From a virus: a DNA stretch of 64,000 nt. The notes under the pieces were generated by a model. The model saw nothing but the letters and a program-made list of their open reading frames with translations, was not told the origin of the DNA and did no database searches. Shown here piece by piece: positions 1 through 64,000 of the stretch. Numbering within the stretch: position 1 is the first letter of the stretch; every line of letters begins with the position of its first letter. A program made the position numbers and the translations under genes. The stretch is taken from positions 1 to 64,000 of the IMG/VR virus record IMGVR_UViG_3300020477_001447; one strand, given 5' to 3'.

Positions 1-1
1 T

Positions 2-217
2 CATGTTATACCAAAGTCTCGCGGTGGGGGTAAAGACTGGAGCAACATTGTTGCTTGTTGTTTAAAATGTAATCAAAAAAAGGGCGCCCGAACTCCGAAA
101 GAGGCCAATATGAAATTAATAAGAAAACCTCGGCGCCCATCAATGAGAGAATGTTTACATATGTCAATTAGTTTATCTGATATTGCTAGCGACATTTGGA
201 GACCCTATTTAGGATAG
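2..217 (+). CDS. HNH endonuclease, C-terminal part (5'-truncated by window)
   Basis: Manual translation of frame +2: [39 protein letters not shown]...LG*, a classic HNH motif; absent from the ORF track. Confidence 0.85.
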
Positions 218-231
218 GAGATAATTGTTCT

Positions 232-657
232 ATGGAAGAAATTTCTATGATAGTATCTGGTAGTTTGGTTTTATTTTCTGTTTTGCTTTTTTTATCGGCT
301 TATTTGTATCGCCGGCGCCAATTAGCAATATTTGACAAACTTGGCGAAGAAGCCCAGGCTCTTCTAGATACCCTTACAAATAAAAAGACAGAATCTGAAA
401 AACAATCTAGTGACTCTAGAGCTGTTCAAAGCGATTTGGCGAGCAGACTACAAACACCAGCATACTTAACGACCCTTTGTACAATTTTAGTAAAGCAGGC
501 CGGCGGCGAAGTAAGACTTTATGAAGAGGATTTTAATGCCTTAGCCGAAGAAGAGTTTGTTTCTGTTTTTGTTGATACGGCTGATAATAGTATCCTACTC
601 CGAATGAATTCTACTCGATTATGGAACACTACTGAAGACGAGTCAATATTCCATTAA
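232..657 (+). CDS. hypothetical protein with N-terminal transmembrane helix
   Basis: ORF 196..657; ATG 232 preferred (GGAG upstream, avoids HNH overlap); hydrophobic stretch IVSGSLVLFSVLLFLSAYLY. Confidence 0.6.
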   Translation: MEEISMIVSGSLVLFSVLLFLSAYLYRRRQLAIFDKLGEEAQALLDTLTNKKTESEKQSSDSRAVQSDLASRLQTPAYLTTLCTILVKQAGGEVRLYEEDFNALAEEEFVSVFVDTADNSILLRMNSTRLWNTTEDESIFH

Positions 658-701
658 CTTCTTTTAGTTAAAGTATTTCTATATACTATAGGAGGTACTT
701 T

Positions 702-1301
702 ATGAAAAAGTTACTACCATTTCTATTATTGATGCTGGTTGCGTGTTCTCCTTCGCAACCGTATAATGAATCCGAAGAGCCAGTAGGATCTGATGATCCT
801 GAAGATATTGCACCGATTTATGACCCAGCTGTTGATTGGGAAATATGTGGATCGAGAGAGAGCGACCATCCTTGCAATATTATAGCAGTTGATCACAATG
901 GGAATACATTTGATTTATATTCCCACTATGGATCCTTAATTGTATTAGATTTATCAACTATGTGGTGTGGGCCCTGCAATCAAGCCGGCGCTAATGCACA
1001 AAATGTACAAGACCAATACGCCTCTGAAGATTTAATTTACGCGACGTTATTAATAGAAAATAGAGAAGGCATGTCACCCAGTGAAGCCGATATACAACAA
1101 TGGGCATCTGATTTTGGAAATACAACGTCTCCTGTCATCCCGGGAGATAGAACAATGTTGACTAGCTCTGGAGGCTCTTGGGAGCTGACTAGTTGGCCAA
1201 CGTTTTGGTATATTGATAGAGAAATGGTTATCCGCGATGTCGATAAAGGATACGCTTCTCAAGAAGTCATATATTCCATTGAGTGGCTATTAACACTATA
1301 A
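702..1301 (+). CDS. thioredoxin-fold (TlpA/redoxin-like) lipoprotein
   Basis: Lipobox LVAC, WCGPC active-site motif, WPTF cis-Pro motif; GGAGG RBS. Confidence 0.8.
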   Translation: MKKLLPFLLLMLVACSPSQPYNESEEPVGSDDPEDIAPIYDPAVDWEICGSRESDHPCNIIAVDHNGNTFDLYSHYGSLIVLDLSTMWCGPCNQAGANAQNVQDQYASEDLIYATLLIENREGMSPSEADIQQWASDFGNTTSPVIPGDRTMLTSSGGSWELTSWPTFWYIDREMVIRDVDKGYASQEVIYSIEWLLTL

Positions 1302-1306
1302 AAAGC

Positions 1307-1335
1307 TTGCCTAGGCGCTGGTAATCTGCTAATAT
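1307..1335 (+). promoter_or_regulatory. sigma70-like promoter (TTGCCT-N17-TAATAT, TG-extended), probably leaderless, for uvsE
   Basis: Seen in sequence; ATG is 6 nt after the -10 and there is no SD. Confidence 0.5.
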
Positions 1336-1341
1336 ACTTAT

Positions 1342-2268
1342 ATGAAACAGATTACTAACCTAGGCTATGCCTGCATCAATTCTCAACTGTCGTCCGGACC
1401 AAAAGACCGGCGCGTAACCACCAACCGTTCTATGATCAAGCGAACGTTTAAGCAAAAGGGTCTACCCTACGCTTCGCAGCTAGCTCTTCAGAATTGCAAA
1501 GACCTTAATACGATTCTCAAATGGAATGTACAGCGAGAGATTTATTTCTATCGTATGTCTTCTGATATCTTTCCGTGGGCTAGCGAATATGATCTTTGTG
1601 AATTGCCAGATTATGAAGAGATTTGTTTTCACCTCAAGCGCGCAGGAATCTATGCTACGCAAAATAACGTAAGGTTAACTTTCCACCCGGGTCCATTCAA
1701 TGTATTGACCTCCCCTAGAGATCATGTTGTCAAAAACTGCATCAAAGATTTGAGTATTCATGGTGAAATTCTTGATATTATGGGCATGTCTAGGACGCCT
1801 TATAACAAAATCAATATTCATATTGGCGGCGCATATGGAGACAAAACTTCCGCTATGGAGAGATTTTGTAATAATTTCAACATGTTACCTGACTCTGTTA
1901 AGTCTCGCCTAACCGTCGAGAATGATGACAAGGCTAGTATGTACTCTGTCAAAGACCTTTTCTATGGTGTATACAAGGTTATCGGGATCCCTATTGTTTT
2001 TGATTATCATCATCATAAATTTTGCGATGGCGGCTTAAGCGAGCAAAAAGCTCTAGAGCTAGCACTATCAACATGGGGAGATATTACGCCTGCGGTACAT
2101 TATTCTCAATCACGCGCAGAAGAGCATAACGATCCTAGTATTCGTAAGCAAGCTCACTCAGATTCTTATTGGCTAGCCCCCGATATGTACGATCACACCT
2201 TTGATGTTATGCTAGAATGCAAACACAAAGAGGTTGGTCTTCAAAAAATGCGACTTCTTTTGTCATAA
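1342..2268 (+). CDS. uvsE: UV DNA damage endonuclease (UVDE)
   Basis: LGYACIN, YRMSSDIFPW, RLTFHPGPF, NIHIGG, LTVENDD, FDYHHH, HYSQS, HSD, MLECKHKE motifs. Confidence 0.93.
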   Translation: MKQITNLGYACINSQLSSGPKDRRVTTNRSMIKRTFKQKGLPYASQLALQNCKDLNTILKWNVQREIYFYRMSSDIFPWASEYDLCELPDYEEICFHLKRAGIYATQNNVRLTFHPGPFNVLTSPRDHVVKNCIKDLSIHGEILDIMGMSRTPYNKINIHIGGAYGDKTSAMERFCNNFNMLPDSVKSRLTVENDDKASMYSVKDLFYGVYKVIGIPIVFDYHHHKFCDGGLSEQKALELALSTWGDITPAVHYSQSRAEEHNDPSIRKQAHSDSYWLAPDMYDHTFDVMLECKHKEVGLQKMRLLLS

Positions 2269-2305
2269 AACTCGGAATATACTGAATTAATTACCTATTT
2301 AGTGT

Positions 2306-3430
2306 GTGAAAAAAGAACTAGAAATTTGGAAAAAGTTTTTAGAAGAGTCAACCGGGTCTGAATCTAATCTTTCTGAAAAGAAGAAGAAGAAAAAGAAAAA
2401 AGGCAAGAAGGACGCTTGTTACCACAAGGTTCGTTCTCGCTATAAGGTTTGGCCTTCTGCATATGCTTCTGGTGCTCTCGTAAAATGCCGTAAGGTGGGA
2501 GCTAAAAACTGGGGTAATAAGAGTAAAAAGAACGAACAAATTAACCTTTTTGAAGGCGAAGAGGGCCTAGAATCGAAGATCCGGCAAGCACTCATAGACG
2601 AGGGTGGAGCAGCCGGCATGAAGGCACTCAAGGACCATACTGAGGCGTCTGAAAGCGAGATTAAAGATGCTATCAAGAGCATGAAAGACGTAGGTCTGCA
2701 CGAAGATGGCGATTATATCCTTCAAGACGACGATGAAATTGATGTTATAAAAGAAGATCTACGGAAATGGTTCAAAAGAAAAGGAGAAAAAGGTTCCAAA
2801 GGTGGCTGGGTAGACTGTAATGCTCCAGATGGAGATGGAGGCTATAAAGAATGTGCAAGGGGAAAAAGAAAGAAATACCCCGCATGCCGCCCAACAGCTG
2901 CAGCCTGTAAAGATAAGGGCAAAGGCAAATCTTGGGGCAAAAAAGCAAAAAAGAAAAGTGTGAAGGAACAGTCGATGAATATATCTGAAGATAAGCTTAA
3001 AGCTATGATTTTTGAAGAATATCGCAGTTATTTGTATGAAACAACCATTTACCCCTATCTAACAGAAGCCACTCTAGATGATGGAACACCAGTTTGTATC
3101 GCTTGCTTACATGAACTTTTAGATGAAGCTTCCTGTGATTGCCCACATTTAGTTTATGAAGCGGAATATCGAGGTAGAAAAGTTAAGCTCAACAAGCCAA
3201 TGCGCGGAGATGTCAAGAAATTTAAAGTTTATGTCAAGGATCCGAAAACTGGAAACATAAAGAAAGTTAATTTTGGACATGGCGGGACAAGCGCGAAGAA
3301 AAAGGGTGAAAAAACCATGAAGATTCGGAAGAACAACCCTAAAGCTAGAAAAAGTTTTCGGGCCCGACATAATTGCAAAAACCCAGGTCCGAAGACAAAG
3401 GCACGATACTGGTCGTGCAAAAAATGGTAG
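2306..3430 (+). CDS. multi-module basic phage protein (C-terminal DUF6321-like domain), putative head-internal protein
   Basis: Modules DACYHKVRSRYKVWPSAYASG, LRKWF..WVDC, EAEYRGRKVKLNKP...RKSFRARHNC...ARYWSC, recalled from T4-like marine phage proteins. Confidence 0.6.
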   Translation: MKKELEIWKKFLEESTGSESNLSEKKKKKKKKGKKDACYHKVRSRYKVWPSAYASGALVKCRKVGAKNWGNKSKKNEQINLFEGEEGLESKIRQALIDEGGAAGMKALKDHTEASESEIKDAIKSMKDVGLHEDGDYILQDDDEIDVIKEDLRKWFKRKGEKGSKGGWVDCNAPDGDGGYKECARGKRKKYPACRPTAAACKDKGKGKSWGKKAKKKSVKEQSMNISEDKLKAMIFEEYRSYLYETTIYPYLTEATLDDGTPVCIACLHELLDEASCDCPHLVYEAEYRGRKVKLNKPMRGDVKKFKVYVKDPKTGNIKKVNFGHGGTSAKKKGEKTMKIRKNNPKARKSFRARHNCKNPGPKTKARYWSCKKW

Positions 3431-3439
3431 GAAATTAAT

Positions 3440-4063
3440 ATGAAGATTATAATGGAAAATTGGAAGAGGTTCTTAAATGAAGAGCAACTTGATCCTAAGT
3501 TAGACAATGAGATTAAGAATAATGTTTTGAAATCTGGAGGGTTCAAGTTGAAAACCCGCATTCAGATGGCAACCAGCGTCCCACAGGGCAAAGATATGTA
3601 TTCTAAAATTTTAGCCGCCTTGCAACAGGGTGCCTACGGAGAGCCCGGTAAAAAGAAAGCCGAAGAGATCGCAGCATTTGAACTTGGACTAGTACCAGCC
3701 GAGGGAGAGTGGACTGCCCCCGAGGGGAATGCTGGGCCACAGGTGGAAGGAAAGCCGGCGAACAAAGAATATTATCGCATGCATATCATGCCATCTTATG
3801 AGGCGTTCCAAGATCTTGGCAGTGACCCGCTTAAGTTTGGGGATTATATTAAAAATCGATTTAAGAATGAATCAGCACCATATATTCAGTTCACAAACGA
3901 GGTGAGAAAGTTGCGTGAGTTTGGACTTGAAGGAGAGGAGAACGCCGGCGTACGATTCAACCGCCTAGGCGCAAACCATCCAGAGCAGAAGCTTCGACAG
4001 CAAGCCCTTAATATGCTTAATGCGCTGCAGAAGTCTGGGTTGAAGACCACAGAGATGCGATAA
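3440..4063 (+). CDS. hypothetical protein with MKIIMENWKRFLNEE leader
   Basis: 207 aa ORF; leader shared with neighbours. Confidence 0.65.
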   Translation: MKIIMENWKRFLNEEQLDPKLDNEIKNNVLKSGGFKLKTRIQMATSVPQGKDMYSKILAALQQGAYGEPGKKKAEEIAAFELGLVPAEGEWTAPEGNAGPQVEGKPANKEYYRMHIMPSYEAFQDLGSDPLKFGDYIKNRFKNESAPYIQFTNEVRKLREFGLEGEENAGVRFNRLGANHPEQKLRQQALNMLNALQKSGLKTTEMR

Positions 4064-4515
4064 TGAAACTCCTACTTGAAAATTGGCGAAAATTTTTAAC
4101 AGAAGTGAAGAAGCTTGTTTGCCCACCGGCAACACAAGATCTTGAATTAAATACAGAAAATAGAAATTCTGCAATTCAAGCTGAACATATTCAATATGGT
4201 CCGTTAAACTTATCGGACGAAGAGTATTGGGAAGGTGCTGCAAAGCACTGGAATACTAAACCAGAGGTAGCTAAAAAGTCTCGTTGTGGCAATTGTGTTG
4301 CATTTGACATATCACCAAGGATGCTAGAATGTTTACCTGGGCCCATATCTGAACCTATTGAGGATAAAGAGGGGCGCCTAGGTTATTGTTGGATGCATCA
4401 CTTCAAGTGTCATAGCGCGCGCTCATGTTACACCTGGGCCGGCGGTGGGCCAATTTCTGTCGATAGCATTTCAGAGGAGTGGCAAAACAAAAACAAATTC
4501 CCAGAAGAGGAATAA
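4063..4515 (+). CDS. Cys/His-rich phage protein with MKLLLENWRKFLTE leader
   Basis: CPPATQD..N..NR..AI...YGP, CGNC, C..HHFKC....C motifs; TAATG coupling to upstream gene. Confidence 0.65.
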   Translation: MKLLLENWRKFLTEVKKLVCPPATQDLELNTENRNSAIQAEHIQYGPLNLSDEEYWEGAAKHWNTKPEVAKKSRCGNCVAFDISPRMLECLPGPISEPIEDKEGRLGYCWMHHFKCHSARSCYTWAGGGPISVDSISEEWQNKNKFPEEE

Positions 4516-4694
4516 TGTCGCTATTAAAACATCAAGCTTATGTTAAACTACCGGACTGGGCATGGCCTATAGTCGTAGATGTTTTGTCGAAAGATGAAAA
4601 AAAAGGAACAGTTAAGATATCCTATTACTGTGATCTTCACGAAAGACGGCGTGAGGAAACCATCCCATCTAGTTGGATTTTAAAACAAAGTTAA
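4515..4694 (+). CDS. small hypothetical protein
   Basis: ATG overlaps upstream TAA (TAATG); 59 aa. Confidence 0.5.
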   Translation: MSLLKHQAYVKLPDWAWPIVVDVLSKDEKKGTVKISYYCDLHERRREETIPSSWILKQS

Positions 4695-4750
4695 TTAATT
4701 ATTGTTAATCTAATAAAGTGTGTTATTCTATATATTATAGGGGGTAGCTA

Positions 4751-5179
4751 ATGCTATTAGATTTGTTTTTTCTTGCACTAGGACATGTTTCTGGGGCATT
4801 TATTCTTTATTTAAATCATCGTTTTGTTTTTCATGGCCGGTTGGGAAAAATCTTTTTTCTTAAACCCGGAAGGCTGCTTCATGCTAGGCACCATGCTCAC
4901 GCTTATGATAGACGAAGAAACAACTATATAAAAGCACCATTGTGGGGAGCATTAGCAATAAGTTCTTTAATCTTATTATCTGGTCTTGCTATCCACTGGT
5001 TTTTTGCTTTAGGCTTACTTACTTTCTCAATGCTCTATTCTCGACGCCATGAAGCCATTCACAATAGGGATAATTATTCTGAATTTTACCATCATCACAA
5101 GATACACCATGAAAACCCAAAAGTGAATTTCTCAGGTATATACCCGACTATCGATAAAATATTTGGCACAAGTAAGTAA
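4751..5179 (+). CDS. fatty acid hydroxylase/sterol desaturase-family membrane protein
   Basis: His boxes HRFVFH, HARHH, HEAIH, HHKIHH; TM segments; C-terminal NF.....D.IFGT. Confidence 0.75.
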   Translation: MLLDLFFLALGHVSGAFILYLNHRFVFHGRLGKIFFLKPGRLLHARHHAHAYDRRRNNYIKAPLWGALAISSLILLSGLAIHWFFALGLLTFSMLYSRRHEAIHNRDNYSEFYHHHKIHHENPKVNFSGIYPTIDKIFGTSK

Positions 5180-5244
5180 TTTTTCTTAAGTTTTGGTCTG
5201 AAAAACACTAATTATAGTGTTGCACAATTATAGGGGCTAAAACT

Positions 5245-5919
5245 GTGAAAGTTACAATCAATAAAGCAGATCAATTAATCAACGAACTAGGTCCAGCCGA
5301 ACCAGTACGAGATCCGCGCCCGTCGACAGACGAAGAAGGCTTCTTAAGCGCTCAAGAAGAGGATGCTTTAGAGAGAGAAAATGAAGAAATCATTGCTAAA
5401 GCTGATCTAGTAGTACAAGAACTTACTGAAGACGAAGGGTACGAAAGCGTTGCGGCCTTTTTACAAGATTATAAGGCCGACTCCCCAGAAGAGTTTATGA
5501 GAATGCAGCGTGAAGCTCTGGGCCCGTTTGAGTTTCATGAGAGATATTATATTGACGATTACATTTACTTGGAAGAAACAATTAATATTTCGCACACACA
5601 ATTAAATGATATTATTCAAGAAGAAATAAAAGAAGCAACAAAGTTTTCTCCGGAAAAGGCAGTGTATACCACAGATGACGGTGAGAAGAAAGATACTCGG
5701 CGCGTACACCAAAGCCGGCTTACAAACATAAGAAGAGAAGACTTATCAAATCAGATTAAGCAAAGAAGAATGGAAAGACAAAGATTAAAAGAAGAAGCCC
5801 TAGCTGATATTCAAGATTTGGCTTCCCGCATGCGCGGCGACATTGAAAAGTTAGCCAAAGAAGCAGGAATAACTCCTGAAGCGCTTCTTGCTCTTATTGG
5901 CAAAGAATTAACACAATAA
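5245..5919 (+). CDS. acidic hypothetical protein
   Basis: 224 aa ORF; internal leader-like segment INISHTQLNDIIQEEI. Confidence 0.6.
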   Translation: MKVTINKADQLINELGPAEPVRDPRPSTDEEGFLSAQEEDALERENEEIIAKADLVVQELTEDEGYESVAAFLQDYKADSPEEFMRMQREALGPFEFHERYYIDDYIYLEETINISHTQLNDIIQEEIKEATKFSPEKAVYTTDDGEKKDTRRVHQSRLTNIRREDLSNQIKQRRMERQRLKEEALADIQDLASRMRGDIEKLAKEAGITPEALLALIGKELTQ

Positions 5920-5933
5920 AAAGGATTTATAAG

Positions 5934-6074
5934 ATGAGAGAATTACTACAAGACGTATTAGAATTATCAAAGCGATTAGTTTTACTTAAGCAGCCTAGAG
6001 AAGCTTACGTTGTATTAGCTGCAACTGGACTTTCCGGTTTTATCGCAGGGCTTATTGCAGCTGCCAGCCTATAG
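5934..6074 (+). CDS. small membrane protein (46 aa)
   Basis: Manual translation MRELLQDVLELSKRLVLLKQPREAYVVLAATGLSGFIAGLIAAASL*; AAGGA upstream; fills the intergenic gap. Confidence 0.55.
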   Translation: MRELLQDVLELSKRLVLLKQPREAYVVLAATGLSGFIAGLIAAASL

Positions 6075-6084
6075 GAACAATATC

Positions 6085-6471
6085 ATGAAAATCACCAAAC
6101 AAAGACTAAAAGAGATTATCAAGGAAGAACTCAGCGAAATGGATCTTCCCACATATAAGGGTGATCCCTTCGGTGAGTACGACCTAGAAGCAGAGAACAA
6201 GAAGGGCCGGCAAGAGGAGCTTGCTAATTATCTGTTAAAAATGTATCAGGATCTCTCCGAAACCGGAGATGTCATGACGATCAGAGAGATTATTCAGGAT
6301 AACTTTAACTCAGCTCTTAAAGACGCAGAGGACGCGTTCTTAGGTGATGACGACGAAGTGAGTGATGAAGATGCTCTTGTTCTTAAAGGCCCGAAGTATG
6401 ATCCACTCGGCGATTCTTTGGCCGCACGACGCTTGCGAGCAATTGCACGCCGAAAAGACGGAGACAAATAA
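6085..6471 (+). CDS. MKITKQRLKEIIKEE-leader protein 1
   Basis: ATG 6085 with AGGA upstream; leader matches the next three genes. Confidence 0.75.
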   Translation: MKITKQRLKEIIKEELSEMDLPTYKGDPFGEYDLEAENKKGRQEELANYLLKMYQDLSETGDVMTIREIIQDNFNSALKDAEDAFLGDDDEVSDEDALVLKGPKYDPLGDSLAARRLRAIARRKDGDK

Positions 6472-6752
6472 TGAAAATTACAAAGCAAAGACTAAAAGAG
6501 ATTATCAAGGAAGAGCTTTCGAACGTTCTCTCCGAAATGAAGGAAAATGACTATCATGATGACTATCATGCTGTTCGCTTGAGGCTACAAGTAGAATATG
6601 GTGTTGATGATGCCTCGATGGAACTAATAAAGGCTGTCTATAAGATTTGGCCAGATTTTGCAACAGAAGCAGTAGAGGTCCCACACAAGATAGACCAGGC
6701 TATTAAGATGGCCATCCGAGAAACCGAAGCGTCGGGAAGGCTGGTAAAGTGA
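6471..6752 (+). CDS. MKITKQRLKEIIKEE-leader protein 2
   Basis: TAATG coupled; 93 aa. Confidence 0.75.
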   Translation: MKITKQRLKEIIKEELSNVLSEMKENDYHDDYHAVRLRLQVEYGVDDASMELIKAVYKIWPDFATEAVEVPHKIDQAIKMAIRETEASGRLVK

Positions 6753-6985
6753 AAATCACCAAACAAAGACTTAAAGAGATTATCAAGGAAGAGCTTCTGG
6801 AACGTCTGGGTGCGCGCGACAGAGATAAATTGGTATCCCGAATAAAAAGGCTTCTTTTGCATTCCACTATTGATGAGGAAGGGTTTGCAGCTCTAACGAG
6901 ACTGGTTCACAACCTAGAAAAGCAATATCCTATACCTGAAAGAAGGCCCAGGCGAGGCGAAGTTCAGTTTTTTGAGGAAGAATAA
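6749..6985 (+). CDS. MKITKQRLKEIIKEE-leader protein 3
   Basis: GTGA overlap; 78 aa. Confidence 0.75.
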   Translation: MKITKQRLKEIIKEELLERLGARDRDKLVSRIKRLLLHSTIDEEGFAALTRLVHNLEKQYPIPERRPRRGEVQFFEEE

Positions 6986-7416
6986 TGAAAATCACCAAAC
7001 AAAGACTAAAAGAGATTATCAAGGAAGAGTTTCTAAGGGGGTATCTTGAAAATCTAACCGAAGCGCAGCACAAAGAGCTGCCGGCAAAAGTACATGCTAA
7101 AGCGAAAATGCTACAGTCAGAAGAAGGTTATGAAAAAGATCAAGCATATGCAATTGCCATTAGCAAGCTTGGATTAGAACAAGAGGGTAGGTTGGGAGGC
7201 TTTAGAGTAGAAAGAGAGCACCTCATTCGTGCCGGATTACCAGCTAATCTAGTCAATAAAGGGTTTTTTGATCTTCTACAGAACAATCTTCAGCTCGTCA
7301 GTGCTGACCGGGCGATGCGGGCTATTCAAGCCGCGCTGCGGGATCCCAACGGTCGGAAAGCTGCGATGAGCGGTTCTGCGAATACTTTATTACAATTAGT
7401 AAAGGCTAAGTTATAA
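6985..7416 (+). CDS. MKITKQRLKEIIKEE-leader protein 4
   Basis: TAATG coupled; contains DQAYAIAIS motif. Confidence 0.75.
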   Translation: MKITKQRLKEIIKEEFLRGYLENLTEAQHKELPAKVHAKAKMLQSEEGYEKDQAYAIAISKLGLEQEGRLGGFRVEREHLIRAGLPANLVNKGFFDLLQNNLQLVSADRAMRAIQAALRDPNGRKAAMSGSANTLLQLVKAKL

Positions 7417-7420
7417 TATT

Positions 7421-7906
7421 ATGAAATACTCCATGTCAAAGTTGAGAGCTATAGTTAAAGAAGAACTCTTCTATAGAGAGTTTCATCGAAAAACTGAAGA
7501 ATTAACAGAAGCTTCTGAAGAAGAGACTGTCCGTCAAGATACTTTGGCCGTTCACAAACAAAAGCGCGCAGAGAAGGCGGCGAAGCAACATGCAGCTGAC
7601 CGAAAGGTTAAGGCTCAAAAGTTTGCAACAAAAAGCGCAAAATTTGATGCGGAACAAAAAGAAATCAAAAATTCAGGTAAATGGTGGCTAGCAGGTCTAT
7701 CTAGATCCATTTATATTCCCAACAGCATTGACCGTGATCGAATAAAGGATTGGTTAGTATTTTATGCCGGGGACTATATACCTAGTACAGATTTGAATGA
7801 TATATTTTATGTTTACGAGCCAGACCCTGTAGACCTTATCAATCCAGTGTTTAGATGGATCCCCGGGGAAGAAAAAATGTTAGATGTACCGAGCTTAAAG
7901 GATTAA
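7421..7906 (+). CDS. hypothetical protein with divergent leader MKYSMSKLRAIVKEEL
   Basis: 161 aa ORF. Confidence 0.65.
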   Translation: MKYSMSKLRAIVKEELFYREFHRKTEELTEASEEETVRQDTLAVHKQKRAEKAAKQHAADRKVKAQKFATKSAKFDAEQKEIKNSGKWWLAGLSRSIYIPNSIDRDRIKDWLVFYAGDYIPSTDLNDIFYVYEPDPVDLINPVFRWIPGEEKMLDVPSLKD

Positions 7907-7908
7907 AA

Positions 7909-8376
7909 ATGAAAACTACAAAAGCAAGATTATTACAATTAATTAAAGAAGAACTTGAAGTTATTTTAACAGATGACGAAGCTGTTGAATTATTCGGTGA
8001 TGAAATTAAAGAACAAATTAATGAATTTAACGGCGGAATTATGAGCGCCGATGATGTTCCTTTTGTACCACTTCGTCAGTCCCCACGGGGTGATTTAGAA
8101 GACGAGCGTGTACCAGCAGATGATCTTTATGATGAGGTCTTTGCTGCTAGACAAGCCGTAGACAACGCTGTGCGCCTCTTAGACAACCCAGAATACGATG
8201 CGGTATATGAGATGGTTCAGCAAGCATTCAACTGCCTAGGAAACGCCATGAACGCCCTTATTGAGCACGGAGCCAATCCCCCACAAGATAAAAGAACAGT
8301 AGCTCAAGCTCCTGGGTCTAAGGAAGACTCTGAGATGCGAAAACTTACCTACATTGGAGAAGACGAACAAAAATAA
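7909..8376 (+). CDS. hypothetical protein with divergent leader MKTTKARLLQLIKEEL
   Basis: ATG 7909 follows the upstream stop and AAGGA; preferred over 7855. Confidence 0.65.
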   Translation: MKTTKARLLQLIKEELEVILTDDEAVELFGDEIKEQINEFNGGIMSADDVPFVPLRQSPRGDLEDERVPADDLYDEVFAARQAVDNAVRLLDNPEYDAVYEMVQQAFNCLGNAMNALIEHGANPPQDKRTVAQAPGSKEDSEMRKLTYIGEDEQK

Positions 8377-8407
8377 TTTACTTTTTTGTTCTAATTCGTT
8401 TTAGCCA

Positions 8408-8509
8408 ATGATTTCATTTGCTTCCGAACATGCGAATTTAATATTAGTTATATTCCTCTTCTTGCTTTCTCTTTTTTTATTTCCTGAAGATAAAAAGAAC
8501 CATAGTTAA
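8408..8509 (+). CDS. possible 33-aa membrane peptide
   Basis: MISFASEHANLILVIFLFLLSLFLFPEDKKNHS*; no clear RBS. Confidence 0.25.
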   Translation: MISFASEHANLILVIFLFLLSLFLFPEDKKNHS

Positions 8510-8537
8510 ACTGTTAACTCAGGAGGCTTATGGAGAA

Positions 8538-8801
8538 ATGGCCAGACGAAAAATAATGCACCCCTTTAGGATATCACTGGGCGATGTAGTTTCAGATGTT
8601 GCATCAGCATATTTGGGATTACCGGAAAAGGTTGGTATCGTGATTGAACGAAAAGTTAAAAATAAGATAAACTTTTATCATGTGGTCTGGATAGGATATA
8701 CAAACAAGGACAATGAAGCGCAGGTGACAAAAGACCCTGGATCACCAGAATGGATGCCAGAATCTTCATTAGAAGTGCTTGTTTCTGCAATTAACGAATA
8801 G
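8538..8801 (+). CDS. small SH3/KOW-like beta-barrel hypothetical protein
   Basis: GDVV...VGIVIE...YHVVW...W.PES.LEV pattern; GGAG RBS. Confidence 0.55.
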   Translation: MARRKIMHPFRISLGDVVSDVASAYLGLPEKVGIVIERKVKNKINFYHVVWIGYTNKDNEAQVTKDPGSPEWMPESSLEVLVSAINE

Positions 8802-8821
8802 TTACTATAGGGGGCCAACGA

Positions 8822-8983
8822 ATGGATAACTTTTACAGCTTTATTATTGAGTACATAAAACGACAAGATAAAGAAAGTAAAAGATTACCGATACAGGTGC
8901 CAGTTGAAGAAGTATTAGATGAGAGAGAAGAAGTAGAAAAAAAGAAAGAGCCCCAGAGAGGCGTGGTAGTAATTGAAATGTAA
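8822..8983 (+). CDS. small hypothetical protein (53 aa)
   Basis: Manual translation MDNFYSFIIEYIKRQDKESKRLPIQVPVEEVLDEREEVEKKKEPQRGVVVIEM*; GGGGG upstream. Confidence 0.6.
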   Translation: MDNFYSFIIEYIKRQDKESKRLPIQVPVEEVLDEREEVEKKKEPQRGVVVIEM

Positions 8984-9302
8984 GACCGATACTGTTTTTA
9001 AATTTTTAATAATTTTTATTTTAATCGATTTAATCGCAACAACCTACTGGGTCGCCGCTGGCCATGCATCAGAATTTAACCCTTTGATGAACTTTTTCAT
9101 TAAAAATTCGTACGTTAGCTTCTGTATCGCAAAATTACTCATTTCATTTTTTGGAATTCTTGTTTTACGAAAACTTCAATCAAATAATCAAAAATTAGTT
9201 TTTAGACTGAGCATGCTCGCAACTGGAATCTACGCTTCTGTTGTCGTATGGCACATGTACGGGATATTTCTATTGTTAATCGGCAATAGAGTCCTTATTT
9301 AA
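8973..9302 (+). CDS. DUF5658-like membrane protein
   Basis: D..ATTY....G..SEFNPLM motif plus 3 TM helices. Confidence 0.6.
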   Translation: MKCKTDTVFKFLIIFILIDLIATTYWVAAGHASEFNPLMNFFIKNSYVSFCIAKLLISFFGILVLRKLQSNNQKLVFRLSMLATGIYASVVVWHMYGIFLLLIGNRVLI

Positions 9303-9325
9303 AATATAAAACTAATTACTTAGCA

Positions 9326-9565
9326 ATGTTAGAGTCAAATCATTTAAAAAACAATGGTGTTACCTACCTTGAACATGCTTTTTTTGCCATACCTATAGCA
9401 ATTAGGATGCTTCTTTCTTCGTTATTACTGACGATTCATGCGATTTTACCATTTATCAAGATGCCGGAAAGCTTAAGCATCCTAGGAGTGTCTAATTATT
9501 TGTTTGATAGGCATGCAAGAAGCCATGAAAAGGCGATAAAGGCTAAAAATAACAATGAAACATAA
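9326..9565 (+). CDS. DUF6356-like small membrane protein
   Basis: HL...G.TY.EH..FA....IHAILPF pattern. Confidence 0.65.
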   Translation: MLESNHLKNNGVTYLEHAFFAIPIAIRMLLSSLLLTIHAILPFIKMPESLSILGVSNYLFDRHARSHEKAIKAKNNNET

Positions 9566-10673
9566 AGTAATTAACAATTCTACTGCAAATTTATACCACT
9601 TAGAGCAGTTTGTTGATCATTTTTTTCCCTATTCCCAAGAAAGGCTTAAATTTGATCAGCCAGTGACAATATATTTGCAATCTGACGAAGAAAATGCGCA
9701 AAAAATGCTTGGAAAAACAGCATATTACGACCCACAAGACCTATCTTTGACTCTTTTTGTTGATAATCGCCACCCAAAGGACATTTTACGCTCTTTGTCA
9801 CATGAATTGGTACATCATGCACAAAATTGTCGGGGTGAATTCGGAGGCTGTGACGCTCCGGGGTGGAACCAAGCATGCGTTAAGGACACCGGCCCGGGAT
9901 ATGCTCAAAAAGACCCTCACATGCGAAATATGGAGCTAGAGGCGTATACTAAAGGAAATATTATCTTTAGAGACTTTGAAGACCTAATTAAGTTAGGCAA
10001 AATTAATATAAAAATTGATTTTAATGAAGGAGATGAACAAATGTCGCTCAAAGAGTGGAAAAATAACGAAATTAACAGTTTACTGCTAGAAAAGTGGGGA
10101 CTTACAAAAGAAAAGCGATTCGCTAACGACCCAAAGCTCGATAATGATGGAGACGGGGTACCAAAGTGGGCTGATAAAGACGATAACGACCCTAAAGTTA
10201 AAAAAGAGGGTAATCTTGACGAAGTTGAACATGATTGTGCAAAGCACGTTCGCATGAAAGAAAGTGGCGAAGAAGGTTATGTAGTAGATCATAGTCTCAC
10301 TGAAGATGGCACCGTTGAGCGATACACTGTCAACTTTGATGGCAATGTTGTAGAAGATATCAATGTTGACGATCTTACTGTTTTAGAATCTCGCCATCAC
10401 AACCACCGTGACAGACGATATATGGGTGAGACTGAAGAGCCAGATCTTGATGAAGGACATGGAATGCACGGAACTGACAAGAAAGAGGATGAAGAAGATA
10501 AAAAGAAAAAAGCTTCACCTCAACAGCCAGCAACCATGCATCGAGCAAGGCCAACTCCTCGTAGAGCGCGCCAGAAGGGGCCATCCGTTCGAGGAATGCG
10601 CTTTGAAGAAAGTAAAATTGATGAATTAGTTAACAGAATTGTTGAAAAATTACAAAACACGGAGGAAAACTAA
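9555..10673 (+). CDS. putative zinc metallopeptidase (HExxH), multi-module
   Basis: RHPKDILRSLSHELVHHAQ...E.EAY; DNDGDGVPKWADKDDNDP acidic repeat. Confidence 0.65.
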   Translation: MKHKVINNSTANLYHLEQFVDHFFPYSQERLKFDQPVTIYLQSDEENAQKMLGKTAYYDPQDLSLTLFVDNRHPKDILRSLSHELVHHAQNCRGEFGGCDAPGWNQACVKDTGPGYAQKDPHMRNMELEAYTKGNIIFRDFEDLIKLGKINIKIDFNEGDEQMSLKEWKNNEINSLLLEKWGLTKEKRFANDPKLDNDGDGVPKWADKDDNDPKVKKEGNLDEVEHDCAKHVRMKESGEEGYVVDHSLTEDGTVERYTVNFDGNVVEDINVDDLTVLESRHHNHRDRRYMGETEEPDLDEGHGMHGTDKKEDEEDKKKKASPQQPATMHRARPTPRRARQKGPSVRGMRFEESKIDELVNRIVEKLQNTEEN

Positions 10674-10674
10674 A

Positions 10675-10980
10675 ATGACATCACCTAGAAAAAAGAAATT
10701 ATGGCGCCACCAGCAAATGTTAAAGGCCCAACAAGCTGCAGCTGCCACAGCAGACGCTGCCGCTGCAACCGCTGATACAGCGACTGCAACTGCAACTGCA
10801 GAAGCAACTGCCACTACCGCTGCAACTACAGAAACAGCCGATAATGCTGCTGCAGCTGCTGCAGTTACAGAGACTGCTTCTGTTGCCGCTAACGCTACAG
10901 CGACAACTACGTCTACTAGCTCTACCGCTAAAAGAGCAACAAAAAAGGCCACAAAGACAACCACAAAAACAGCCCAATAG
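10675..10980 (+). CDS. Ala/Thr-rich low-complexity protein with basic termini
   Basis: GGAGG at 10661 then ATG 10675; AAAATADAAAATADTATATATA... core. Confidence 0.6.
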   Translation: MTSPRKKKLWRHQQMLKAQQAAAATADAAAATADTATATATAEATATTAATTETADNAAAAAAVTETASVAANATATTTSTSSTAKRATKKATKTTTKTAQ

Positions 10981-10986
10981 ATTAAA

Positions 10987-11235
10987 ATGGATTTAGCTAC
11001 ACTTACAAGACGGTTTTTGATGAATGAAGCACAAGGTCCAAATATACAAAGTTATATTTTGGCATTGGGTGAAGTAATTCAAAATATAAAGCCTGGGACT
11101 CAAAGAGACCAGCGCCGTCTTGAAGTTGCTAAAAGTCACTTAAGAGAAATAAAAAGACACACAAGGCGACTACAGGAGCGAGTCAACGTTTTAGAAGAAC
11201 GTGTTAACGTTTTAGAAGAACAAAAAGGAGATTAA
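10987..11235 (+). CDS. coiled-coil hypothetical protein
   Basis: 82 aa; RRFLMNE leader-like segment; RVNVLEE duplicated. Confidence 0.6.
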   Translation: MDLATLTRRFLMNEAQGPNIQSYILALGEVIQNIKPGTQRDQRRLEVAKSHLREIKRHTRRLQERVNVLEERVNVLEEQKGD

Positions 11236-11237
11236 TT

Positions 11238-13229
11238 ATGGGCGTAACCCATATGATGCACCCGTTCGATCTACCTAACGTTAAAACGGGAAAAGATCTA
11301 TTAAATTTTTTTCAAAAAGCAGAAGAATACCTTAGAAAAAACTCTGCTGCAGTTAAAATTGATGGTACTAATGTGCCCATTAAATTAATTGATGGCGACT
11401 TTGGAAAACAATTTGCTGGAGATCGGGGATCTCTTTTCCCTGCCGATGTTGTTGGTTTAACAAAGAAAAATGTCGAAACAAGATTTAAGGCCGGTCATGG
11501 GTTTATTGATATAATTCCATCAGTAGCTGCAGCCTTCGATGCAGCCTTTCCTAAAATTAAAAAAGAATTACAAGCCTTGGGGATGATGGATGATTCTTCA
11601 ATTTATCTAAATACAGAATTTTTACCTGCATCTGGATTAGGAAATGTTATCCAATATGGAAGTCAAGAAGGCGAAGATCCAATAAACACTATAGCAATTC
11701 ACAATTTAAGCCAGTTTTATTCAAAAGAGGCAAAAACAAAAGGAAAAGTATCAAGGCCAGGGTTACCTAGGCCAACCGATCCTATAACAAAAAAGCCGAT
11801 AACAGACGCTGCAACTGAAATTGCATATGACGAGTCTGTCATGGCTAGTCTAATCCAAAAGATGAATGCAGAGATGAAAAAACAGGGACTACCTTACAAA
11901 GTCTTTGGAAGTGTTCCAACAAATAAGCTAAATATCGACATTAATTTAAGCGAAGTGTTAAACTCTCCTGTTTCTATTTTACTAGACGAAGAAGCTACCA
12001 CAAAGTCATTGGGTGAGTGGTTAAGTTTTGCTATTAATCCAAAAAGAGAAACTATAGAACTGAATAATGGAAACACTGTTGCTGCCGTTAATAAACAAAT
12101 CTATCAGTTGATAATCCCAGAAAATCCAAATGAAGCAACCGCTGTAGCAAAAATTTTAGCAAACCCAGAAAGGGATTATAAAAAAACAATCGATGGCGCT
12201 GTGTTTTATCATGCAACAAGATTACTCGGACAAGCTATATTAGATCCTTTAGATAGTGAACTAGGTCCAATCATGGATCATGAGGGGATTGTCCTCCGTG
12301 ACAAAATATTTGGTGCCAACCCTGTCAAAATTACAGGAAACTTTATTTTGGGAGGTCTAGCCTCCTCGTTTAAACGAAACGAATCATTGTCTGAAGAAGA
12401 ACACCCCGTTGGTGAAAACTCTGTTGTCTTTATACCGGGTGGGTTTAAGCCCCCACACAAAGGTCATATATATCTCATAAAAACAGCAATTGAACAAGCA
12501 AAAGGCTCTAAACCTTACATAGTTACAGGTGAAACTAAAAGAGATGGTATAACTCTAGAACAATCTAAGCGAATTCTCGATCTTTACCTTAAAAATGAAG
12601 AGGTTGGAGTGGGTTTCTCACGTAGTGAGTTAGATATACTATTTGTTCCTGAAAGTGGTGTACCAATGCTTGATGCAGAAGGGCGCGAAAAGCTTAGAAA
12701 AGATGGCAACCCAATACTTACTAACAGCCCCCTTCAAGTAATTTATAATAAATCGATGGAACTACCTCCAGACACAACTATTTTTATTGCATCAAGCACT
12801 GCAGACCCTGCGCATGCATCTGTTGGAAAATCCATTAAACAAGCTAGAGAAGATTTAGATATTAGACCTCTGAGCATAGAAATTCCTGAAGAATATATGG
12901 ATCCAAAAACTGGTGATAAATTAAGTGCTACGGTTCTAAGAAAAGCCATCAAAAATAATGATTTTGAAAGGTTTAAAGACTTTGTGCCCGATTCTTCTCT
13001 GAAGAACGCTGGTTTTATATTTCATGAAGTTTTGGGGGGAGGTCAAAGGTCGTCTCATGACGAACCATTTCAATCTCCCGATCTTTCTGGGGTAGAAGAT
13101 GAAGAGTTAGACGAGATGAGTGTTTCAACTGGTGTTGGTGCTATGGGGTACATGGGCCGGCCAAGAAAAAGAAAGAAGCAGTTAAAAGAACTATTTATTA
13201 ATGATGTTTTAAACTACTTAGTAAAGTAG
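11238..13229 (+). CDS. phage cytidylyltransferase-like (HIGH-superfamily) protein with N-terminal HMxHPFD/VKIDG domain
   Basis: PGGFKPPHKGH and LSAT.LRKAI motifs; N-terminal THMMHPFD...VKIDG...HEGIV (DUF6267-like). Confidence 0.7.
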   Translation: MGVTHMMHPFDLPNVKTGKDLLNFFQKAEEYLRKNSAAVKIDGTNVPIKLIDGDFGKQFAGDRGSLFPADVVGLTKKNVETRFKAGHGFIDIIPSVAAAFDAAFPKIKKELQALGMMDDSSIYLNTEFLPASGLGNVIQYGSQEGEDPINTIAIHNLSQFYSKEAKTKGKVSRPGLPRPTDPITKKPITDAATEIAYDESVMASLIQKMNAEMKKQGLPYKVFGSVPTNKLNIDINLSEVLNSPVSILLDEEATTKSLGEWLSFAINPKRETIELNNGNTVAAVNKQIYQLIIPENPNEATAVAKILANPERDYKKTIDGAVFYHATRLLGQAILDPLDSELGPIMDHEGIVLRDKIFGANPVKITGNFILGGLASSFKRNESLSEEEHPVGENSVVFIPGGFKPPHKGHIYLIKTAIEQAKGSKPYIVTGETKRDGITLEQSKRILDLYLKNEEVGVGFSRSELDILFVPESGVPMLDAEGREKLRKDGNPILTNSPLQVIYNKSMELPPDTTIFIASSTADPAHASVGKSIKQAREDLDIRPLSIEIPEEYMDPKTGDKLSATVLRKAIKNNDFERFKDFVPDSSLKNAGFIFHEVLGGGQRSSHDEPFQSPDLSGVEDEELDEMSVSTGVGAMGYMGRPRKRKKQLKELFINDVLNYLVK

Positions 13230-13242
13230 GGGATCCTGTAAT

Positions 13243-14118
13243 ATGTCAATCAAAAGAGAAACGTTTTTAAAAGAATTAGAACTTCGCGAAAATATTCAGC
13301 GCGCAATTCGGCTTGTTAAAAATAAAAAAATTCAAGAACTTAATGAACAAAAGCAAAACGAAGAACAACTTCGAAAGCTAATTCATAGAACAGTTAAAGA
13401 GCAAAAATTAACAGATATTGAATCTGTATACGCCTTCCTGTTCGAACAAGAGGAGGTTGACCCTGATGAGTCCCCACACCATTCAACAGCTATCAACAAG
13501 CTAGAAACACTTCTCAAAGTAATCATAGACAAGCTAGAGGATGGCTATAAAGCCCTTACAACCGACCCAGAGCAGAGAGTGTCTTATCGGGCACACATCA
13601 TCAATGGTGTTGTTAATGCTTTGGCTGTGGTTGATTCTAGAGACGAGACCCAAAAAGGCATAGCTGAGGCCGTTGATGTAGCTGTTGACGGCGAACCAGA
13701 GGACGATGAATCATTTATTCCAGTGAGAGATGTTGACATTAAAAAATTACAAGATCCAGATCCAGAAGTGGAAAAAGCTGAAAATTTTGACATCCAAGGG
13801 ATGGATGAAACTGGTCGTGATTTTGCCTTAGAGGCATTTGATGAAATTGATTCTCAGATTGTTAATGTCTATGCCAAACTCCGAAACCCAGCAGACAAGA
13901 AAGAGTTTAAGGATTACCTAATAACCAACTTAAAAATCCACTTTGATATTTTCGAAAAAGAATTAGATGCTAAGTTGCCTGAACCAACAACTCCGGAGTA
14001 TGAGAAGGAAAAAGCTAAGATGAGCGATATGGAAGCCGACCCGGTGGCTATGGCCGAAGAGGATATTAGCTTAGACCTGAATGAAATTAAGCAATGGCTA
14101 AAAGAACAAAGAGAATAA
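13243..14118 (+). CDS. acidic hypothetical protein
   Basis: 291 aa ORF, many (I/L)xE sites. Confidence 0.65.
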   Translation: MSIKRETFLKELELRENIQRAIRLVKNKKIQELNEQKQNEEQLRKLIHRTVKEQKLTDIESVYAFLFEQEEVDPDESPHHSTAINKLETLLKVIIDKLEDGYKALTTDPEQRVSYRAHIINGVVNALAVVDSRDETQKGIAEAVDVAVDGEPEDDESFIPVRDVDIKKLQDPDPEVEKAENFDIQGMDETGRDFALEAFDEIDSQIVNVYAKLRNPADKKEFKDYLITNLKIHFDIFEKELDAKLPEPTTPEYEKEKAKMSDMEADPVAMAEEDISLDLNEIKQWLKEQRE

Positions 14119-14453
14119 CAGGAAAAAACGAATCTTATAGCATTTCTAGAAAACTGCGATTAAACAATAAGTCGTCTGATGAATTTGAAATTATGTTAAA
14201 CGCTCTCTCTGTAGAGGAGCTTATTGCCTTAAAATTAGAACTAGCTACAAAGGCAGTTAAAAGTAAAATGTATGGCATACCTCTTTGGAAGAAAATGCCA
14301 GAAATAGCAAGAGATGCCGTATTTAAATACGCAGTATCTGCAACACAATCTAAAACAGAGGCCGCAAAGTTTTTAGGCATATCGCAATTAAGGTTCAATA
14401 AATTACATTGTCGATACGAAATCGATGAATATTTTAAAGAAACAAAAGATTAG
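14094..14453 (+). CDS. Fis-like helix-turn-helix protein
   Basis: TQSKTEAAKFLGISQ..F.K...RY. Confidence 0.6.
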   Translation: MAKRTKRITGKNESYSISRKLRLNNKSSDEFEIMLNALSVEELIALKLELATKAVKSKMYGIPLWKKMPEIARDAVFKYAVSATQSKTEAAKFLGISQLRFNKLHCRYEIDEYFKETKD

Positions 14454-14485
14454 TAGTATACTTAACTTAACTACAACAACTTAAA

Positions 14486-14803
14486 GGGGGTGACAAGGTA
14501 TCGACAGGGTATAATGTACTGGATAGTGCAAGCTGTGAAACTGCTGACTAAATCACAAAAAAACTTAAGTCAGAATTAATACAACTGCCAATAACGCAGA
14601 TTACGATTTAGCCTTAGCTGCTTAATCCTTGGTTGCTCTTCATACCAAGTGTCCAAGAAGAGCCTAACAAAAAAAACGTTTGTTTTTTAGTTTTGTCGGA
14701 TTGAAAAAAACTAAAACAACTGTCACAAATTGTGACTAAGCTTGTGAACGACTTGATAGTGTATATGCTTTGGACGGCGGTTCGATTCCGCCCACCTCCA
14801 CCA
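14486..14803 (+). ncRNA. ssrA: tmRNA; tag (A)ANNADYDLALAA* at 14587-14625
   Basis: 5' GGGGGTGACAAGGTATCGAC, 3' GACGGCGGTTCGATTCCGCCCACCTCCACCA; G3.U wobble; tag ORF ends LAA. Confidence 0.95.
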
Positions 14804-14809
14804 AAGATT

Positions 14810-15121
14810 ATGTTTAGTTGGCTAAAAACAAGAATAAACAACAAATTGAGAAACTTCTCAATTGAGCGACTAAAAGCATTTCTCAAAAAGAATGGTTTAG
14901 CTTTTGTTATTATTTTTGTTGGATGGGAAATTATTGAGGATGTTGTTTTTCCTATTATATTTGGAATGTTGGGAAACTATATCCATCCGGCGTTCTACGC
15001 AGGCATTCCAGCCTCTTTAATTTTATGTTTTCATTGGTTGGCCATCCCAATTCTTTGGGGGTTGTGGTTAAAAATAACAAACAAATCAGATACTTATGAT
15101 AATCCTGATTGTTGTGAATGA
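14810..15121 (+). CDS. membrane hypothetical protein
   Basis: ATG directly after the tmRNA CCA; 2-3 TM segments. Confidence 0.6.
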   Translation: MFSWLKTRINNKLRNFSIERLKAFLKKNGLAFVIIFVGWEIIEDVVFPIIFGMLGNYIHPAFYAGIPASLILCFHWLAIPILWGLWLKITNKSDTYDNPDCCE

Positions 15122-15130
15122 GAGTATATT

Positions 15131-15700
15131 ATGAACAAATTTATTAAAAATATAGCAATATTAGTATCGACCCTTGTTGTGTTGGCAACAATGTCCATTA
15201 CTCAGCTTACATATGCATCTGATTTTATATCAAATTTTGAAAAGGTGCCAGCTATGGCTAAAAGCCCCCTTAAGGTTGGCACATGGGGCCTTACACCAAC
15301 CATAATTGTCTGTGAATATGCTCCAATAAGCCAGACGCAGGTTAATTCAGCAGTCATGTTCTGGAAAGGATTAGGTCACAAGTTTTACTCAACTCAATAT
15401 AAACATGATCCTTTGAATAAGTGTTCGAACCCACAACCAGTTGGTTATATTGTAATACACTTGGTAACAATGGGGGTTCCTATGGAGCAAAATGCTCTAG
15501 CGCAGACACATTTTTTTGTTGAAAACCACAGTAATGAAATAAAATGGGCAATTATTTACATGAGAAGTAATGTTAAAAAAACTGTGCTAGAACATGAAAT
15601 AGGCCACGCTCTAGGTTACCTACATTACAACAAAATTGGTCACTTGATGCATGCAAAGCACATCCAAGGAGGTTGGGACTCCGAAGGTTTAAAAAAATAA
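15131..15700 (+). CDS. matrixin-family (metzincin) metalloprotease, secreted or membrane-anchored
   Basis: HEIGHALGYLH + LM Met-turn; N-terminal signal. Confidence 0.8.
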   Translation: MNKFIKNIAILVSTLVVLATMSITQLTYASDFISNFEKVPAMAKSPLKVGTWGLTPTIIVCEYAPISQTQVNSAVMFWKGLGHKFYSTQYKHDPLNKCSNPQPVGYIVIHLVTMGVPMEQNALAQTHFFVENHSNEIKWAIIYMRSNVKKTVLEHEIGHALGYLHYNKIGHLMHAKHIQGGWDSEGLKK

Positions 15701-15761
15701 TTTTTAAAGATATTACTTCGCGCTAGAAAAAAAGACACTAGTTATCTGTGGAGAACAGCTG

Positions 15762-16859
15762 GTGTCTAAAAATACTAAAAAAATTAAAGTTGGCTTAACG
15801 TCGAATCATGGTGAAAATATATGGGGTAACGGCCTAGGTCAAAACGTATGGAACTTATACAGGCTTCTTAAGAAAGCCGGCTTTGATGTGTCTTGTGTTT
15901 CAGAAGGTCAAAAGATAGCCGGTAAAAAACTAATATCTACAAAGATTAAACCCCTTATAAAAGAAACTGCTAAAAAATACGATATCATAATAGAGGTAGT
16001 ACATGGCTTGACTACCGATTTTGCAGATTACTATGTCAATACGGGCGGAAAAATTGCTGGAGTTCAATACGGTAATAATTTATTGATTCACACAGAAGAT
16101 TTTCTTTTTAGACCTGAGAAGCTGCCAAAACACGAAACCAGAAGACATGAAATCTGGACATCTCCACATTATGAATTTGCAATACCAGCATATAAAGCTT
16201 TAGAGAAAATACCGGTACATGTGTGTCCTTATATATGGGACTCTGACATATTTGATGTATACTGTAGAGCTAAAAAATATGATCCCTTTTTCAAGCAAGG
16301 GCAAGAGATTAATTCCTTAGCGATGTTTGAGCCAAACTTAAATATGGTGAAAACATCCACAATACCAATATTGATTATAGAAAGCTACTTTGATTCAATT
16401 GGGAAGTATGATAAGGATGTATATGTGTTTGGAGCTTTAAAACTCAAAGACAACAACATGTTTCAAGACTTCATTCAGAAACTGAATGTGTTTAAGCATA
16501 GAAAGATATCGTTTGAAGGGCGTTGGCACACTCCTTATGCCATGCACAAAGGTCTTTCAGATTTGATCGTGTCTCATCAATGGGAAAATCACTTAAACTA
16601 CCTACAACTGGAAACAATGTACACCAACAGACCTTGTGTACATAACAATCCTAGATTAAAAGAATATGGCTTTTACTATGACATGTTCGATGTAGATGCC
16701 GGTCGCGAACAGTTGAGTATAGCACTTGAAACCCATAGTGATAACTTTAAAGAAACTTCTGAAATGAATAAAGAAAAGCTTTGGGATTACAATCCTTTAA
16801 ACCAAAAGAATGTAGATGCATATGCAGAGCTTATAACCAATCTTGTTGAAACAAAATGA
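15762..16859 (+). CDS. DUF2827-family putative glycosyltransferase
   Basis: IWGNGLGQN, IW.SPH, PYIW, FEPNLN.VK, VSHQWEN.LNYL..E, VHN motifs. Confidence 0.75.
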   Translation: MSKNTKKIKVGLTSNHGENIWGNGLGQNVWNLYRLLKKAGFDVSCVSEGQKIAGKKLISTKIKPLIKETAKKYDIIIEVVHGLTTDFADYYVNTGGKIAGVQYGNNLLIHTEDFLFRPEKLPKHETRRHEIWTSPHYEFAIPAYKALEKIPVHVCPYIWDSDIFDVYCRAKKYDPFFKQGQEINSLAMFEPNLNMVKTSTIPILIIESYFDSIGKYDKDVYVFGALKLKDNNMFQDFIQKLNVFKHRKISFEGRWHTPYAMHKGLSDLIVSHQWENHLNYLQLETMYTNRPCVHNNPRLKEYGFYYDMFDVDAGREQLSIALETHSDNFKETSEMNKEKLWDYNPLNQKNVDAYAELITNLVETK

Positions 16860-18097
16860 AAAATACGTTTAGTAGGGTACCAAAAACAGGAGTCATTTAT
16901 GTGACACAAAGGGCCACTAATGAGGGCTTTTACAGAGGAAACACTGAATGGTGTAATCTAGGCCAAGGGCAGCCGGAAATAGACAAATTAGATCAAGGTG
17001 TCGACAGAATAACAAATATAGAGCTTGATTTAATGGATTACGAATACTCCCCAGTCGGCGGTTTGAAGAGTTTTCGCGAAGCAATTGCAGAACAATACAA
17101 TTCGTTATACAGAGTAGATAAAGCCTCTAAGTATACATATGAAAATGTTTCAGTTTGCCCGGGCGGGAGATCAGCACTGACCAGGCTGGTGGCATCAATA
17201 GGAAATATTAATTTAGGACATTTTATTCCGGATTATACCGCATATGAAGAACTATTGGCCTCCTTTAAAACATTCAACACAATACCAATTTTATTAGATC
17301 CAGAGAATGGTTACAATATATCATCACAAGAACTAGAAAAAGAAGTGCATGGTAGGGGCCTGGGAGCTTTATTGGTTTCTAACCCCTGCAACCCCACTGG
17401 GAAAGTAATTACTGACTCTGCCCTACAGAAGTGGATAAATATCGGAAATGCCTTTGATTGCACTATGATAATGGATGAGTTTTATAGTAGTTACATATAC
17501 AGTGGTATACCCTCTGGTGAAACTTTAAGTTCTAGTAGGTATGTTGATGATGTAAATAAAGATCCTGTTGTTATTATTAACGGCATGTCAAAAAACTGGC
17601 GTTATCCTGGGTGGAGAATTGCTTGGATTGTTGGCCCAAAACATATCATAAGTTCTATCAATAGTGCTGGTAGTTTTTTAGATGGTGGTCCTAGCAGACC
17701 TTTACAAAAAGCTAGCTTATCTTTATTTAATAATAAATTATATAATATAGAAACAAAAGCAATACAAACTGAATTTAGAAAGAAGAGAAGAGTTCTATTA
17801 GATGGTTTACAAAATGTTGGTGTCTTTTTCGAAAGAGAACCTGAAGGAGCCTTCTATGCCTGGGGTAATATATCTAATCTACCTTCTTCAATCAATACAG
17901 GTCAAAACTTTCTAGAAGCATGTTTAAAAGAAAAAGTAATAGTAGTCCCAGGTGAATACTTTGATGTTAACCCAGGTAAAAGAAGAGATAATAATTCTAG
18001 GTTTAAAAATCATATAAGATTTTCTTTTGGTCCTAAGACTGAAGTTTTAACAGAAGCAATGTACAGATTGGAAAAAGTTGTAGATCAGCATAAATGA
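16856..18097 (+). CDS. PLP-dependent aminotransferase class I/II
   Basis: NLGQGQP, SNPCNPTG, DEFY, GMSKNWRYPGWRIAW (PLP lysine), PEGAFY, IRFSF. Confidence 0.9.
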   Translation: MKNTFSRVPKTGVIYVTQRATNEGFYRGNTEWCNLGQGQPEIDKLDQGVDRITNIELDLMDYEYSPVGGLKSFREAIAEQYNSLYRVDKASKYTYENVSVCPGGRSALTRLVASIGNINLGHFIPDYTAYEELLASFKTFNTIPILLDPENGYNISSQELEKEVHGRGLGALLVSNPCNPTGKVITDSALQKWINIGNAFDCTMIMDEFYSSYIYSGIPSGETLSSSRYVDDVNKDPVVIINGMSKNWRYPGWRIAWIVGPKHIISSINSAGSFLDGGPSRPLQKASLSLFNNKLYNIETKAIQTEFRKKRRVLLDGLQNVGVFFEREPEGAFYAWGNISNLPSSINTGQNFLEACLKEKVIVVPGEYFDVNPGKRRDNNSRFKNHIRFSFGPKTEVLTEAMYRLEKVVDQHK

Positions 18098-18111
18098 TAC
18101 AAAAGGTTTTC

Positions 18112-18140
18112 TTTACAGTTTCTATTTTACTTGTTATTAT
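18112..18140 (+). promoter_or_regulatory. sigma70-like promoter TTTACA-N17-TATTAT
   Basis: Intergenic; TG-extended -10. Confidence 0.5.
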
Positions 18141-18182
18141 AACTTTTATAAGCATGATCACTGATACTGGATCACCAAAGAA

Positions 18183-18443
18183 ATGGAGCTAACATTGGAA
18201 AACGAACAAGAAGAACAAGTGCATGAAGAGGGGCTTCCGTGGAAAGTAGTAGCAAAGTATCCGACATATGAATTGGCAGATCAGGAAAGACATATTTTGT
18301 CAAAAGAGCCAAATTTGCAAGTAAAAGTAAAGTACATGTCTCCCAGCAAAAAAAAGGATTATTTTGCGGTAAAAACTAGAGTTGATCCAGAGGTTCAGCT
18401 AGCAGAGCGAAAAACCAATAAAAAAAAGAAACGAAAGTCTTGA
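18183..18443 (+). CDS. hypothetical protein
   Basis: 86 aa ORF, basic C-terminus. Confidence 0.55.
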   Translation: MELTLENEQEEQVHEEGLPWKVVAKYPTYELADQERHILSKEPNLQVKVKYMSPSKKKDYFAVKTRVDPEVQLAERKTNKKKKRKS

Positions 18444-18468
18444 CACATCGTCAATAGTCTAGTATTAT
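18440..18468 (+). promoter_or_regulatory. sigma70 promoter TTGACA-N17-TATTAT, probably leaderless
   Basis: Near-consensus hexamers; ATG 6 nt after the -10. Confidence 0.7.
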
Positions 18469-18474
18469 TGGTGT

Positions 18475-18999
18475 ATGATTCGAGCCGAAACAAGACTTCA
18501 GAGATATAACAAAAAATTAATTAATGCTAAGGTTTATCCAGTCTCGATTTGCGCAATAAATTTTACGTTTGATGAGAATATTGGGTATATTATACGTGCT
18601 GCAGCCTGTTTTGGAGCAGAGAAAATACACCTGATAGGTAGGATACCCTCTAGGAGCGCCGTAAAGGCCACTTCCGGCTCGTTATATGATTTTGTGAGTA
18701 TTGAGTCGCATAGCTCACCTCGCGCATTTCTACAGCGCATGAGAGAGGAAAAAGTACAATTAATATCAGCAGAATTAACTGATCAGTCAAATTCTATAGA
18801 AAATTACAAATTTTCATTCGAAAAAAGACTCTGTATTGTTGTCGGAAATGAATCATATGGAATACCAGAAGAGATACTGCACAATAGTGAAAAAGTCTAC
18901 ATTCCAATGCCGGGAATTGGATTTTGTTTAAACACGGCACAAGCAGCTAATATAATGTTGTATGAAACAGTTAAGCAATATGAAAGGTTGAGTAAATGA
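18475..18999 (+). CDS. SpoU/TrmH-family RNA 2'-O-methyltransferase
   Basis: NIG.IIR.AACFG, VVGNESYGI, IPMPG...CLN.AQAA SPOUT motifs. Confidence 0.88.
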   Translation: MIRAETRLQRYNKKLINAKVYPVSICAINFTFDENIGYIIRAAACFGAEKIHLIGRIPSRSAVKATSGSLYDFVSIESHSSPRAFLQRMREEKVQLISAELTDQSNSIENYKFSFEKRLCIVVGNESYGIPEEILHNSEKVYIPMPGIGFCLNTAQAANIMLYETVKQYERLSK

Positions 19000-19241
19000 A
19001 CATATCAATTGAGAGAGTTAGGAACGGATGGCTAGCGACCATAGACAAGAACGTATGGATCTTCCAAGATGAAGAGTGTGACGCTGAGAAAGATGGTGAC
19101 TATTTGTCAGAAGCAGATGCTTTAAAGAGATTGCTTGAATTTGTTTTTTCAGATTATTTAGAATCAGAAGTGAGTGGCGGTATAGTTTTGGATTTCGTAT
19201 CTGAAGGTACCAACCCGAAAGAAGAAAATGAAGAAGCTTAG
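18996..19241 (+). CDS. hypothetical protein
   Basis: 81 aa; I.IERVRNGW start. Confidence 0.55.
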   Translation: MNISIERVRNGWLATIDKNVWIFQDEECDAEKDGDYLSEADALKRLLEFVFSDYLESEVSGGIVLDFVSEGTNPKEENEEA

Positions 19242-19491
19242 TATTATAATTTGTGGTTGTCTTTTGTTAACATCTTGTGCGCACTTAAAGTTTGTTAGTT
19301 TGCCACAATCAGGTGGCAAGTGTACATCTGACTTTCCAGTGAAAGGAAACGATGGGAACAATGGTTGGATTTATCATACGTTTGATAGCCCTTACTATAA
19401 CAAGGTTGTAGCAGAGTGGTGTTTTAAAGATGAAGATGCTGCATTGAATTTTGGATATCGAAAGTTTAAAACAAAGAGGAGATACCGGTAG
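19228..19491 (+). CDS. lipoprotein with KGN..IYH..YY..E.CF...A...GYR domain
   Basis: Lipobox LTSC; small Ada/sunset-like domain. Confidence 0.6.
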   Translation: MKKLSIIICGCLLLTSCAHLKFVSLPQSGGKCTSDFPVKGNDGNNGWIYHTFDSPYYNKVVAEWCFKDEDAALNFGYRKFKTKRRYR

Positions 19492-19506
19492 AGGTTGTGA
19501 AAATTA

Positions 19507-19583
<77 letters not shown>

Positions 19584-19594
19584 TGAATTAATTT

Positions 19595-19915
19595 ATGAAA
19601 AATAAAATTTTAACATTTATATTTTGTTTGATTGTGGCCACCTTCATGAAGCTAGCTTGTGTACAGGGTCAGGAAACATCAAAAGAAGATTGTTTTGCCT
19701 TATTTCAAGAAATAATAGAAAAACAGAATTTAAGAAGAGCATATCAGCTTGGTTATGAGGAAATGCTACATCGCCACACTAATGGCGAAATTTCTAAAGA
19801 AAAATATGAAGTATTTCGAAATGTTTGGTTTATAAAGGAAAACGAGTTGAAAAGCGAGGTAACGGCATTGTATGATGTTGCATATGCCGGTGGCTGTTTT
19901 GATTATAAAAAGTAG
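19595..19915 (+). CDS. hypothetical secreted protein
   Basis: N-terminal signal-like sequence; 106 aa. Confidence 0.55.
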   Translation: MKNKILTFIFCLIVATFMKLACVQGQETSKEDCFALFQEIIEKQNLRRAYQLGYEEMLHRHTNGEISKEKYEVFRNVWFIKENELKSEVTALYDVAYAGGCFDYKK

Positions 19916-19957
19916 ATTTGGTTGGTAGAAAACTAATCTAGTTATGGAGAAACAATC

Positions 19958-20215
19958 ATGCAGTTAACAGAAAAACGTAAAAGAGAAATAATCCTTCAAG
20001 CAATGGTTGAATTCGGATCAGAGCCAGAATGGTATATACAAAATAGCTCAGATATGGGTTTAACCTTGTATGCTGATTGTTGGGAAAACACCACTCTCTC
20101 TAGAGAACTTCGAAAAACTCTACCTCACCGTTATCATGGTCTAAGGACGGTTGTACTTCACAGGACTCCGGAGCCAGTAGACCCCGAAGAAGAAAATAAA
20201 AAATTTACAGTTTAG
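19958..20215 (+). CDS. hypothetical protein
   Basis: GGAG RBS; 85 aa. Confidence 0.55.
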   Translation: MQLTEKRKREIILQAMVEFGSEPEWYIQNSSDMGLTLYADCWENTTLSRELRKTLPHRYHGLRTVVLHRTPEPVDPEEENKKFTV

Positions 20216-20262
20216 ATTCACAAACTGCAAAAAAACATTTATACTAAAGAAAAGAGAGTGTT

Positions 20263-20766
20263 GTGATGAGTAAGAAAACAATTATTGTTAGTGGGGGATT
20301 CGATCCCGTTCATGTTGGTCATGTAAGAATGATACAGGAAGCCGCCAAACATGGTGATGTGACTGTCGTAATTAACAGCGATGCATGGCTCCTGCGAAAA
20401 AAAGGATATATATTTATGCCGTGGGAACAACGTCGTGAAATAATCCAGTCAATAACTGGAGTACACTCAGTGGAACCAGTAGACGATTCTGATGGTAGTG
20501 TTTGTGAAGCACTAATAAGGCTCAAGCCTGACATATTCGGTAATGGTGGGGATAGGACAAATAAAAATACTCCGGAAAAAGCCATATGCAATGAATTAGG
20601 AATTGAAATGCTCTGGGCCCTTGGAGGCGATAAAATACAGAGTAGTTCCACGTTGGTACAATCAGCCACAGGATTAAAAGCTAGGTCATATGGAGAAAAT
20701 GATTTGACAGCACCCTCAGAATCATATATACTAACTCCAGATCATATGATTGGAGATAAAAAATGA
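20263..20766 (+). CDS. cytidylyl/adenylyltransferase (TagD/RfaE-II-like)
   Basis: SGGFDPVHVGH, INSD.WL.RKKG, NGGDR, KIQSSS. Confidence 0.88.
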   Translation: MMSKKTIIVSGGFDPVHVGHVRMIQEAAKHGDVTVVINSDAWLLRKKGYIFMPWEQRREIIQSITGVHSVEPVDDSDGSVCEALIRLKPDIFGNGGDRTNKNTPEKAICNELGIEMLWALGGDKIQSSSTLVQSATGLKARSYGENDLTAPSESYILTPDHMIGDKK

Positions 20767-21119
20767 TTGTGAATGTGGATGACAAGCCGGCCCCCGGTGC
20801 TTACTTTATTGATTTTACTTATGCAAGGGAGGGAAATTTCTATCATGCTTATGTAAAGTTAGATGACGTTGTATCTTGGGAATCTGAAATTGTTACGACA
20901 GCCGATGCGCCAGAGAAGAGAGAATCTAATCGGCAACCCGGACAACGAAATTGGATTTTGTGTACAACACACAAGACGTACAGGACAGTTGAAAACTTTC
21001 ACACTATTATGAAAACGTGCAGATGGTATGCTGCTCCTGAAGTAGGATCCCCTCGTTATTCTGGTCGGCTAGATGACATGGCTGTAGTCAGACTAAAGGA
21101 AAGTGAAAAAAATGCTTAG
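20763..21119 (+). CDS. hypothetical protein
   Basis: 118 aa, coupled ORF. Confidence 0.55.
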   Translation: MIVNVDDKPAPGAYFIDFTYAREGNFYHAYVKLDDVVSWESEIVTTADAPEKRESNRQPGQRNWILCTTHKTYRTVENFHTIMKTCRWYAAPEVGSPRYSGRLDDMAVVRLKESEKNA

Positions 21120-21357
21120 TGAATATCTTAAGGTTGCTAAAGAGTTTATCATCGGTGTAGTTGTTTGGTTTTTATTGGTAGTATTGATGTTGTGTTACTT
21201 AACTACAGTTGGTACTGCGATATCGTATGTCTTTAATTCATACAATATGGAAGGTTATGTGGACACCTCTTTTGGTTTGGCTGTGTTCTTTGTTGTAATT
21301 GGCACAGTCTGGATCCCATACCATATTAAGTCAATATTTAAGTTTATGTTCAAGTAG
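21103..21357 (+). CDS. two-TM membrane protein
   Basis: Hydrophobic helices; its stop codon overlaps the tRNA-Val 5' end. Confidence 0.6.
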   Translation: MKKMLSEYLKVAKEFIIGVVVWFLLVVLMLCYLTTVGTAISYVFNSYNMEGYVDTSFGLAVFFVVIGTVWIPYHIKSIFKFMFK

Positions 21358-21431
21358 GCAGGTAGCTCAGTTGGCAGAGCAGCGCCTTTACACGGCGCGG
21401 GTCGCAGGTTCGAATCCTGTCCTGCCTACCA
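21356..21431 (+). tRNA. tRNA-Val(TAC)
   Basis: Acceptor stem AGGCAGG/CCTGCCT; anticodon arm gcgcc-ttTACac-ggcgc; CCA. Confidence 0.95.
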
Positions 21432-21815
21432 CTATAGAACAGATGTAGAAATTCCAGCTTTTTTTGCATCTAAGTGTAGCCGCAATGTATCGGCATATTC
21501 TTTAAATACAGCTGAGGTATTGAGTGTTATTCTCATCTTGTTAAGAATAAGTTGGGTTGTTGGTGGATAGTAGGCTTTTTGTCGACCAATTAATTGATTA
21601 AGTTCTTGAACTTTATCATATGCATAGTAGAAAGCCCTCCCGGGTTCTTTTTGATTAACAAAGTCTAAACCTCGCTGAGCCTCATCTAAAAAATCTAAAA
21701 CTCTTTTGTTCTGAACATCAGTAGGTTCAGGCGCATTATTAAAATATCTTAGGTAATTAAAGAGGGTTTGAACGTTGTTCGCCATATATTTTCTCATGCT
21801 TTCCCAGTGTGACAT
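21432..21815 (-). CDS. hypothetical protein
   Basis: 127 aa; only ORF in the gap; convergent with tRNA-Val. Confidence 0.55.
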   Translation of the reverse strand: MSHWESMRKYMANNVQTLFNYLRYFNNAPEPTDVQNKRVLDFLDEAQRGLDFVNQKEPGRAFYYAYDKVQELNQLIGRQKAYYPPTTQLILNKMRITLNTSAVFKEYADTLRLHLDAKKAGISTSVL

Positions 21816-22038
21816 AACTGTGACATTAGGGTAAAGGTCGTGCTATAAATATTTTAAAAAAAATCCAACAGCCATTTTTTTGTATGTTGTTGAAATGTAA
21901 CGATATTATTTTTTCTGTAAAAAACCTTTAAAAAAAATAAAAGGAAATGCATTTTTATGCGTCTATGTACGTGATGAGTGGCCCGAGTTCTTGCGGGCAC
22001 GGGTACACTTATAACCATAAAATAAGGAGAAATAAATT

Positions 22039-24033
22039 ATGGCTTTTGAATTAGGACAAGTAGTTCAGGGACGGCACCTCGTTGCAGGTGACCTGTCCGG
22101 TGAATTACAGGTATCCGCCGTTGGTGGACATAGCGGTGACCTCGACGCCGTACTCGCTGGATTAAACAGTGATGTAGAAGCCGAGGAAGCAGCCCGATTG
22201 GCAGGAGATCAGCAGTTAGCTGCTGCTCACTCTGCTCTTTCTGGTGGTGTGATCGCAGACAAATATGCAATCAACACAAGAGTTACTGCAGAAGAAGGTG
22301 CTCGCGCAGCTGCTGATGCATCTATTGAGGCTCGCCTCGGTGTTGAAGAAGCAGCTGCTTCGGGCTCCGCTGCGTCTTTGACAACTCGTGTTGGCGCAGC
22401 AGAGAACGCGATGGCTTCCGCCGTCAGCTCTTTGGTAACTGACATCGAAGACCTTGACGAAATGGCAGGTGATGCTATAGCTTCTATCGACGCCGGATTC
22501 GGCGTCTACGTGGGTGATCAAGCTAACTTGAACGGCTCCCAAGACGCACGAATTGGTGCATTGGAAGTATTGCGTGGACAGAAGGATGTTTCCCTCCAGA
22601 CTCGCCTTGCTGCTGAAGAAACCAACCGAGAAGCTAACCGAGCTTCTTTAACAACACGGATTGGTCAAGAAGAAGGCATTCGTGCTAACCAGACAAGTTC
22701 TTTACAGACTCGTTTGGGTCTTGCCGAAGCACAAGCAAACACTGATCGTGGCGACCGAATGGACGCTGTATCCTCTATCGATGTTCGATGGGGTGAAGAC
22801 GATCTTGCTGACGCATCTCTTGAGTCTCGCTTAGCAGCTGAAGAGACAGGACGTTCTGCAGGCCAGGGTTCTTTGGACACTCGCGTTGCAGCAGCTGAAG
22901 CACAAGCAAACACTGATCGTGGCAACCGAATGGATGCCGTATCCTCTATCGATGTTCGATGGGGTGAAGATGATCTTGCTGATGCGTCTCTTGAAGCTCG
23001 TGTTGGTGTTGAAGAAGCAGCTCGTGCAGCTGACGTTGGATCTCTCGAAACTCGTCTTGGTGTTGAAGAGGCTGCTCTTGCAGCTGAAATCGCAGCAACA
23101 GACGCTGAGGTCACTGCTCTCGGTAACCAGACACTTTCTTTAAGTGTACGGGCACTTGCTGAAGAGACTAATCGTGCAGCTGACATTGCATCTGTTGATG
23201 CATACAACGCTGCATTTAAGACTAGCTACGATGCTGATATTGCGTCTATCGACACATACAACTCTGGATTTAAGACCGCATATGATGCTGATCTTCTTTC
23301 CGTTGATAACCGTGTCGCCGCTGACGAAGCAGCTCTTGCAGCTGAGATCGCAGCAACAAACGCTGATGTATCTTCTATCGATCTTCGCGTTGCAGGTGAA
23401 GAGTCTACCCGAGCGGGTGCAGACTCTTCCTTGACAACTCGTCTCGGTGATGAAGAAGCAGCACGCGCAGCTGACATTGCATCTGTTGATGCTAAGTCTG
23501 CCGCCGACAAGACGGCTTGGACCGCAGGGTTCGCCTCTTCCGACACTCGATTGGGTGCTGAAGAAAATGCGCGCGCAGCAGATTCTGCTTCTTTGGCAAC
23601 AAAGATTGATGCAGACATTGCAGCGTTAATTGATGCAGCTCCAGCACAGCTTGACACACTCAAGGAAATCGCTGATTCCCTCAACTCCGACGCAAGTGCG
23701 TTTAACACCCTTAAGGGTCTTATCGACGCTGCAGCTGTTGTTGAGGACGGCGTTAAGGTATCTACCGATGCCCGAATGACTGCGGAGGAAGGCGCTCGCG
23801 CCGCCGCAGACAGTTCTCTTGAGACCCGTCTTGCAGCAGCAGAGGCTGAAGAAGCAGCTGATATGATCAGCTCCGACGCACGAGTTCTTGCAGTAGAAAA
23901 CACTGGTGTTCAGAAGGTTGCCTTCGATGACGCTGGTGATGTATACAGCATGAGCTTCGGCGCAGGTAAGCCAATCATGGAGATGTCCATCGAAGGTGGT
24001 CAGATCAAGGTTGAGTTCAAGGTTGCTAGCTAA
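22039..24033 (+). CDS. Ala-rich coiled-coil fibre-like virion protein
   Basis: Repeated EExARAAADxSLxTRL units; IDAAPAQLDTLKEIADSL motif typical of phage fibres; AGGAG RBS; higher GC than flanks. Confidence 0.7.
   Translation: MAFELGQVVQGRHLVAGDLSGELQVSAVGGHSGDLDAVLAGLNSDVEAEEAARLAGDQQLAAAHSALSGGVIADKYAINTRVTAEEGARAAADASIEARLGVEEAAASGSAASLTTRVGAAENAMASAVSSLVTDIEDLDEMAGDAIASIDAGFGVYVGDQANLNGSQDARIGALEVLRGQKDVSLQTRLAAEETNREANRASLTTRIGQEEGIRANQTSSLQTRLGLAEAQANTDRGDRMDAVSSIDVRWGEDDLADASLESRLAAEETGRSAGQGSLDTRVAAAEAQANTDRGNRMDAVSSIDVRWGEDDLADASLEARVGVEEAARAADVGSLETRLGVEEAALAAEIAATDAEVTALGNQTLSLSVRALAEETNRAADIASVDAYNAAFKTSYDADIASIDTYNSGFKTAYDADLLSVDNRVAADEAALAAEIAATNADVSSIDLRVAGEESTRAGADSSLTTRLGDEEAARAADIASVDAKSAADKTAWTAGFASSDTRLGAEENARAADSASLATKIDADIAALIDAAPAQLDTLKEIADSLNSDASAFNTLKGLIDAAAVVEDGVKVSTDARMTAEEGARAAADSSLETRLAAAEAEEAADMISSDARVLAVENTGVQKVAFDDAGDVYSMSFGAGKPIMEMSIEGGQIKVEFKVAS
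22726..22995 (+). repeat. intragenic direct repeat (~99 bp, period 171 bp)
   Basis: EAQANTDRG(D/N)RMDAVSSIDVRWGEDDLADASLE at 22726 and 22897. Confidence 0.9.
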
Positions 24034-24080
24034 TTTAGCTTAGTTCTCATGAACTACTTAATCTTTTAGATTAAAAATTT

Positions 24081-24110
24081 GAAGGGGGTGGTCTTTAGGC
24101 CACCCCCTTC
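24081..24110 (+). terminator. GC-rich hairpin (terminator or 3' stabiliser)
   Basis: gaagggggtggtc-ttta-ggccacccccttc, 13-bp stem; no poly-U tail. Confidence 0.65.
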
Positions 24111-24150
24111 ATCTATATAATATGATATTGCTGCGCTAAGGAACAATAAT

Positions 24151-24738
24151 ATGAACAAGAATTATAGAAAATTAATATTGAAATACAGGTACCTTATGGA
24201 AGAGGTCCAAGACACTGAAGACCAGATGCAGGATGTACAGACGCTCTTTAATGAAGCAATTGAAGGTGATCTCCGCGCAGATAATTGGAACAAGCATGCT
24301 AAAAAAGAAAACCTTAAAGAAGCTCAAGAAGAGCAGGAGGTTAGCGAAGAAGAGGCCGAGGAAGAATCAATTGATCACCCGCATATTATGAAAGTAATTT
24401 ACAGAAGGTTATCGAGAAAGTGTCATCCCGATGTGGCCCAGTGGCCATCAGAAGCAGCTTTATTTACAGAGTTGGCTGCAGCTTATCGAGAACAAAATTA
24501 TCTTGTAATGCTTATGATTGCAGAAGATCTAGAAGTGAACATTCAGGATCTTAAAAAACAAATTTCAAAAAAGCATTTTAAATATTTTAATAAAACCCTG
24601 AAAGAATTAGAGGGTAAAATATCTAATTATCATGGAAGCTTTGCTTGGATGTGGTACCACGAAGAAGACGAAAAAAGAAAAAAAGCTATCAAAGAACTGT
24701 TTTTACAAACAATCGACAATATGAGAAAAGAGGAGTGA
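24151..24738 (+). CDS. J-domain (DnaJ-like) protein
   Basis: MK.IYRRLSRKCHPD...F.EL..AY. Confidence 0.75.
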   Translation: MNKNYRKLILKYRYLMEEVQDTEDQMQDVQTLFNEAIEGDLRADNWNKHAKKENLKEAQEEQEVSEEEAEEESIDHPHIMKVIYRRLSRKCHPDVAQWPSEAALFTELAAAYREQNYLVMLMIAEDLEVNIQDLKKQISKKHFKYFNKTLKELEGKISNYHGSFAWMWYHEEDEKRKKAIKELFLQTIDNMRKEE

Positions 24739-24742
24739 TAAA

Positions 24743-25198
24743 ATGTCGACAGAAGATAATGAAATAAAGAATTATATTTTAGAACACATGGAATATGTAG
24801 ACGTAACTTTGCGCGTCCGAGCAGATGACGCTAAACTGCTTTGTAGGTCTCGTTTGGCCATGATAGTCAATAACTATGAAAAAGAACACTCGATGTATGC
24901 AGTTAAGATCAATAATCTGCTAACTGAAGGAAAAACAAAACAAATTAAAAAAAACATAGTAGAATATATTGGGTTTATTGATGAGTATCGACAGGCCCTA
25001 GTAGAACTTTCAGAGGCGGTAACACTTTTTGTAGAGAGAGAAGCAGACTCTGTAGCCGCACATTTTCCAATTGGAGAGAAGATCGACATGGAAGATTTTA
25101 ATGCCAAATTAGCTGAAGCCTCAGAAGAACAAGCTGCAGAACTCGCTGAAGAAAATGCAAAAATCAAAAAAGTTAAAAGAAAATCAAAAAAGAAATAA
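24743..25198 (+). CDS. hypothetical protein
   Basis: GAGGAG RBS; 151 aa. Confidence 0.6.
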   Translation: MSTEDNEIKNYILEHMEYVDVTLRVRADDAKLLCRSRLAMIVNNYEKEHSMYAVKINNLLTEGKTKQIKKNIVEYIGFIDEYRQALVELSEAVTLFVEREADSVAAHFPIGEKIDMEDFNAKLAEASEEQAAELAEENAKIKKVKRKSKKK

Positions 25199-25216
25199 AT
25201 AGTATAGGAGTATAGT

Positions 25217-25651
25217 ATGCCAGGAGGAAAATCAAATTCATCACCAGTCGGGACAAGCTTCTTGTCTCATAATGTAGGGTTGTACAATGTTGGATCATAT
25301 CAGGTTAGTAGTGAGCCTTTTTTGACAAGTTCAATAATTGCCCCTGCGAGTTTAGATGTTATATCTGTTGAATTTCCAAAAGTAACAAAGTTTATAGTAA
25401 TTAGAAATTTAAGACCCGGTTCACAAACCTCAGCACCTCTTAGGTTTGGTTTTTCAGAAAATGGTGTCGGTCGGGCCCAATATATTACTCTGTTTAACGA
25501 TGAATCATTTACAGCAGATTATAAAGTAACAAAAATGTTTATTCGGGCAGATATTGCACACGCCGCTACAGGCGCAATATATGCAGGTATGACAGGAATT
25601 CCTGCTTCACAACTTACACACAACTGGACAGGATCCAAGGGTGTTGGATAG
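25217..25651 (+). CDS. putative virion structural protein
   Basis: VGL.NVGSYQVS..PF...FP.VTK.I...N...LR.GFS.NGV beta-rich pattern recalled from large phages. Confidence 0.55.
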   Translation: MPGGKSNSSPVGTSFLSHNVGLYNVGSYQVSSEPFLTSSIIAPASLDVISVEFPKVTKFIVIRNLRPGSQTSAPLRFGFSENGVGRAQYITLFNDESFTADYKVTKMFIRADIAHAATGAIYAGMTGIPASQLTHNWTGSKGVG

Positions 25652-25653
25652 AA

Positions 25654-26817
25654 ATGAGCTTTGGAGCATTCAGATCGAGGCTACCTCGTGATTATTTAGA
25701 TTCTTTAGAAAACACAAAAAAAGAAGCTAAAGAACATGCAGATGCAAAGGTTACAGAAATGTCTGGTGCCTTCATCACAGACATGCGCGCGATTGAATTA
25801 GAAACCCTGGCATTTGCAGAGGCGAAAGTTAATGAATTTTCTGGTGCTTTGGCTACTGAAATTCTTCCAAATCTAGCTGTTTCTGGGGGTATATCCCCTG
25901 CAGAATTTGCTGCCCTTAGTGCATCTTTTAATTATGACATGCGCGCAATCGAAACAGAAACTTTAGCATTTGCAGAAAGCAAAGTTAATGAATTCTCTGG
26001 TGCTCTGGCTACTGAAATTCTACCAAACTTAACCGTTTCCGGTGGCATATCCGCTGCAGAGTTTGCCGCTCTTAGTGCTTCTTTTAACTATGATATGCGA
26101 GCAATCGAAACAGAAACTTTGGCATATGCAGAAGCAAAAGTTAACGAATTCTCTGGGGCCCTTGCTACTGATGTTCTTCCAACCCTAGGTGCTGCCGGCG
26201 GAATATCTGCAGTTGAGTTTGCAGCCCTCAGCGCATCAATTGCTTATGATATGGCTATGATGGAACAAGAAACGTTCGCGTATGCAGATACAGTAGTGCA
26301 GGCAGCAACGGGGTCAATGATTACTTCTGGCGCCGTCGATACAACTAGTTTAAATACATTAAGTGGCTCTATGGCGGCTGCTATGGCCGCGATGGAGATG
26401 CAGCTAGCTACTCAGATTACCAATGTACCAACAGGGGCTTCAACAGCCGAACTGGCCGGTCTAAGTGGCTCTGTGGGGACAGAGATTGATGAGCTTTTTA
26501 TGGCAGTGACCTCATTACAGGATATAGCAGCTAAACTACAATCTCGTGTTTCATATAATGAAGCAATCATCGGCATGCCAGAACATATTGTTCTCAAAAA
26601 TGACATGGGTGCAGAATACTCTCTTCATGTTAATGATGATGGTGACTTGTTGTTTGATGCATACACTCTTACAGGCTCAACATGCGATAGGCAGCTAGTG
26701 TCACTAGAATATTTAACTCTTAAAGCTCCAAACGGACAGCTATACGAACTAAGTGTTATGCCCAATGGTGGATTAACTTTTAACGTAAGTACTCGCCCTA
26801 CTGGTAGCGAGTGTTAG
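25654..26817 (+). CDS. repeat-containing fibre-like protein
   Basis: 3+ tandem 52-aa repeats; C-terminal duplicated L...G..Y.L.V...G.L motif seen in fibres. Confidence 0.6.
   Translation: MSFGAFRSRLPRDYLDSLENTKKEAKEHADAKVTEMSGAFITDMRAIELETLAFAEAKVNEFSGALATEILPNLAVSGGISPAEFAALSASFNYDMRAIETETLAFAESKVNEFSGALATEILPNLTVSGGISAAEFAALSASFNYDMRAIETETLAYAEAKVNEFSGALATDVLPTLGAAGGISAVEFAALSASIAYDMAMMEQETFAYADTVVQAATGSMITSGAVDTTSLNTLSGSMAAAMAAMEMQLATQITNVPTGASTAELAGLSGSVGTEIDELFMAVTSLQDIAAKLQSRVSYNEAIIGMPEHIVLKNDMGAEYSLHVNDDGDLLFDAYTLTGSTCDRQLVSLEYLTLKAPNGQLYELSVMPNGGLTFNVSTRPTGSEC
25780..26290 (+). repeat. tandem 156-bp coding repeats
   Basis: DMRAIExETLAFAExKVNEFSGALAT...GGIS.AEFAALSAS units at 25780, 25936, 26092, partial at 26248. 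Confidence 0.9.
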
Positions 26818-27299
26818 ATTGGTTTTTCAAAGTAGTAAGCACTCCCTGTTGTTAAAAGCTCTGCTTCTCGATGGTCAATAATTAAATTAATATACTTTTC
26901 GCTGTCTCCCTCTGGCCTCCATGCTAAGAGCAGCCTGTACTCGTCGTTATACCAGATCCAATCAAACTCGTTTCCAAGATTAGTTTCTCGCGAGAAAATA
27001 CAATTGTAATGATTATTCGTTAAGCTGGTGACTAAACTGTCATGAAGTTCGTGTCCTGTATTTAATGTTAGGTTTTCTCCACAAAAAGCTAACTCATCTA
27101 CACTTGACAGTTCTAAAAATATATATCCCTTCATTAGCTCTGTATCAACTTCTGCATCACACCACCAGAATGAACTTTCATTATCGTGGGATATCCACGA
27201 ACAGTGCATTGGAAATAGAAGTTCTCCAAATTCATTTTCTTCTTCTATTTGCCCCCCACACCCTAGCATAAACATTAATATAAATAAATACTTGTACAT
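26814..27299 (-). CDS. lipoprotein, hypothetical
   Basis: Lipobox MLGC; 161 aa. Confidence 0.6.
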   Translation of the reverse strand: MYKYLFILMFMLGCGGQIEEENEFGELLFPMHCSWISHDNESSFWWCDAEVDTELMKGYIFLELSSVDELAFCGENLTLNTGHELHDSLVTSLTNNHYNCIFSRETNLGNEFDWIWYNDEYRLLLAWRPEGDSEKYINLIIDHREAELLTTGSAYYFEKPI

Positions 27300-27351
27300 T
27301 GTAACCCTATAGTAACTATGATAGCTGGATATTTTATTTGTTTAAATAACT

Positions 27352-27379
27352 TTGCAATTTTAAAAATATATGTTATTAT
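27352..27379 (+). promoter_or_regulatory. sigma70-like promoter TTGCAA-N16-TATTAT for tRNA cluster
   Basis: -10 ends 18 nt before tRNA-Glu; TG-extended. Confidence 0.5.
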
Positions 27380-27397
27380 GTGTTCAAATGATTCCTT

Positions 27398-27472
27398 GCT
27401 CCCTTAGTTTAATGGTTAGAATTCTGGGTTTTCATCCCGGCGGCAGCGGTTCGACTCCGCTAGGGAGTACCA
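27398..27472 (+). tRNA. tRNA-Glu(TTC)
   Basis: Anticodon arm ctggg-ttTTCat-cccgg; GTTCGACTC; CCA. Confidence 0.9.
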
Positions 27473-27478
27473 AAAAAG

Positions 27479-27554
27479 TGAGGTGTAGTTCAACTGGCAG
27501 AGCGCCAGACTTTGAATCTGGTTGTTGCAGGTTCGAGTCCTGCCACCTCAACCA
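27479..27554 (+). tRNA. tRNA-Gln(TTG)
   Basis: ccaga-ctTTGaa-tctgg; U1-A72; CCA. Confidence 0.93.
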
Positions 27555-27561
27555 TTCATCA

Positions 27562-27637
<76 letters not shown>

Positions 27638-27646
27638 TATAATATT

Positions 27647-27892
27647 ATGAAACCACAAAACGATTTAGATATTTTAGATGAACTAGTAGTAGATACAATT
27701 CTATCAAATGTAAAACATGAGTTTGATGCCATAATTGGACAAATATATTTTCTTTATAGGAAACGAGATAATACATATTTTGTATCGATGGTTGAACCAG
27801 AATATTGGACAAAGTATAATTTTGATCTAATATCCCAGGTTAAATTCACTCATGAACAATCATGGATGAGCGTAGATGGAACGGGGATGTAG
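27647..27892 (+). CDS. hypothetical protein (possibly DUF2452-like) between tRNAs
   Basis: F..IIGQIYFLY...F.SMV.PE.W pattern; stop codon lies inside tRNA-Ala. Confidence 0.6.
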   Translation: MKPQNDLDILDELVVDTILSNVKHEFDAIIGQIYFLYRKRDNTYFVSMVEPEYWTKYNFDLISQVKFTHEQSWMSVDGTGM

Positions 27893-27958
27893 CTCAGTTG
27901 GGAGAGCAGCTGCCTTGCACGCAGCAGGTCGCAGGTTCGACTCCTGTCGTCTCCACCA
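27883..27958 (+). tRNA. tRNA-Ala(TGC)
   Basis: GGGGATG acceptor with G3.U70; gctgc-ctTGCac-gcagc; CCA. Confidence 0.95.
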
Positions 27959-27967
27959 TTGTTTTCC

Positions 27968-27996
27968 TTTAAATAATCATATAAATAGACTATAAT
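27968..27996 (+). promoter_or_regulatory. sigma70-like promoter TTTAAA-N17-TATAAT
   Basis: -10 ends 9 nt before tRNA-Pro. Confidence 0.55.
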
Positions 27997-28005
27997 TATA
28001 TTGGA

Positions 28006-28083
28006 CGGGGTATGGCGCAGTCTGGCTAGCGCACTCGCTTTGGGAGCGAGGGGTCGTAGGTTCGAATCCTACTACCCCGACCA
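28006..28083 (+). tRNA. tRNA-Pro(TGG)
   Basis: ctcgc-ttTGGga-gcgag; CGGGGTA acceptor; CCA. Confidence 0.95.
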
Positions 28084-28104
28084 TTTAATGAGAGACACCA
28101 TTTT

Positions 28105-28193
28105 GGAAGCGTGTCCGAGAGGCCGAAGGAGCACGATTGGAAATCGTGTGTGGTTCATAGCTACCGTAGGTTCGAATCCTACCGCTTCCGCCA
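28105..28193 (+). tRNA. tRNA-Ser(GGA)
   Basis: cacga-ttGGAaa-tcgtg; long variable arm; G73-CCA. Confidence 0.95.
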
Positions 28194-28206
28194 TATATGG
28201 GATTTT

Positions 28207-28464
28207 ATGGAGAATATTGAGTTAGTTATAGCAGCTTGTTCTTTTTTAATGTGCGTCATGATTATGATCGGCACATGGATTCGTTTTACACGTTATCATT
28301 TTACTATAGAAAATCTATGGTCTAGAATAGTTAGACTAGAAATGATTATGTCATATAATAATTTACACCCCCCAGAATGGGACATAGATTATTTAGAAGA
28401 ACAGAGGCAAAGGTATTATCAATCCGACAATGTTGTCTATATAAACTATGATGAAGAACAATAA
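28207..28464 (+). CDS. membrane-anchored hypothetical protein
   Basis: ATG 28207 after tRNA-Ser; N-terminal TM. Confidence 0.55.
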   Translation: MENIELVIAACSFLMCVMIMIGTWIRFTRYHFTIENLWSRIVRLEMIMSYNNLHPPEWDIDYLEEQRQRYYQSDNVVYINYDEEQ

Positions 28465-28539
<75 letters not shown>

Positions 28540-28602
28540 AATTGAGATTAATAAAGAACGCATTGCTCGTCCGGACCTATATAGTAATAAGGAGCCCCTA
28601 CG

Positions 28603-29841
28603 ATGAGCGTCTTTAGAGAACACAAGTCTAACGTAGATAGAAGTGCTACAGATCGAAAACGACATAAAGAAAAAATTGAAAAAGCCATAAAGGAAAGCAT
28701 CAAAGATGTTGTAGCCGAAGAAAGCATTATTGGTCAAAACGGGAAAAAGAAGATAAAAATACCGGTAAAGGGAATAAAAGAGTACCGGTTTGTTTATGGT
28801 AAAAATGATAAAAATAAAACAGTTGGATCCGCTGGTGACATTAATGTAAAAAAGGGGCAAAAGGTTGGTCGCTCTACAGCCAACAGAATTTCAAAAGGAA
28901 ACAAACCATCAGATAAAGCTGGTGAAGAAAAGTACGAAGTAGAAATAAGTCTAGAAGAATTAGCTAGTTATCTGTTCGATAGCCTCCAGTTGCCGGAACT
29001 AGAAAAGAAAAGATTTAAATTTATAAATCAAGAGAAGTTAAGAAGAAAAGGACACAGGCTACAAGGCATAAGGTCCAGACTTTCAAAGAAAGAAACTCTT
29101 AAAAGAAAAATCAAACGAAAAAAGCAGGCAATTGCTGCAGGTACTCACGATCCGGACAGTGGTGAACGTTTTCCATTTCATAAAAATGACTTGAAATATC
29201 ACCACGTTAAGCCTAAAAACAAAGAAAATACAGCGGCTGTTATATTTTTTATAATGGATGTGTCTGGTTCTATGGATCAGGACAAAAAGTTTCTAGCAAG
29301 AAGCTTTTGTTTCCTGTTATATCAGTTTATTAGACATAAGTATGAAAATGTTGAAGTTGTATTTATTGCACACACAACAAAAGCGAAACAAGTAAATGAA
29401 AATGAGTTTTTCACACGGATAACTTCCGGAGGAACAATTATGTCCTCAGCATTAGAGCTAGAAAAGGAACTAATTGAAAAACAATATCATCCAAGTTCTT
29501 GGAATATATACACTTTTTATGCTGGTGATGGTGAAAACTGGCCAAGTGATATTAGAAAATCTACAAATATATTAAATGAAATGAAACAGTTTAATCAACT
29601 AATTGCATACACTGAAATCACACCGTGGGATACCAATGGTTGGCAAGATCCAAACTGGCCAGATTCAATTACAAAAACACCATATCACGCTAGAAGGACA
29701 AATCACAATCCTATGGGTATATCAATGTGGGAAGAGCTAAAGTTAATAGAAGATTCAACGTTGAAACGAGTGAAGATAGTAAACACAGAATCAATCTGGC
29801 CAGCATTTTCTAGATTGTTTGGAGGAAAAACTGATGGATGA
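28603..29841 (+). CDS. yeaH: YeaH/YhbH (DUF444) vWA-domain protein
   Basis: DR.RH...I...I.....EESII, FFIMDVSGSM (MIDAS), FIAHTT.AK, SGGT..SSA, WNIY.F..GDGEN. Confidence 0.92.
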   Translation: MSVFREHKSNVDRSATDRKRHKEKIEKAIKESIKDVVAEESIIGQNGKKKIKIPVKGIKEYRFVYGKNDKNKTVGSAGDINVKKGQKVGRSTANRISKGNKPSDKAGEEKYEVEISLEELASYLFDSLQLPELEKKRFKFINQEKLRRKGHRLQGIRSRLSKKETLKRKIKRKKQAIAAGTHDPDSGERFPFHKNDLKYHHVKPKNKENTAAVIFFIMDVSGSMDQDKKFLARSFCFLLYQFIRHKYENVEVVFIAHTTKAKQVNENEFFTRITSGGTIMSSALELEKELIEKQYHPSSWNIYTFYAGDGENWPSDIRKSTNILNEMKQFNQLIAYTEITPWDTNGWQDPNWPDSITKTPYHARRTNHNPMGISMWEELKLIEDSTLKRVKIVNTESIWPAFSRLFGGKTDG

Positions 29842-31150
29842 GTGGAACATCAAGGATCTAGAAGAGTGGGATAAAAAAATATGTGAATTAGGAGAGTCTT
29901 ATGGGCTGGACTGGTTTGATATTGATTATGAGATAATTGACTATCATGAAATGATTGGCGCTATGTCCTATGTTGGTATGCCAACCCATTATCGCCATTG
30001 GTCTTTTGGAAAATTATTTGAGATAACGCATGCAAAATATACAATGGGGCAAACTGGCCTACCATACGAGATGATTATTAATTCAAATCCAAGCATCGCC
30101 TATCTAATGAAAGAAAACCCAATGAGCACACACTTGTTAACAATGTCTCACTGTGTCGGTCACAGTGATTTCTTTAAAAACAATAGGATGTTCAAGCACA
30201 CTGATCCAGACAATGTAATATCTAAATTTAAATTAGGTTCAAAGAGAATACAACAATATCTTGAAGATCCATCAATAGGCGTCAACAAGGTAGAGAGAAT
30301 AATTGATGCCTGCCATGCGATAAAATACCAGATTCCACGCACACCGGGAATCAAAAGAAGAAGCCAAGAGGAACTTAAGGGCATCTATGTGCAAAAAATG
30401 TTAGATTCTACGGATGGTATCTTTGATGATATAGATTTAGATAAGTTTCCCTTAGAAAGAGATTATAATTTATTAGCCTTCATTCGCGAAAACTCTAGAA
30501 ATCTTAAAGATTGGGAGCGCGACGTTATTTCTATTGTTGAAGAAAATTCTAAATATTTCTTACCACAAGCGTATACTAAGATAATGAATGAGGGTTGGGC
30601 AGTCATGATGCATGAAAAGATTATGAAAGATTTGAATTTGCCCCATGCCTACCATTTGGCTTTTATAAAATTACATAATCAAGTTGTCAGGCCACACCTT
30701 GGTGGTGTTAACCCATATCACTTAGGATATACAATCTTTAAGAAGATCGAAGAAGAAAAAGGATTTGATGAATGCTTAATGGTGCGCGAGGTTCATAATG
30801 ACGTAACATTTTTAAGAAAATATTTAGATGAGCAATTGGCTAGAGACTTGAATTTATTTGCCTTTTCTTACAAAAAGAAGCAAAATGTACACACTATAGA
30901 TGATGTTTCTAACGAAGATGGGTGGGAGAACGTCCGCGATGCTCTAATTAGTACAGTAGGGTTAAACTCAGTACCGGTTGTGTATGTGGAGGAACTAATG
31001 AAAGATAACAGCTTGCACATCGTTCATGACCACGATGGTAGAGATTTAAATTTACAACATGGCCATAAAGTTTATGATCACATAAAAGAGTTATGGGGCG
31101 ACAACGTGATATTTACAACAATAATTGAAGAGGAACTGTGGGAATTCTAA
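29834..31150 (+). CDS. spoVR: SpoVR/YcgB family protein
   Basis: GMP.HY.HWSFGK, YEMIINSNP, HCVGHSDFFKNN, TKIMNEGWA, NPYHLG; GGAGG RBS before ATG 29834. Confidence 0.93.
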   Translation: MDEWNIKDLEEWDKKICELGESYGLDWFDIDYEIIDYHEMIGAMSYVGMPTHYRHWSFGKLFEITHAKYTMGQTGLPYEMIINSNPSIAYLMKENPMSTHLLTMSHCVGHSDFFKNNRMFKHTDPDNVISKFKLGSKRIQQYLEDPSIGVNKVERIIDACHAIKYQIPRTPGIKRRSQEELKGIYVQKMLDSTDGIFDDIDLDKFPLERDYNLLAFIRENSRNLKDWERDVISIVEENSKYFLPQAYTKIMNEGWAVMMHEKIMKDLNLPHAYHLAFIKLHNQVVRPHLGGVNPYHLGYTIFKKIEEEKGFDECLMVREVHNDVTFLRKYLDEQLARDLNLFAFSYKKKQNVHTIDDVSNEDGWENVRDALISTVGLNSVPVVYVEELMKDNSLHIVHDHDGRDLNLQHGHKVYDHIKELWGDNVIFTTIIEEELWEF

Positions 31151-31151
31151 A

Positions 31152-33086
31152 ATGAAAAAAACAACAAAATTTCTTAAAGAAATAGATAAACATAAGAGTC
31201 TCAAAAAGGCTGATAAATTTCAAGGTACTTTAGAAGATTATATTAACCTTTTGGAAGAAGATTCCTCTATTTGCAATTTAGCACATAAGAGGTTGTACGA
31301 TGCGCTGTCCAGCTATGGTATTACAGCGATGAAAGAGTCTGACTCTAGATGCAATAAGCTTTTCGGAGGCGAACAGCTAAAAACATACGATTATTTTCAA
31401 GATAAGTTTTTTGGAATGGAACGATCTTTAGCAAAAATCATGCGGTTTTTGAGATCAGCATCGCTCAAAGGCGAAGAGAGTCGACAAGTTTTACTTCTTT
31501 TAGGCCCCGTTGGAGCCGGCAAGTCAGCACTAGTTGAGCATATTAAGCGCGCCTTAGAAGCCTCCGCGCCAATTTATCATATTGAAGGTTGTCCTATACA
31601 GGAGGAGCCTCTTCACTTGGTACCAAGAAGTTTAAGGGAAAAATTTCAAGAAATTTACGGCATAAAAATAGAGGGTGATCTGTGTCCGGTTTGCCGACAC
31701 AATCTCTTAAATGAATATGGTGGCGATTATATGAAAGTACCTGTTGTACAAACAACCTTCTCTATTAGAGGCCGTCGAGGCGTTGGTGTTGTTCCACCAA
31801 TGGATGCTAACACACAAGACACTTCCATACTTATTGGTACAGAAGACATATCTAAACTGGATCTATATCCAGAGGATGATCCTCGCGTATTAAGTCTTAA
31901 TGGTGCTTTTAACGTTGGCAACCGCGGTATTGTAGAGTTTGTTGAGGTCTTCAAAAACGAAATTGAATTCTTACATACAATGATTACAGCAACACAGGAA
32001 AAAGCAATTCCATCTCCAGGCAAGCAAGCCATGATTTATTTTGATGGCGTGATTCTTTCACACTGCAATGAGGCTGAGTGGAATAAGTTTAAATCTGAAC
32101 ACACTAATGAAGCTATTTTAGATAGAATTGTACGAGTTAACGTACCGTATTGTTTAGAATATTCAGAAGAACAGAAAATCTATAAAAAACTTCTAGATGA
32201 GTCTGATTTTGAGTGCCACTTTGCCCCTCACACTTTAGAGTTTGCCTCTATGTTCGCGGTATTATCTCGCCTTAAGCCAACAAATAAGATCGATCTTCTT
32301 ACAAAGATGAAGATGTATAATGGTGAAGAGATAATTGAAAAAGGTTCCGTTCGTAAAATTGATATCGAAGACCTCCGTGAAGAGGTGATAGACGAAGGTA
32401 TGACAGGGATTTCCACTCGGTTTATTATGAAAGCAATCGACAACGCTCTTTCCGATTCAGAAAGGAACATGATTACTCCTATTTCCATTCGAGATTCTTT
32501 AGTTAAGCAAGTTAAAGAACAGATTGTAGATCAGGAAGCCAGAGAAAACTATTTGATTTTCTTACAGAAAGTTCTACACGAGGAATACTTAAGAATTCTA
32601 GAAAGAGAAATTACAAAAGCTTTTGTTTCTGCATATGATGAACAGGCAGAGTCTTTATTTAATAATTACTTAGATCATGCCGAGGCTTATGTGAATGCAA
32701 CAAAGGTCAAGGATCGGGTTACAAAAGAAGAGATTAATCCGGATGAAAACTTCATGGTGTCAATTGAACAACAGATTGGCATCCAGGGTAGTGCTAAGGA
32801 TAACTTTAGAAGTGATATCACAGCATATATGTTTGCAATGTTACGCCGCGGCGAAACTATTGACTGGAGGAGTTATGGCCCGCTTAGAGAGGCAATCGAA
32901 AACAAGCTAGTTGCTTCAGTCAAAGATATATCCCGCATTATTACAAAGAGTAAAAGCAGAGATAATAAGCAAAAAGGCAAATACAATGATATGGTTAGAA
33001 CACTAATAGATGACTACGGCTATAGTGAGGATTCAGCCGCAGAAATTATTAAGTTTGCCGCTAACAATCTCTGGAGAGATTCATAA
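31152..33086 (+). CDS. prkA: PrkA/YeaG AAA+ ATPase / serine kinase
   Basis: Walker A GPVGAGKS, CPIQEEPL, NRGIVEFVEVFK, NEAILDR, GISTRF. Confidence 0.94.
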   Translation: MKKTTKFLKEIDKHKSLKKADKFQGTLEDYINLLEEDSSICNLAHKRLYDALSSYGITAMKESDSRCNKLFGGEQLKTYDYFQDKFFGMERSLAKIMRFLRSASLKGEESRQVLLLLGPVGAGKSALVEHIKRALEASAPIYHIEGCPIQEEPLHLVPRSLREKFQEIYGIKIEGDLCPVCRHNLLNEYGGDYMKVPVVQTTFSIRGRRGVGVVPPMDANTQDTSILIGTEDISKLDLYPEDDPRVLSLNGAFNVGNRGIVEFVEVFKNEIEFLHTMITATQEKAIPSPGKQAMIYFDGVILSHCNEAEWNKFKSEHTNEAILDRIVRVNVPYCLEYSEEQKIYKKLLDESDFECHFAPHTLEFASMFAVLSRLKPTNKIDLLTKMKMYNGEEIIEKGSVRKIDIEDLREEVIDEGMTGISTRFIMKAIDNALSDSERNMITPISIRDSLVKQVKEQIVDQEARENYLIFLQKVLHEEYLRILEREITKAFVSAYDEQAESLFNNYLDHAEAYVNATKVKDRVTKEEINPDENFMVSIEQQIGIQGSAKDNFRSDITAYMFAMLRRGETIDWRSYGPLREAIENKLVASVKDISRIITKSKSRDNKQKGKYNDMVRTLIDDYGYSEDSAAEIIKFAANNLWRDS

Positions 33087-33099
33087 ATATAAGTGATAT

Positions 33100-34437
33100 A
33101 TGACAAAAAAGATATATGTGTTAGATACTAGTGTCTATTTAACAAATGCTGAGTCGATTTTTTCTTTTGATGACAATGATATAATCATTCCTTTAAAAGT
33201 CTTAGAAGAAGTAGACAAGCACAAAAAGCGCCAAGATGGTGCTGGGTTAAATGCTAGAACTATAATTAGAATTTTAGATATTCTTAGAGAAAGTGGAAGC
33301 CTTTATGAAGGCGTGTCTCTCGGTAGAGAATATGGTACTGTCCGTGCTCGTGGGATAGAAACACTACACACAGAGGAATTCCCAGTAGATCTAAATTTAC
33401 AAATTCCAGATCATATGATTATTGCAACGGCTTTGTCGGAAAAAATTGATAATCCCGAAAAGCAGGTAATCATGGTTACTAGGGATATCAACATGAGGGT
33501 TATATGCGACTCTTTGGGCCTATTGTGTGAAGATTTTGTTGATAACAAGATTGTTAAAAGTGGCGACAGTATTTTTACTGGTCACTTAACACACACGATT
33601 GCAGATTGTGAAATAGAAGCATTATATGCAAATGATGATATATATTTGGATCCCTCCGAAATTGACTTGCAACCAAATCAATTTGTAATGTTGACATCAG
33701 ATTTAAATCCGAAGAAAACTGTTTTGACAAGATTTTCTAACTATGTTACCCCACTAAAGAGAGTTGTGGCGTTTAAGAATGGTGTGTGGGGAGTCCGAGC
33801 TAGAAATAAAGAGCAAGCATATGCATTAGATCTGCTAATGAATCCAGATATATCATTAGTGACTTTGATAGGTAAAGCCGGCTCCGGTAAAACTCTTTGT
33901 GCTATAGCTGCCGGCATTCAGCAGATATTAGATATTCCATCCGATGGGAAAGAACCAAGGTATACCAGAATGATAGTCTCAAGACCAGTTCAACCGCTGG
34001 GGAAGGATATTGGCTTTTTACCTGGCACTATGGAAGAAAAGATGCATCCGTGGCTGATGCCAATTCAAGATAATTTACAATTCTTAATGGGTAATGATAA
34101 AGCTACGTTAGAAATGTACATGGAAAACGGTACAATAGAGATAGAGGCTTTGACATATATTCGTGGACGCTCCATCGCGAACGCTTTTATTATAATTGAT
34201 GAAGCTCAAAACTTAACAACTCACGAATTAAAGACTATCATTACAAGAGTTGGTGAAGGAACTAAGATTGTGTTGACGGGAGATGTTGAGCAGATTGACA
34301 ATACTTATATTGATGCCACAACTAACGGGCTAACACACGCTGTTGAAAAATTCAAAGAAACTGACCTAGCTGGTCACATTACTTTGTCCAAGGGCGAAAG
34401 ATCAAAAGTTGCGACACTAGCAGCAAAAATTTTATAG
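33100..34437 (+). CDS. phoH: PIN-PhoH fusion (PhoH2/YlaK-like)
   Basis: YVLDTSV PIN motif; GKAGSGKT, GFLPG, YIRGRS, DEAQN, GDVEQID. Confidence 0.92.
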   Translation: MTKKIYVLDTSVYLTNAESIFSFDDNDIIIPLKVLEEVDKHKKRQDGAGLNARTIIRILDILRESGSLYEGVSLGREYGTVRARGIETLHTEEFPVDLNLQIPDHMIIATALSEKIDNPEKQVIMVTRDINMRVICDSLGLLCEDFVDNKIVKSGDSIFTGHLTHTIADCEIEALYANDDIYLDPSEIDLQPNQFVMLTSDLNPKKTVLTRFSNYVTPLKRVVAFKNGVWGVRARNKEQAYALDLLMNPDISLVTLIGKAGSGKTLCAIAAGIQQILDIPSDGKEPRYTRMIVSRPVQPLGKDIGFLPGTMEEKMHPWLMPIQDNLQFLMGNDKATLEMYMENGTIEIEALTYIRGRSIANAFIIIDEAQNLTTHELKTIITRVGEGTKIVLTGDVEQIDNTYIDATTNGLTHAVEKFKETDLAGHITLSKGERSKVATLAAKIL

Positions 34438-34445
34438 GGGAAAAA

Positions 34446-34787
34446 ATGAGTTTAGGCGAAAATCCAACCTTAAATGAGGTTGTAGAAAAAAATACCCAAC
34501 TTAAAGAGTTGGTAGTCAATTATGTTGGCAATGCGCATAATCCAGAAAGTGGTGAAGTTACAGTCGAGATGATTGTTGAAACAATGGCAAAAGAATTCCC
34601 AGAGTTTTTAATGGTTATTGCAGAGGAAAATTGGATTAGAGGATATCATCAGGCTTTAAATGATGTTGAGCATGGTGAAAAATTAGCAAAAGAAGGCCAA
34701 ACTACTGCTACTGAACAGGGATCGGCCCACGCGCAACTTTCTGCCTTGGCAGAAAATAAGCAGAGTTCAACAACGGCAACAGAATAA
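34446..34787 (+). CDS. hypothetical protein
   Basis: 113 aa; EFPEFL..IAEENWIRGY.QAL.D. Confidence 0.65.
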   Translation: MSLGENPTLNEVVEKNTQLKELVVNYVGNAHNPESGEVTVEMIVETMAKEFPEFLMVIAEENWIRGYHQALNDVEHGEKLAKEGQTTATEQGSAHAQLSALAENKQSSTTATE

Positions 34788-35452
34788 TGAGAGATTTCGT
34801 CAAAGAGTCAGCTACAAAACAGCGGCGGGAATATCACTTGTATGATGATATTACCATGCTAGTGAAAGATTTTCCAGACTCTGACGAAATTGACTTATTA
34901 TCCTTTATATCAGAAGTTGAATCAGTAATACCTCGTCATTATTTTAATAATATTGATGTCGTCTATATTGGAGATTTTGATGATTTAAGCGGGCGTAATG
35001 CTGCTTATTTAGATGGTGCAATATACATGACTAATTCTGAGCCAACTATTTTTGATATGCTGGAAAATATTGTTCACGAAGTTGCGCACTCTCTAGAGGC
35101 ACCCTACAGTGACGTTATTTATGCTGATGGTAAAATTGCAAATGAATTTTTAGGTAAACGTAGAAGACTGCAGTCAATATTAGAGCAAGAGGGATATGAT
35201 ATCCCAGCCAGTTACTATGAGAATGTTGAGTATGATGAATCTTTTGATCATTTTTTAATGGATACGGTTGGATACCCTCTTTTAACTTCCTTAACGATGG
35301 GCCTGTTTATAAATCCATATGCAGCTACATCACTGAGAGAGTATTTTGCTTCTGGGTTTGAAAGCTTTTATCTTTTAGAATCGGACGATGTTAAGAAAAT
35401 AAGTCCTCAGCTTTCTCTTAAAATCAACTATTTACATAAATTGGGAGAGTAA
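34787..35452 (+). CDS. putative zinc metallopeptidase (HExxH)
   Basis: VHEVAHSLE ... YAATS.REYFA.GFE. Confidence 0.6.
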   Translation: MRDFVKESATKQRREYHLYDDITMLVKDFPDSDEIDLLSFISEVESVIPRHYFNNIDVVYIGDFDDLSGRNAAYLDGAIYMTNSEPTIFDMLENIVHEVAHSLEAPYSDVIYADGKIANEFLGKRRRLQSILEQEGYDIPASYYENVEYDESFDHFLMDTVGYPLLTSLTMGLFINPYAATSLREYFASGFESFYLLESDDVKKISPQLSLKINYLHKLGE

Positions 35453-35453
35453 A

Positions 35454-35852
35454 ATGTTAAAATTTTTTAGTGAATTAAAGAAAGAACTGTCTTTAGACGA
35501 TACAACAAATTTATTAACCGCAACGGTTAAGGTACCTAAAAAGACAAGAAGGAACTCTTTGATCCACGTTAAAGAAAAAACAGTTAGGACTTGGGTTGAA
35601 GGTTCTGGCTACAATATTGTAAATGTTGTTAAACACAATCATATCGATAATAGCCAGGATGTATCAGATAATACTTGGGTTTTTGAGGTCGAAAAATTAA
35701 TTGAAGCTACAACGGAACAAACAAAAAATAAAAAAGTAGTTGACAATTCTGAATCGGAGGATATAATAGAGAGTAAGCCGGTTCAACGACAGAAAAAAAC
35801 TCGCACCACGAGAAAGACAAAATCGAATACGAGCCGCAGAAATGAGGATTAG
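35454..35852 (+). CDS. hypothetical protein
   Basis: 132 aa, basic tail. Confidence 0.55.
   Translation: MLKFFSELKKELSLDDTTNLLTATVKVPKKTRRNSLIHVKEKTVRTWVEGSGYNIVNVVKHNHIDNSQDVSDNTWVFEVEKLIEATTEQTKNKKVVDNSESEDIIESKPVQRQKKTRTTRKTKSNTSRRNED
35740..35767 (+). promoter_or_regulatory. consensus sigma70 promoter TTGACA-N16-TATAAT inside a CDS
   Basis: Perfect hexamers with A-tract upstream; ~85 nt before the nuclease/glycan gene run. Confidence 0.7.
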
Positions 35853-36628
35853 TGTCTGCAAGAGCGCATATATCTTTTAGTGAGCTAAAGGATTGGAAAT
35901 TTTGTCCGTTTTATCATAACCTAGTTTGGGTACAAAAACTAAAATCATTTGAGGGTAATGAATATACTGCCTTTGGTACTGCTATTCATGATACTTGTGA
36001 AAAGAAACTACTAGGGGAAACCTTTGACGAAGGAAAGCATTTTCTAGCTTCCTTCAAGAAAGGTCTTAATGTATTAGAAGAGAAATCTATAGATTTAGAC
36101 ATGTCTCTTGTAGAAAAGATGATAGGTCAAGGTGTAAGTCTTCTTCCAGATATTGCACCGGCAGTTGATGAGTATTTCAAAGAATACGAGGTGGTTTCCA
36201 CAGAAGAACAACTTTATGAGCCCATCGAAGGCGTTGAAGATCTCCGATTTAAGGGATTCATCGATGCGACAATCAAAACACCAGATGGAAAATATCATAT
36301 TATTGATTGGAAAACTTGCTCTTGGGGTTGGGATGCCCGCCGCCGCCAGGATCCGATGGTCACATACCAGTTGACTTTGTATAAGAAATACTTTTGCGCA
36401 AAGCACAATATCGATCCTAAAAATGTAGAGACTTATTTTGCTTTACTTAAGCGTACAGCTAAGAATGATAAGGTTGAAATTTTCCGTGTGACTAGTGGTG
36501 CAAGAAAAACTGAAAATGCCTTTAAACTTTTGATGAAGGCTGTTTATAATATAAAAAATAAGAAGACGATCAAAAATCGTCTGTCTTGCACAAAATGCAC
36601 GTTTAGGAAAACTGAACACTGCCCTTAA
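35852..36628 (+). CDS. PD-(D/E)XK Cas4/RecB-like nuclease
   Basis: S.S....W..CP, FGTAIH, GFID, IIDWKT, QL.LY, C..C....CP. Confidence 0.88.
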   Translation: MSARAHISFSELKDWKFCPFYHNLVWVQKLKSFEGNEYTAFGTAIHDTCEKKLLGETFDEGKHFLASFKKGLNVLEEKSIDLDMSLVEKMIGQGVSLLPDIAPAVDEYFKEYEVVSTEEQLYEPIEGVEDLRFKGFIDATIKTPDGKYHIIDWKTCSWGWDARRRQDPMVTYQLTLYKKYFCAKHNIDPKNVETYFALLKRTAKNDKVEIFRVTSGARKTENAFKLLMKAVYNIKNKKTIKNRLSCTKCTFRKTEHCP

Positions 36629-36636
36629 GGAACAGT

Positions 36637-37908
36637 ATGGACAAAAAAATTAAGATTTTTACTTTGAGCGATCACCCTTTATCTCCATCGGGTGTCGGTA
36701 CTCAGACTCGATATATGATCGAGGAAATGCTTAAAACTGGTAAATATCAGTTTGTAAGTTTTGGTGGAGCAATCAAACATCACGATTATAGACCTACGAG
36801 GACTGAAGAGTTTGGCGATGATTGGATTATATATCCAGTTGATGGTTATGGAGATCAAGATTCTATTAGATCGGTAATCTGGACAGAGAAGCCAGACGTT
36901 TTATGGTTTATGACAGACCCTAGGTTTTGGGGCTGGCTTTGGCAGATTGAAAATGAGATTAGAGCAAACGTGCCGATGGTCTATTACCACGTTTGGGATA
37001 ATAGGCCCTATCCTAATTTTAATAAAAGTTTCTACGACTCTAATGACAACATAGCGTGCATATCAAAGCTTACATATGAGGTTGTGCAAAATGTTTCACC
37101 GGATGTAGAATCGTCATACTTACCACACACTGTGAACACCGAAATCTTTAAAAAGCTCGATCCGGAGGTCATTGAACAATTCAGAGAAACTAGTATACCA
37201 CTTGAATACGAGCCAAACCGGGACAGAGTTTTGTTTTTTTGGAACAATCGAAATGCTAGAAGGAAACAGTCTGGCACTGTAGTCTGGTGGTTTAAAGAAT
37301 TTCTAGACATTGTTGGTCACAATAATGCTGCGCTTATAATGCACACAGAAACTGACGATGTACATGGTCAAGACTTGGAAGCTATTTCCCGCGAGCTTGG
37401 GTTAAACAATGGTCAGTTGGTTTTCTCCAGACAAAAGGTGCCAGCAGAAAACTTAGCCTTGGCTTACAACATGTGTGATTGTACTATTAATATTGCCGAT
37501 GCGGAAGGTTTTGGTTTAGCGACTTTAGAGTCTTTAGCCTGCGAAGTGCCAATTATTGTGACAATGACTGGTGGCCTACAGGAGCAAGTTACTGACGGAG
37601 AGAACTGGTTTGGTTTTGGTCTTGAGCCTGCAGCAAAAGCTATAATTGGCTCCCAGGAGGTGCCATACATCTATGAAGATCGTGTATCAAAAGAGGACTT
37701 TTTAGATGCAATGGTTAAGTTTTATAATATGACTAAAGAAGAAAGAGCGAAAATGGGTGCTGCTGGTAGAAATCACGTACTAACAAATTATTCTTTTGAA
37801 AAATATAGAACCAATTGGGACAACCTTTTTACCAAAGTGCATGAGGAATGTGGCTCCTGGGCTACGCGAAAGAATTACCAGTCTTGGGAGATGAAGGAAA
37901 TAAAATGA
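36637..37908 (+). CDS. glycosyltransferase family 4 (GT-B)
   Basis: SGVG.Q, RNARRKQ, AEGFGLATLESLAC. Confidence 0.88.
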   Translation: MDKKIKIFTLSDHPLSPSGVGTQTRYMIEEMLKTGKYQFVSFGGAIKHHDYRPTRTEEFGDDWIIYPVDGYGDQDSIRSVIWTEKPDVLWFMTDPRFWGWLWQIENEIRANVPMVYYHVWDNRPYPNFNKSFYDSNDNIACISKLTYEVVQNVSPDVESSYLPHTVNTEIFKKLDPEVIEQFRETSIPLEYEPNRDRVLFFWNNRNARRKQSGTVVWWFKEFLDIVGHNNAALIMHTETDDVHGQDLEAISRELGLNNGQLVFSRQKVPAENLALAYNMCDCTINIADAEGFGLATLESLACEVPIIVTMTGGLQEQVTDGENWFGFGLEPAAKAIIGSQEVPYIYEDRVSKEDFLDAMVKFYNMTKEERAKMGAAGRNHVLTNYSFEKYRTNWDNLFTKVHEECGSWATRKNYQSWEMKEIK

Positions 37909-39989
37909 GAAAAAAGATATTAGTTAAAGGCCCAGCCTTATCTCGTTCTGGGTATGGAGAGCAAACACGGTTTGCACTACGCTCCCTTCGCAGTCAAGAA
38001 GAAAAATATGATATTTATCTACAAAATATTCCGTGGGGTCAAACTGGGTGGATTTTTGATGATAACGAAGAGCGCACTTGGATTGATGCTTGTTTGGCTA
38101 AAAGTGTAGAATATGTTGCAGCAGGCGGCAAGTTCGACATGTCATTACAGGTTACAATACCAAATGAGTGGGAAAAATTAGCACCAGTGAACATAGGATA
38201 TACTGCCGGGATAGAAACAAATCAAATTTCACCAGCATGGATTGAAAAGACTGAAGTAGTTGATAAGATCATAACAATTTCAGAACACTCTAAGGATGGA
38301 TTCCTAAACACAGTATATGATGTACAAAATAAAGAAACTGGCCAAGTAGTAAAGGGTTACAGGTGTGAAACACCAGTAGAGGTGGTACACTATCCAGTAC
38401 GAAACGTTAAGCCGGCGAAACTAGATCTAGAACTAGAAAATGATTTTAACTTTTTAGTTTTAGCTCAGTGGGGTGTTAGAAAAAACCTAGAAAATACAAT
38501 ACGTTGGTTTGTTGAAGAGTTTATTGATAGAGATGTTGGCTTGGTTATTAAGACTAATGCCGCAAATGACTCTATTATGGACAGAGACCACTGCGAAAAA
38601 AGATTACAAGAGCTTTTGAGTGAGTATGAAAATAGGCAGTGCAAGGTTTATATGATCCACGGCACAATGAAAGAAGATGAGCTGGCTGGTCTTTACAATC
38701 ATCCTAAAATAAAAGCACTAATATCACTGACGCACGGTGAAGGCTACGGCTTGCCAATTTTTGAAGCCGCGTATTATGGTCTTCCAGTTATAACCGCTGG
38801 TTGGTCCGGACACGTTGATTTCTTATCAGCTCCGGTTAAAGAGAAGAACAAAAAAGTTAAAGTTAAGCCACTTTATGCAAAGGTAGACTTTGATGTAAAA
38901 CGTATTCAAAAAGAAGCTCGCTGGGAAGGTGTTATTGAGAAAAGGTCTGAATGGTGTTACCCGCGAGAAGGCAGCGCAAAGATGCGCATGCGCGAGGTTT
39001 ATAAAAGTCATGGAAGATTTAAGAGCAATGCACGAAAACTACAATCGTGGATCTTAGAAAATTTCACAGAAGAACAGAAGTATGAGCAATTTGCTAATGC
39101 TGTTTGTGACGAGAAGATTGATTTAGACTGTGATTATGTTTTTGTTAGTGACAGATTTGCTGATCAGGCCCCTGGCGGCGCAGAGTTAAGTTTTCAGGCT
39201 GTTATAGATACAGCCCCCGGAAAACATCTAAAACTAAACGCCTCAGATGTTAGTGAAAGCTTAATAGATACATTAAAAGATAAAACTTGGATTTTCTCTA
39301 ATTTTACAGCGATGGATAAATCCCTCGTTCCAAAGATCGCAGAAAACCTGAAGTATTACTTTATAGAATCAGATTATAAATACTGTGAACATAGATTACC
39401 ACAGCTGTGTCAGATCTTCAATGGTGGAGAGGACTGCGTTTGTGTCGAAAAGGACTCAGGTCAGTTGATTAAATTGTTCTGTGATAACGCACAGTTGTTG
39501 TTTTTCCGTTCCGAGAACCAACGCGCACATCACTTAAGTGCTCTGGATCTAAAAAAGAAGGACACTAGGATCATGTCTGCGGTCTTTACGGACGATGTAT
39601 TAAATTATATTCAAGCATTGCGCAAGGAATTTCTTAATAAGAAAGTAGATGTGTGGGTTGTCAGTTCTTCGCCTTCGTGGGTTAAGGGACATCAGGCTTC
39701 GAAGAAGTGGTGTGAAGAAAACAACAAACAAGTATTTGAGCTACATGGTAAGTCTTATAAGGAATCCCTTGCTTGTTTAGCACAGGCCCGCGGCCTCTGC
39801 GCACTCCCGCCAGGGTATGATACTTGTCCACGAATGGTTATTGAAGCGAAGTTGTTGGGTTGTGAACTGCAGTTAAACGAGAACGTTTTGCATGCTGATG
39901 AAAAGTGGTTCGCTACAGATGACATTGAAGCAATAGAAGCACACTTAAGATCAGTGGTGCCAACATTCTGGAAGGAAGTTTCAGTTTAA
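37905..39989 (+). CDS. two-domain glycosyltransferase (GT4 plus second GT-B-like domain)
   Basis: SRSGYG, RKN, HGEGYGLPIFEAA; second domain GGAE...DTCPRMVIEAKLLGC. Confidence 0.85.
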   Translation: MRKKILVKGPALSRSGYGEQTRFALRSLRSQEEKYDIYLQNIPWGQTGWIFDDNEERTWIDACLAKSVEYVAAGGKFDMSLQVTIPNEWEKLAPVNIGYTAGIETNQISPAWIEKTEVVDKIITISEHSKDGFLNTVYDVQNKETGQVVKGYRCETPVEVVHYPVRNVKPAKLDLELENDFNFLVLAQWGVRKNLENTIRWFVEEFIDRDVGLVIKTNAANDSIMDRDHCEKRLQELLSEYENRQCKVYMIHGTMKEDELAGLYNHPKIKALISLTHGEGYGLPIFEAAYYGLPVITAGWSGHVDFLSAPVKEKNKKVKVKPLYAKVDFDVKRIQKEARWEGVIEKRSEWCYPREGSAKMRMREVYKSHGRFKSNARKLQSWILENFTEEQKYEQFANAVCDEKIDLDCDYVFVSDRFADQAPGGAELSFQAVIDTAPGKHLKLNASDVSESLIDTLKDKTWIFSNFTAMDKSLVPKIAENLKYYFIESDYKYCEHRLPQLCQIFNGGEDCVCVEKDSGQLIKLFCDNAQLLFFRSENQRAHHLSALDLKKKDTRIMSAVFTDDVLNYIQALRKEFLNKKVDVWVVSSSPSWVKGHQASKKWCEENNKQVFELHGKSYKESLACLAQARGLCALPPGYDTCPRMVIEAKLLGCELQLNENVLHADEKWFATDDIEAIEAHLRSVVPTFWKEVSV

Positions 39990-39990
39990 T

Positions 39991-40743
39991 ATGACAGATC
40001 CTCATTTTAAAATTGTTACATCGATGTACAATGTTGAAAGCTGGATCAAAAGAACAGCGTTGAGCGTCAAGAATCAAAATTATACAAACTTTCAATGTGT
40101 GTTTGTTGATGACGCCTCCACTGACAAAACTGTTGAGATCTTAGAGGAGCTTGTTGGGGACGATGACAGATTCGCAATTCTTAAGAATTCGGATAAGAAA
40201 TATTCCCTAGGAAGAATATACGAGGGTATAGAACACGCTAAGCCACAAGATGAAGATATTATTCTCAGTGTAGACGGGGATGACTGGTTAGCAACAAAGA
40301 ACGTTTTAACTTACCTTAAGGACTTCTACGAGAAGGAACAATGCTGGATGACCTACGGAAGCTACATGGAGTTTCCAACTGGTATGAAGGGAATTGAAGC
40401 TTCTGCCTACTCTCCTGCGGTTATTCAAAGTAACACATATCGTACTGATCGTTGGCGAGCATCCCATTTAAGAACATTTAAATACAAGCTTTGGAAGAAT
40501 ATCAAGAAAGAAGATCTCTTAGATTGGAATGGGGATTTCTTTAAAACAACTATTGACAAAGCATTTATGTACCCTATGTTAGAGATGTCGGGTGACCGCG
40601 CCAAGTATATCGATGAGATACTTTATGTGTATAACTTGACCAATCCGCTTAATGTCCACAAAGCGCGCAGAGATCTGCAATTAAAAACAAATGATTATTT
40701 GAGAGGTAAAAAGGCATATGACCGCAAAGACGTACTGCATTAA
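39991..40743 (+). CDS. glycosyltransferase family 2
   Basis: YNVE.WI, VDDASTD, VDGDDWL. Confidence 0.88.
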   Translation: MTDPHFKIVTSMYNVESWIKRTALSVKNQNYTNFQCVFVDDASTDKTVEILEELVGDDDRFAILKNSDKKYSLGRIYEGIEHAKPQDEDIILSVDGDDWLATKNVLTYLKDFYEKEQCWMTYGSYMEFPTGMKGIEASAYSPAVIQSNTYRTDRWRASHLRTFKYKLWKNIKKEDLLDWNGDFFKTTIDKAFMYPMLEMSGDRAKYIDEILYVYNLTNPLNVHKARRDLQLKTNDYLRGKKAYDRKDVLH

Positions 40744-41338
40744 AGAAGGATATGTTACGAGAGACGAATATATCCAGAATATACAAATAGGATCTGGAGA
40801 CAAGTTTCAAGATCGAGTATACGCAAAGGCTCGCGAAGTTTGTGAGCGCAATAACTGCATGACTGTTTTAGATATTGGATGCGGATCTGGCTATAAACTG
40901 ATAAAATATTTTAGTGATAAAATTTTTTTAGGATTAGAACTAGAGCCAAACTTAAGTTGGCTCAAAGAAACTTACCCACACTATCACTTTCAACTCTCTG
41001 ACTTCGACAACCCTCCCGGTGGTCGTTTTGATTTGGTTATTTGCTCTGATGTTATTGAACACCTTTTAGATCCGGATCAATTATTAGAGTTTGTACAAAA
41101 ATTAAATTTTGGTACGTTTGTAGTTTCCACTCCGGAGAGGGATAACATGCAGTTATTACAAAAAGGATTTACCTGGGATGGACCTCCTCATAACCAGTAT
41201 CACGTTAGAGAGTGGACAGAGGATGAATTTGAACAGTACATTTCTGAAACATTTAACATACAAGAACAAGTATTAACAAAAGGCGAAGAGGTCAGCACAG
41301 TAAATGAATGTCAGATCGTTGTTGCAACTAGAAAATGA
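40718..41338 (+). CDS. class I SAM-dependent methyltransferase
   Basis: VLDIGCGSG, DLVICSDVIEH, STP, HVREW. Confidence 0.88.
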   Translation: MTAKTYCIKEGYVTRDEYIQNIQIGSGDKFQDRVYAKAREVCERNNCMTVLDIGCGSGYKLIKYFSDKIFLGLELEPNLSWLKETYPHYHFQLSDFDNPPGGRFDLVICSDVIEHLLDPDQLLEFVQKLNFGTFVVSTPERDNMQLLQKGFTWDGPPHNQYHVREWTEDEFEQYISETFNIQEQVLTKGEEVSTVNECQIVVATRK

Positions 41339-42243
41339 AAATCTTTTTAGATAATGTAAATCTGAATTCAACTAGTGGGCCAAACCACTTTGGTACAAAA
41401 CTAAACAAGTATATTAGTCGTCTTGGTGCGACTTGCACAACTAATCTTGATGAATCAAGTTTGGATGTACAGCTGTCATTTATTGAATCAATTCAAAATT
41501 CTAATTTGCCATTAGTTCAAAGATTAGATGGTATCTATTTTGATATTGATACTGATAACAAACTCATGAATTCAAATTTACAGAAAACATACGAGAATTC
41601 TGCAGGTGTTATATTCCAGTCTGAATACTGCAGAGACTTATGTTTTAAATATTTAGGTGCGCATGATAACCATACTGTCATTCATAATGGCGCAGACTAT
41701 GAGTTGATTGATGAGATAGAACCTCTTCAAGATTCGCTCCTTGATAAGTTTGATACAGTTTGGACCTGTGCCAGCCGTTGGCGACCTTGGAAGCGATTAA
41801 GGCAAAATGTTGAATATTTTATTAATTTTTCTGGAGAGAACGATTGCTTAGTAGTTGCCGGTAACCCCCCCGACGATGAGGTGGTAAAGCACAACAGAGT
41901 GTTCTATGTGGGGCGCTTACCTGTTGACATACTGTTTTCTTTATATAAGAGGTCTAAGTATTTTATACACTTAGCAAGATATGACGCTTGTCCAAACGTT
42001 GTTGTTGACGCAAGAGCTAGTGGGTGTCAGATTATTTGTTCTTCGCTGGCTGGAACTAAAGAGGTCGCCGGCCCAAATGCTTTGGTAGTTGAAGATGTGC
42101 CGTGGGACTTAGAGCCCGTCAGCACATCACGAATACCAGATATTAAGTTTGATAATGTAACAAAGAACACATACAATACAAATATTGATATGACCTTTGT
42201 TGCAAAAAATTACTTAAACTTTTTACAAAAAACTTTACAATAG
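41335..42243 (+). CDS. glycosyltransferase family 4-like
   Basis: SGPN.F, QRLDG, IHNG, WRPWKRL, DACPNVVVDA.ASG. Confidence 0.8.
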   Translation: MKIFLDNVNLNSTSGPNHFGTKLNKYISRLGATCTTNLDESSLDVQLSFIESIQNSNLPLVQRLDGIYFDIDTDNKLMNSNLQKTYENSAGVIFQSEYCRDLCFKYLGAHDNHTVIHNGADYELIDEIEPLQDSLLDKFDTVWTCASRWRPWKRLRQNVEYFINFSGENDCLVVAGNPPDDEVVKHNRVFYVGRLPVDILFSLYKRSKYFIHLARYDACPNVVVDARASGCQIICSSLAGTKEVAGPNALVVEDVPWDLEPVSTSRIPDIKFDNVTKNTYNTNIDMTFVAKNYLNFLQKTLQ

Positions 42244-42250
42244 GATTATT

Positions 42251-43099
42251 ATGTTACTACAAAAACAAGTTGATAAATTTATCATGAATTTGAATGTCGC
42301 TGATGGCGGCATTTCTAATGTTCTCTATCACGTTGGTGAGAGAGAATTGGCATTTATGTCTCTTTTGCGCGAAACCGTTGAAGAGGGAATGACATGCGTG
42401 GACCTAGGAAGCAATATTGGTTATACAACCCTTTTTATGCTAGACAAGGTGGGTGAAACGGGCAGGGTGTATGCTATTGAACCCGATCCAAACAACCTAG
42501 GGCTTCTGCAAAGCAACATACGCCAAAATAATTACACCTCTATATGCGAGGTTACGCAGTGTGCAATATCAGATACAGATGGTCAGTTAGATTTCTGGCA
42601 GGCTAGTGCTCCAAACTTGAGCAGTATTACTAAGCACAAGAACAGCACCCATAAGATTACAGTTGATTCATTCTGTCTTAACACTTTCTTATCTAGTCGT
42701 GAATATCCAAACTTTCTTAAGATGGATGTTGAAGGCGGGGAAGTTAAGATCTTTGAAGGAGGTTTAGACTATTTTACCAAAAATAGAGGTACAACTCATT
42801 TCTTGGTGGAGGTCCACCCAGCAACTTATAATGAAGAGAATGATTTTGAAGCAATCCTAAAAAAGTATTTCGAAATAGGATTTAGCCCAAAGTATGTTGT
42901 AACAACTCCAGTTCCGCAACCTACCTTGTTCGCAGAGGCCGGATACACACCTGCCCGTACTGTAGAAACAGATGGATTTCATCGTGGAGTATATGACGAT
43001 ATATCAAATGAGCACTTGTTAGAGTTTGCCTGCAGGGAGCACCAAGAGGGTCGCAGTAAGAAGATCGTTAGAAGTTTCATGCTTTCACGCGAGGAATAG
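42251..43099 (+). CDS. FkbM-family methyltransferase
   Basis: DLGSNIGY, AIEPDP.N, LKMDVEGGE, VEVH. Confidence 0.88.
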   Translation: MLLQKQVDKFIMNLNVADGGISNVLYHVGERELAFMSLLRETVEEGMTCVDLGSNIGYTTLFMLDKVGETGRVYAIEPDPNNLGLLQSNIRQNNYTSICEVTQCAISDTDGQLDFWQASAPNLSSITKHKNSTHKITVDSFCLNTFLSSREYPNFLKMDVEGGEVKIFEGGLDYFTKNRGTTHFLVEVHPATYNEENDFEAILKKYFEIGFSPKYVVTTPVPQPTLFAEAGYTPARTVETDGFHRGVYDDISNEHLLEFACREHQEGRSKKIVRSFMLSREE

Positions 43100-43105
43100 C
43101 TTTAA

Positions 43106-43798
43106 ATGTATTTTGAAAAAGGCTTGAATGATTTTGGTATTGTTCTGAAGGGGGCTAGTGTAGCGAGGTTACCAAAGATAGTTGATAACTATCAAGATTG
43201 CTACATGGTTAATAATTTTGATCGCAATGCGGACAACAATGACTCTGAGTGGACCTTAGTAGCCCCCTTGCTCTCTGGTAAGAACGTTGCTCATTTTGTC
43301 AATAGACTAGAGACAGCACCGCTTTTAAAAGAACATTATGAAGAATTAAATATTAAGCACATTCAATTTACAAAAACCCAACTAGATCAGCGCCTATCCG
43401 ACATGAAAGGTTTGTACGAAAGTTATAACCTAACCTGTCACACACTCCCAGAGGAACTGTTAGAATATAACAGTTTCTTTACGGACAAATACTATATGCG
43501 ACCCGGGGACTCCAACTACGCGGAGAAGCATCCAAATACTGGTGTACTATCAATTATTTACGCAGCTCATATTTTAAAACCTAAAAACTTATGGATAGCT
43601 GGTTTAGATTTTTATCAAAACGATTATCTTTTCCGACGACCGTGGATTGCACCATTGAAAAATCAGCAGTTAAAAATGAGAAATACTCAAATGGTAGAAC
43701 ATTTTGTAGAGGTAATAAAAAAGCATCCAGACATCAATTTTAAAATGATTACAAATGCGAATCTGCCTCCATTGCAAAATTTGGAGATTATAGAATGA
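43106..43798 (+). CDS. GT29/Maf-like putative nonulosonate transferase
   Basis: IVLKGAS..; PNTGVLSIIYA...LWIAGLDFY resembles sialylmotif S. Confidence 0.5.
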   Translation: MYFEKGLNDFGIVLKGASVARLPKIVDNYQDCYMVNNFDRNADNNDSEWTLVAPLLSGKNVAHFVNRLETAPLLKEHYEELNIKHIQFTKTQLDQRLSDMKGLYESYNLTCHTLPEELLEYNSFFTDKYYMRPGDSNYAEKHPNTGVLSIIYAAHILKPKNLWIAGLDFYQNDYLFRRPWIAPLKNQQLKMRNTQMVEHFVEVIKKHPDINFKMITNANLPPLQNLEIIE

Positions 43799-44571
43799 CA
43801 ATTCAAAATTTTTTAGAAAAGATTAAGCCGAATAAAGAATACAATGATTATCTTAGTGGTAAGCGGGTGGCGATTGTCGGCCCATCAAAACATATGTTGG
43901 CTTATGATGCCGGCACCTTAATTGATGATTATGATGTGGTTATTCGAATGAAGTGGGTAGATATCCTACCTTTGGCAGAACACTGTGATGGAAAATATGT
44001 CAAGCATGTTGGCAGCAAGACAGACGTTGTTTATGGCAACAGGTTCTTAATTGTCAACAATATGATGCAGGAGTATTTGGAATACTTTAAAAAATCAGGC
44101 ATTGATCATTATAGGATCCCTGATAATAAAATTTCAAATCACTTCTTTTCGAAAGACTTAGCTTGCGGAACAACATATACAGAGTATTCTTGCGGAGAGT
44201 TTGGTGTACAATACCAGCAATCACTAGGAACTTCAGATACAAGATATTGGCCGCAAACAGGAACAGTAGCGATCATGGAAGCAATTGCTAGTGATGCCGC
44301 CGAGGTTTTTATTAGTGGCATAACAATGTATCATGGCGGGGGTCACATTTTTCAAAAGAATAAAAACCCAACTCACAATCAACCGATAGTTGGAAAACAT
44401 CACGGCGTGCTAGAATTATCAATGTTGATAGATTGTTTTGATCTGCCAGAAAATCAGGGGAGAATAAGGGTTGATGAATTTTTGTACAATATTATGAACT
44501 TTCATAAGCAAGGCACCCCAACAAAAGAGATTACAAAGATTATAAATAAGCGTGTAAATGATTTGGTATGA
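43795..44571 (+). CDS. GT29-like sialyltransferase
   Basis: Sialylmotif L KRVAIVGPS...G.LIDDYDVVIRM...VGSKTD; motif S PQTG..AI...V.ISG..MY; VS-like HH...E. Confidence 0.75.
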   Translation: MTIQNFLEKIKPNKEYNDYLSGKRVAIVGPSKHMLAYDAGTLIDDYDVVIRMKWVDILPLAEHCDGKYVKHVGSKTDVVYGNRFLIVNNMMQEYLEYFKKSGIDHYRIPDNKISNHFFSKDLACGTTYTEYSCGEFGVQYQQSLGTSDTRYWPQTGTVAIMEAIASDAAEVFISGITMYHGGGHIFQKNKNPTHNQPIVGKHHGVLELSMLIDCFDLPENQGRIRVDEFLYNIMNFHKQGTPTKEITKIINKRVNDLV

Positions 44572-45245
44572 TAGGCAACAAAAAAGTTTTAGCAGTCACC
44601 CTCGCCCGCGGTGGCTCGAAAAAGATTCCAAGAAAAAACATAATAGATATTAATGGAAAGCCTCTGTTGGGCTACACAACAGAAGTAGTACAAAAAAGCA
44701 AGTATGTTGATGCGCATATCGTGTCGACAGATGATACAGAAATATCTATTGTAGCACAATTGTGTGGAGCCTCAGTACATATGAGAGATCCATCTTTAGC
44801 CTTAGACACTACAACTTCTGCTGCAGCACTTTTAGATGTGGCAAAAAAACATCCAGATTACGACTATGTGGTTGAAGTAATGGCAACAAATCCATTAAAA
44901 ACCACAGAAGACCTTGACAACGTAATAAAAAAGCTTTATGATACTGGTGCAGACTCTGTTGTGTCGGTGGTTAGAATATGGGACCAGCACCCTTCTAGAG
45001 TTAAATATATTAAGGACGATAAGCTAATGGACTTTTATCCAGAAATACCAGAGTCCCGCCGGCAGGATTTGACACCAGCAGCGTATGTTCGCAATGGCAG
45101 TATCTATGCAACAACTATGAAATCATTTTTGGAGCACAAAGTTCGTTTAGGTCCGGACACGCGACCACATATTATGTCAGAAGAGAACACAATTAACATT
45201 GATGAGCCTAGGGATTTAGAATTAGCGAGAATTTTATTAAAATGA
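44568..45245 (+). CDS. neuA: CMP-nonulosonate synthetase (acylneuraminate cytidylyltransferase)
   Basis: ARGGSKKIPRKN, VSTDD, TNPL, RRQDL, NGSIY, NIDE..D. Confidence 0.9.
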   Translation: MIGNKKVLAVTLARGGSKKIPRKNIIDINGKPLLGYTTEVVQKSKYVDAHIVSTDDTEISIVAQLCGASVHMRDPSLALDTTTSAAALLDVAKKHPDYDYVVEVMATNPLKTTEDLDNVIKKLYDTGADSVVSVVRIWDQHPSRVKYIKDDKLMDFYPEIPESRRQDLTPAAYVRNGSIYATTMKSFLEHKVRLGPDTRPHIMSEENTINIDEPRDLELARILLK

Positions 45246-46174
45246 AAATTATATGCATAACTCCAATCACAGACACGATGATGGAAAACCTCCAGAGCCG
45301 CGGCAGCGTAACATATTGTCCAAATATTAACAAAAACGACCTGTCAGTTGCTCTACAAGAGGGTTATGACGTAATCTTTACCAACCCTAACAAGCAGGGG
45401 TTTATGCTCGATAAAGAGCTTCTGGGGCCCTCTAGCGTGTCTGTTATATGTACAGCATCCACTGGGACGAACCATATTGACAAAAAATACTGCGAAAGTA
45501 ACGATATTACTGTGCTTTCCATAACGACTGATTATCACTTACTCAGGAAAATTACATCTACAGCTGAGCACTCTTTTGGGCTTATGTTATCGTTATTGAG
45601 AAATGTCCCCCGCGCACAGCAGTCTGTATTAGATGGTGGCTGGAACTGGGAGCCCTTTTTGGGCCGACAAATTAATTCATTAAAAGTTGGAATTGTTGGC
45701 TTTGGCCGCCTAGGCGAAATGATGGCTCACTACTGTGACTCATTCGGCGCCGGCGTTTATATACATGATCCTTATAAGAGTTCTAAATTTAGATATATGC
45801 AGTCTCAGTCGTTGGAATCTTTGTTTAAAACATGCGACGTTGTTTCTTTACATGTACATGTCACAGATGAGACGCGACATTTTATTAACAAAGAGCTATT
45901 GCAAAATATAACATCTCCTGTATACTTGATTAACACCTCTCGCGGAGAAGTTGTTGATGAAAAAGATATTGTATCTATGTTAGAATCAGGTAAACTAGCC
46001 GGCTATGCTACAGATGTTGTTGAAAACGAATTTGACAATATTAACGATAGCCCGATCATCCAACGAATGGATGATCTAAACATCATTGTAACTCCACATA
46101 TTGGTGGAATGACTAGTGACGCAAGAGAGTTGGCTTATAATGGAGCGATTAACAAATTGGAGAATTTAACATGA
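45242..46174 (+). CDS. D-isomer-specific 2-hydroxyacid dehydrogenase
   Basis: STGTNHID, TAEH, GFGRLG, SLHV, INTSRG, TDV..E, TPHIGG. Confidence 0.9.
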   Translation: MKIICITPITDTMMENLQSRGSVTYCPNINKNDLSVALQEGYDVIFTNPNKQGFMLDKELLGPSSVSVICTASTGTNHIDKKYCESNDITVLSITTDYHLLRKITSTAEHSFGLMLSLLRNVPRAQQSVLDGGWNWEPFLGRQINSLKVGIVGFGRLGEMMAHYCDSFGAGVYIHDPYKSSKFRYMQSQSLESLFKTCDVVSLHVHVTDETRHFINKELLQNITSPVYLINTSRGEVVDEKDIVSMLESGKLAGYATDVVENEFDNINDSPIIQRMDDLNIIVTPHIGGMTSDARELAYNGAINKLENLT

Positions 46175-46974
46175 CAGAAATTATTGCTGAAATTGGTTGG
46201 AACCATATGGGAGATTTAGAACTAGCAGAAACTATGATCCGCGCCGCTGCAGAAAATGGTGCGACGTATGCTAAGTTTCAAACTTGGTCTGTTTCGAGAC
46301 TAAAAGATGGTGAGTGGAATCTAGATGGCCGTCGCCAAATCTACGAGAATGCAGAGCTGTCTGCAGACGACCATGTTAGTTTGATTAACCTTTGCGATAA
46401 GCATGGGATTAAATTTCTATCTTCAGTATTTAGCGTGCCTGATGCGGAGTTGTTAGTCGGTTTAAACCAAACTCATGCTGTTAAAATTCCAAGCTTTGAG
46501 TGTAGGAACGTCGAGCTAGTTGATTATTGTAATGAGCACTTTGAGAAGGTTTATATGTCCACAGGTACATCAAAGTGGGCAGAGTTGAGGGAGATGGTAC
46601 CTAGGATTAATAAAGCTGAGCTTGTTTTACTTCATTGTGTATCATCCTACCCATGTGAGCCAAACATGGCAAACATTTCAAAGTTGACAGATTTGAAGGA
46701 ACTGTGTCCACGAATTGGCTATAGCGATCATATTATGGGTGTTGAGTCTGCAAAGGTTGCTTTGGCTTATGGTTTGAATGTAGTTGAGAAACACTTTACA
46801 GTAGACCATGATCTTCCAGGCAGGGATAATAAATTTGCGATATTGCCCGAGGAGTTAGGTGATTTGTCAAGTTTTATTAAGCTGGTTGACCAGATGCATG
46901 AGTATCATGGTCTAGACTATCAGCCGGCTGAAGAGGGTGCAAGAAATGAATACTCAGGTAGGTTCAATGGCTGA
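46171..46974 (+). CDS. neuB: N-acetylneuraminate/nonulosonate synthase (no C-terminal SAF domain)
   Basis: IAEIGWNHMG, KFQ, KIPS, STG, LHCVSSYP, GYSDH, EKHFT. Confidence 0.9.
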   Translation: MTEIIAEIGWNHMGDLELAETMIRAAAENGATYAKFQTWSVSRLKDGEWNLDGRRQIYENAELSADDHVSLINLCDKHGIKFLSSVFSVPDAELLVGLNQTHAVKIPSFECRNVELVDYCNEHFEKVYMSTGTSKWAELREMVPRINKAELVLLHCVSSYPCEPNMANISKLTDLKELCPRIGYSDHIMGVESAKVALAYGLNVVEKHFTVDHDLPGRDNKFAILPEELGDLSSFIKLVDQMHEYHGLDYQPAEEGARNEYSGRFNG

Positions 46975-47611
46975 CAATCTTTCTATTATTATTCGAAATA
47001 GAAATGAAGAAAACTGGATAGGTTATGCGATCCAGTCTTGTTTGGACACGTTTAATGATCCGGAGATCATAATTGTTGATAACAACTCAATTGATCAATC
47101 TATGGAAATCGTTAATGAATTCTGTTTTTCAAACATCAAAATAATGCAAATTGATAATTATTCTCCGGGGCGGTCACTTAACATGGCAGTTCGCGCTGCA
47201 TCGAATGATACAATCTTAGTTTTATCTGCACATAGCGTTATTACAAGGCCCATTAATTTAGATCGAGTTAAATCGAACTTAAGACAGCATGCCGCTGTAT
47301 TTGGAAAGCAGACGCCCGTATATAGGGGCCGTAAGATTACAAAACGGTATGTGTGGTCCCACTTCACAGATGAATCTGTAGTCAACATGTGGTCTGATGC
47401 AGAGGAAAGACACTTTTTACACAATGCTTTTTGTTTTTATGATAAAAGCGTTCTATTAGAGAATAAATTTGATGAGAGACTTTCTGGTAAAGAAGACCGC
47501 TATTGGGCTAACAAGGTTGTTTCTCGTGGTTTCACGTATTTGTATGATGTTGAATTGCAGTGTGACCACCACTGGACCCCAGCCGGAAACACATGGAAGG
47601 GCTTAGGCTAG
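46967..47611 (+). CDS. glycosyltransferase family 2
   Basis: SIIIRNRNE, VDNNS.D, LSAH, FDE...KEDRYW. Confidence 0.85.
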   Translation: MADNLSIIIRNRNEENWIGYAIQSCLDTFNDPEIIIVDNNSIDQSMEIVNEFCFSNIKIMQIDNYSPGRSLNMAVRAASNDTILVLSAHSVITRPINLDRVKSNLRQHAAVFGKQTPVYRGRKITKRYVWSHFTDESVVNMWSDAEERHFLHNAFCFYDKSVLLENKFDERLSGKEDRYWANKVVSRGFTYLYDVELQCDHHWTPAGNTWKGLG

Positions 47612-48174
47612 TGAGAATAGTCGCTTTTATTCCAGCTAAAGGCAACTCGCGTAGGCTAAAGGGTAAAAACATATACCCTTTGAAGGAAAAACCTCTTATA
47701 TGTTGGACTTTGGACGCAATAAAACAGTCAAAGTATCTAAATGAGACTTATATTTCAACAAATAGTGAGGAAATTGCTAATATTTCTTTACTTTATGGGT
47801 TTAATGTTATTCATCGACCGGATAGCCTAGCCTTAGAAAGTGTTGGAAAACAACAGGTTTTAGAACATGCATTGTCGGAAATAGAGAAGTCTGGAAAAGT
47901 AGACTATATTTGCATGTTACAGGCCAACTCTCCACAGATTGAAGCTTGTAAAATAGACGAAGCTATTGAAAAAGTAGCACATTCAAACGGAGAAGTTTGG
48001 GAATGCTTGTCAATTAACAAGGAAACTTTGTTCACTGATGGCGCTATAAGAGTTTTTAATACAGATTGTGTATCCCGCCTAGGGTTGGGAATGTACATAA
48101 GTGCAGTTCTTACAGATTATATTGATGTACACACAATCGAAGATATTAACACCCTAGAAAAGATGGATTTCTAA
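47611..48174 (+). CDS. second acylneuraminate cytidylyltransferase-family protein
   Basis: IPAKGNSRRLKGKN, LQANSP, IDVHT.ED. Confidence 0.82.
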   Translation: MRIVAFIPAKGNSRRLKGKNIYPLKEKPLICWTLDAIKQSKYLNETYISTNSEEIANISLLYGFNVIHRPDSLALESVGKQQVLEHALSEIEKSGKVDYICMLQANSPQIEACKIDEAIEKVAHSNGEVWECLSINKETLFTDGAIRVFNTDCVSRLGLGMYISAVLTDYIDVHTIEDINTLEKMDF

Positions 48175-48177
48175 AGA

Positions 48178-48837
48178 ATGTATAAAGTAACAGTTGGCAT
48201 ATGTTGCTATCGACAAGATGATTGGGTGTATCGATGCCTTCGAAGTTTAGCATCCCAGACCTTGAGCAAAGACCATTTTGAGGTTGTTCTAGTCGATGAC
48301 AACGAAGTGCCGAGTCAAAAATTACAAGATGTTTGTACAGCAATGGGTGATGTACTTAATGTAAGGCTTATACAGAACAAGAAAAATATGGGCTTACCCA
48401 CATCATTAAATAATATTTTAAAGACTGCTCGTGGCAAGTATTTTGTTAGAGTTGATTCAGATGACTATGTTTCTAGACACTTTCTATACATGCTATCAAC
48501 CATGTTGGAAATGAACAGGAGCTATCAAGCGGTTTGCTGTGATTATATGAAAGTAGATCATGTTGGCCAGAAGCTAGGGTATTATGATTCTTTTTCAGAA
48601 CCAATTGCTTGTGGCGTTATGTTTAGTTATGAAGCTTTGTGTTCGTTAAATTTTTACAATGAAGAATACAAAATGCGCGAGGGCCATGAGCTATTGGAGA
48701 GGTTCCAAAAAAAATATTCTATGTATCACTTAAAAGCTCCGCTATATCGGTATAGAATACATGAAGAAAACAGAACAAACAACGTTGATAAAGTAGCTTA
48801 TTACGATTCAAAACTTAAGGGAGAACAAGATGGCTAG
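48178..48837 (+). CDS. glycosyltransferase family 2
   Basis: SL.SQT, VDD, N.GL..SLN, RVDSDD, YRYR.H. Confidence 0.88.
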   Translation: MYKVTVGICCYRQDDWVYRCLRSLASQTLSKDHFEVVLVDDNEVPSQKLQDVCTAMGDVLNVRLIQNKKNMGLPTSLNNILKTARGKYFVRVDSDDYVSRHFLYMLSTMLEMNRSYQAVCCDYMKVDHVGQKLGYYDSFSEPIACGVMFSYEALCSLNFYNEEYKMREGHELLERFQKKYSMYHLKAPLYRYRIHEENRTNNVDKVAYYDSKLKGEQDG

Positions 48838-49705
48838 ATGTTTAGTGACCGGACACCGCGGTTATATTGGTACAAAATTGGTACAAGAGTTAGAGCGCCA
48901 AGGACACGAAGTCTTAGGTATTGATCTACAGGATGGTAAAGATGTAATAGATGAGCTGCAAGAACACACGGATGGAAAGTTTCACCCACATTACACTAAT
49001 TTTAAACCAGAGTATTTGTTTCATTTAGCTTGTATCCCTAGGGTTGCATATAGTGTAGAGCAGCCAGTGGAGACGATGCAAAACAACGTGATGGCAACAA
49101 GTGTTGCTTTAAACTTCGCGCGCAAGAATGGAGTAAAGAGGTTTATTTATTCTAGTTCATCTTCTGTTCGGGGCAACGGGAACGGCCCAGTCAGCCCATA
49201 TGCATTACAGAAATACACATCAGAGCTAGAAGTGGGAATGTATAGTGCTCTTTATGGCACGATGGACACTGTGTCTCTTCGATATTTTAATGTTTATTCT
49301 CACGATCAGGAAGCATCTGGCCCATATGCAACTGCAGTTGCGGCATACATGAAAGCTGTCCGTGATGGTACCACTCCTCATATTACTGGAGACGGAGAGC
49401 AGCGGAGAGATATGTCTCATGTCTTAGATGTTGTTTCTGCGAACATATTTGCTATGAATTTCGATATGAATTTTTGTGGCCAATTTTTTGATGTAGGCAC
49501 CGGAGACAATATCTCCTTGAATCAAATAAAAAATATTGTACAAAAGCATCATCCTCATGTAAAATTTGATTATGTCGAAGAACGCGCTGGAGATGTTCGC
49601 TTAACGAAGGCTGATATGACACCACTAGAAGAGCTAGGGTGGACGCCCGACTGGAACATCTATGACGGTATTGAGGACTGTTTTGAGAGAACAAAAGTAG
49701 GATAA
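48830..49705 (+). CDS. NAD-dependent nucleotide-sugar epimerase/dehydratase
   Basis: TGHRGYIG, YSSSSS, YALQK, LRYFNVY, GDGEQRRD. Confidence 0.9.
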   Translation: MARCLVTGHRGYIGTKLVQELERQGHEVLGIDLQDGKDVIDELQEHTDGKFHPHYTNFKPEYLFHLACIPRVAYSVEQPVETMQNNVMATSVALNFARKNGVKRFIYSSSSSVRGNGNGPVSPYALQKYTSELEVGMYSALYGTMDTVSLRYFNVYSHDQEASGPYATAVAAYMKAVRDGTTPHITGDGEQRRDMSHVLDVVSANIFAMNFDMNFCGQFFDVGTGDNISLNQIKNIVQKHHPHVKFDYVEERAGDVRLTKADMTPLEELGWTPDWNIYDGIEDCFERTKVG

Positions 49706-49706
49706 G

Positions 49707-50570
49707 ATGAAAGAAGAAATTGGTATAATAGGAAACGGATTTGTTGGCTCCGCAATTGCTGCCGGCTTTAGTTTGCATGCAGATGTGAAAGTTTACGATG
49801 TAGATCCAACGAGGTCAACGCACAATATGCGAGACACTATCAATGAATCCAATGTCATCTTTGTTTCTGTTCCAACGCCTATGACGACTGCCTTGGGTGG
49901 CGAGATTGATACATCAATCATGGATGGCGTTTTCGAACAAATCTCTTTGTTAAATAAGCGAAAAGACAATATTTTTGTTGTAAAATCTACAGTTATTCCG
50001 GGTACTGTTGAACGATATATTGATAAGTATCCCGAGTTGAATATTGTGTTCAGCCCAGAGTTTTTAACAGAACGCGCCGCCCGATTTGATTTTATTAACT
50101 CATCCAGGGTTATTTTAGGTGGAACAAAAGAACTAACTGAACGAGTTGAGATGGCAATGAGGACTCGGTTCCCATATGTTAGAATTATCCACACAGATGT
50201 TACAACCGCGCAGTTTATCAAATATATGGCGAACTGCTTTTTTGCTACAAAGGTATCCTTTATGAATGAAATGAGGCAAGGTGCTGACAAATTAAATGTT
50301 AATTGGCAAGATGCCATGCTTGGTTTTATTACAGATGGAAGAATTGGAAACTCCCACATAGATGTCCCAGGCCATGACGGGAGTCTTGGCTTCGGAGGGA
50401 AATGCTTTCCAAAAGACTTGAATGCATTTATTGAAATGTTTCACGAAAATGAAGTGGAGCCAACAGTTATGAAAGCTGTTTGGAACAAGAATTTAGAAGT
50501 TAGAGATGATTTGGACTGGACTAAGATTGAAGGTGCGGTCACTAAAAAAAAGAAAAGGAATTCAAAATGA
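49707..50570 (+). CDS. UDP-glucose/GDP-mannose dehydrogenase family (short form)
   Basis: GNGFVG, VPTP, KSTV.PG, PEFL.E, KY..N, GFGGKCFPKD. Confidence 0.9.
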   Translation: MKEEIGIIGNGFVGSAIAAGFSLHADVKVYDVDPTRSTHNMRDTINESNVIFVSVPTPMTTALGGEIDTSIMDGVFEQISLLNKRKDNIFVVKSTVIPGTVERYIDKYPELNIVFSPEFLTERAARFDFINSSRVILGGTKELTERVEMAMRTRFPYVRIIHTDVTTAQFIKYMANCFFATKVSFMNEMRQGADKLNVNWQDAMLGFITDGRIGNSHIDVPGHDGSLGFGGKCFPKDLNAFIEMFHENEVEPTVMKAVWNKNLEVRDDLDWTKIEGAVTKKKKRNSK

Positions 50571-50791
50571 AATTAAGTAAGCAAGCGTTAGGCGCAATTA
50601 TGATGACTTTACAAAAGTCTTTAATGGAGCAGAGTGACATTGTTCCGATGTTGGAGAATTTTAACTTGGCCACCGATGAGAATGATTCAACCTTGTTGCA
50701 CGTTGTTAATCCTCCTGTTGTTAGTTTTGAGGGCGTTAAGATCGAAGAGACTTTCGATGCCGATGGCGACTCAGAAGACTCTGAGGAGTAA
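50567..50791 (+). CDS. hypothetical protein
   Basis: 74 aa coupled ORF. Confidence 0.6.
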   Translation: MKLSKQALGAIMMTLQKSLMEQSDIVPMLENFNLATDENDSTLLHVVNPPVVSFEGVKIEETFDADGDSEDSEE

Positions 50792-51037
50792 ATGCCGAGA
50801 TACACATATCAGTGTCGCTCCTGTGAGGGTGTATTGAATGTGTATCATTCTATCAAAGAAACTTTGCACGATTGTACTTTGTGTCATATAACTGGTTCTT
50901 TAGGTAGGATGTTGAGTACACCTTTGCTCACAAAAAAAATAGGGTCAACTAAAGTTGGCGAGGTGACAGAGAACTTTATCGAAGATGCGAAAAAGGAATT
51001 ATCTCTGCAAAAGAAAGCTTTAAAAAAGAAAAGATGA
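50792..51037 (+). CDS. FmdB-family zinc ribbon protein
   Basis: MPRYTYQCRSC...CTLC. Confidence 0.75.
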   Translation: MPRYTYQCRSCEGVLNVYHSIKETLHDCTLCHITGSLGRMLSTPLLTKKIGSTKVGEVTENFIEDAKKELSLQKKALKKKR

Positions 51038-51366
51038 CAATTGCTCTAATATTGCTGAGTATATCAGTGTTACTAAATGTTGTTCTTGTTTGGTACTTGC
51101 TCAAGGTGCTAGCTAAACTACTATACACATCTGACAATCTTGGTGATCTATACATAGTGGCGGCTTCTTATTCTAAATTTGTTGAGGAACTCTATGGCAT
51201 GGATATGTTTTATGGGGAACCGACAATACAAGAATTAGTTTTAAGATCTAAGGAGTTAGTTGCCGAAATACAAAACTTTGAATCTATTTATGAGCTTACA
51301 ACAGATCTTGAAGATGGAATGGAACTAGATGACGAAAATAGTGAAGAAAAGACGGAAGAGGACTAA
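51034..51366 (+). CDS. membrane-anchored hypothetical protein
   Basis: N-terminal TM, acidic tail. Confidence 0.6.
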   Translation: MTIALILLSISVLLNVVLVWYLLKVLAKLLYTSDNLGDLYIVAASYSKFVEELYGMDMFYGEPTIQELVLRSKELVAEIQNFESIYELTTDLEDGMELDDENSEEKTEED

Positions 51367-52030
51367 GAATTTATATTTCACCAAAGAGCACGAACTGGCT
51401 ATAATTGAATATACAAACACGAATTCTCGGGAGAAAAGAACAGAGTTATATATAAATTGGATCCAGCCGGCGTTCGATCAAATGGTGGATAAAATCATAT
51501 ATACTTATCGTTTTAGTAATTTACCAAACATTGATTATCTTAAGCAAGATTGCAAAGTTTGGCTAACAACAATATTAGACAAGTACGATCCCTCTAAGGG
51601 TTCGAAAGCTTTCTCTTATTTTTCTGTTGTTACTAAAAACTGGTTTATTCACAAGGTCAAGAAGAATGCTAGCAGAAGCAGGAAAGAAGTTTTCTTAGAC
51701 GACCTGACAAACGATGCTATTATAGAGCAAATAACAGATGACTATTCTTACATTAAGGAAAGACAGTCTAGAGAATTCTGGCTTCATTTTTACCATGAGA
51801 TGAATTCTTGGACTAACGCAAACTTAAAACCCAATGAGAGAAAGGTCTTAGAAGCAATCAGAATTTTATTTGAAAGCTCTGAAGATATAGAGATTTTCAA
51901 TAAAAAAGCTATTTACTTATACTTAAGAGAACTTACCGGCCTAAACACAAAGCAGGTTGTAAACATCTTAAATAAGTTAAGAATTAAATATAGGAATTTT
52001 AGAAACAAATGGGACTCAGGGGAAGTTTAG
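51329..52030 (+). CDS. phage RNA polymerase sigma factor (sigma70 region-2-like, putative late sigma)
   Basis: LKQD....L...LDKYDPSKGSKAFSYF..V.KN; C-terminal HTH-like LRELTGLNTKQV. Confidence 0.7.
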   Translation: MTKIVKKRRKRTKNLYFTKEHELAIIEYTNTNSREKRTELYINWIQPAFDQMVDKIIYTYRFSNLPNIDYLKQDCKVWLTTILDKYDPSKGSKAFSYFSVVTKNWFIHKVKKNASRSRKEVFLDDLTNDAIIEQITDDYSYIKERQSREFWLHFYHEMNSWTNANLKPNERKVLEAIRILFESSEDIEIFNKKAIYLYLRELTGLNTKQVVNILNKLRIKYRNFRNKWDSGEV

Positions 52031-52314
52031 AAGATTATCTAGAAGAGGTTACAAGAAATGTTAGAGACGACAGAGCTTTAGCAAAAACTCTTTTAATTGA
52101 TGCAATGCATGAGATGAAAAACTCTGATGCTGCCAAGAAGGAGTATGGACCCCTTGCTGCTAAATATATTGAAAATCTTCAACGATCAAACGAACAGTTA
52201 GTAAAATTATCGACAATTGTGCAAAGAGTCAGCAACACTAATGCTGGTTTATCTGCAGAAGATAAGTCTGATATATATGACATGATTAAGGATAAGAAAG
52301 ATGAGCGCGATTGA
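52009..52314 (+). CDS. hypothetical helical protein
   Basis: 101 aa; KY.E.LQRSNEQLVKL. Confidence 0.6.
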   Translation: MGLRGSLEDYLEEVTRNVRDDRALAKTLLIDAMHEMKNSDAAKKEYGPLAAKYIENLQRSNEQLVKLSTIVQRVSNTNAGLSAEDKSDIYDMIKDKKDERD

Positions 52315-53536
52315 GGATTTCATCGCGCGATGGCCAAAAACACTAAATTATAATTCAGCATCTACACCTCTAGACACTAGAAGATCAAAGAGTTTAAAAG
52401 CATTAAGTGATGCGATAGAAGATCGGCATACTTTAAATACTAGAGAGGCCGTCGTAGAACACGAAGCACTGGTTTTAAAAGTAAAGCCATATTCTCCCCC
52501 TCCTGGCACAGCCCTAGATCCAGATATGGGCTTTTTTTCAACAACCCCTCCAAACGTTGAGCTAAAATGTGTACTTCTAACAGATCCAGAATCTCAGGTC
52601 AGATCGACCCTCCCAAAAAACATCCCAGCGCCCCCGGGCACTATGGACGATCTTATAATTGAAACATCTTTTCCTTCTTTTGTGGGAAGAGTTTTTCACG
52701 ATCACCCCGTTGAGGTGGGTGACATTGTTATAGTACATAAGACAGAAGCTACCGATGCCGAAGGGGTGTATATTAAAAAACTAGGCGTAAAGTGGCTTCC
52801 GACCGGAGGAGGGGCGTTTACAAGTCCAGAAGAAGTTCATAGAAATTTAACCTCTGGGCCTATAACTATGGGCAGCTATACTGGTGGGTTGAGCAGCTAT
52901 AGCGGCGGAAAAAATACAGCACTAATTTTTGGAGACAGCCAAATACAGGGCGCAATAGGCCGAAATTTTGAGAAGCTATTGCCGAAAAATGGCTGGACTT
53001 TAGTTGGTGGAAATCGACTAGGAAAGGTTGGCGCCAAACCTTCATTTTGGGTAAAAGACGGAAATCAGAGCGCAGATTTAAAACAAAGATTACAGGCCCA
53101 GCCCGGGCTTATCGTAATTAACTTGGGCGGGAATGGCATCGCAGGTACAAAAAGCTTGTTAGATTTAATTAATGAAACAACCCCGGCCTCCAAGGTTATA
53201 TGGCTAGGTCCACCCCCCGCGGTTAAACCAACTAGTGCCCCATCTGATGTACAGTTGGTATATGCCACCCCAGCACCCCCCGGAACTGCAACTAGTGCCT
53301 CAAGATACAAAAGATATTATGTTAATTATAGAGAATACAGGGAAGGGTTAGCAAATAGGCTATTTGATACGGTAGCCAGCCACCCCGGCGCAAATCCAGT
53401 TATTACGATTAACGCAACTGCAGCGTTTGATTCGCTGGGGATGACCTCTTCTCCAGATGGTGTACACGTTGTTGATCCATATGCTAGGCAATATGTGGAA
53501 AAATTGATTGAAATGCACAACATGAAGGTTGTTTAA
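52301..53536 (+). CDS. baseplate hub-like N-domain fused to SGNH/GDSL esterase
   Basis: SGNH blocks FGDSQ / G.VGA / LGGN / DGVH; N-domain paralogous to next gene. Confidence 0.7.
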   Translation: MSAIEDFIARWPKTLNYNSASTPLDTRRSKSLKALSDAIEDRHTLNTREAVVEHEALVLKVKPYSPPPGTALDPDMGFFSTTPPNVELKCVLLTDPESQVRSTLPKNIPAPPGTMDDLIIETSFPSFVGRVFHDHPVEVGDIVIVHKTEATDAEGVYIKKLGVKWLPTGGGAFTSPEEVHRNLTSGPITMGSYTGGLSSYSGGKNTALIFGDSQIQGAIGRNFEKLLPKNGWTLVGGNRLGKVGAKPSFWVKDGNQSADLKQRLQAQPGLIVINLGGNGIAGTKSLLDLINETTPASKVIWLGPPPAVKPTSAPSDVQLVYATPAPPGTATSASRYKRYYVNYREYREGLANRLFDTVASHPGANPVITINATAAFDSLGMTSSPDGVHVVDPYARQYVEKLIEMHNMKVV

Positions 53537-53572
53537 AATTTAAAATGTTTCTAATTATTTACGAGGTATACA

Positions 53573-54874
53573 ATGGCTGAACAAACACCTATAGAACTTT
53601 TTATTGCAAAATATAGAAAAAATATGTCGACAGCTATCGATCAACCCGTTATCGATACTCGACGGCCTAGGACTCTTAAAAAAGCAAAGGACTTAATAGA
53701 ATCTCAATCCACACTAGACATAACGGCAGGAATTCACGAGCACGATGCTTGGGTGATGAGAGTGGATCCCTGGTCCCCGGACCCCGGAACAGCCCTAGAC
53801 CCAAATATGGGTTTCTTTTCAATGCCAGGTACAAACTATACAGTTTATTGCGTAATCCTCTGTTGTCCATTGACAATTGGCCTACCCTTGCCGGGTACTG
53901 ACCAACTGGGAGCACCAAGCAACACTTTAGGTGGTTTTCTGATAGAGCAATTTCCAAGCTTTGATGGCCGAGTGTTTGATGGATCAGAAGGGCTTCCAGA
54001 GGTGGGTGACATTGTTAAAGTAACATACAATGGTGTAAACAAAACAAGAGGTGTGTGTACCGGTCGCACTGGCCTTCGTTGGCTACCAATTGTGGGCGGA
54101 AGCTACACTCCAGCATTGTCTTCTTTTGGTTCTATGGCATTTCAGCCTGGAATGATGGGAAATGTAAGCTGTAATGAATCTGCCGGCACTGGAACAACTA
54201 ATGTACCTAGGTTTTCCTATAGTGAGTTGAAAACAATGAGAGCACCACTTCAACCTCTTTTAGAATATATCGCAGCCCATGAATCTAGAGGAAATTACAA
54301 TGCAGTAAACAGAGGCGTTGGGGGAGACACTCCCGGTGGAGCAAAAGCTGTTGTTGGCAAAAACCTAACAGAAATGACAATTCAAGAGGTCTTGGACTTT
54401 ATGAAAGGTGGCTCTAGAGCAGCCGAAACAGGACCCGGAGGGCAAGGTTCCGTTGGGTTCTTGGCTACAGGAAAGTATCAATTAATCCCTGTCACTCTTA
54501 ACGCTGCAATCAATAGCACTGGTATATCTAAAAGCACACTGTACAATGTAGAAACCCAAGAAACTCTAGGAGTTTATCTGCTATTAAAGAAGAGAAGAAA
54601 GCTTGGAAGCTATTTAATAGGTGCTAATAACGATTCCTGTGAGGCAGCCCAGGCAGCTGCTCTAGAGTGGGCATCTCTTCCTCTCCAGTATGGCAGATCA
54701 AATGGTTGCCAACGTGGGTACAGCGCATATTGCGTTGGGGGAGCAAACGCAACAGGAAGACTGAGTAGATCTCCAGAAGAGGTTATACAAAAATTACAAT
54801 CTGCTCGCAGTGCTGTGACAACTAACCCTGTAGCATTGCAACTTATAACAAGTAAAGGCTCTGTGGTGGTTTAA
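53573..54874 (+). CDS. baseplate hub-like N-domain fused to GH104 (lambda R-like) lytic transglycosylase
   Basis: IAAHES.G.YN, ATGKYQ, Q..L...LL, EWASLP; OB-like PEVGDIVKV. Confidence 0.72.
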   Translation: MAEQTPIELFIAKYRKNMSTAIDQPVIDTRRPRTLKKAKDLIESQSTLDITAGIHEHDAWVMRVDPWSPDPGTALDPNMGFFSMPGTNYTVYCVILCCPLTIGLPLPGTDQLGAPSNTLGGFLIEQFPSFDGRVFDGSEGLPEVGDIVKVTYNGVNKTRGVCTGRTGLRWLPIVGGSYTPALSSFGSMAFQPGMMGNVSCNESAGTGTTNVPRFSYSELKTMRAPLQPLLEYIAAHESRGNYNAVNRGVGGDTPGGAKAVVGKNLTEMTIQEVLDFMKGGSRAAETGPGGQGSVGFLATGKYQLIPVTLNAAINSTGISKSTLYNVETQETLGVYLLLKKRRKLGSYLIGANNDSCEAAQAAALEWASLPLQYGRSNGCQRGYSAYCVGGANATGRLSRSPEEVIQKLQSARSAVTTNPVALQLITSKGSVVV

Positions 54875-54875
54875 A

Positions 54876-55856
54876 ATGGGCGAAGAAAACAAATATACAA
54901 TACCAAAATCTGTTCGCAAGGCCGTCGATCAAGCCGGCCTTCCTAAGCCTGAAAGAGATTTGCTGGAAAATCTAGATAATATGGTTTTAAAGCATATGCA
55001 TTCTGGAATAGGTGGTGGCAGGCAAACAGAAGCTATACCTGAATTTAATTCCTCTCCCTCTGAGCATATAATTTCTGCAAGGGATCTAGGTAGAAATGCC
55101 TCTATTGTTCTTGGATATGATAGGGAATCAACAAAAACAACAGGTTATGGTGGAAGAGGTCACACACATGCCGCCGCCATCGATATAGTTGTCGGTCGAA
55201 TGGGCCCGTATGCAGTAGAAGCAGATAACAATGGTAACAAGGTGAAAGCCAATATTGGATTTAAAGTCGATTCTGCGCGCATATATATAAGTCAAAAAAC
55301 TGATATTGATGAATATTTTGGAATCAACGAAGGTAAGGTCGGAAGTCCAAAAGGTAGATCTGCTATAGCTCTCAAAGCTGACAGTGTTCGTTTAGTCGCT
55401 CGAAAAGGAGTGAAAATAGTCACAGGGGTTGATACAAGAGAGTCAGCTGGTTTTAGGCAGCTAGCCACAGACGGCATTGATTTGATGGCTGGAAACCCAG
55501 AGGATGAAACCGCTTTGCAGCCTCTAGTTAAAGGCGATAACTTACGACAAGCTCTTTCGGATCTTTCAGAGCAGATCGCCAAACTAAGAGGAGTTCTTTA
55601 CGGATTTTTAAAATCACAAAGGGATTTTAATACAGACATACTTAACCACCAACACAATTCTCCATTTATGGGAATACCAACATCTCAGCCTTTTGTTTTA
55701 GCAGCTAAAGGTATCAGAACAATAATAGAACAGGTTGCAACGTCAGAAAAAGATATTAATGCACATGCTGCCACGCTTACAGCATGGGAACAAAATTATT
55801 TAAATCCACTAAAAACAGATACTTATATTAATAGCAACTACAATAGGACAAACTAA
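54876..55856 (+). CDS. putative baseplate central spike (gp5 C-terminal-like)
   Basis: Beta-rich ARIYISQKTD..SAIALKAD.VRLVAR, PLVKGDNL coiled coil, HQH tip motif; position in baseplate module. Confidence 0.55.
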   Translation: MGEENKYTIPKSVRKAVDQAGLPKPERDLLENLDNMVLKHMHSGIGGGRQTEAIPEFNSSPSEHIISARDLGRNASIVLGYDRESTKTTGYGGRGHTHAAAIDIVVGRMGPYAVEADNNGNKVKANIGFKVDSARIYISQKTDIDEYFGINEGKVGSPKGRSAIALKADSVRLVARKGVKIVTGVDTRESAGFRQLATDGIDLMAGNPEDETALQPLVKGDNLRQALSDLSEQIAKLRGVLYGFLKSQRDFNTDILNHQHNSPFMGIPTSQPFVLAAKGIRTIIEQVATSEKDINAHAATLTAWEQNYLNPLKTDTYINSNYNRTN

Positions 55857-55862
55857 TTTAAA

Positions 55863-58800
55863 ATGGCATCTCCTCCAATTACAACCCCTCCACCCACAAC
55901 TAATGGTACCATGCCAGAAGTTAGATGGAGTCTTAAAAGCGTTAATCAGCCATACGAGGAAGCTGGTTTATACAAGGTTATTGTTCGCTCAACATCGAGA
56001 GACAAAGAGGGCACCCTTGAAGATTTTGTTACAATGTCCACTTTAGAGAGGGCGATTGATTTAGTTTATAATTTTTATGGCAAGATAGATATACCCGGAA
56101 CCGATAGTTCCGGTGGTTCTGGGCATGCATCTAAAACTTTAAAAGAGAAAATTACACCAGAAAGTGCTATGGCCGGCTCAAACGTTGTAGCTATGACAGT
56201 GGTGGATCATTTTATTGATGATCGGCCAAACTCTGCTATAAAGCTTTTAATAACTTTTAGCAAGATGGCTATAGATCGAAAAGCCGATTATACTTTTGAT
56301 CCATCTCAGATAGTCCATCAAAAACACTTTGAGTTTCAATCTTTAGAGAGACAGGTTAAGAAACTAAAAAAACTATTTATGGATTACCATAATGTTGCAA
56401 AATTTTTTGATGGAAGAATAAGCCCGTATATTAATTTTAAAAAAGAATATGAAAGGTTAGCGTCTTGGTATGACTCTCTTGTTGAGTTTGTCGAGTTTAA
56501 CAACATAAGAAAAACATCAGATGAGAATGACACAATCATACTCAGCTTAGATGAAAATTATGGTCTATTACAAGTAGAGGTAATCCAGCAAGGGATAGCA
56601 AGCACCCTGCTTAGAGGGTACGATCATTATAAATCAAAAACTGCTCTAGGGAATGCAAGAACAAACGCACTTTCTTTGAATATTACAGAAATATCTAAAG
56701 TTCGTAAAGATCCTATAACTTGGAGTGAGTTTATAAAAAGGTATTTTATCGCTGGATCATCAACAGAACAAATAAAGATTACTCACACGGGTCGCTCAAG
56801 AACACCGTCAGTGAGTGATGAAATGGCTGCGGAAGCTAATGACAAAAATAAACTTTTTCAAACAGAGGCCGACGCGGAAGAAGAAAGGCGACAGATTAGG
56901 CTCAACACACAAAGGTCGCAGCGAATGTACAATGAAGCTGCATCAGAAGCCGAAACAAGCCTTGAACAAGATCTAAGAAAAATTGCAAAAGAAATTAAGA
57001 AAATAAACAGTGCTGAAAAGCTAGTCCGTGACTTTATCATGAGGTACGGTATTGACAATCTTATTTCCGCTGGCTTAGAGTGTCTTGCTAGCCGCGCAGG
57101 AATAGATCCAGATAGTATTCCACCAATTCCGGGTATTGATCCATATTCACTACCAACCCCCCCAACAGAGATTAAATTTCCAAAATTTCCAATGGAAATT
57201 CCAACATTTGATCCGGCTGCAGAAATACAAAAAGGAATAAAGGAGGGCATGAAAAAGGCCCTGGAGGAAGCTATCAAGGCAATGGTTAATGCAGTTGCAG
57301 ACATGATTAGTGATATGTGTGCTGATAAGGATTATGGACAAGCAGAGCCATTATCATTGGCAATAACTGGTAATTTAACTCCAATAGAGGAAGACAAGGG
57401 CCCCGGCGCTTTAGATTCCTGTTTTGAAGATCACGGCATGACAAGAAACGAAGGAATCATGTTTGTTGATTCAGTATCTGATGTGCTGTCTCCAACGGAA
57501 GTTTGTGACTTGTTAAATGGCTCTCCCTCCACTAGTGTGATGGAAGCTATACTTGATATTGTTGGCCAGCAAAACTTAGAACTTAATTTTATGACAGAAG
57601 AGTCTGTTCTTGATTTCTTTGGCTGTCTCGGTGACTTAATAGATCCGAGCTATTGCGATGCAATTTATAATCCTCCGATACTCCCAGCAGAGGTGGATCC
57701 TTGTTTGTTTGAAGATTCCCTCATTGATGCTCTCGGAGACGAACAGGCATTTAATGATCTAAATGATCTATTAGATTTAATAAATAACGATGAACCAGTA
57801 ACCGACCCAATGTCAATCTGTGAATCCGGTATAATTCCAGCACTCAGTGGTATGCCTGCTATGGCTCACTCGATGGGCAAAGCTCTAGACGGAGTTTTGG
57901 GCCCCGCTCAGACTTCATTTATAAATGACGTTAGTGGGTTAAAGAGCCTGTATTTGAGGGTTGATAGAAGTCAACCTAATTTTGAATTGATTGAGCAGCT
58001 CGTTGCCGCTGGAGCCCTTAATACACCATCGGAAGAGGAGGAAGCAGCCCGAGAAGAAAAGATGAACTCTTTAAACAATTTCTTTGCGTTAGATGCTTTT
58101 GCTGGAAATGAAGACTTAGCCAACATTGCTTCTTTGGTGGAACGTGGAAATAATGCAGTCATGGCTGGCGCAAAATTTGTGGTGCAAGCTCCAATACGAA
58201 GAACATTGCTAAACTTTGTAGAGGAAATTCAAACGCCTTGGAATCCTGAGATTCCAAATTCATTTAATTGGGCCTTCTCTATCGGTACCGATTCTGATGA
58301 TATTCATTTTGGTTCTCCAAACCTGATAGCAATACAGGACACTCAAAGCGGCGATACGATGTCTCATCCCGAAGGCATAGAGATTCCAGAGTTATACAAC
58401 GCTAGCTACACAACCGCCAGAAATTTAACCGCTATGGAATTCGGTCAAAAGATTCGGGATTCATTATCTTCCCTTGGTGGCTCTTCCAGCGCAGCAGTGA
58501 TGAATGATTTGGCAAATGTTGAATATTTCAATACAGTTTTATACATGGCAGAGAGCGCAGCAGAAGGTATTCTTAATTCAGACCTGTTCGATTCAGAGGA
58601 GTTTAGAAAGTTTTCACTTGTTCCTGTGCCATGTCAAGACGGCACAGAATTAAACGCTGCAGATCTTCTAGATATAGAGAATATTAAGCAGACAGCCTTA
58701 AACGACTTTTTTCAAGGCGCTTGTATTGAAGGGGATTATGAAATTGGCCCCCTTGAAGATGCGATGATGTTCGCAGTGACAAATGTTTACATTCAGGTTT

Positions 58801-61250
58801 ATGTTGTGGAGCAGTTGTTAAAGAACATATTCTTGTTTAACACATATGGAACAGCCGAAGTGCTGTCAGATCCGGTGTTATTAAAGAAGATGGTCGAAGA
58901 TATAAAAAACAGCTTCTCTATCGAAGCAGAAAGAATATCACCAGAAGACCCGTCCTCAGTTGAGCCCTCTCTTCATACAACGATTGAAGAACTAAGCAAG
59001 ATATATGTTAGAAAATTACTAGCTGCTCCACCAGAAAATAGTTTACCAGATTTAATTAACGAAGGGCAGTTTATTTTAATGGAACCATCCGAGGTCACAG
59101 CAGCCTTCGCGCTGGAATACATTGTTCAGAAAAGATTAAAGGATGCTTCAGAGACAATAGGTGCTATCCTAACTGGTGGCTCTACCGCATCTTTTCATGG
59201 TCAATATTTAGCCAATGGTTTACCAACATCTGAGTTGTGGACCCCTAGAGACGGCACTTTAGAACTACAACAATCTTCAGGTGGCAATGGATACACTTAC
59301 AAATACCTTCTTGATGTACCAATTGGGGCTGCTGACGAAGATTACAGCCCTGAACTTCCAGCAGTGCCATCTTCTGGTTTGGGAATTGAAAGATACGTGT
59401 TGATGCACTTAAATGAAACACTTGTCTCTACACTGTCTGGGTTAGAACAATATATCATTAATAATATTATAATACCTGAACTTGGCCCTCACTTCCAACA
59501 ACAGGCTGATCGCCGTCGTTATATTCTGTCTTTTGATGAATTTAGCACGTTTTTAACTCGCAGTGCTCAGTTCGCAGATGTTTCTGAAATATTAGATGAA
59601 CTGCCGCCGGTAACCTTAGCCGCGGCTAATGGCTCTGGTGTTTCTAGAAAAGATATTAAGATTGACGAGAACAATTATGAAGCATTAAGGTTTATGTCAA
59701 ATCTTATATCACACGAGATGGATGGCTCTACAGCGTTAATCGGACCATTGAGAGATGCTACACAAACAGGCGATCAATACCCAGATCCCCTGACAGATCA
59801 TGCAGAAAAATTATTCATACCAGAGAGTTTTTGGACAACCACATATGGTCAACCGCGCGCAGACTGGACTGCCCCTCATTATATATACAACGATGATTTT
59901 GATGAAATGTCCGTTGGCTTCCCAGATAGTTGGGGAGAATATAATCCATCTCTCGGCGCCGATCCTGCCACACCGAATGTACCAAGGAGGATTTACTTAA
60001 CTCCTCCAAATAATGGAAACTGGGTCTCTAACGGCGTTGTTCAGTATAATCAGTTTAAATATTATTCCCCACAAGGACACGCAGAACAGGTGGACCCAAA
60101 CGAAACCCAGCCTGCTGGCATTTTAAATTTCTGGTCTGCTGTAGAAAACTTCCCAGTCTTTTTAAGGGAAATTCCACTATCGGTCCTTCGCGATCTTAAC
60201 AATCAGCCATCTATCGCGCCCAGTGGAGATTATCAGTTCTCTCAGACAGCGCCACCATTCTCAACTGTGTTCGAAAATATTCGTTTAGGCGCCAGATTAA
60301 TTTATTATACGCCATACAAACAGTTCTCTGAATTAGAACCCCGCGGTTACTTTGAAACATATGGTCAAGATTTGACTCAGCAAGAACAGAAGTGGTTAGA
60401 GTATAGAACAGGTCCACCAATAAGGGGTGGCAATAACAAATACATTTTCCCAGTAGATATAGGGGCGTATGGTGCTATTCAGATTGCTGAAAACAGACAG
60501 GAGTTACTTGGCTCTTCATCAAATTACATATATGCCAAGTTTAGATCATCAAAGTCAGAACTGTATGAATCTTTAGCCTCGTCTGCTGGCTATCGAGATT
60601 TGTTTGTTAATGACTTGTATGGGTCTCCGATACTACCGGCAAGAGAAATAATTGCATTCTTTGCGTTACTAAGTCAAGCTGTGTCCGACAATAAATCTGC
60701 CGACATCAATAAAATGTTTGATGATACTAAGTTAAATTTAAGATTTGTAATGCGCGCCTTATTAGCCGGCAATGATTATGCGTTTGAAGATCCGGAAGAC
60801 CGATCTTCTGCGCAAGCAGCTCGCGATGCAGTTTTAGGCATTGTAGGCGCCGGCGCAGCTCCGTTTGCGCAAATGGGCGCGTCTTTTGTACTTAAAATGT
60901 TGATAGAAACTCCAAAAATGATTGTTAAAGGGTTGGCTGAAATATTAGACCCTCACGTTGTAATAGGTACACAGATAAGAAATATAACAGGTCCAATATT
61001 ACAATCAATACCATCCTCTTTGCCGTTTGATGAACTGCTGCAGCTGCTGCAAGAGGAGATAGAGACGAAAGCAGACCAAGATGGAATTCCAGGGCCGCTA
61101 GTACCTCAAATTAAAAAGACGGGTATAGACATGGTTGGCAAATTACCATTACTGTTTTTGCCGCCACCAACACCGCTTGGGATACTTTATATCTTGTTAA
61201 ATATGAATTTAGAAGACCTAATTGAATTGCCAGATTGTGATTCGGAGTAA
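55863..61250 (+). CDS. very large (1795 aa) putative baseplate/tail-associated protein
   Basis: Long ORF between spike-like gene and gp25; no motif recognised. Confidence 0.6.
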   Translation: MASPPITTPPPTTNGTMPEVRWSLKSVNQPYEEAGLYKVIVRSTSRDKEGTLEDFVTMSTLERAIDLVYNFYGKIDIPGTDSSGGSGHASKTLKEKITPESAMAGSNVVAMTVVDHFIDDRPNSAIKLLITFSKMAIDRKADYTFDPSQIVHQKHFEFQSLERQVKKLKKLFMDYHNVAKFFDGRISPYINFKKEYERLASWYDSLVEFVEFNNIRKTSDENDTIILSLDENYGLLQVEVIQQGIASTLLRGYDHYKSKTALGNARTNALSLNITEISKVRKDPITWSEFIKRYFIAGSSTEQIKITHTGRSRTPSVSDEMAAEANDKNKLFQTEADAEEERRQIRLNTQRSQRMYNEAASEAETSLEQDLRKIAKEIKKINSAEKLVRDFIMRYGIDNLISAGLECLASRAGIDPDSIPPIPGIDPYSLPTPPTEIKFPKFPMEIPTFDPAAEIQKGIKEGMKKALEEAIKAMVNAVADMISDMCADKDYGQAEPLSLAITGNLTPIEEDKGPGALDSCFEDHGMTRNEGIMFVDSVSDVLSPTEVCDLLNGSPSTSVMEAILDIVGQQNLELNFMTEESVLDFFGCLGDLIDPSYCDAIYNPPILPAEVDPCLFEDSLIDALGDEQAFNDLNDLLDLINNDEPVTDPMSICESGIIPALSGMPAMAHSMGKALDGVLGPAQTSFINDVSGLKSLYLRVDRSQPNFELIEQLVAAGALNTPSEEEEAAREEKMNSLNNFFALDAFAGNEDLANIASLVERGNNAVMAGAKFVVQAPIRRTLLNFVEEIQTPWNPEIPNSFNWAFSIGTDSDDIHFGSPNLIAIQDTQSGDTMSHPEGIEIPELYNASYTTARNLTAMEFGQKIRDSLSSLGGSSSAAVMNDLANVEYFNTVLYMAESAAEGILNSDLFDSEEFRKFSLVPVPCQDGTELNAADLLDIENIKQTALNDFFQGACIEGDYEIGPLEDAMMFAVTNVYIQVYVVEQLLKNIFLFNTYGTAEVLSDPVLLKKMVEDIKNSFSIEAERISPEDPSSVEPSLHTTIEELSKIYVRKLLAAPPENSLPDLINEGQFILMEPSEVTAAFALEYIVQKRLKDASETIGAILTGGSTASFHGQYLANGLPTSELWTPRDGTLELQQSSGGNGYTYKYLLDVPIGAADEDYSPELPAVPSSGLGIERYVLMHLNETLVSTLSGLEQYIINNIIIPELGPHFQQQADRRRYILSFDEFSTFLTRSAQFADVSEILDELPPVTLAAANGSGVSRKDIKIDENNYEALRFMSNLISHEMDGSTALIGPLRDATQTGDQYPDPLTDHAEKLFIPESFWTTTYGQPRADWTAPHYIYNDDFDEMSVGFPDSWGEYNPSLGADPATPNVPRRIYLTPPNNGNWVSNGVVQYNQFKYYSPQGHAEQVDPNETQPAGILNFWSAVENFPVFLREIPLSVLRDLNNQPSIAPSGDYQFSQTAPPFSTVFENIRLGARLIYYTPYKQFSELEPRGYFETYGQDLTQQEQKWLEYRTGPPIRGGNNKYIFPVDIGAYGAIQIAENRQELLGSSSNYIYAKFRSSKSELYESLASSAGYRDLFVNDLYGSPILPAREIIAFFALLSQAVSDNKSADINKMFDDTKLNLRFVMRALLAGNDYAFEDPEDRSSAQAARDAVLGIVGAGAAPFAQMGASFVLKMLIETPKMIVKGLAEILDPHVVIGTQIRNITGPILQSIPSSLPFDELLQLLQEEIETKADQDGIPGPLVPQIKKTGIDMVGKLPLLFLPPPTPLGILYILLNMNLEDLIELPDCDSE

Positions 61251-61298
61251 GAATGAGTAAATTAATTCAACCTTTAACTAAATATAACAGGTAAAGTT

Positions 61299-61694
61299 AT
61301 GAAAGGTTTATCACCAAAATTTCCACTTGTTTTGAACACGGCTGAAATTACATATCAGCTTAATGTCTCGTACAAGGAGATGATCGCACAAAATTTAAAG
61401 AATTTATTGTTAACAAGTCCAGGCGAACGAGTCATGGAGCCAAACTTCGGTGTTGGTTTAAGAAATTACTTTTTCGAACCTCTGTTACCAGAAACTCTCA
61501 TCCAGATAAGAGAAAATGTATACTCTCAGGTAGGAACGTACATGCCGTTTGTTGAGATAATAGATGTTGAGTTTTTTGAATCAGATGATGTTGGAGCGAA
61601 CCCTAATATGCTTTCTGTAAAAATTATGTATGCAATAACTCCTTTACAAGAGGTGGACACGCTTAGCATAAATAATGATTTTTTAACTTCTTAA
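61299..61694 (+). CDS. baseplate wedge protein, gp25/GPW-like
   Basis: QNLKNLLLTSPGER.M.PNFG.GL..Y.FE. Confidence 0.9.
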   Translation: MKGLSPKFPLVLNTAEITYQLNVSYKEMIAQNLKNLLLTSPGERVMEPNFGVGLRNYFFEPLLPETLIQIRENVYSQVGTYMPFVEIIDVEFFESDDVGANPNMLSVKIMYAITPLQEVDTLSINNDFLTS

Positions 61695-61708
61695 CGGGAA
61701 ACTAACTT

Positions 61709-63505
61709 ATGGCTAAAAAAATTAAATCAATTGATTATACAAGCAGAGACTTTGAGTCTATTAGGCAAGACTTAATCAATTATACAAAAAAATACTATCC
61801 TGACTCTTTTAAGGACTTTAATGAGGCTGGGTTTGGAGCATTGATGCTCGATAGTGTTGCTTATGTTGGCGATATGCTTTCTTTCTACTTGGATTATCAA
61901 GCAAATGAAAGCTTTCTAGAAACATCGATGGAATATGCGAACATTGTCAAACACGGAAGACAGATGGGGTACAAATACCCAGGAGTACCTTCTTCTTCTG
62001 GGTTAGTTTCTTTGTATATTACAGTACCGGCCAACGCAGACGGCACCGGCCCAGACATGTCATATGTCCCAACTCTTCTTAAAGGAACCCAGTTTACGTC
62101 TTTAAATGGTAGCATTTATACATTAATGGAAGATGTTTATTTTGGAAATGCGACCAACGAAGTGGTTGTATCAACTGTGGACTCCTCCACTGGCGTACCG
62201 ACAAATTTTGCTATTAAAACATCAGGCTTAGCCATTTCTGGTCGTTTAATATCGCAAGAAGAGACAGTGGGTGATTTTCAAAAATTCTTGCGCATAGGAT
62301 TGAACAACCCAAATGCTACTGAAATTGTTTCATGTGTTGACTCCGAAGGTCATGAATATTTTGAAGTGGATCATCTTTCTCAAAATGTTATTTACAAAGC
62401 AATACGAAACAACAATCAACATAGAAAATCCACACCATCAATCCTCAAAGCAGTCCCTGTACCTAGAAGGTTTGTTTTAGAGAGATCCCCAGGTGTAGCA
62501 TTCCTTCAGTTTGGCTACGGTAGTGATAATGAATTAGTAAATTCCAGTGTTGTTGATCCAGCAAACATTGTAATGAACATTCATGGTCGCGACTATTCTG
62601 TAGATGAAGCTTTTGACCCAACAAAACTTACTGCTACTGATAAGTTTGGAATAGTTCCATCGAACACAACGCTTAATATAGTTTTTAGAGCTAACGCATC
62701 AACAGATGTTAATGCTAGTGTTGGCACAATTAACGGAGTTTCTTTGCCGCTATTTAAATTTACAAACCAGGGCGCCCTAAATGCAGGTTTAAGAACTACA
62801 GTTCGTGGTTCTTTGGAGGTTTTGAATGAGGAACCTTTTGTTGGGGACGTTGCTGTGCCTAGTGGTACAGAACTTAAACAAAGAATGTATAGTTTTTATG
62901 CAACTCAGAATCGCGCAGTCACTGCTGAAGACTACAAGAGCATGGTTTATGCAATGCCCGGACGTTTCGGGGCTGTAAAGAAATGCTCTGTTTCTCGGGA
63001 TTTTGATTCTTTTAAGAGAAACTTAAACTTGTATGTTGTCTCTGTTGATTCGAATAATAAATTAAGTCTAGCCAACACAACAATAAAAAATAATATTAAA
63101 ACTTGGCTAAATCGGTATAAAATGATAAATGACACTGTTGACATATTAGATGCTAAGATTGTTAATTTTGGTATCAAGTTTATTGTTGTCGCAGACTATG
63201 AAGAAAACAAGTATGATGTTTTGAATCGGGCAACTGCAGCTTTGAAAGAACACTTTTTAACAAATAGCTTTGATATTGGAGAGCCTATTTATATTACAGA
63301 CATTTATAAGGCCCTACAAAAAGTGAAAGGTGTCGTAGATGTGGTTGACGTTATAGTTGTGCAGAAGCGTGGTGGTGTATATTCAAACACAACCTATGAC
63401 TTCGAAGCAGCAATATCCAACGACGGAAGAAAGATTTTAGCAGAAGAGGATCTTGTGTTTGAATTGAAATATAGAAATACAGACATTGTAGGAAGCGTTT
63501 CATAA
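61709..63505 (+). CDS. baseplate wedge subunit (T4 gp6 / baseplate J-like)
   Basis: YTSRDFESIR..L, AYVGD.LSFYLD.Q.NE, QFG.G, QNRAVT.EDY. Confidence 0.88.
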   Translation: MAKKIKSIDYTSRDFESIRQDLINYTKKYYPDSFKDFNEAGFGALMLDSVAYVGDMLSFYLDYQANESFLETSMEYANIVKHGRQMGYKYPGVPSSSGLVSLYITVPANADGTGPDMSYVPTLLKGTQFTSLNGSIYTLMEDVYFGNATNEVVVSTVDSSTGVPTNFAIKTSGLAISGRLISQEETVGDFQKFLRIGLNNPNATEIVSCVDSEGHEYFEVDHLSQNVIYKAIRNNNQHRKSTPSILKAVPVPRRFVLERSPGVAFLQFGYGSDNELVNSSVVDPANIVMNIHGRDYSVDEAFDPTKLTATDKFGIVPSNTTLNIVFRANASTDVNASVGTINGVSLPLFKFTNQGALNAGLRTTVRGSLEVLNEEPFVGDVAVPSGTELKQRMYSFYATQNRAVTAEDYKSMVYAMPGRFGAVKKCSVSRDFDSFKRNLNLYVVSVDSNNKLSLANTTIKNNIKTWLNRYKMINDTVDILDAKIVNFGIKFIVVADYEENKYDVLNRATAALKEHFLTNSFDIGEPIYITDIYKALQKVKGVVDVVDVIVVQKRGGVYSNTTYDFEAAISNDGRKILAEEDLVFELKYRNTDIVGSVS

Positions 63506-64000
63506 TGGCCATTAAAAGATATAAAGCAAGTAAAGATACAACCATATCAAACTCATATGATTTTTCCCTCTTGCCTAGAAATAGAGCAACTGGTTCGAAC
63601 ATGGGTGCTGCAGACACTCTAGAAATCTTTTCGATATATGGCCAAGTATCTTCATCGGGCAAGCAAGAGGCAGTTGGCCTGTCGTCAGAACTTTCCAGAG
63701 TTTTGATTGGCTTCCCAGTTAGTGGATCAACAGAAACAATTGGGTCTGACCGAAATGCTGGAAAAATTCCTGTCTCTGGGAACGTAAAGTTCTTTTTGCG
63801 AATGTTTAATGCAAAGCATGCAGCCACAACTCCAAGAAACATTAAATTAGTTGTTGCAGCTGTATCAGCCAGTGCCGACTGGGAAGAGGGAACTGGCATA
63901 GATTTAGATGAGTATAAAGACAAAACTCATGACGAAGAGGGCGCAAACTGGATTAGATACGCATCTAATAAATCTTGGGACCGCCCCGGCGGAACATTTT
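63505..64000 (+). CDS. virion protein, DNRLRE-like domain (3'-truncated)
   Basis: Manual translation MAIKRYKASKDTTISN...SN.G..DTLE...SRVLIGF...WEEGTG...ANW...W..PGG; TAATG coupled; open to window end. Confidence 0.65.
   Translation, partial: MAIKRYKASKDTTISNSYDFSLLPRNRATGSNMGAADTLEIFSIYGQVSSSGKQEAVGLSSELSRVLIGFPVSGSTETIGSDRNAGKIPVSGNVKFFLRMFNAKHAATTPRNIKLVVAAVSASADWEEGTGIDLDEYKDKTHDEEGANWIRYASNKSWDRPGGTF

Follow-up and report, generated by a model that had tools for sequence, protein, structure and literature searches.

Phages of the T-even group carry one conserved capsid targeting sequence (CTS) on a diverse set of internal proteins (PMC3012670). In T4 this sequence is MKTYQEFIAE (PMC8442874); it stands on IPI, IPII, IPIII and Alt and is removed by gp21, which cuts after L/I-X-E. 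Residues 4 and 7 of the CTS serve in targeting, and residues 8 and 10 direct processing (PMC9026906). IPI-III are highly basic proteins (PMC8442874). In giant phages of the phiKZ type, such as 201phi2-1 and SPN3US, inner-body and ejection propeptides are cut by gp21-like proteases after S/A-X-E. There a diverged gp21 homologue processes many head-internal proteins after Glu, and several cut sites are possible in one protein, although the review describes no single common leader (PMC9026906).

A second group of known systems concerns the exchange of genes. In the hyperplastic regions of T4-type genomes, blocks of small orphan genes between core genes vary among close relatives, and short repeats flanking the genes mediate exchange (PeSL shuffling; Arbiol et al. 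2010, PMC2839356; PMC4122927). Integron cassettes, which serve here as an analogy only, are likewise unrelated exchangeable genes bounded by a short conserved repeat. The locus described below resembles all of these in the respects just named, with cleavage after Glu as a putative likeness to T4 and to the phiKZ-like phages, and differs from each in others.

The source is an uncultured marine T4-like phage (IMG/VR record IMGVR_UViG_3300020477_001447, contig G000, about half of a T4-like genome). The window, by which we mean the whole stretch of DNA that was analysed, comprises positions 1-64,000 of that record, or 64,000 nucleotides. The array and its neighbours are laid out as follows.

2306..4515, plus strand: three adjacent second-leader genes (2306, 3440 and 4063) with unrelated bodies.
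5245..5919, plus strand: protein of two modules with a leader-like motif inside it, INISHTQLNDIIQEEIKE, at residues 113-130 (DNA about 5581-5634).
5934..6074, plus strand: 46-residue open reading frame with a hydrophobic C-terminus, inside the conserved block 5733-6131.
6085..6471, plus strand: cassette 1, a leader at 6085-6132 (MKITKQRLKEIIKEEL) and an acidic body of 112 residues, 'family A'.
6471..6752, plus strand: cassette 2, a leader and a body of 77 residues.
6749..6985, plus strand: cassette 3, with a GTG start that overlaps the previous stop (GTGA), a leader and a body of 62 residues.
6985..7416, plus strand: cassette 4, a leader and a basic body of 127 residues.
7421..7906, plus strand: member with a diverged leader, MKYSMSKLRAIVKEELFYREFH, the leader-like part beginning at 7433.
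7909..8376, plus strand: member of an extended-leader sub-family, with a leader of 30 residues, MKTTKARLLQLIKEELEVILTDDEAVELFG.

The leader is about 15-16 amino acids long and occupies 44-47 nt. Its 44-nt pattern is found four times (at 6085, 6471, 6749 and 6985), against none expected from 100 shuffles. Between copies 1 and 4 all 44 nucleotides agree, copy 2 has three synonymous third-position differences, and copy 3 has its GTG start and one synonymous change. The genes join at TAATG (6469-6473 and 6983-6987) and GTGA (6749-6752), with a GGAG-like ribosome-binding site ahead of each start, within the 3' end of the preceding gene. Both the pattern count and these junctions bear out the first-pass annotation, which had described four coupled tandem genes sharing one leader; the comparison of copies bears out its further statement that the leader DNA is near-identical, with copies 1 and 4 matching throughout and the remaining changes synonymous. 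Longer open reading frames beginning at 6055 and 7855 proved to be artefacts of upstream start codons; the relative L149 starts directly at MKTTK.

Two diverged leaders had been reported downstream, at 7421 and 7909, and these are real: the leader profile matches 7909 with an E value of 1e-11 and 7436 with one of only 0.02. The internal versions reported for genes 5245 and 2306 (in the latter a leader-1-like stretch at about residues 233-250) can be seen by eye, but both fall below the profile threshold. The motif inside 5245 is kept in an orthologue, where it is nearer the consensus, and the gene is kept upstream of the array in L149. Likewise, the 'FYREFH' N-terminus of 7421 recurs beside the arrays of L003, L004, L010, L015 and L149, and the body of 7909 is kept at 82% and 61% in two relatives.

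What follows the leader is another matter. With leaders trimmed, BLASTP gave no match from one body to another in the window at E<1e-3; the payloads are unrelated, as the first-pass annotation had it, and no mutual homology among them is detectable by this means. Across 19 contigs, 58 tagged proteins form 37 BLAST clusters, of which 30 are singletons and one has 15 members. Their bodies are 27-252 residues long, and 74% of the 58 have a pI below 6 (median 4.9). Orthologues of the family A body of cassette 1 are present in contigs L010 and L004, and a shorter homologue (74 residues) of the cassette 4 body occurs in L149; the bodies of cassettes 2 and 3 have no relative among 151 compared loci. 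Neither PHROGs nor Pfam yielded a match above noise for the six array proteins or their neighbours, and a search of the ESM Atlas returned no named relative for the body of cassette 4. Among the best 150 leader-bearing proteins 147 lack a Pfam match, and the other three give four stray weak matches, the S_100 match falling on a leader copy. No family, fold or atlas match was obtained, and no result supports the suggested anti-defence or host-takeover role of the payloads. Precursors of the RiPP type were considered and rejected: there are no modifying enzymes nearby, and the bodies, of 60-250 residues, are not rich in Cys, Ser or Thr.

AlphaFold2 (AF2) models put the leader as a separate helix ahead of a disordered linker. 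In cassette 1 the predicted leader helix spans residues 5-18, followed by a disordered linker (19-33) and then by helices of low confidence. For 7909, residues 5-19 and 23-32 are modelled as helices, 30-65 as disordered and 70-119 as a helical hairpin; Foldseek found no match to this model in BFVD at E<=0.001.

How do unrelated bodies come to share one leader? One answer would be that these are ordinary tandem paralogues, in which an ancestral gene was duplicated and the bodies diversified while the N-terminus was constrained, with no exchange of cassettes. The genes are indeed tandem and translationally coupled, a loss of similarity is plausible in bodies that are small, helical and modelled with low confidence, and some bodies, such as those of the 15-member cluster, do form families across contigs. 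Against this stand the wide range of body lengths, the lack of any pairwise similarity within the window and comparison with relatives. Flanking genes of the window and L149 are 70-85% identical, and the cassettes are different, so the array is not invariant among relatives. Block 5733-6131 is conserved at 76% and reaches as far as the 3' end of leader 1 (6131); homology restarts at the start of leader 4 (6985), and the replaced segment is thus bounded by leader copies. In L004 and L010, homology to the window ends directly after GAAGAGCTT. A cassette of L149, X2, is missing from the window and present in L014, one instance of a patchwork sharing of cassettes between contigs. The array also occupies different genome sites in different relatives: other contigs have one to five cassettes between primase and Mre11/Rad50-like replication genes, a junction that is empty in G000.

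The leader DNA itself also speaks against simple descent. Compared with 18 loci that show no alignment in their flanks, it is 90-100% identical. Between the phages concerned, the protease genes have only 28-30% of codons in common at identical residues and are saturated at synonymous sites. The leader uses minor codons; given the codon usage of the genome, coincidence would account for 6.2 shared codons out of 14, and for all 14 with a probability of 6e-6. Old duplications cannot give near-identical leaders beside saturated core genes, and we regard tandem paralogy as decidedly improbable. Because the leader is the only part in common and its DNA is near-identical, leader copies would act as short homology blocks at which cassettes recombine. 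The earlier proposal of a recombination handle fits these results: the payloads are non-homologous, the cassettes of L149 are changed, breakpoints lie at leader ends, and the DNA is conserved in excess.

Might the repeat then act mainly as nucleic acid, as a translation-initiation or operator element or as the target of a recombinase or homing endonuclease, with the peptide a by-product? The conservation of 44-47 nt beyond what the peptide demands, with minor codons, would agree with such a role, as would the HNH endonuclease gene at the start of the window. But in a second group of contigs the DNA for this leader peptide has 8-10 synonymous differences, the residue pattern survives in thousands of variants whose replacements are conservative, and internal copies with no start codon are maintained. 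No conservation was found in the 30 nt upstream of the leader, and folding energy of the native start region is ordinary beside that of synonymous recodings, which also disposes of RNA-structure avoidance as a cause of the codon conservation. We consider a purely nucleic-acid role very improbable indeed. The leader is also a natural example of a coding repeat that may double as a crossover site between divergent phages.

In this it departs from the known exchange systems. PeSL shuffling uses an intergenic promoter and stem-loop, whereas the repeat here consists of the opening 44-47 nt of each reading frame and the genes are coupled by overlaps of 1-4 nt. Promoter- and terminator-like sites occur at the shuffled rate: neither sigma-70-like promoters nor terminators are in excess over shuffled sequence, and the T4 late promoter TATAAATA is unenriched, with none near the array. 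Unlike integrons, the locus has no integrase and no attC, each gene carries the translated repeat at its 5' end, and exchange is presumably by general homologous recombination.

If the leader is read as a peptide, its closest counterpart is the T4 CTS. Aligned at the final Glu, leader residues L8, I11, I12 and E14 fall on the four mapped positions of the CTS. In 245 leader copies L8 is conserved at 98%, I11 at 88%, I12 at 89% (V in the other 11%) and E14 at 100%, and information content drops from over 2 bits to under 1 bit past residue 16. Position 10 is variable, with Q rather than E in 64%, which leaves I12-x-E14 as the only L/I-x-E motif common to the leader family. A second leader, of pattern M-K-x-x-x-E-x-W-[KR]-[KR]-F-L-x-E, has its hydrophobic and Glu positions 3, 8, 11, 12 and 14 in the register of the first (W8, F11, L12, E14). 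Three genes in L149 bear this second leader, on bodies that differ from those of 2306, 3440 and 4063 in the window. Leader and CTS have the four-position pattern and an N-terminal MK in common, in sequences too short for a statistical test, and homology between them is, at the sequence level, not demonstrable. Equally conserved are K2, T4, K5, E15 and L16, which have no mapped counterpart in the CTS; we count this against a T4-style function.

The source phage has the enzyme that such a function would need. Its prohead protease (G000 98,666-99,271; L020:14666-15271) belongs to Peptidase_S77 (PF03420, Pfam E 5.5e-31) and aligns to T4 gp21 (5JBL, E 3e-19), with His and Ser present where the DHP and SSRG motifs align; beside it, in a T4-like head module, are a gp20-type portal and the large terminase subunit. 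A related contig, G002, encodes a Gp23 capsid protein in which three L-x-E motifs fall within the first 60 residues, ahead of the region alignable to mature gp23*. S77 proteases are present in 14 of 21 leader-bearing contigs, all of them partial (10-79% complete). In seven contigs the protease is preceded, at a distance of 6-20 kb, by arrays on its own strand, and in G005 and G012 the genes directly after it have leader-like N-termini. The leader is lacking in cultured relatives with an S77 protease (Flavobacterium phage immuto, cyanophages and T4), so its co-occurrence with S77 may only reflect one clade. A complex prediction of the S77 protease with a 30-residue leader scored 0.00, which is evidence neither for nor against binding.

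We therefore propose, with moderate confidence, that the leader serves as a load-and-cut tag in the manner of T4 and that cassette exchange has its boundaries at this tag. On this view a large clade of uncultured T4-like phages of the ocean uses a capsid-targeting propeptide comparable to that of T4. Its short amphipathic helix, followed by a flexible linker, would dock each tagged protein on the prohead core during assembly; the gp21-family S77 protease would then cut after I12-x-E14, and the variable body, starting E-L-, would stay in the head until it left together with the DNA on infection. At leader copies, single whole cassettes or several in a row would be replaced, added or fused, giving arrays that differ even between close relatives. 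Docking, cleavage, packaging, ejection and an effector role are steps that we infer. The address tag cut at IKE/E of the first-pass annotation would correspond to the cleavage step, and may be deduced from the S77 protease and the invariant I12-x-E14 (PMC9026906).

The principal competitor would make the leader a docking helix for some other partner, such as a host machine, a replication or transcription complex or a chaperone, so that it would never be packaged or cut and the array would consist of intracellular early or middle proteins with one interaction module. An amphipathic helix on a linker, as modelled, would suit such a role. So would the mostly acidic bodies, as in many intracellular phage inhibitors, and the residues conserved with no CTS counterpart. 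Gene position points the same way: the array of G000 lies outside the head module, among auxiliary genes (UvdE, fatty-acid hydroxylase, HNH), and those of relatives lie among replication genes. The location in G000, like the lack of enrichment of a T4-type late promoter, counts against a load-and-cut tag. This account leaves unexplained, however, why conserved positions fall on the targeting and processing positions of T4 (PMC9026906), why the leader ends in an invariant L/I-x-E and why a second, different leader has the same register; internal copies in multi-module proteins are more natural as cut sites. On balance we think it unlikely.

As a load-and-cut tag, the leader would share with the T4 CTS that it is the only part common to diverse proteins (PMC3012670), that the phage encodes a gp21-family S77 protease, and that it ends in L/I-x-E with hydrophobic residues at the T4 targeting positions (PMC9026906). 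For this reason the phrase 'undescribed system', used in the first-pass annotation, is too strong; T-even phages already show the principle (PMC3012670). The differences are nevertheless considerable. The leader has 16 residues instead of 10, with no detectable homology; there are at least six tagged genes per array and thousands of metagenomic body families; the bodies are mostly acidic instead of basic, which we count against the load-and-cut reading; tags also occur inside multi-module proteins; and among divergent phages the leader DNA is conserved down to its codons. From the phiKZ-like phages the family differs in having one highly conserved tag and small bodies.

The leader profile matches 7,274 metagenome protein clusters at 50% identity, and nothing in cultured phages. 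In 50,697 phage records, T4-like isolates included, tblastn with the leader gave only noise and blastn with the array region (5200-8400) no match. Two leader patterns had no match in 185,579 prokaryote genomes and occur on 18 and at least 120 viral contigs; the leader is restricted to viruses. Neither the peptide nor three of its core variants were found in a full-text literature search. Many of the profile matches carry two to four leader copies, some internal, and 43 of 117 internal copies have no preceding Met, as would be expected if a protease or docking site recognised the motif in any position. Some tagged proteins end in membrane-spanning segments, which counts against the load-and-cut interpretation.

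If the tag does load heads, a simple sequence rule would identify which proteins a large group of uncultured ocean phages injects, and 7,274 clusters of 'dark matter' would become a defined list of candidates for anti-defence and host-takeover screens. The leader could also serve as a second, independent packaging tag in the engineering of T4-like capsids. Even if it has some other role, few unannotated peptide motifs are as widespread in marine viromes. A bolder reading, which we offer as possible but doubtful, is that KITKxxLKxIIKEEL is a portable load-and-release code read anywhere by the head protease, with which a whole clade of abundant ocean T4-like phages would pack unrelated and mostly acidic proteins, multi-module polyproteins among them, in their thousands; its DNA would be kept identical as a population-wide crossover site, making the locus a translated, integron-like cargo array for injected proteins. 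The extended leader of the 7909 type occurs elsewhere on other bodies, one of them a DUF3008 domain, and the 7909 protein is also found on contigs of 187-190 kb.

Four tandem genes, recovered both by reading the region and by a pattern search, start at 6085, 6471, 6749 (with GTG) and 6985. They share a common start of 44 nt, or 15 aa, MKITKQRLKEIIKEE, usually followed by L. The pattern for this leader matches four times in the window and not once in 100 shuffles. All 44 nt are the same in copies 1 and 4; the remaining differences among the copies are synonymous third-position changes and the GTG start. The array genes overlap at their stop and start codons (TAATG, GTGA), and a GGAG-like site lies before each start, within the preceding gene. 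On the 100.7-kb contig, the leader profile matches exactly six array members, two of them diverged:

7421: diverged leader gene, its leader-like part running from 7433 and continuing ELFYREFH
7909: diverged leader gene, MKTTKARLLQLIKEELE

The protein encoded at 5245 has an internal leader-like stretch, which is kept in its orthologue and is there nearer the consensus.

What follows the leader is a different matter. Once the leaders are removed, BLASTP detects no similarity among the six bodies, which agrees with the first-pass annotation's description of unrelated payloads. Pfam, PHROG, structure and atlas searches assigned a function to none of them, so the suggestion that they may be anti-defence effectors is drawn from the T4 analogy only.

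How do the cassettes differ between relatives? In a close relative (locus L148/L149) the flanking genes are syntenic and 70-85% identical. The window array runs A (the 6085 cassette), 6471, 6749, 6985, the FYREFH gene and 7909; that of the relative consists, in order, of X1, X2, a short 6985-like gene, an FYREFH gene and a 7909-like gene. DNA homology covers 5733-6131, ending at the 3' end of leader 1, and begins again where leader 4 starts, at 6985. Leader copies therefore bound the replaced segment. Homology between the window and two further loci (L004 and L010) spans the last part of body A plus the leader that follows, and ends directly after GAAGAGCTT. Cassette X2 occurs in another relative (L014) and not in the window. 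Of the outcomes that the first-pass annotation named as counting against its idea, neither mutual homology of the payloads nor an invariant array is observed. The array site differs as well: in several relatives (at least six related contigs), one to five leader cassettes separate a primase gene from a fused Mre11/Rad50-like gene, while in the contig that contains the window (G000) this junction is empty and the array lies at another site. At the empty junction (L020:3301-7394; G000 87,301-91,394), the primase gene abuts the fused Mre11 (Metallophos)/Rad50 (SMC_N)-like gene of 1062 aa.

A second leader (…W[KR][KR]FLxE) begins genes 2306, 3440 and 4063, with its hydrophobic and Glu positions in register with leader 1. 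These three genes are adjacent (2306-4515; …ENW[KR][KR]FLxE), and L149 likewise has three (5129, 5810, 7039). The L149 bodies do not match the window bodies; only the 42-51-nt leader can be aligned, at 78-86%. Leader 2 thus shows the same turnover behaviour as leader 1. In the 2306-3430 protein, A-rich DNA encodes a poly-Lys tract, and the body is similar both to part of Flavobacterium phage immuto (40% over 182 aa; L024 2609-3010) and to three PHROGs of unknown function, 727, 3477 and 7595 (WPSAYASGALV motif).

Across the first 14 kb of the window, almost the only DNA alignable to 18 loci of other contigs is the leader, about 47 nt at 90-100% identity. For comparison, the prohead protease of G000 is 56-64% identical in protein to those of contigs G005 and G002, and only 28-30% of the identical residues are encoded by a matching codon. 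Minor codons (ATC, ACC, CTA, GAG) occupy fixed positions in the leader. With genome codon usage, two independent copies would be expected to agree at 6.2 of 14 codons; agreement at all 14 has a probability of 6e-6. The start region does not stand out from synonymous recodings in folding energy. A second contig group encodes the identical peptide with 8-10 synonymous differences, so the peptide is under selection. Within one contig group, the pattern of identity suggests that the leader DNA is also homogenised or exchanged.

The exact peptide, back-translated, occurs in 18 IMG/VR contigs and the common variant KITKxQLKQIIKEE in at least 120. Neither pattern was found in 185,579 prokaryote species genomes, and the leader is absent from immuto and from all of 50,697 phage records. 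A profile of 55 leaders and 30 columns, searched against 1.84 billion cluster representatives (E<=0.001), gave 7,274 matches. The matches looked up are all metagenome proteins without a name; among the best 150, 147 lack a Pfam match and the other three have stray weak ones. Over 245 leader copies, residues 1-16 hold 1.7-4 bits each, and from residue 17 onward less than 1 bit.

Many matches have two to four leader copies per polypeptide. Of 117 internal copies, 43 lack a preceding Met. The motif thus acts as a module, not as an N-terminus only. Five representatives (P0001, P0006, P0013, P0020 and P0028) are single polypeptides of 390-660 aa in which unrelated 80-200-aa segments separate three or four copies, several without Met (…ENKITKSQL…); from their sequences they look polyprotein-like. 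P0006 and P0010 have hydrophobic, membrane-like C-terminal tails. A 30-residue extended leader (…EELEVILTDDEAVELFG) forms a sub-family on different bodies (window 7909-7998, P0179, P0180, P0182), one of them a DUF3008 domain (E 5e-16).

In T-even phages it is established that one conserved capsid targeting sequence (CTS) can serve diverse internal proteins (PMC3012670). In the hyperplastic regions of T4-type phages, orphan genes are shuffled via repeats consisting of an intergenic promoter plus stem-loop (PMC2839356), whereas the exchange repeat here is the coding leader. What is new is a longer, different tag in an uncultured marine clade, the scale of the family, its use within multi-module proteins, and exchange boundaries marked by the coding leader itself. 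A full-text search of the library available to the analysis found the motif in no paper.

The window makes up the first 64 kb of one viral contig of 100,743 bp, rated 56% complete, with a T4-type head module at its far end: large terminase subunit, gp20-type portal and Peptidase_S77 prohead protease (Pfam E 5.5e-31; 5JBL E 3e-19; His and Ser in aligned DHP and SSRG motifs). The capsid gene lies past the contig end. In G002 the same module runs on to a scaffold-like gene and a Gp23 capsid protein, whose first 60 residues, with three L-x-E motifs, lie upstream of the part aligning with mature T4 gp23*. By portal, the nearest cultured phages are Microcystis phage Mel-JY01 (41%) and immuto (38%). 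Directly after the protease in G000 (99,274-99,729; L020:15274-15729) and G001 is a conserved gene of 134-152 aa, with homologues downstream of the protease in L025, L026 and L027. Its product has a leader-like N-terminus with I-K-E (MKKSE[FL]xKxLKPL[IV]KECIKE…), and may belong to the prohead core and carry a propeptide of its own.

The T4 CTS is MKTYQEFIAE (PMC8442874). These ten residues are enough for packaging, residues 4 and 7 acting in targeting and 8 and 10 in processing, and L/I-X-E is the motif after which the gp21 protease cleaves (PMC9026906). In an alignment anchored on the final Glu, T4 Y4, F7, I8 and E10 correspond to leader L8, I11, I12 and E14, conserved in 98%, 88%, 89% and 100% of the 245 copies, and to W8, F11, L12 and E14 of leader 2. 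Most family members have Q at position 10, which leaves I12-x-E14 as the sole conserved cut motif; cleavage after it would give mature proteins starting E-L. Of 21 leader-bearing contigs, all fragments, 14 contain S77, roughly the share expected if each complete genome encodes it. Seven contigs have the arrays and the protease on one strand, the arrays 6-20 kb upstream, and in G005 and G012 the gene directly after the protease has a leader-like start. AF2 models of two members show the leader as a separate helix, then a disordered linker. Taking sequence, models and the T4 analogy together, we read the leader, with modest confidence, as most probably a load-and-cut tag in the T4 style.

Against this T4-style reading, the tagged bodies are mostly acidic (median pI 4.9), whereas T4 internal proteins are basic. 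Outside the window, some tagged proteins terminate in membrane segments. A promoter search recognised no late promoter. Leader residues K2, T4, K5, E15 and L16 equal the 'T4-like' positions in conservation, and no T4 counterpart is known for them.

Upstream of the arrays, window positions 1-5180 include auxiliary genes:

2-217: partial HNH endonuclease
1342-2268: UV-damage endonuclease UvdE (E 6e-63)
4751-5179: fatty-acid-hydroxylase-family membrane protein, an auxiliary gene

Elsewhere, a 664-aa ORF (22039-24033; no Pfam match, weak PHROG match only) lies in a 2-kb block with a G+C content of 51%, compared with about 38% in the rest of the window, and this block may be recently acquired. At 10639-10980 is a low-complexity Ala/Thr-rich ORF (AAATAD runs, TATATA-like residues), in a stretch where several frames on both strands carry long open ORFs.

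Follow-up and report, generated by a model that had tools for sequence, protein, structure and literature searches.

Few bacterial gene sets with a poorly understood mechanism are as widespread as the module formed by prkA (yeaG), yeaH (yhbH) and spoVR (ycgB). A link between this module and ATP-dependent, starvation-induced bulk proteolysis has been made only between 2022 and 2026. Functional data come solely from E. coli YeaG (SpdA)-YeaH together with YcgB, and from B. subtilis PrkA, which belong to the same families as the phage proteins analysed here. B. subtilis PrkA has a casein-degrading activity that depends on ATP and on Walker A, and its proteolysis in vitro is very slow (PMC9512850). 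E. coli YeaG is required for a starvation-induced, largely non-specific turnover of cytoplasmic protein that feeds new synthesis, in a study that dealt with yeaG only and not with yeaH or ycgB (PMC13684143).

The cellular genes follow a regular order. Across 80 cellular genome loci we found 61 with prkA>yeaH>spoVR, seven with prkA>yeaH, ten with prkA alone in the fetched flank and two with a permuted order. prkA comes first in 68 of the 70 informative loci, confirming the order prkA-yeaH-(spoVR) that a preliminary description of the DNA studied here had called canonical in bacteria. That DNA, a stretch of 64,000 nucleotides referred to below as the window, is part of a 100.7-kb IMG/VR record and carries the same three genes in the order yeaH>spoVR>prkA.

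Organization of the phage locus

The features of the locus are as follows.

27398..28539, + strand: cluster of seven tRNA genes (Glu, Gln, Thr, Ala, Pro, Ser, Asn; ARAGORN, Rfam RF00005)
28577..28586, + strand: candidate promoter-like motif CTATATAGTA, 17 nt before the yeaH start codon
28603..29841, + strand: yeaH/yhbH (DUF444; Pfam PF04285, E 6e-104)
29834..31150, + strand: spoVR/ycgB (ORF open from 29819; Pfam PF04293, E 6e-115)
31152..33086, + strand: prkA/yeaG (spdA), AAA+ ATPase (ORF open from 31125; PF08298, E 4e-142; PF06798, E 4.5e-81)
33100..34437, + strand: PIN-PhoH, PhoH2-like (PIN_4 PF13638, E 3e-24; PhoH PF02562, E 2e-52)

All of the open reading frames named in the preliminary description are present at their coordinates and match the expected families strongly. 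The yeaH, spoVR and prkA genes are intact, contiguous and run in one direction. The yeaH stop and the spoVR start overlap by 8 nt (ATGGATGA) and a gap of 1 nt follows spoVR, so that the claim of an intact and tightly coupled trio stands. The probable start of spoVR is the ATG at 29834 behind a GGAGG, within an ORF open from a TTG at 29819, and that of prkA is the ATG at 31152, 1 nt past the spoVR stop, within an ORF open from a TTG at 31125. A further 13 nt separate the prkA stop from the start of PIN-PhoH, which is intact as well. The last tRNA gene, tRNA-Asn, ends 63 nt before yeaH; the trio does lie directly after the tRNA cluster, which is context only and outside the module.

The pattern CTATA[AT]AnTA has five + strand matches in the 100.7-kb record, and four of the five lie 23–38 nt upstream of gene starts (motif start to start codon) where 6% would be expected, a placement statistic that is post hoc and drawn from a small sample. 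The copy upstream of yeaH, CTATATAGTA, is retained in the relative L005 although the rest of the spacer has diverged. The T4 late motif TATAAATA occurs within the window at chance level. It was missing from all 69 distinct yeaH upstream regions of the clade of related phages described below, and a T4-type late promoter for yeaH was rejected on this basis.

Phage context and integrity of the assembly

The record that holds the trio also encodes TerL, a portal protein and a baseplate wedge protein, confirming the phage context. It is a true phage, uncultured and distantly T4-like. Its structural genes are very large.

Could the trio nevertheless be passenger DNA or an assembly artefact, with cellular genes placed on a chimeric or mis-binned contig? 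The GC content of the module is slightly below that of the window (0.365 against 0.39), and one relative lies in a metagenome-assembled genome (MAG) labelled Methylococcaceae. However, phage hallmark genes share the record with the trio, and the Methylococcaceae-labelled contig has, at a distance of 82 kb from its own trio, a portal gene sharing 50% identity with the window's. The arrangement from 24151 to 41338 is collinear in assemblies from four other metagenomes, with identical junctions, and because of this independent recurrence we conclude that the contig is not chimeric. The clade is also monophyletic for all three genes, which form a clade of their own in each tree rather than nesting among cellular sequences, and which keep their conserved columns rather than decaying. 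On the hallmark genes, the recurring junctions and the portal of the MAG contig, a chimeric or passenger origin was rejected, and we regard its probability as negligible.

Conservation and phylogeny in related phages

At least 158 IMG/VR contigs encode close relatives. Together with several cultured or published phages that carry the trio, they show that phages with the complete module are not unusual, contrary to what had been proposed. In a survey of co-occurrence and gene order, yeaH>spoVR>prkA ran along a single strand at every one of the 77 IMG/VR loci with sufficient flank, which is the non-canonical order noted in the window. Within ±8 kb the trio is the sole block common to all 77 loci, and its neighbours vary across the clade. 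A megablast search with the 5.8-kb region against 50,697 phage records gave no match; the same records held no cultured representative of the clade, and tblastn returned only distant homologues at about 32% identity. A broad literature search returned no virome or jumbo-phage paper mentioning PrkA.

The PrkA, YeaH and SpoVR trees, built with cellular homologues, are concordant. In all three the phage clade is monophyletic (support 99–100; IQ-TREE SH-aLRT 100), and its neighbours are cellular operons of the Bacillota and Desulfobacterota type. dN is 0.05–0.23 with dS saturated, and omega is about 0.03 where measurable, indicating strongly purifying selection. The trio is inherited vertically and belongs to the core of a large clade of phages that are uncultured and distantly T4-like. 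Since prkA comes first in 68 of 70 cellular loci, the phage order is a cyclic permutation that became fixed following a single old capture. We therefore hold, with high confidence, that this is a true phage operon, derived from a single ancient acquisition of a Bacillota/Desulfobacterota-type prkA-yhbH-spoVR operon that was cyclically permuted and kept intact. The idea that the permuted order is specific to phages was rejected, as a Sulfobacillus locus with cellular flanks shares it.

The neighbouring PIN-PhoH gene behaves differently. Its product has a PIN_4 domain at residues 6–146 fused to a PhoH ATPase domain at 232–432, as in PhoH2 and phage phoH genes; its match to NF053827, 'RNA 5'-3' helicase PhoH2' (E 2.5e-81, 273.9 bits), falls far short of the equivalog cut-off of 680. 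It abuts prkA only in the window and in L005/6/7/48, which amount to two genotypes (the window and one relative). In other relatives it lies 3–8 kb downstream of the trio or is not seen in range. The preliminary description had named PIN-PhoH together with the module; its place as a fixed fourth member was rejected on this lack of conserved linkage. The gene is separate from the operon, an RNA helicase/RNase gene of a sort often carried by phages, and happens to adjoin it in the present genotype.

Protein families and fold predictions

YeaH consists of a long N-terminal region followed by a C-terminal vWA domain with a complete and invariant MIDAS (D219-x-S221-G-S223, T278, D309). It scores 348.8 bits against PF04285 and retains all 31 columns conserved at ≥95%. 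Its best NCBIfam match is TIGR02877, sporulation protein YhbH, where its 367 bits are below the equivalog cut-off of 467.95. A PDB sequence search found no solved relative of YeaH, and its AF2 model matched 151 vWA/MIDAS chains in the PDB at E≤1e-3, including the Rea1 MIDAS domain and NorD of NorQD.

PrkA covers both of its profiles almost completely, with 473.9 bits for AAA_PrkA (PF08298, 2–357 of 358) and 272.7 bits for the C-terminal domain (PF06798, 1–255 of 255) against cut-offs of 25. The Walker A motif (G127-P-V-G-A-G-K133-S134) and the acidic residues E271/E274 of the conserved Walker B region are kept and are invariant in A1, and all 76 columns conserved at ≥95% among 167 sequences are present. 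Against NF011999, the enterobacterial YeaG equivalog, PrkA reaches 405.6 bits, below the cut-off of 576. The protein belongs to the family yet is no equivalog of the E. coli type, and in the trees it groups with the Bacillota type. A homologue is present in the PDB (9xip, E 4e-103), and our literature search found no paper accompanying entries 9xip, 9xiq and 9xir.

SpoVR matches PF04293 along nearly its full length (384.7 bits, profile 1–404 of 407), and SpoVR_C at 25.7 bits, slightly under the cut-off of 27.6. None of the 38 conserved columns is lost, H60, E84, H111, H115, E159, E258, H265 and H286 among them, and H111, H115, E84 and E258 are present in 139 of 139 SpoVR sequences. No solved relative was found by PDB sequence search, and a Foldseek comparison of the AF2 model (pLDDT 88.7) with the PDB gave no match at E≤1e-3. 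In an exhaustive VIA search, residues 4–347 of the model matched almost solely zincin metallopeptidases, with Z values up to 11.7 that are below the level considered safe for mostly helical folds. Zincins account for nearly all of the best 50 of 48,161 chains (Z 6.4–11.7, 110–198 aligned residues).

An invariant, M1-like N-E258-G-W-A lies on helix 254–271, and the motif H111-[C/V/A]-x-G-H115 has the form H-x3-H. The catalytic Glu of HExxH is absent from all 139 SpoVR sequences, which have C, V or A at position 112. Because this residue is missing family-wide and the Z values are below the safe level, SpoVR may be no peptidase at all.

Possible functions of the operon

All three proteins have been retained together over a long period, at an omega of about 0.03 and in a fixed order, and it therefore seems likely that they work as one unit. 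The same long retention suggests that this unit pays off in lytic infection, independently of any RpoS or sporulation setting. Based on the domain composition, PrkA would be the AAA+ motor and YeaH its MIDAS/vWA adaptor, docking partners or substrates in the way that NorD serves NorQ and the MIDAS domain of Rea1 serves Rea1. SpoVR would be a zincin-like metal-binding subunit, perhaps supplying or controlling peptidase activity. Together the three would carry out ATP-driven protein remodelling and degradation. In an infected cell they might turn over cytoplasmic, mainly host, proteins, the freed amino acids and energy going into virion synthesis when nutrients are poor; the parallel would be YeaG(SpdA)-dependent bulk proteolysis in starved E. 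coli. We give a little under an even chance to this use of an ATP-driven protein turnover machine during infection. For the statement as a whole, a phage operon of single old capture that encodes a protein-remodelling and degradation machine acting during infection, the chances seem evenly balanced.

The preliminary description had instead favoured a means to override or impose host quiescence. PrkA, as a regulator or Ser/Thr kinase, would push the host into dormancy or a stationary-phase or sporulation-like state, or keep it out of one, so that infection proceeds or persists. Kinase and sporulation annotations are found in the family, YeaG is linked to nitrogen-starvation adaptation (PMC4664914), and spoVR has been reported as the commonest 'sporulation AMG' of viromes from oxygen-minimum zones, where it was interpreted in this sense (PMC8940887). 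However, kinase activity could not be demonstrated for B. subtilis PrkA, whose C-terminal P-loop is degenerate (PMC9512850), and the trio is widespread in non-sporulating bacteria. The locus contains no sigma factor, anti-sigma factor or second-messenger enzyme linking it to signalling, and it is hard to see why regulation would call for three large proteins, each held at an omega of about 0.03. The proposal goes back to old sporulation and kinase labels, whereas the cellular data point to ATP-dependent protein turnover (PMC9512850, PMC13684143). We consider such a switch unlikely, and 'sporulation or dormancy control' is not supported for the phage trio. For virus ecology, it follows that counts of spoVR and prkA in marine viromes should not be taken as counts of sporulation genes.

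A role as a chaperone of virion assembly or maturation had also been raised, with the AAA+/MIDAS pair remodelling phage structural complexes (scaffold removal, for example, by analogy with Rea1 and MoxR) rather than host proteins. YeaH does resemble the MIDAS adaptors of remodelling machines, the structural genes of this phage are very large, and among cultured Thermus phages the trio of Lalka8 lies between portal/minor-head genes and TerL while that of phiYS40 adjoins TerL. In the window, by contrast, the trio is surrounded by tRNAs, PhoH, sugar genes and a nuclease, and about 60 kb separate it from TerL and the portal gene. Its neighbours differ across the clade, and the cellular homologues have no such assembly client. 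This reading, too, appears improbable, but it is a rival to be reckoned with.

The proteins might also serve selectively rather than in bulk, as a counter-defence or takeover protease that destroys particular host proteins, for example transcription factors, ribosome hibernation factors or effectors of defence. Regulated proteolysis of the Lon kind is frequently targeted in takeover, the module is a strongly constrained, clade-wide core, and the neighbouring PIN-PhoH and Cas4-like PD-(D/E)XK nuclease act on nucleic acids. However, YeaH, SpoVR and PrkA matched no PADLOC family at E≤1e-3 and no known anti-defence family, and for the E. coli system a largely non-specific action has been described (PMC13684143). 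We rate this reading as quite unlikely. A defence-system role for the trio was rejected on the same PADLOC result.

Returning to bulk protein turnover, a more specific version can be put forward as a tentative and rather doubtful possibility, namely that the trio is a phage 'proteome liquidation' machine, with SpoVR (H-x3-H...NEGWA) as the peptidase or gate of PrkA/YeaG and YeaH as the MIDAS adaptor that feeds it. If true, a clade of large uncultured phages, probably oceanic, would depend on the trio to turn the protein of starved host cells into amino acids and ATP, a protein-level counterpart of the recycling of host DNA by phages. It would also account for the abundant 'sporulation' spoVR signal in marine viromes. 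Being compact, diverse and not subject to host regulation, the phage versions lend themselves to co-folding, reconstitution and complementation.

Comparison with known systems

NorQ-NorD, Rea1/Mdn1 with its MIDAS domain and MoxR-type systems likewise place an AAA+ ATPase beside a vWA protein with a full MIDAS, and the YeaH model matches NorD as well as the MIDAS domain of Rea1. PrkA differs from NorQ, Rea1 and MoxR in having its own Pfam family for the AAA+ domain and an extra C-terminal domain, and SpoVR is a third partner without counterpart in these systems.

Among phages, Ralstonia jumbo phage RsoM2USA and the huge phages LR745206, LR756502, LR756504 and LR756511 carry PrkA, YeaH and SpoVR in the canonical prkA-first order, unlike the window; in LR756502, spoVR is about 245 kb from prkA. 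The PrkA proteins of RsoM2USA, LR745206, LR756502 and LR756504 branch with the Pseudomonadota YeaG-type clade, and that of LR756511 falls in a different clade with Chloroflexota and Planctomycetota sequences. These trios are separate captures and appear to be more recent. The cultured Thermus phages phiYS40, TMA, Lalka8, Lalka27 and MN1 have all three genes in the same permuted order as the window, annotated as 'conserved bacterial protein / vWA', 'SpoVR' and 'serine kinase / AAA ATPase', with an additional 1.85-kb gene between spoVR and prkA in phiYS40. The position of the Lalka8 trio, between head genes and TerL, is compatible with an assembly role too. PrkA identity to the Thermus phages is only about 32%, and they occupy a separate deep branch with the cellular Sulfobacillus locus of the same permuted order; their trio is an independent lineage.

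Compared with the enterobacterial type, the window trio has 31–35% identity and scores under the NCBIfam equivalog cut-offs. The RpoS, NtrC or sporulation control that acts on cellular genes is missing from the phage copy. The closest likeness is to the cellular prkA-yhbH-spoVR operon of the Bacillota and Desulfobacterota/Binatia subtype, which has the same three full-length families with the family-wide conserved residues kept, in co-directional and tightly linked genes (identity 55–63% for PrkA, 38–47% for YeaH and 37–45% for SpoVR). The cellular operon runs prkA-yeaH-spoVR, whereas the phage operon runs yeaH-spoVR-prkA and its genes form their own clade in three trees. The trio in the window is a solid example of a module previously recorded in other phages, and not a new kind of system.

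Organization of the locus

The module lies on a 100,743-bp IMG/VR virus record (CheckV completeness 56%); the window spans its first 64 kb. ORF calling on the window gave four co-directional ORFs on the + strand that make up the region, preceded by a cluster of tRNA genes.

Features of the locus
27398-28539, +: seven tRNA genes; the end of the last tRNA is 63 nt from yeaH
28603-29841, +: yeaH; DUF444/YeaH profile, E 6e-104
29834-31150 (likely), +: spoVR; SpoVR profile, E 6e-115
31152-33086 (likely), +: prkA; AAA_PrkA, E 4e-142, and PrkA C-domain, E 4.5e-81
33100-34437, +: PIN-PhoH; PIN_4, E 3e-24, and PhoH, E 2e-52

The junctions were read directly. The most likely start of spoVR is the ATG at 29834, which has GGAGG upstream and overlaps the yeaH stop (ATGGATGA), and that of prkA is the ATG at 31152, with the spoVR stop 1 nt before it; the prkA stop is separated from the PIN-PhoH start by 13 nt. 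Because the ORFs, profile matches, tRNA cluster and junction reads all agree, the preliminary description of a gene trio and PIN-PhoH following the tRNAs is correct in every particular.

Also encoded on this record are a large terminase subunit (TerL), a portal and a baseplate wedge protein, and one strand carries nearly all of the record's genes. The nearest cultured TerL sequences are 42-44% identical (Flavobacterium 'immuto' phages and Microcystis phage Mel-JY01), and identity to T4-like cyanophages is about 34%. By these comparisons, the window's phage is uncultured and distantly related to the T4-like phages. Chimeric assembly at the module had been considered, and the contig is not chimeric here: one genotype, present on four contigs that IMG/VR holds from other samples (L005, L006, L007 and L048), runs collinear with the window between ORF 24151 and ORF 40718, spanning both module flanks and repeating the junctions, and GC content is even (module 0.365, window 0.39).

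Gene order in phages and cells

Searching IMG/VR with peptides of the window PrkA identified 158 stretches encoding relatives. We fetched 80 of these loci, whose PrkA proteins are 63-88% identical to that of the window. The order yeaH>spoVR>prkA on one strand was found in every fetched locus with enough upstream flank (77/77), the remaining three being cut off upstream, and within 8 kb on either side the trio is the only block common to all clade loci. PIN-PhoH directly adjoins prkA only in the single genotype nearest the window; it lies 3-8 kb downstream in 34 other loci and is absent from the fetched flank in 42. It is therefore a syntenic neighbour outside the module. In 29 clade loci the position directly 3' of prkA is taken by a fast-evolving gene of about 440 aa without a Pfam match (for example at 9962-11287 of locus L024). 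No copy of this gene was found in the window's 100.7-kb record, where PIN-PhoH adjoins prkA instead.

A T4-type late motif was found upstream of yeaH in none of 69 distinct clade loci. A CTATATAGTA motif lies 17 nt 5' of the yeaH start codon, and of the five places where the + strand of the record matches CTATA[AT]AnTA, four sit 23-38 nt (motif start to start codon) before gene starts, a placement for which about 6% is expected by position.

CTATA[AT]AnTA motifs upstream of gene starts
679, +
4728, +
24113, +
28577, +: upstream of yeaH

The motif before yeaH is retained in the nearest relative inside a diverged spacer. From this small post hoc sample, CTATA[AT]AnTA may define a class of phage promoter that differs from T4 TATAAATA, and we regard it as a lead rather than a finding.

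For comparison with cells, prokaryotic genomes were scanned, one for each species, which provided 80 loci.

Gene order in the fetched flank of the cellular-scan loci
prkA>yeaH>spoVR: 61 loci
prkA>yeaH: 7 loci
prkA alone: 10 loci
yeaH>spoVR>prkA (permuted): 2 loci

The first permuted locus lies on a 305,838-bp contig (NHDW01000006.1; L090, G001:C5) of the MAG 'Methylococcaceae bacterium TMED69', whose title is the source of the 'marine' label for the clade here. This contig also encodes PIN-PhoH and a portal that shares 50% identity with that of the window and lies 82 kb away from the trio. Given this portal, and the nesting of its trio genes within the phage clade, we read it as a phage contig, apparently from a jumbo phage, that was binned into a bacterial MAG by mistake. 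The second, from Sulfobacillus benefaciens AMDSBA1 (PXYT01000011.1, L140), has ordinary cellular flanks (sugar transferases, a chromate transporter), and the permuted order is thus rare in cells rather than unique to phages. Rotating the cellular gene order cyclically gives that of the phage, and such a change would result from a tandem duplication if the outer genes were then lost.

Phylogeny and selection

FastTree trees were built for PrkA (107 rows), YeaH (95 rows) and SpoVR (82 rows). In all three, the IMG/VR clade and the TMED69 contig form one group with support of 99-100, neighboured by a Bacillota clade and a Desulfobacterota/Binatia/Udaeobacter clade. An IQ-TREE analysis of 43 PrkA rows, in which distant YeaG types served as the root, recovered the phage clade with SH-aLRT 100 and placed Bacillota as its sister with a support of 92, which is not decisive.

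Other phages fall elsewhere. The PrkA proteins of four of five jumbo or huge phages (RsoM2USA, LR745206, LR756502 and LR756504) branch with the Pseudomonadota YeaG-type clade and that of LR756511 belongs to a different clade; all five keep the canonical order. Thermus phages form a separate deep branch together with Sulfobacillus, a grouping which hints that Sulfobacillus was the source of, or a sink for, the Thermus phage trio. The separate branching of the jumbo/huge, Thermus and window clades shows several entries of the trio into phages, and within the window's lineage it was acquired once, as a unit and long ago.

Between clade members synonymous sites are saturated and dN is only 0.05-0.23, with omega about 0.03 where dS is measurable. 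Every column with conservation of 95% or more among 139-167 sequences, from phages and cells, is retained in the window proteins. Neither conserved columns nor dN/dS revealed decay in the window trio, and the suspicion that its genes might be decaying copies nested among cellular sequences is contradicted by their own clade in three trees and by this low omega.

The trio is real and well conserved, and cargo of this kind had been recorded in phages before. The phiYS40 GenBank record (DQ997624) annotates a 'conserved bacterial protein', 'SpoVR' and 'serine kinase', and in Lalka8 the genes for a vWA protein, a hypothetical protein and an AAA ATPase lie between those for the head and TerL. PrkA and SpoVR are listed in the RsoM2USA annotation table (PMC8504454), and in oxygen-minimum-zone viromes spoVR is reported to be the most abundant 'sporulation' auxiliary gene (PMC8940887). 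With these phages and the 158 IMG/VR stretches, the initial impression that a whole module on a phage is unusual was not borne out; our literature search found no paper studying the trio in a phage. The record of Enterobacter phage LAU1 (MN688132.1, 1-3308; L085) opens with an enterobacterial-type yeaG-yeaH beside tail-fibre genes, most likely host flank in a prophage-derived record and not a phage module.

Potential function of the trio

A reading of the trio as a dormancy or sporulation system is not supported. A functional frame comes from published work on cellular members of these families. B. subtilis PrkA shows no kinase activity, and its degradation of casein depends on ATP and on Walker A (PMC9512850). 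In E. coli, YeaG (renamed SpdA) is needed for a starvation-induced, largely non-specific degradation of cytoplasmic protein, and this breakdown feeds the synthesis of new protein (PMC13684143). The present analysis shows what the module is, where it came from and how strongly it is constrained. Beyond these points, putting this literature together with the structural matches, we favour a reading in which the trio would act as an ATP-driven protein-turnover machine with which the phage recycles host protein; both machine and purpose are inferred.

Other features of the record

A one-piece tmRNA lies at 14486-14803 (+; Rfam RF00023, 126.9 bits), with the tag peptide ANNADYDLALAA. Together, the tmRNA, nine tRNAs and a putative protein-turnover trio would amount to a heavy phage investment in translation rescue and proteolysis tagging. 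A small gene at 24151-24738 (+), 4 kb 5' of the trio and conserved in the nearest relatives, matches a J-domain (DnaJ) weakly, at 25.9 bits and so slightly short of the 27.8 cut-off, and may encode a co-chaperone that connects to proteostasis.

The gene at 22039-24033 (+; GC 0.51 vs 0.39 for the window) encodes a 664-aa Ala/Glu/Asp/Arg-rich protein with degenerate 'SLxTRLgaEEaaRaaa'-like repeats. It gave no Pfam, PHROG or NCBIfam match and may be a fibrous coiled-coil protein. Three small genes past PIN-PhoH, and conserved together with it in the nearest relatives, a PD-(D/E)XK nuclease gene with weak Cas4-like PADLOC matches occupies 35852-36628 (+). Further along the record, 3' of the baseplate genes, a single 3316-aa ORF (65151-75101; L170:1151-11101) is followed by two more (1055 and 1356 aa) that have no PHROG match; all three probably encode giant fibre or tail proteins.

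Comparison with known structures

The Walker A of PrkA (GPVGAGKS) is intact and its acidic Walker B region is conserved. Among solved structures, PrkA matches a 'serine protein kinase' of 692 residues (9xip, 9xiq, 9xir; E 4e-103), on which our literature search found no paper. The SpoVR model (pLDDT 88.7) had no significant Foldseek match. In an exhaustive structure search, almost all of its top 50 matches were zincin metallopeptidases (M1 aminopeptidases, LTA4 hydrolase, M32 carboxypeptidases, thermolysin and DUF885; Z 6.4-11.7, residues 4-347). The family invariants are H111-x3-H115, carried by one helix, and N-E258-G-W-A, carried by a helix further along; they resemble the zinc-ligand motifs of M1 peptidases. 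We did not assign SpoVR as a zincin peptidase because the catalytic Glu of HExxH is replaced family-wide, by C, V or A in 139/139 sequences; it may be a non-canonical peptidase or a metal-binding non-enzyme. The YeaH model, confident across residues 145-340, is a vWA domain whose MIDAS motif is complete. It matched 151 PDB chains at E<=1e-3, including the Rea1 MIDAS domain and NorD of NorQ-NorD complexes, both of which are adaptors of AAA+ remodelling motors.
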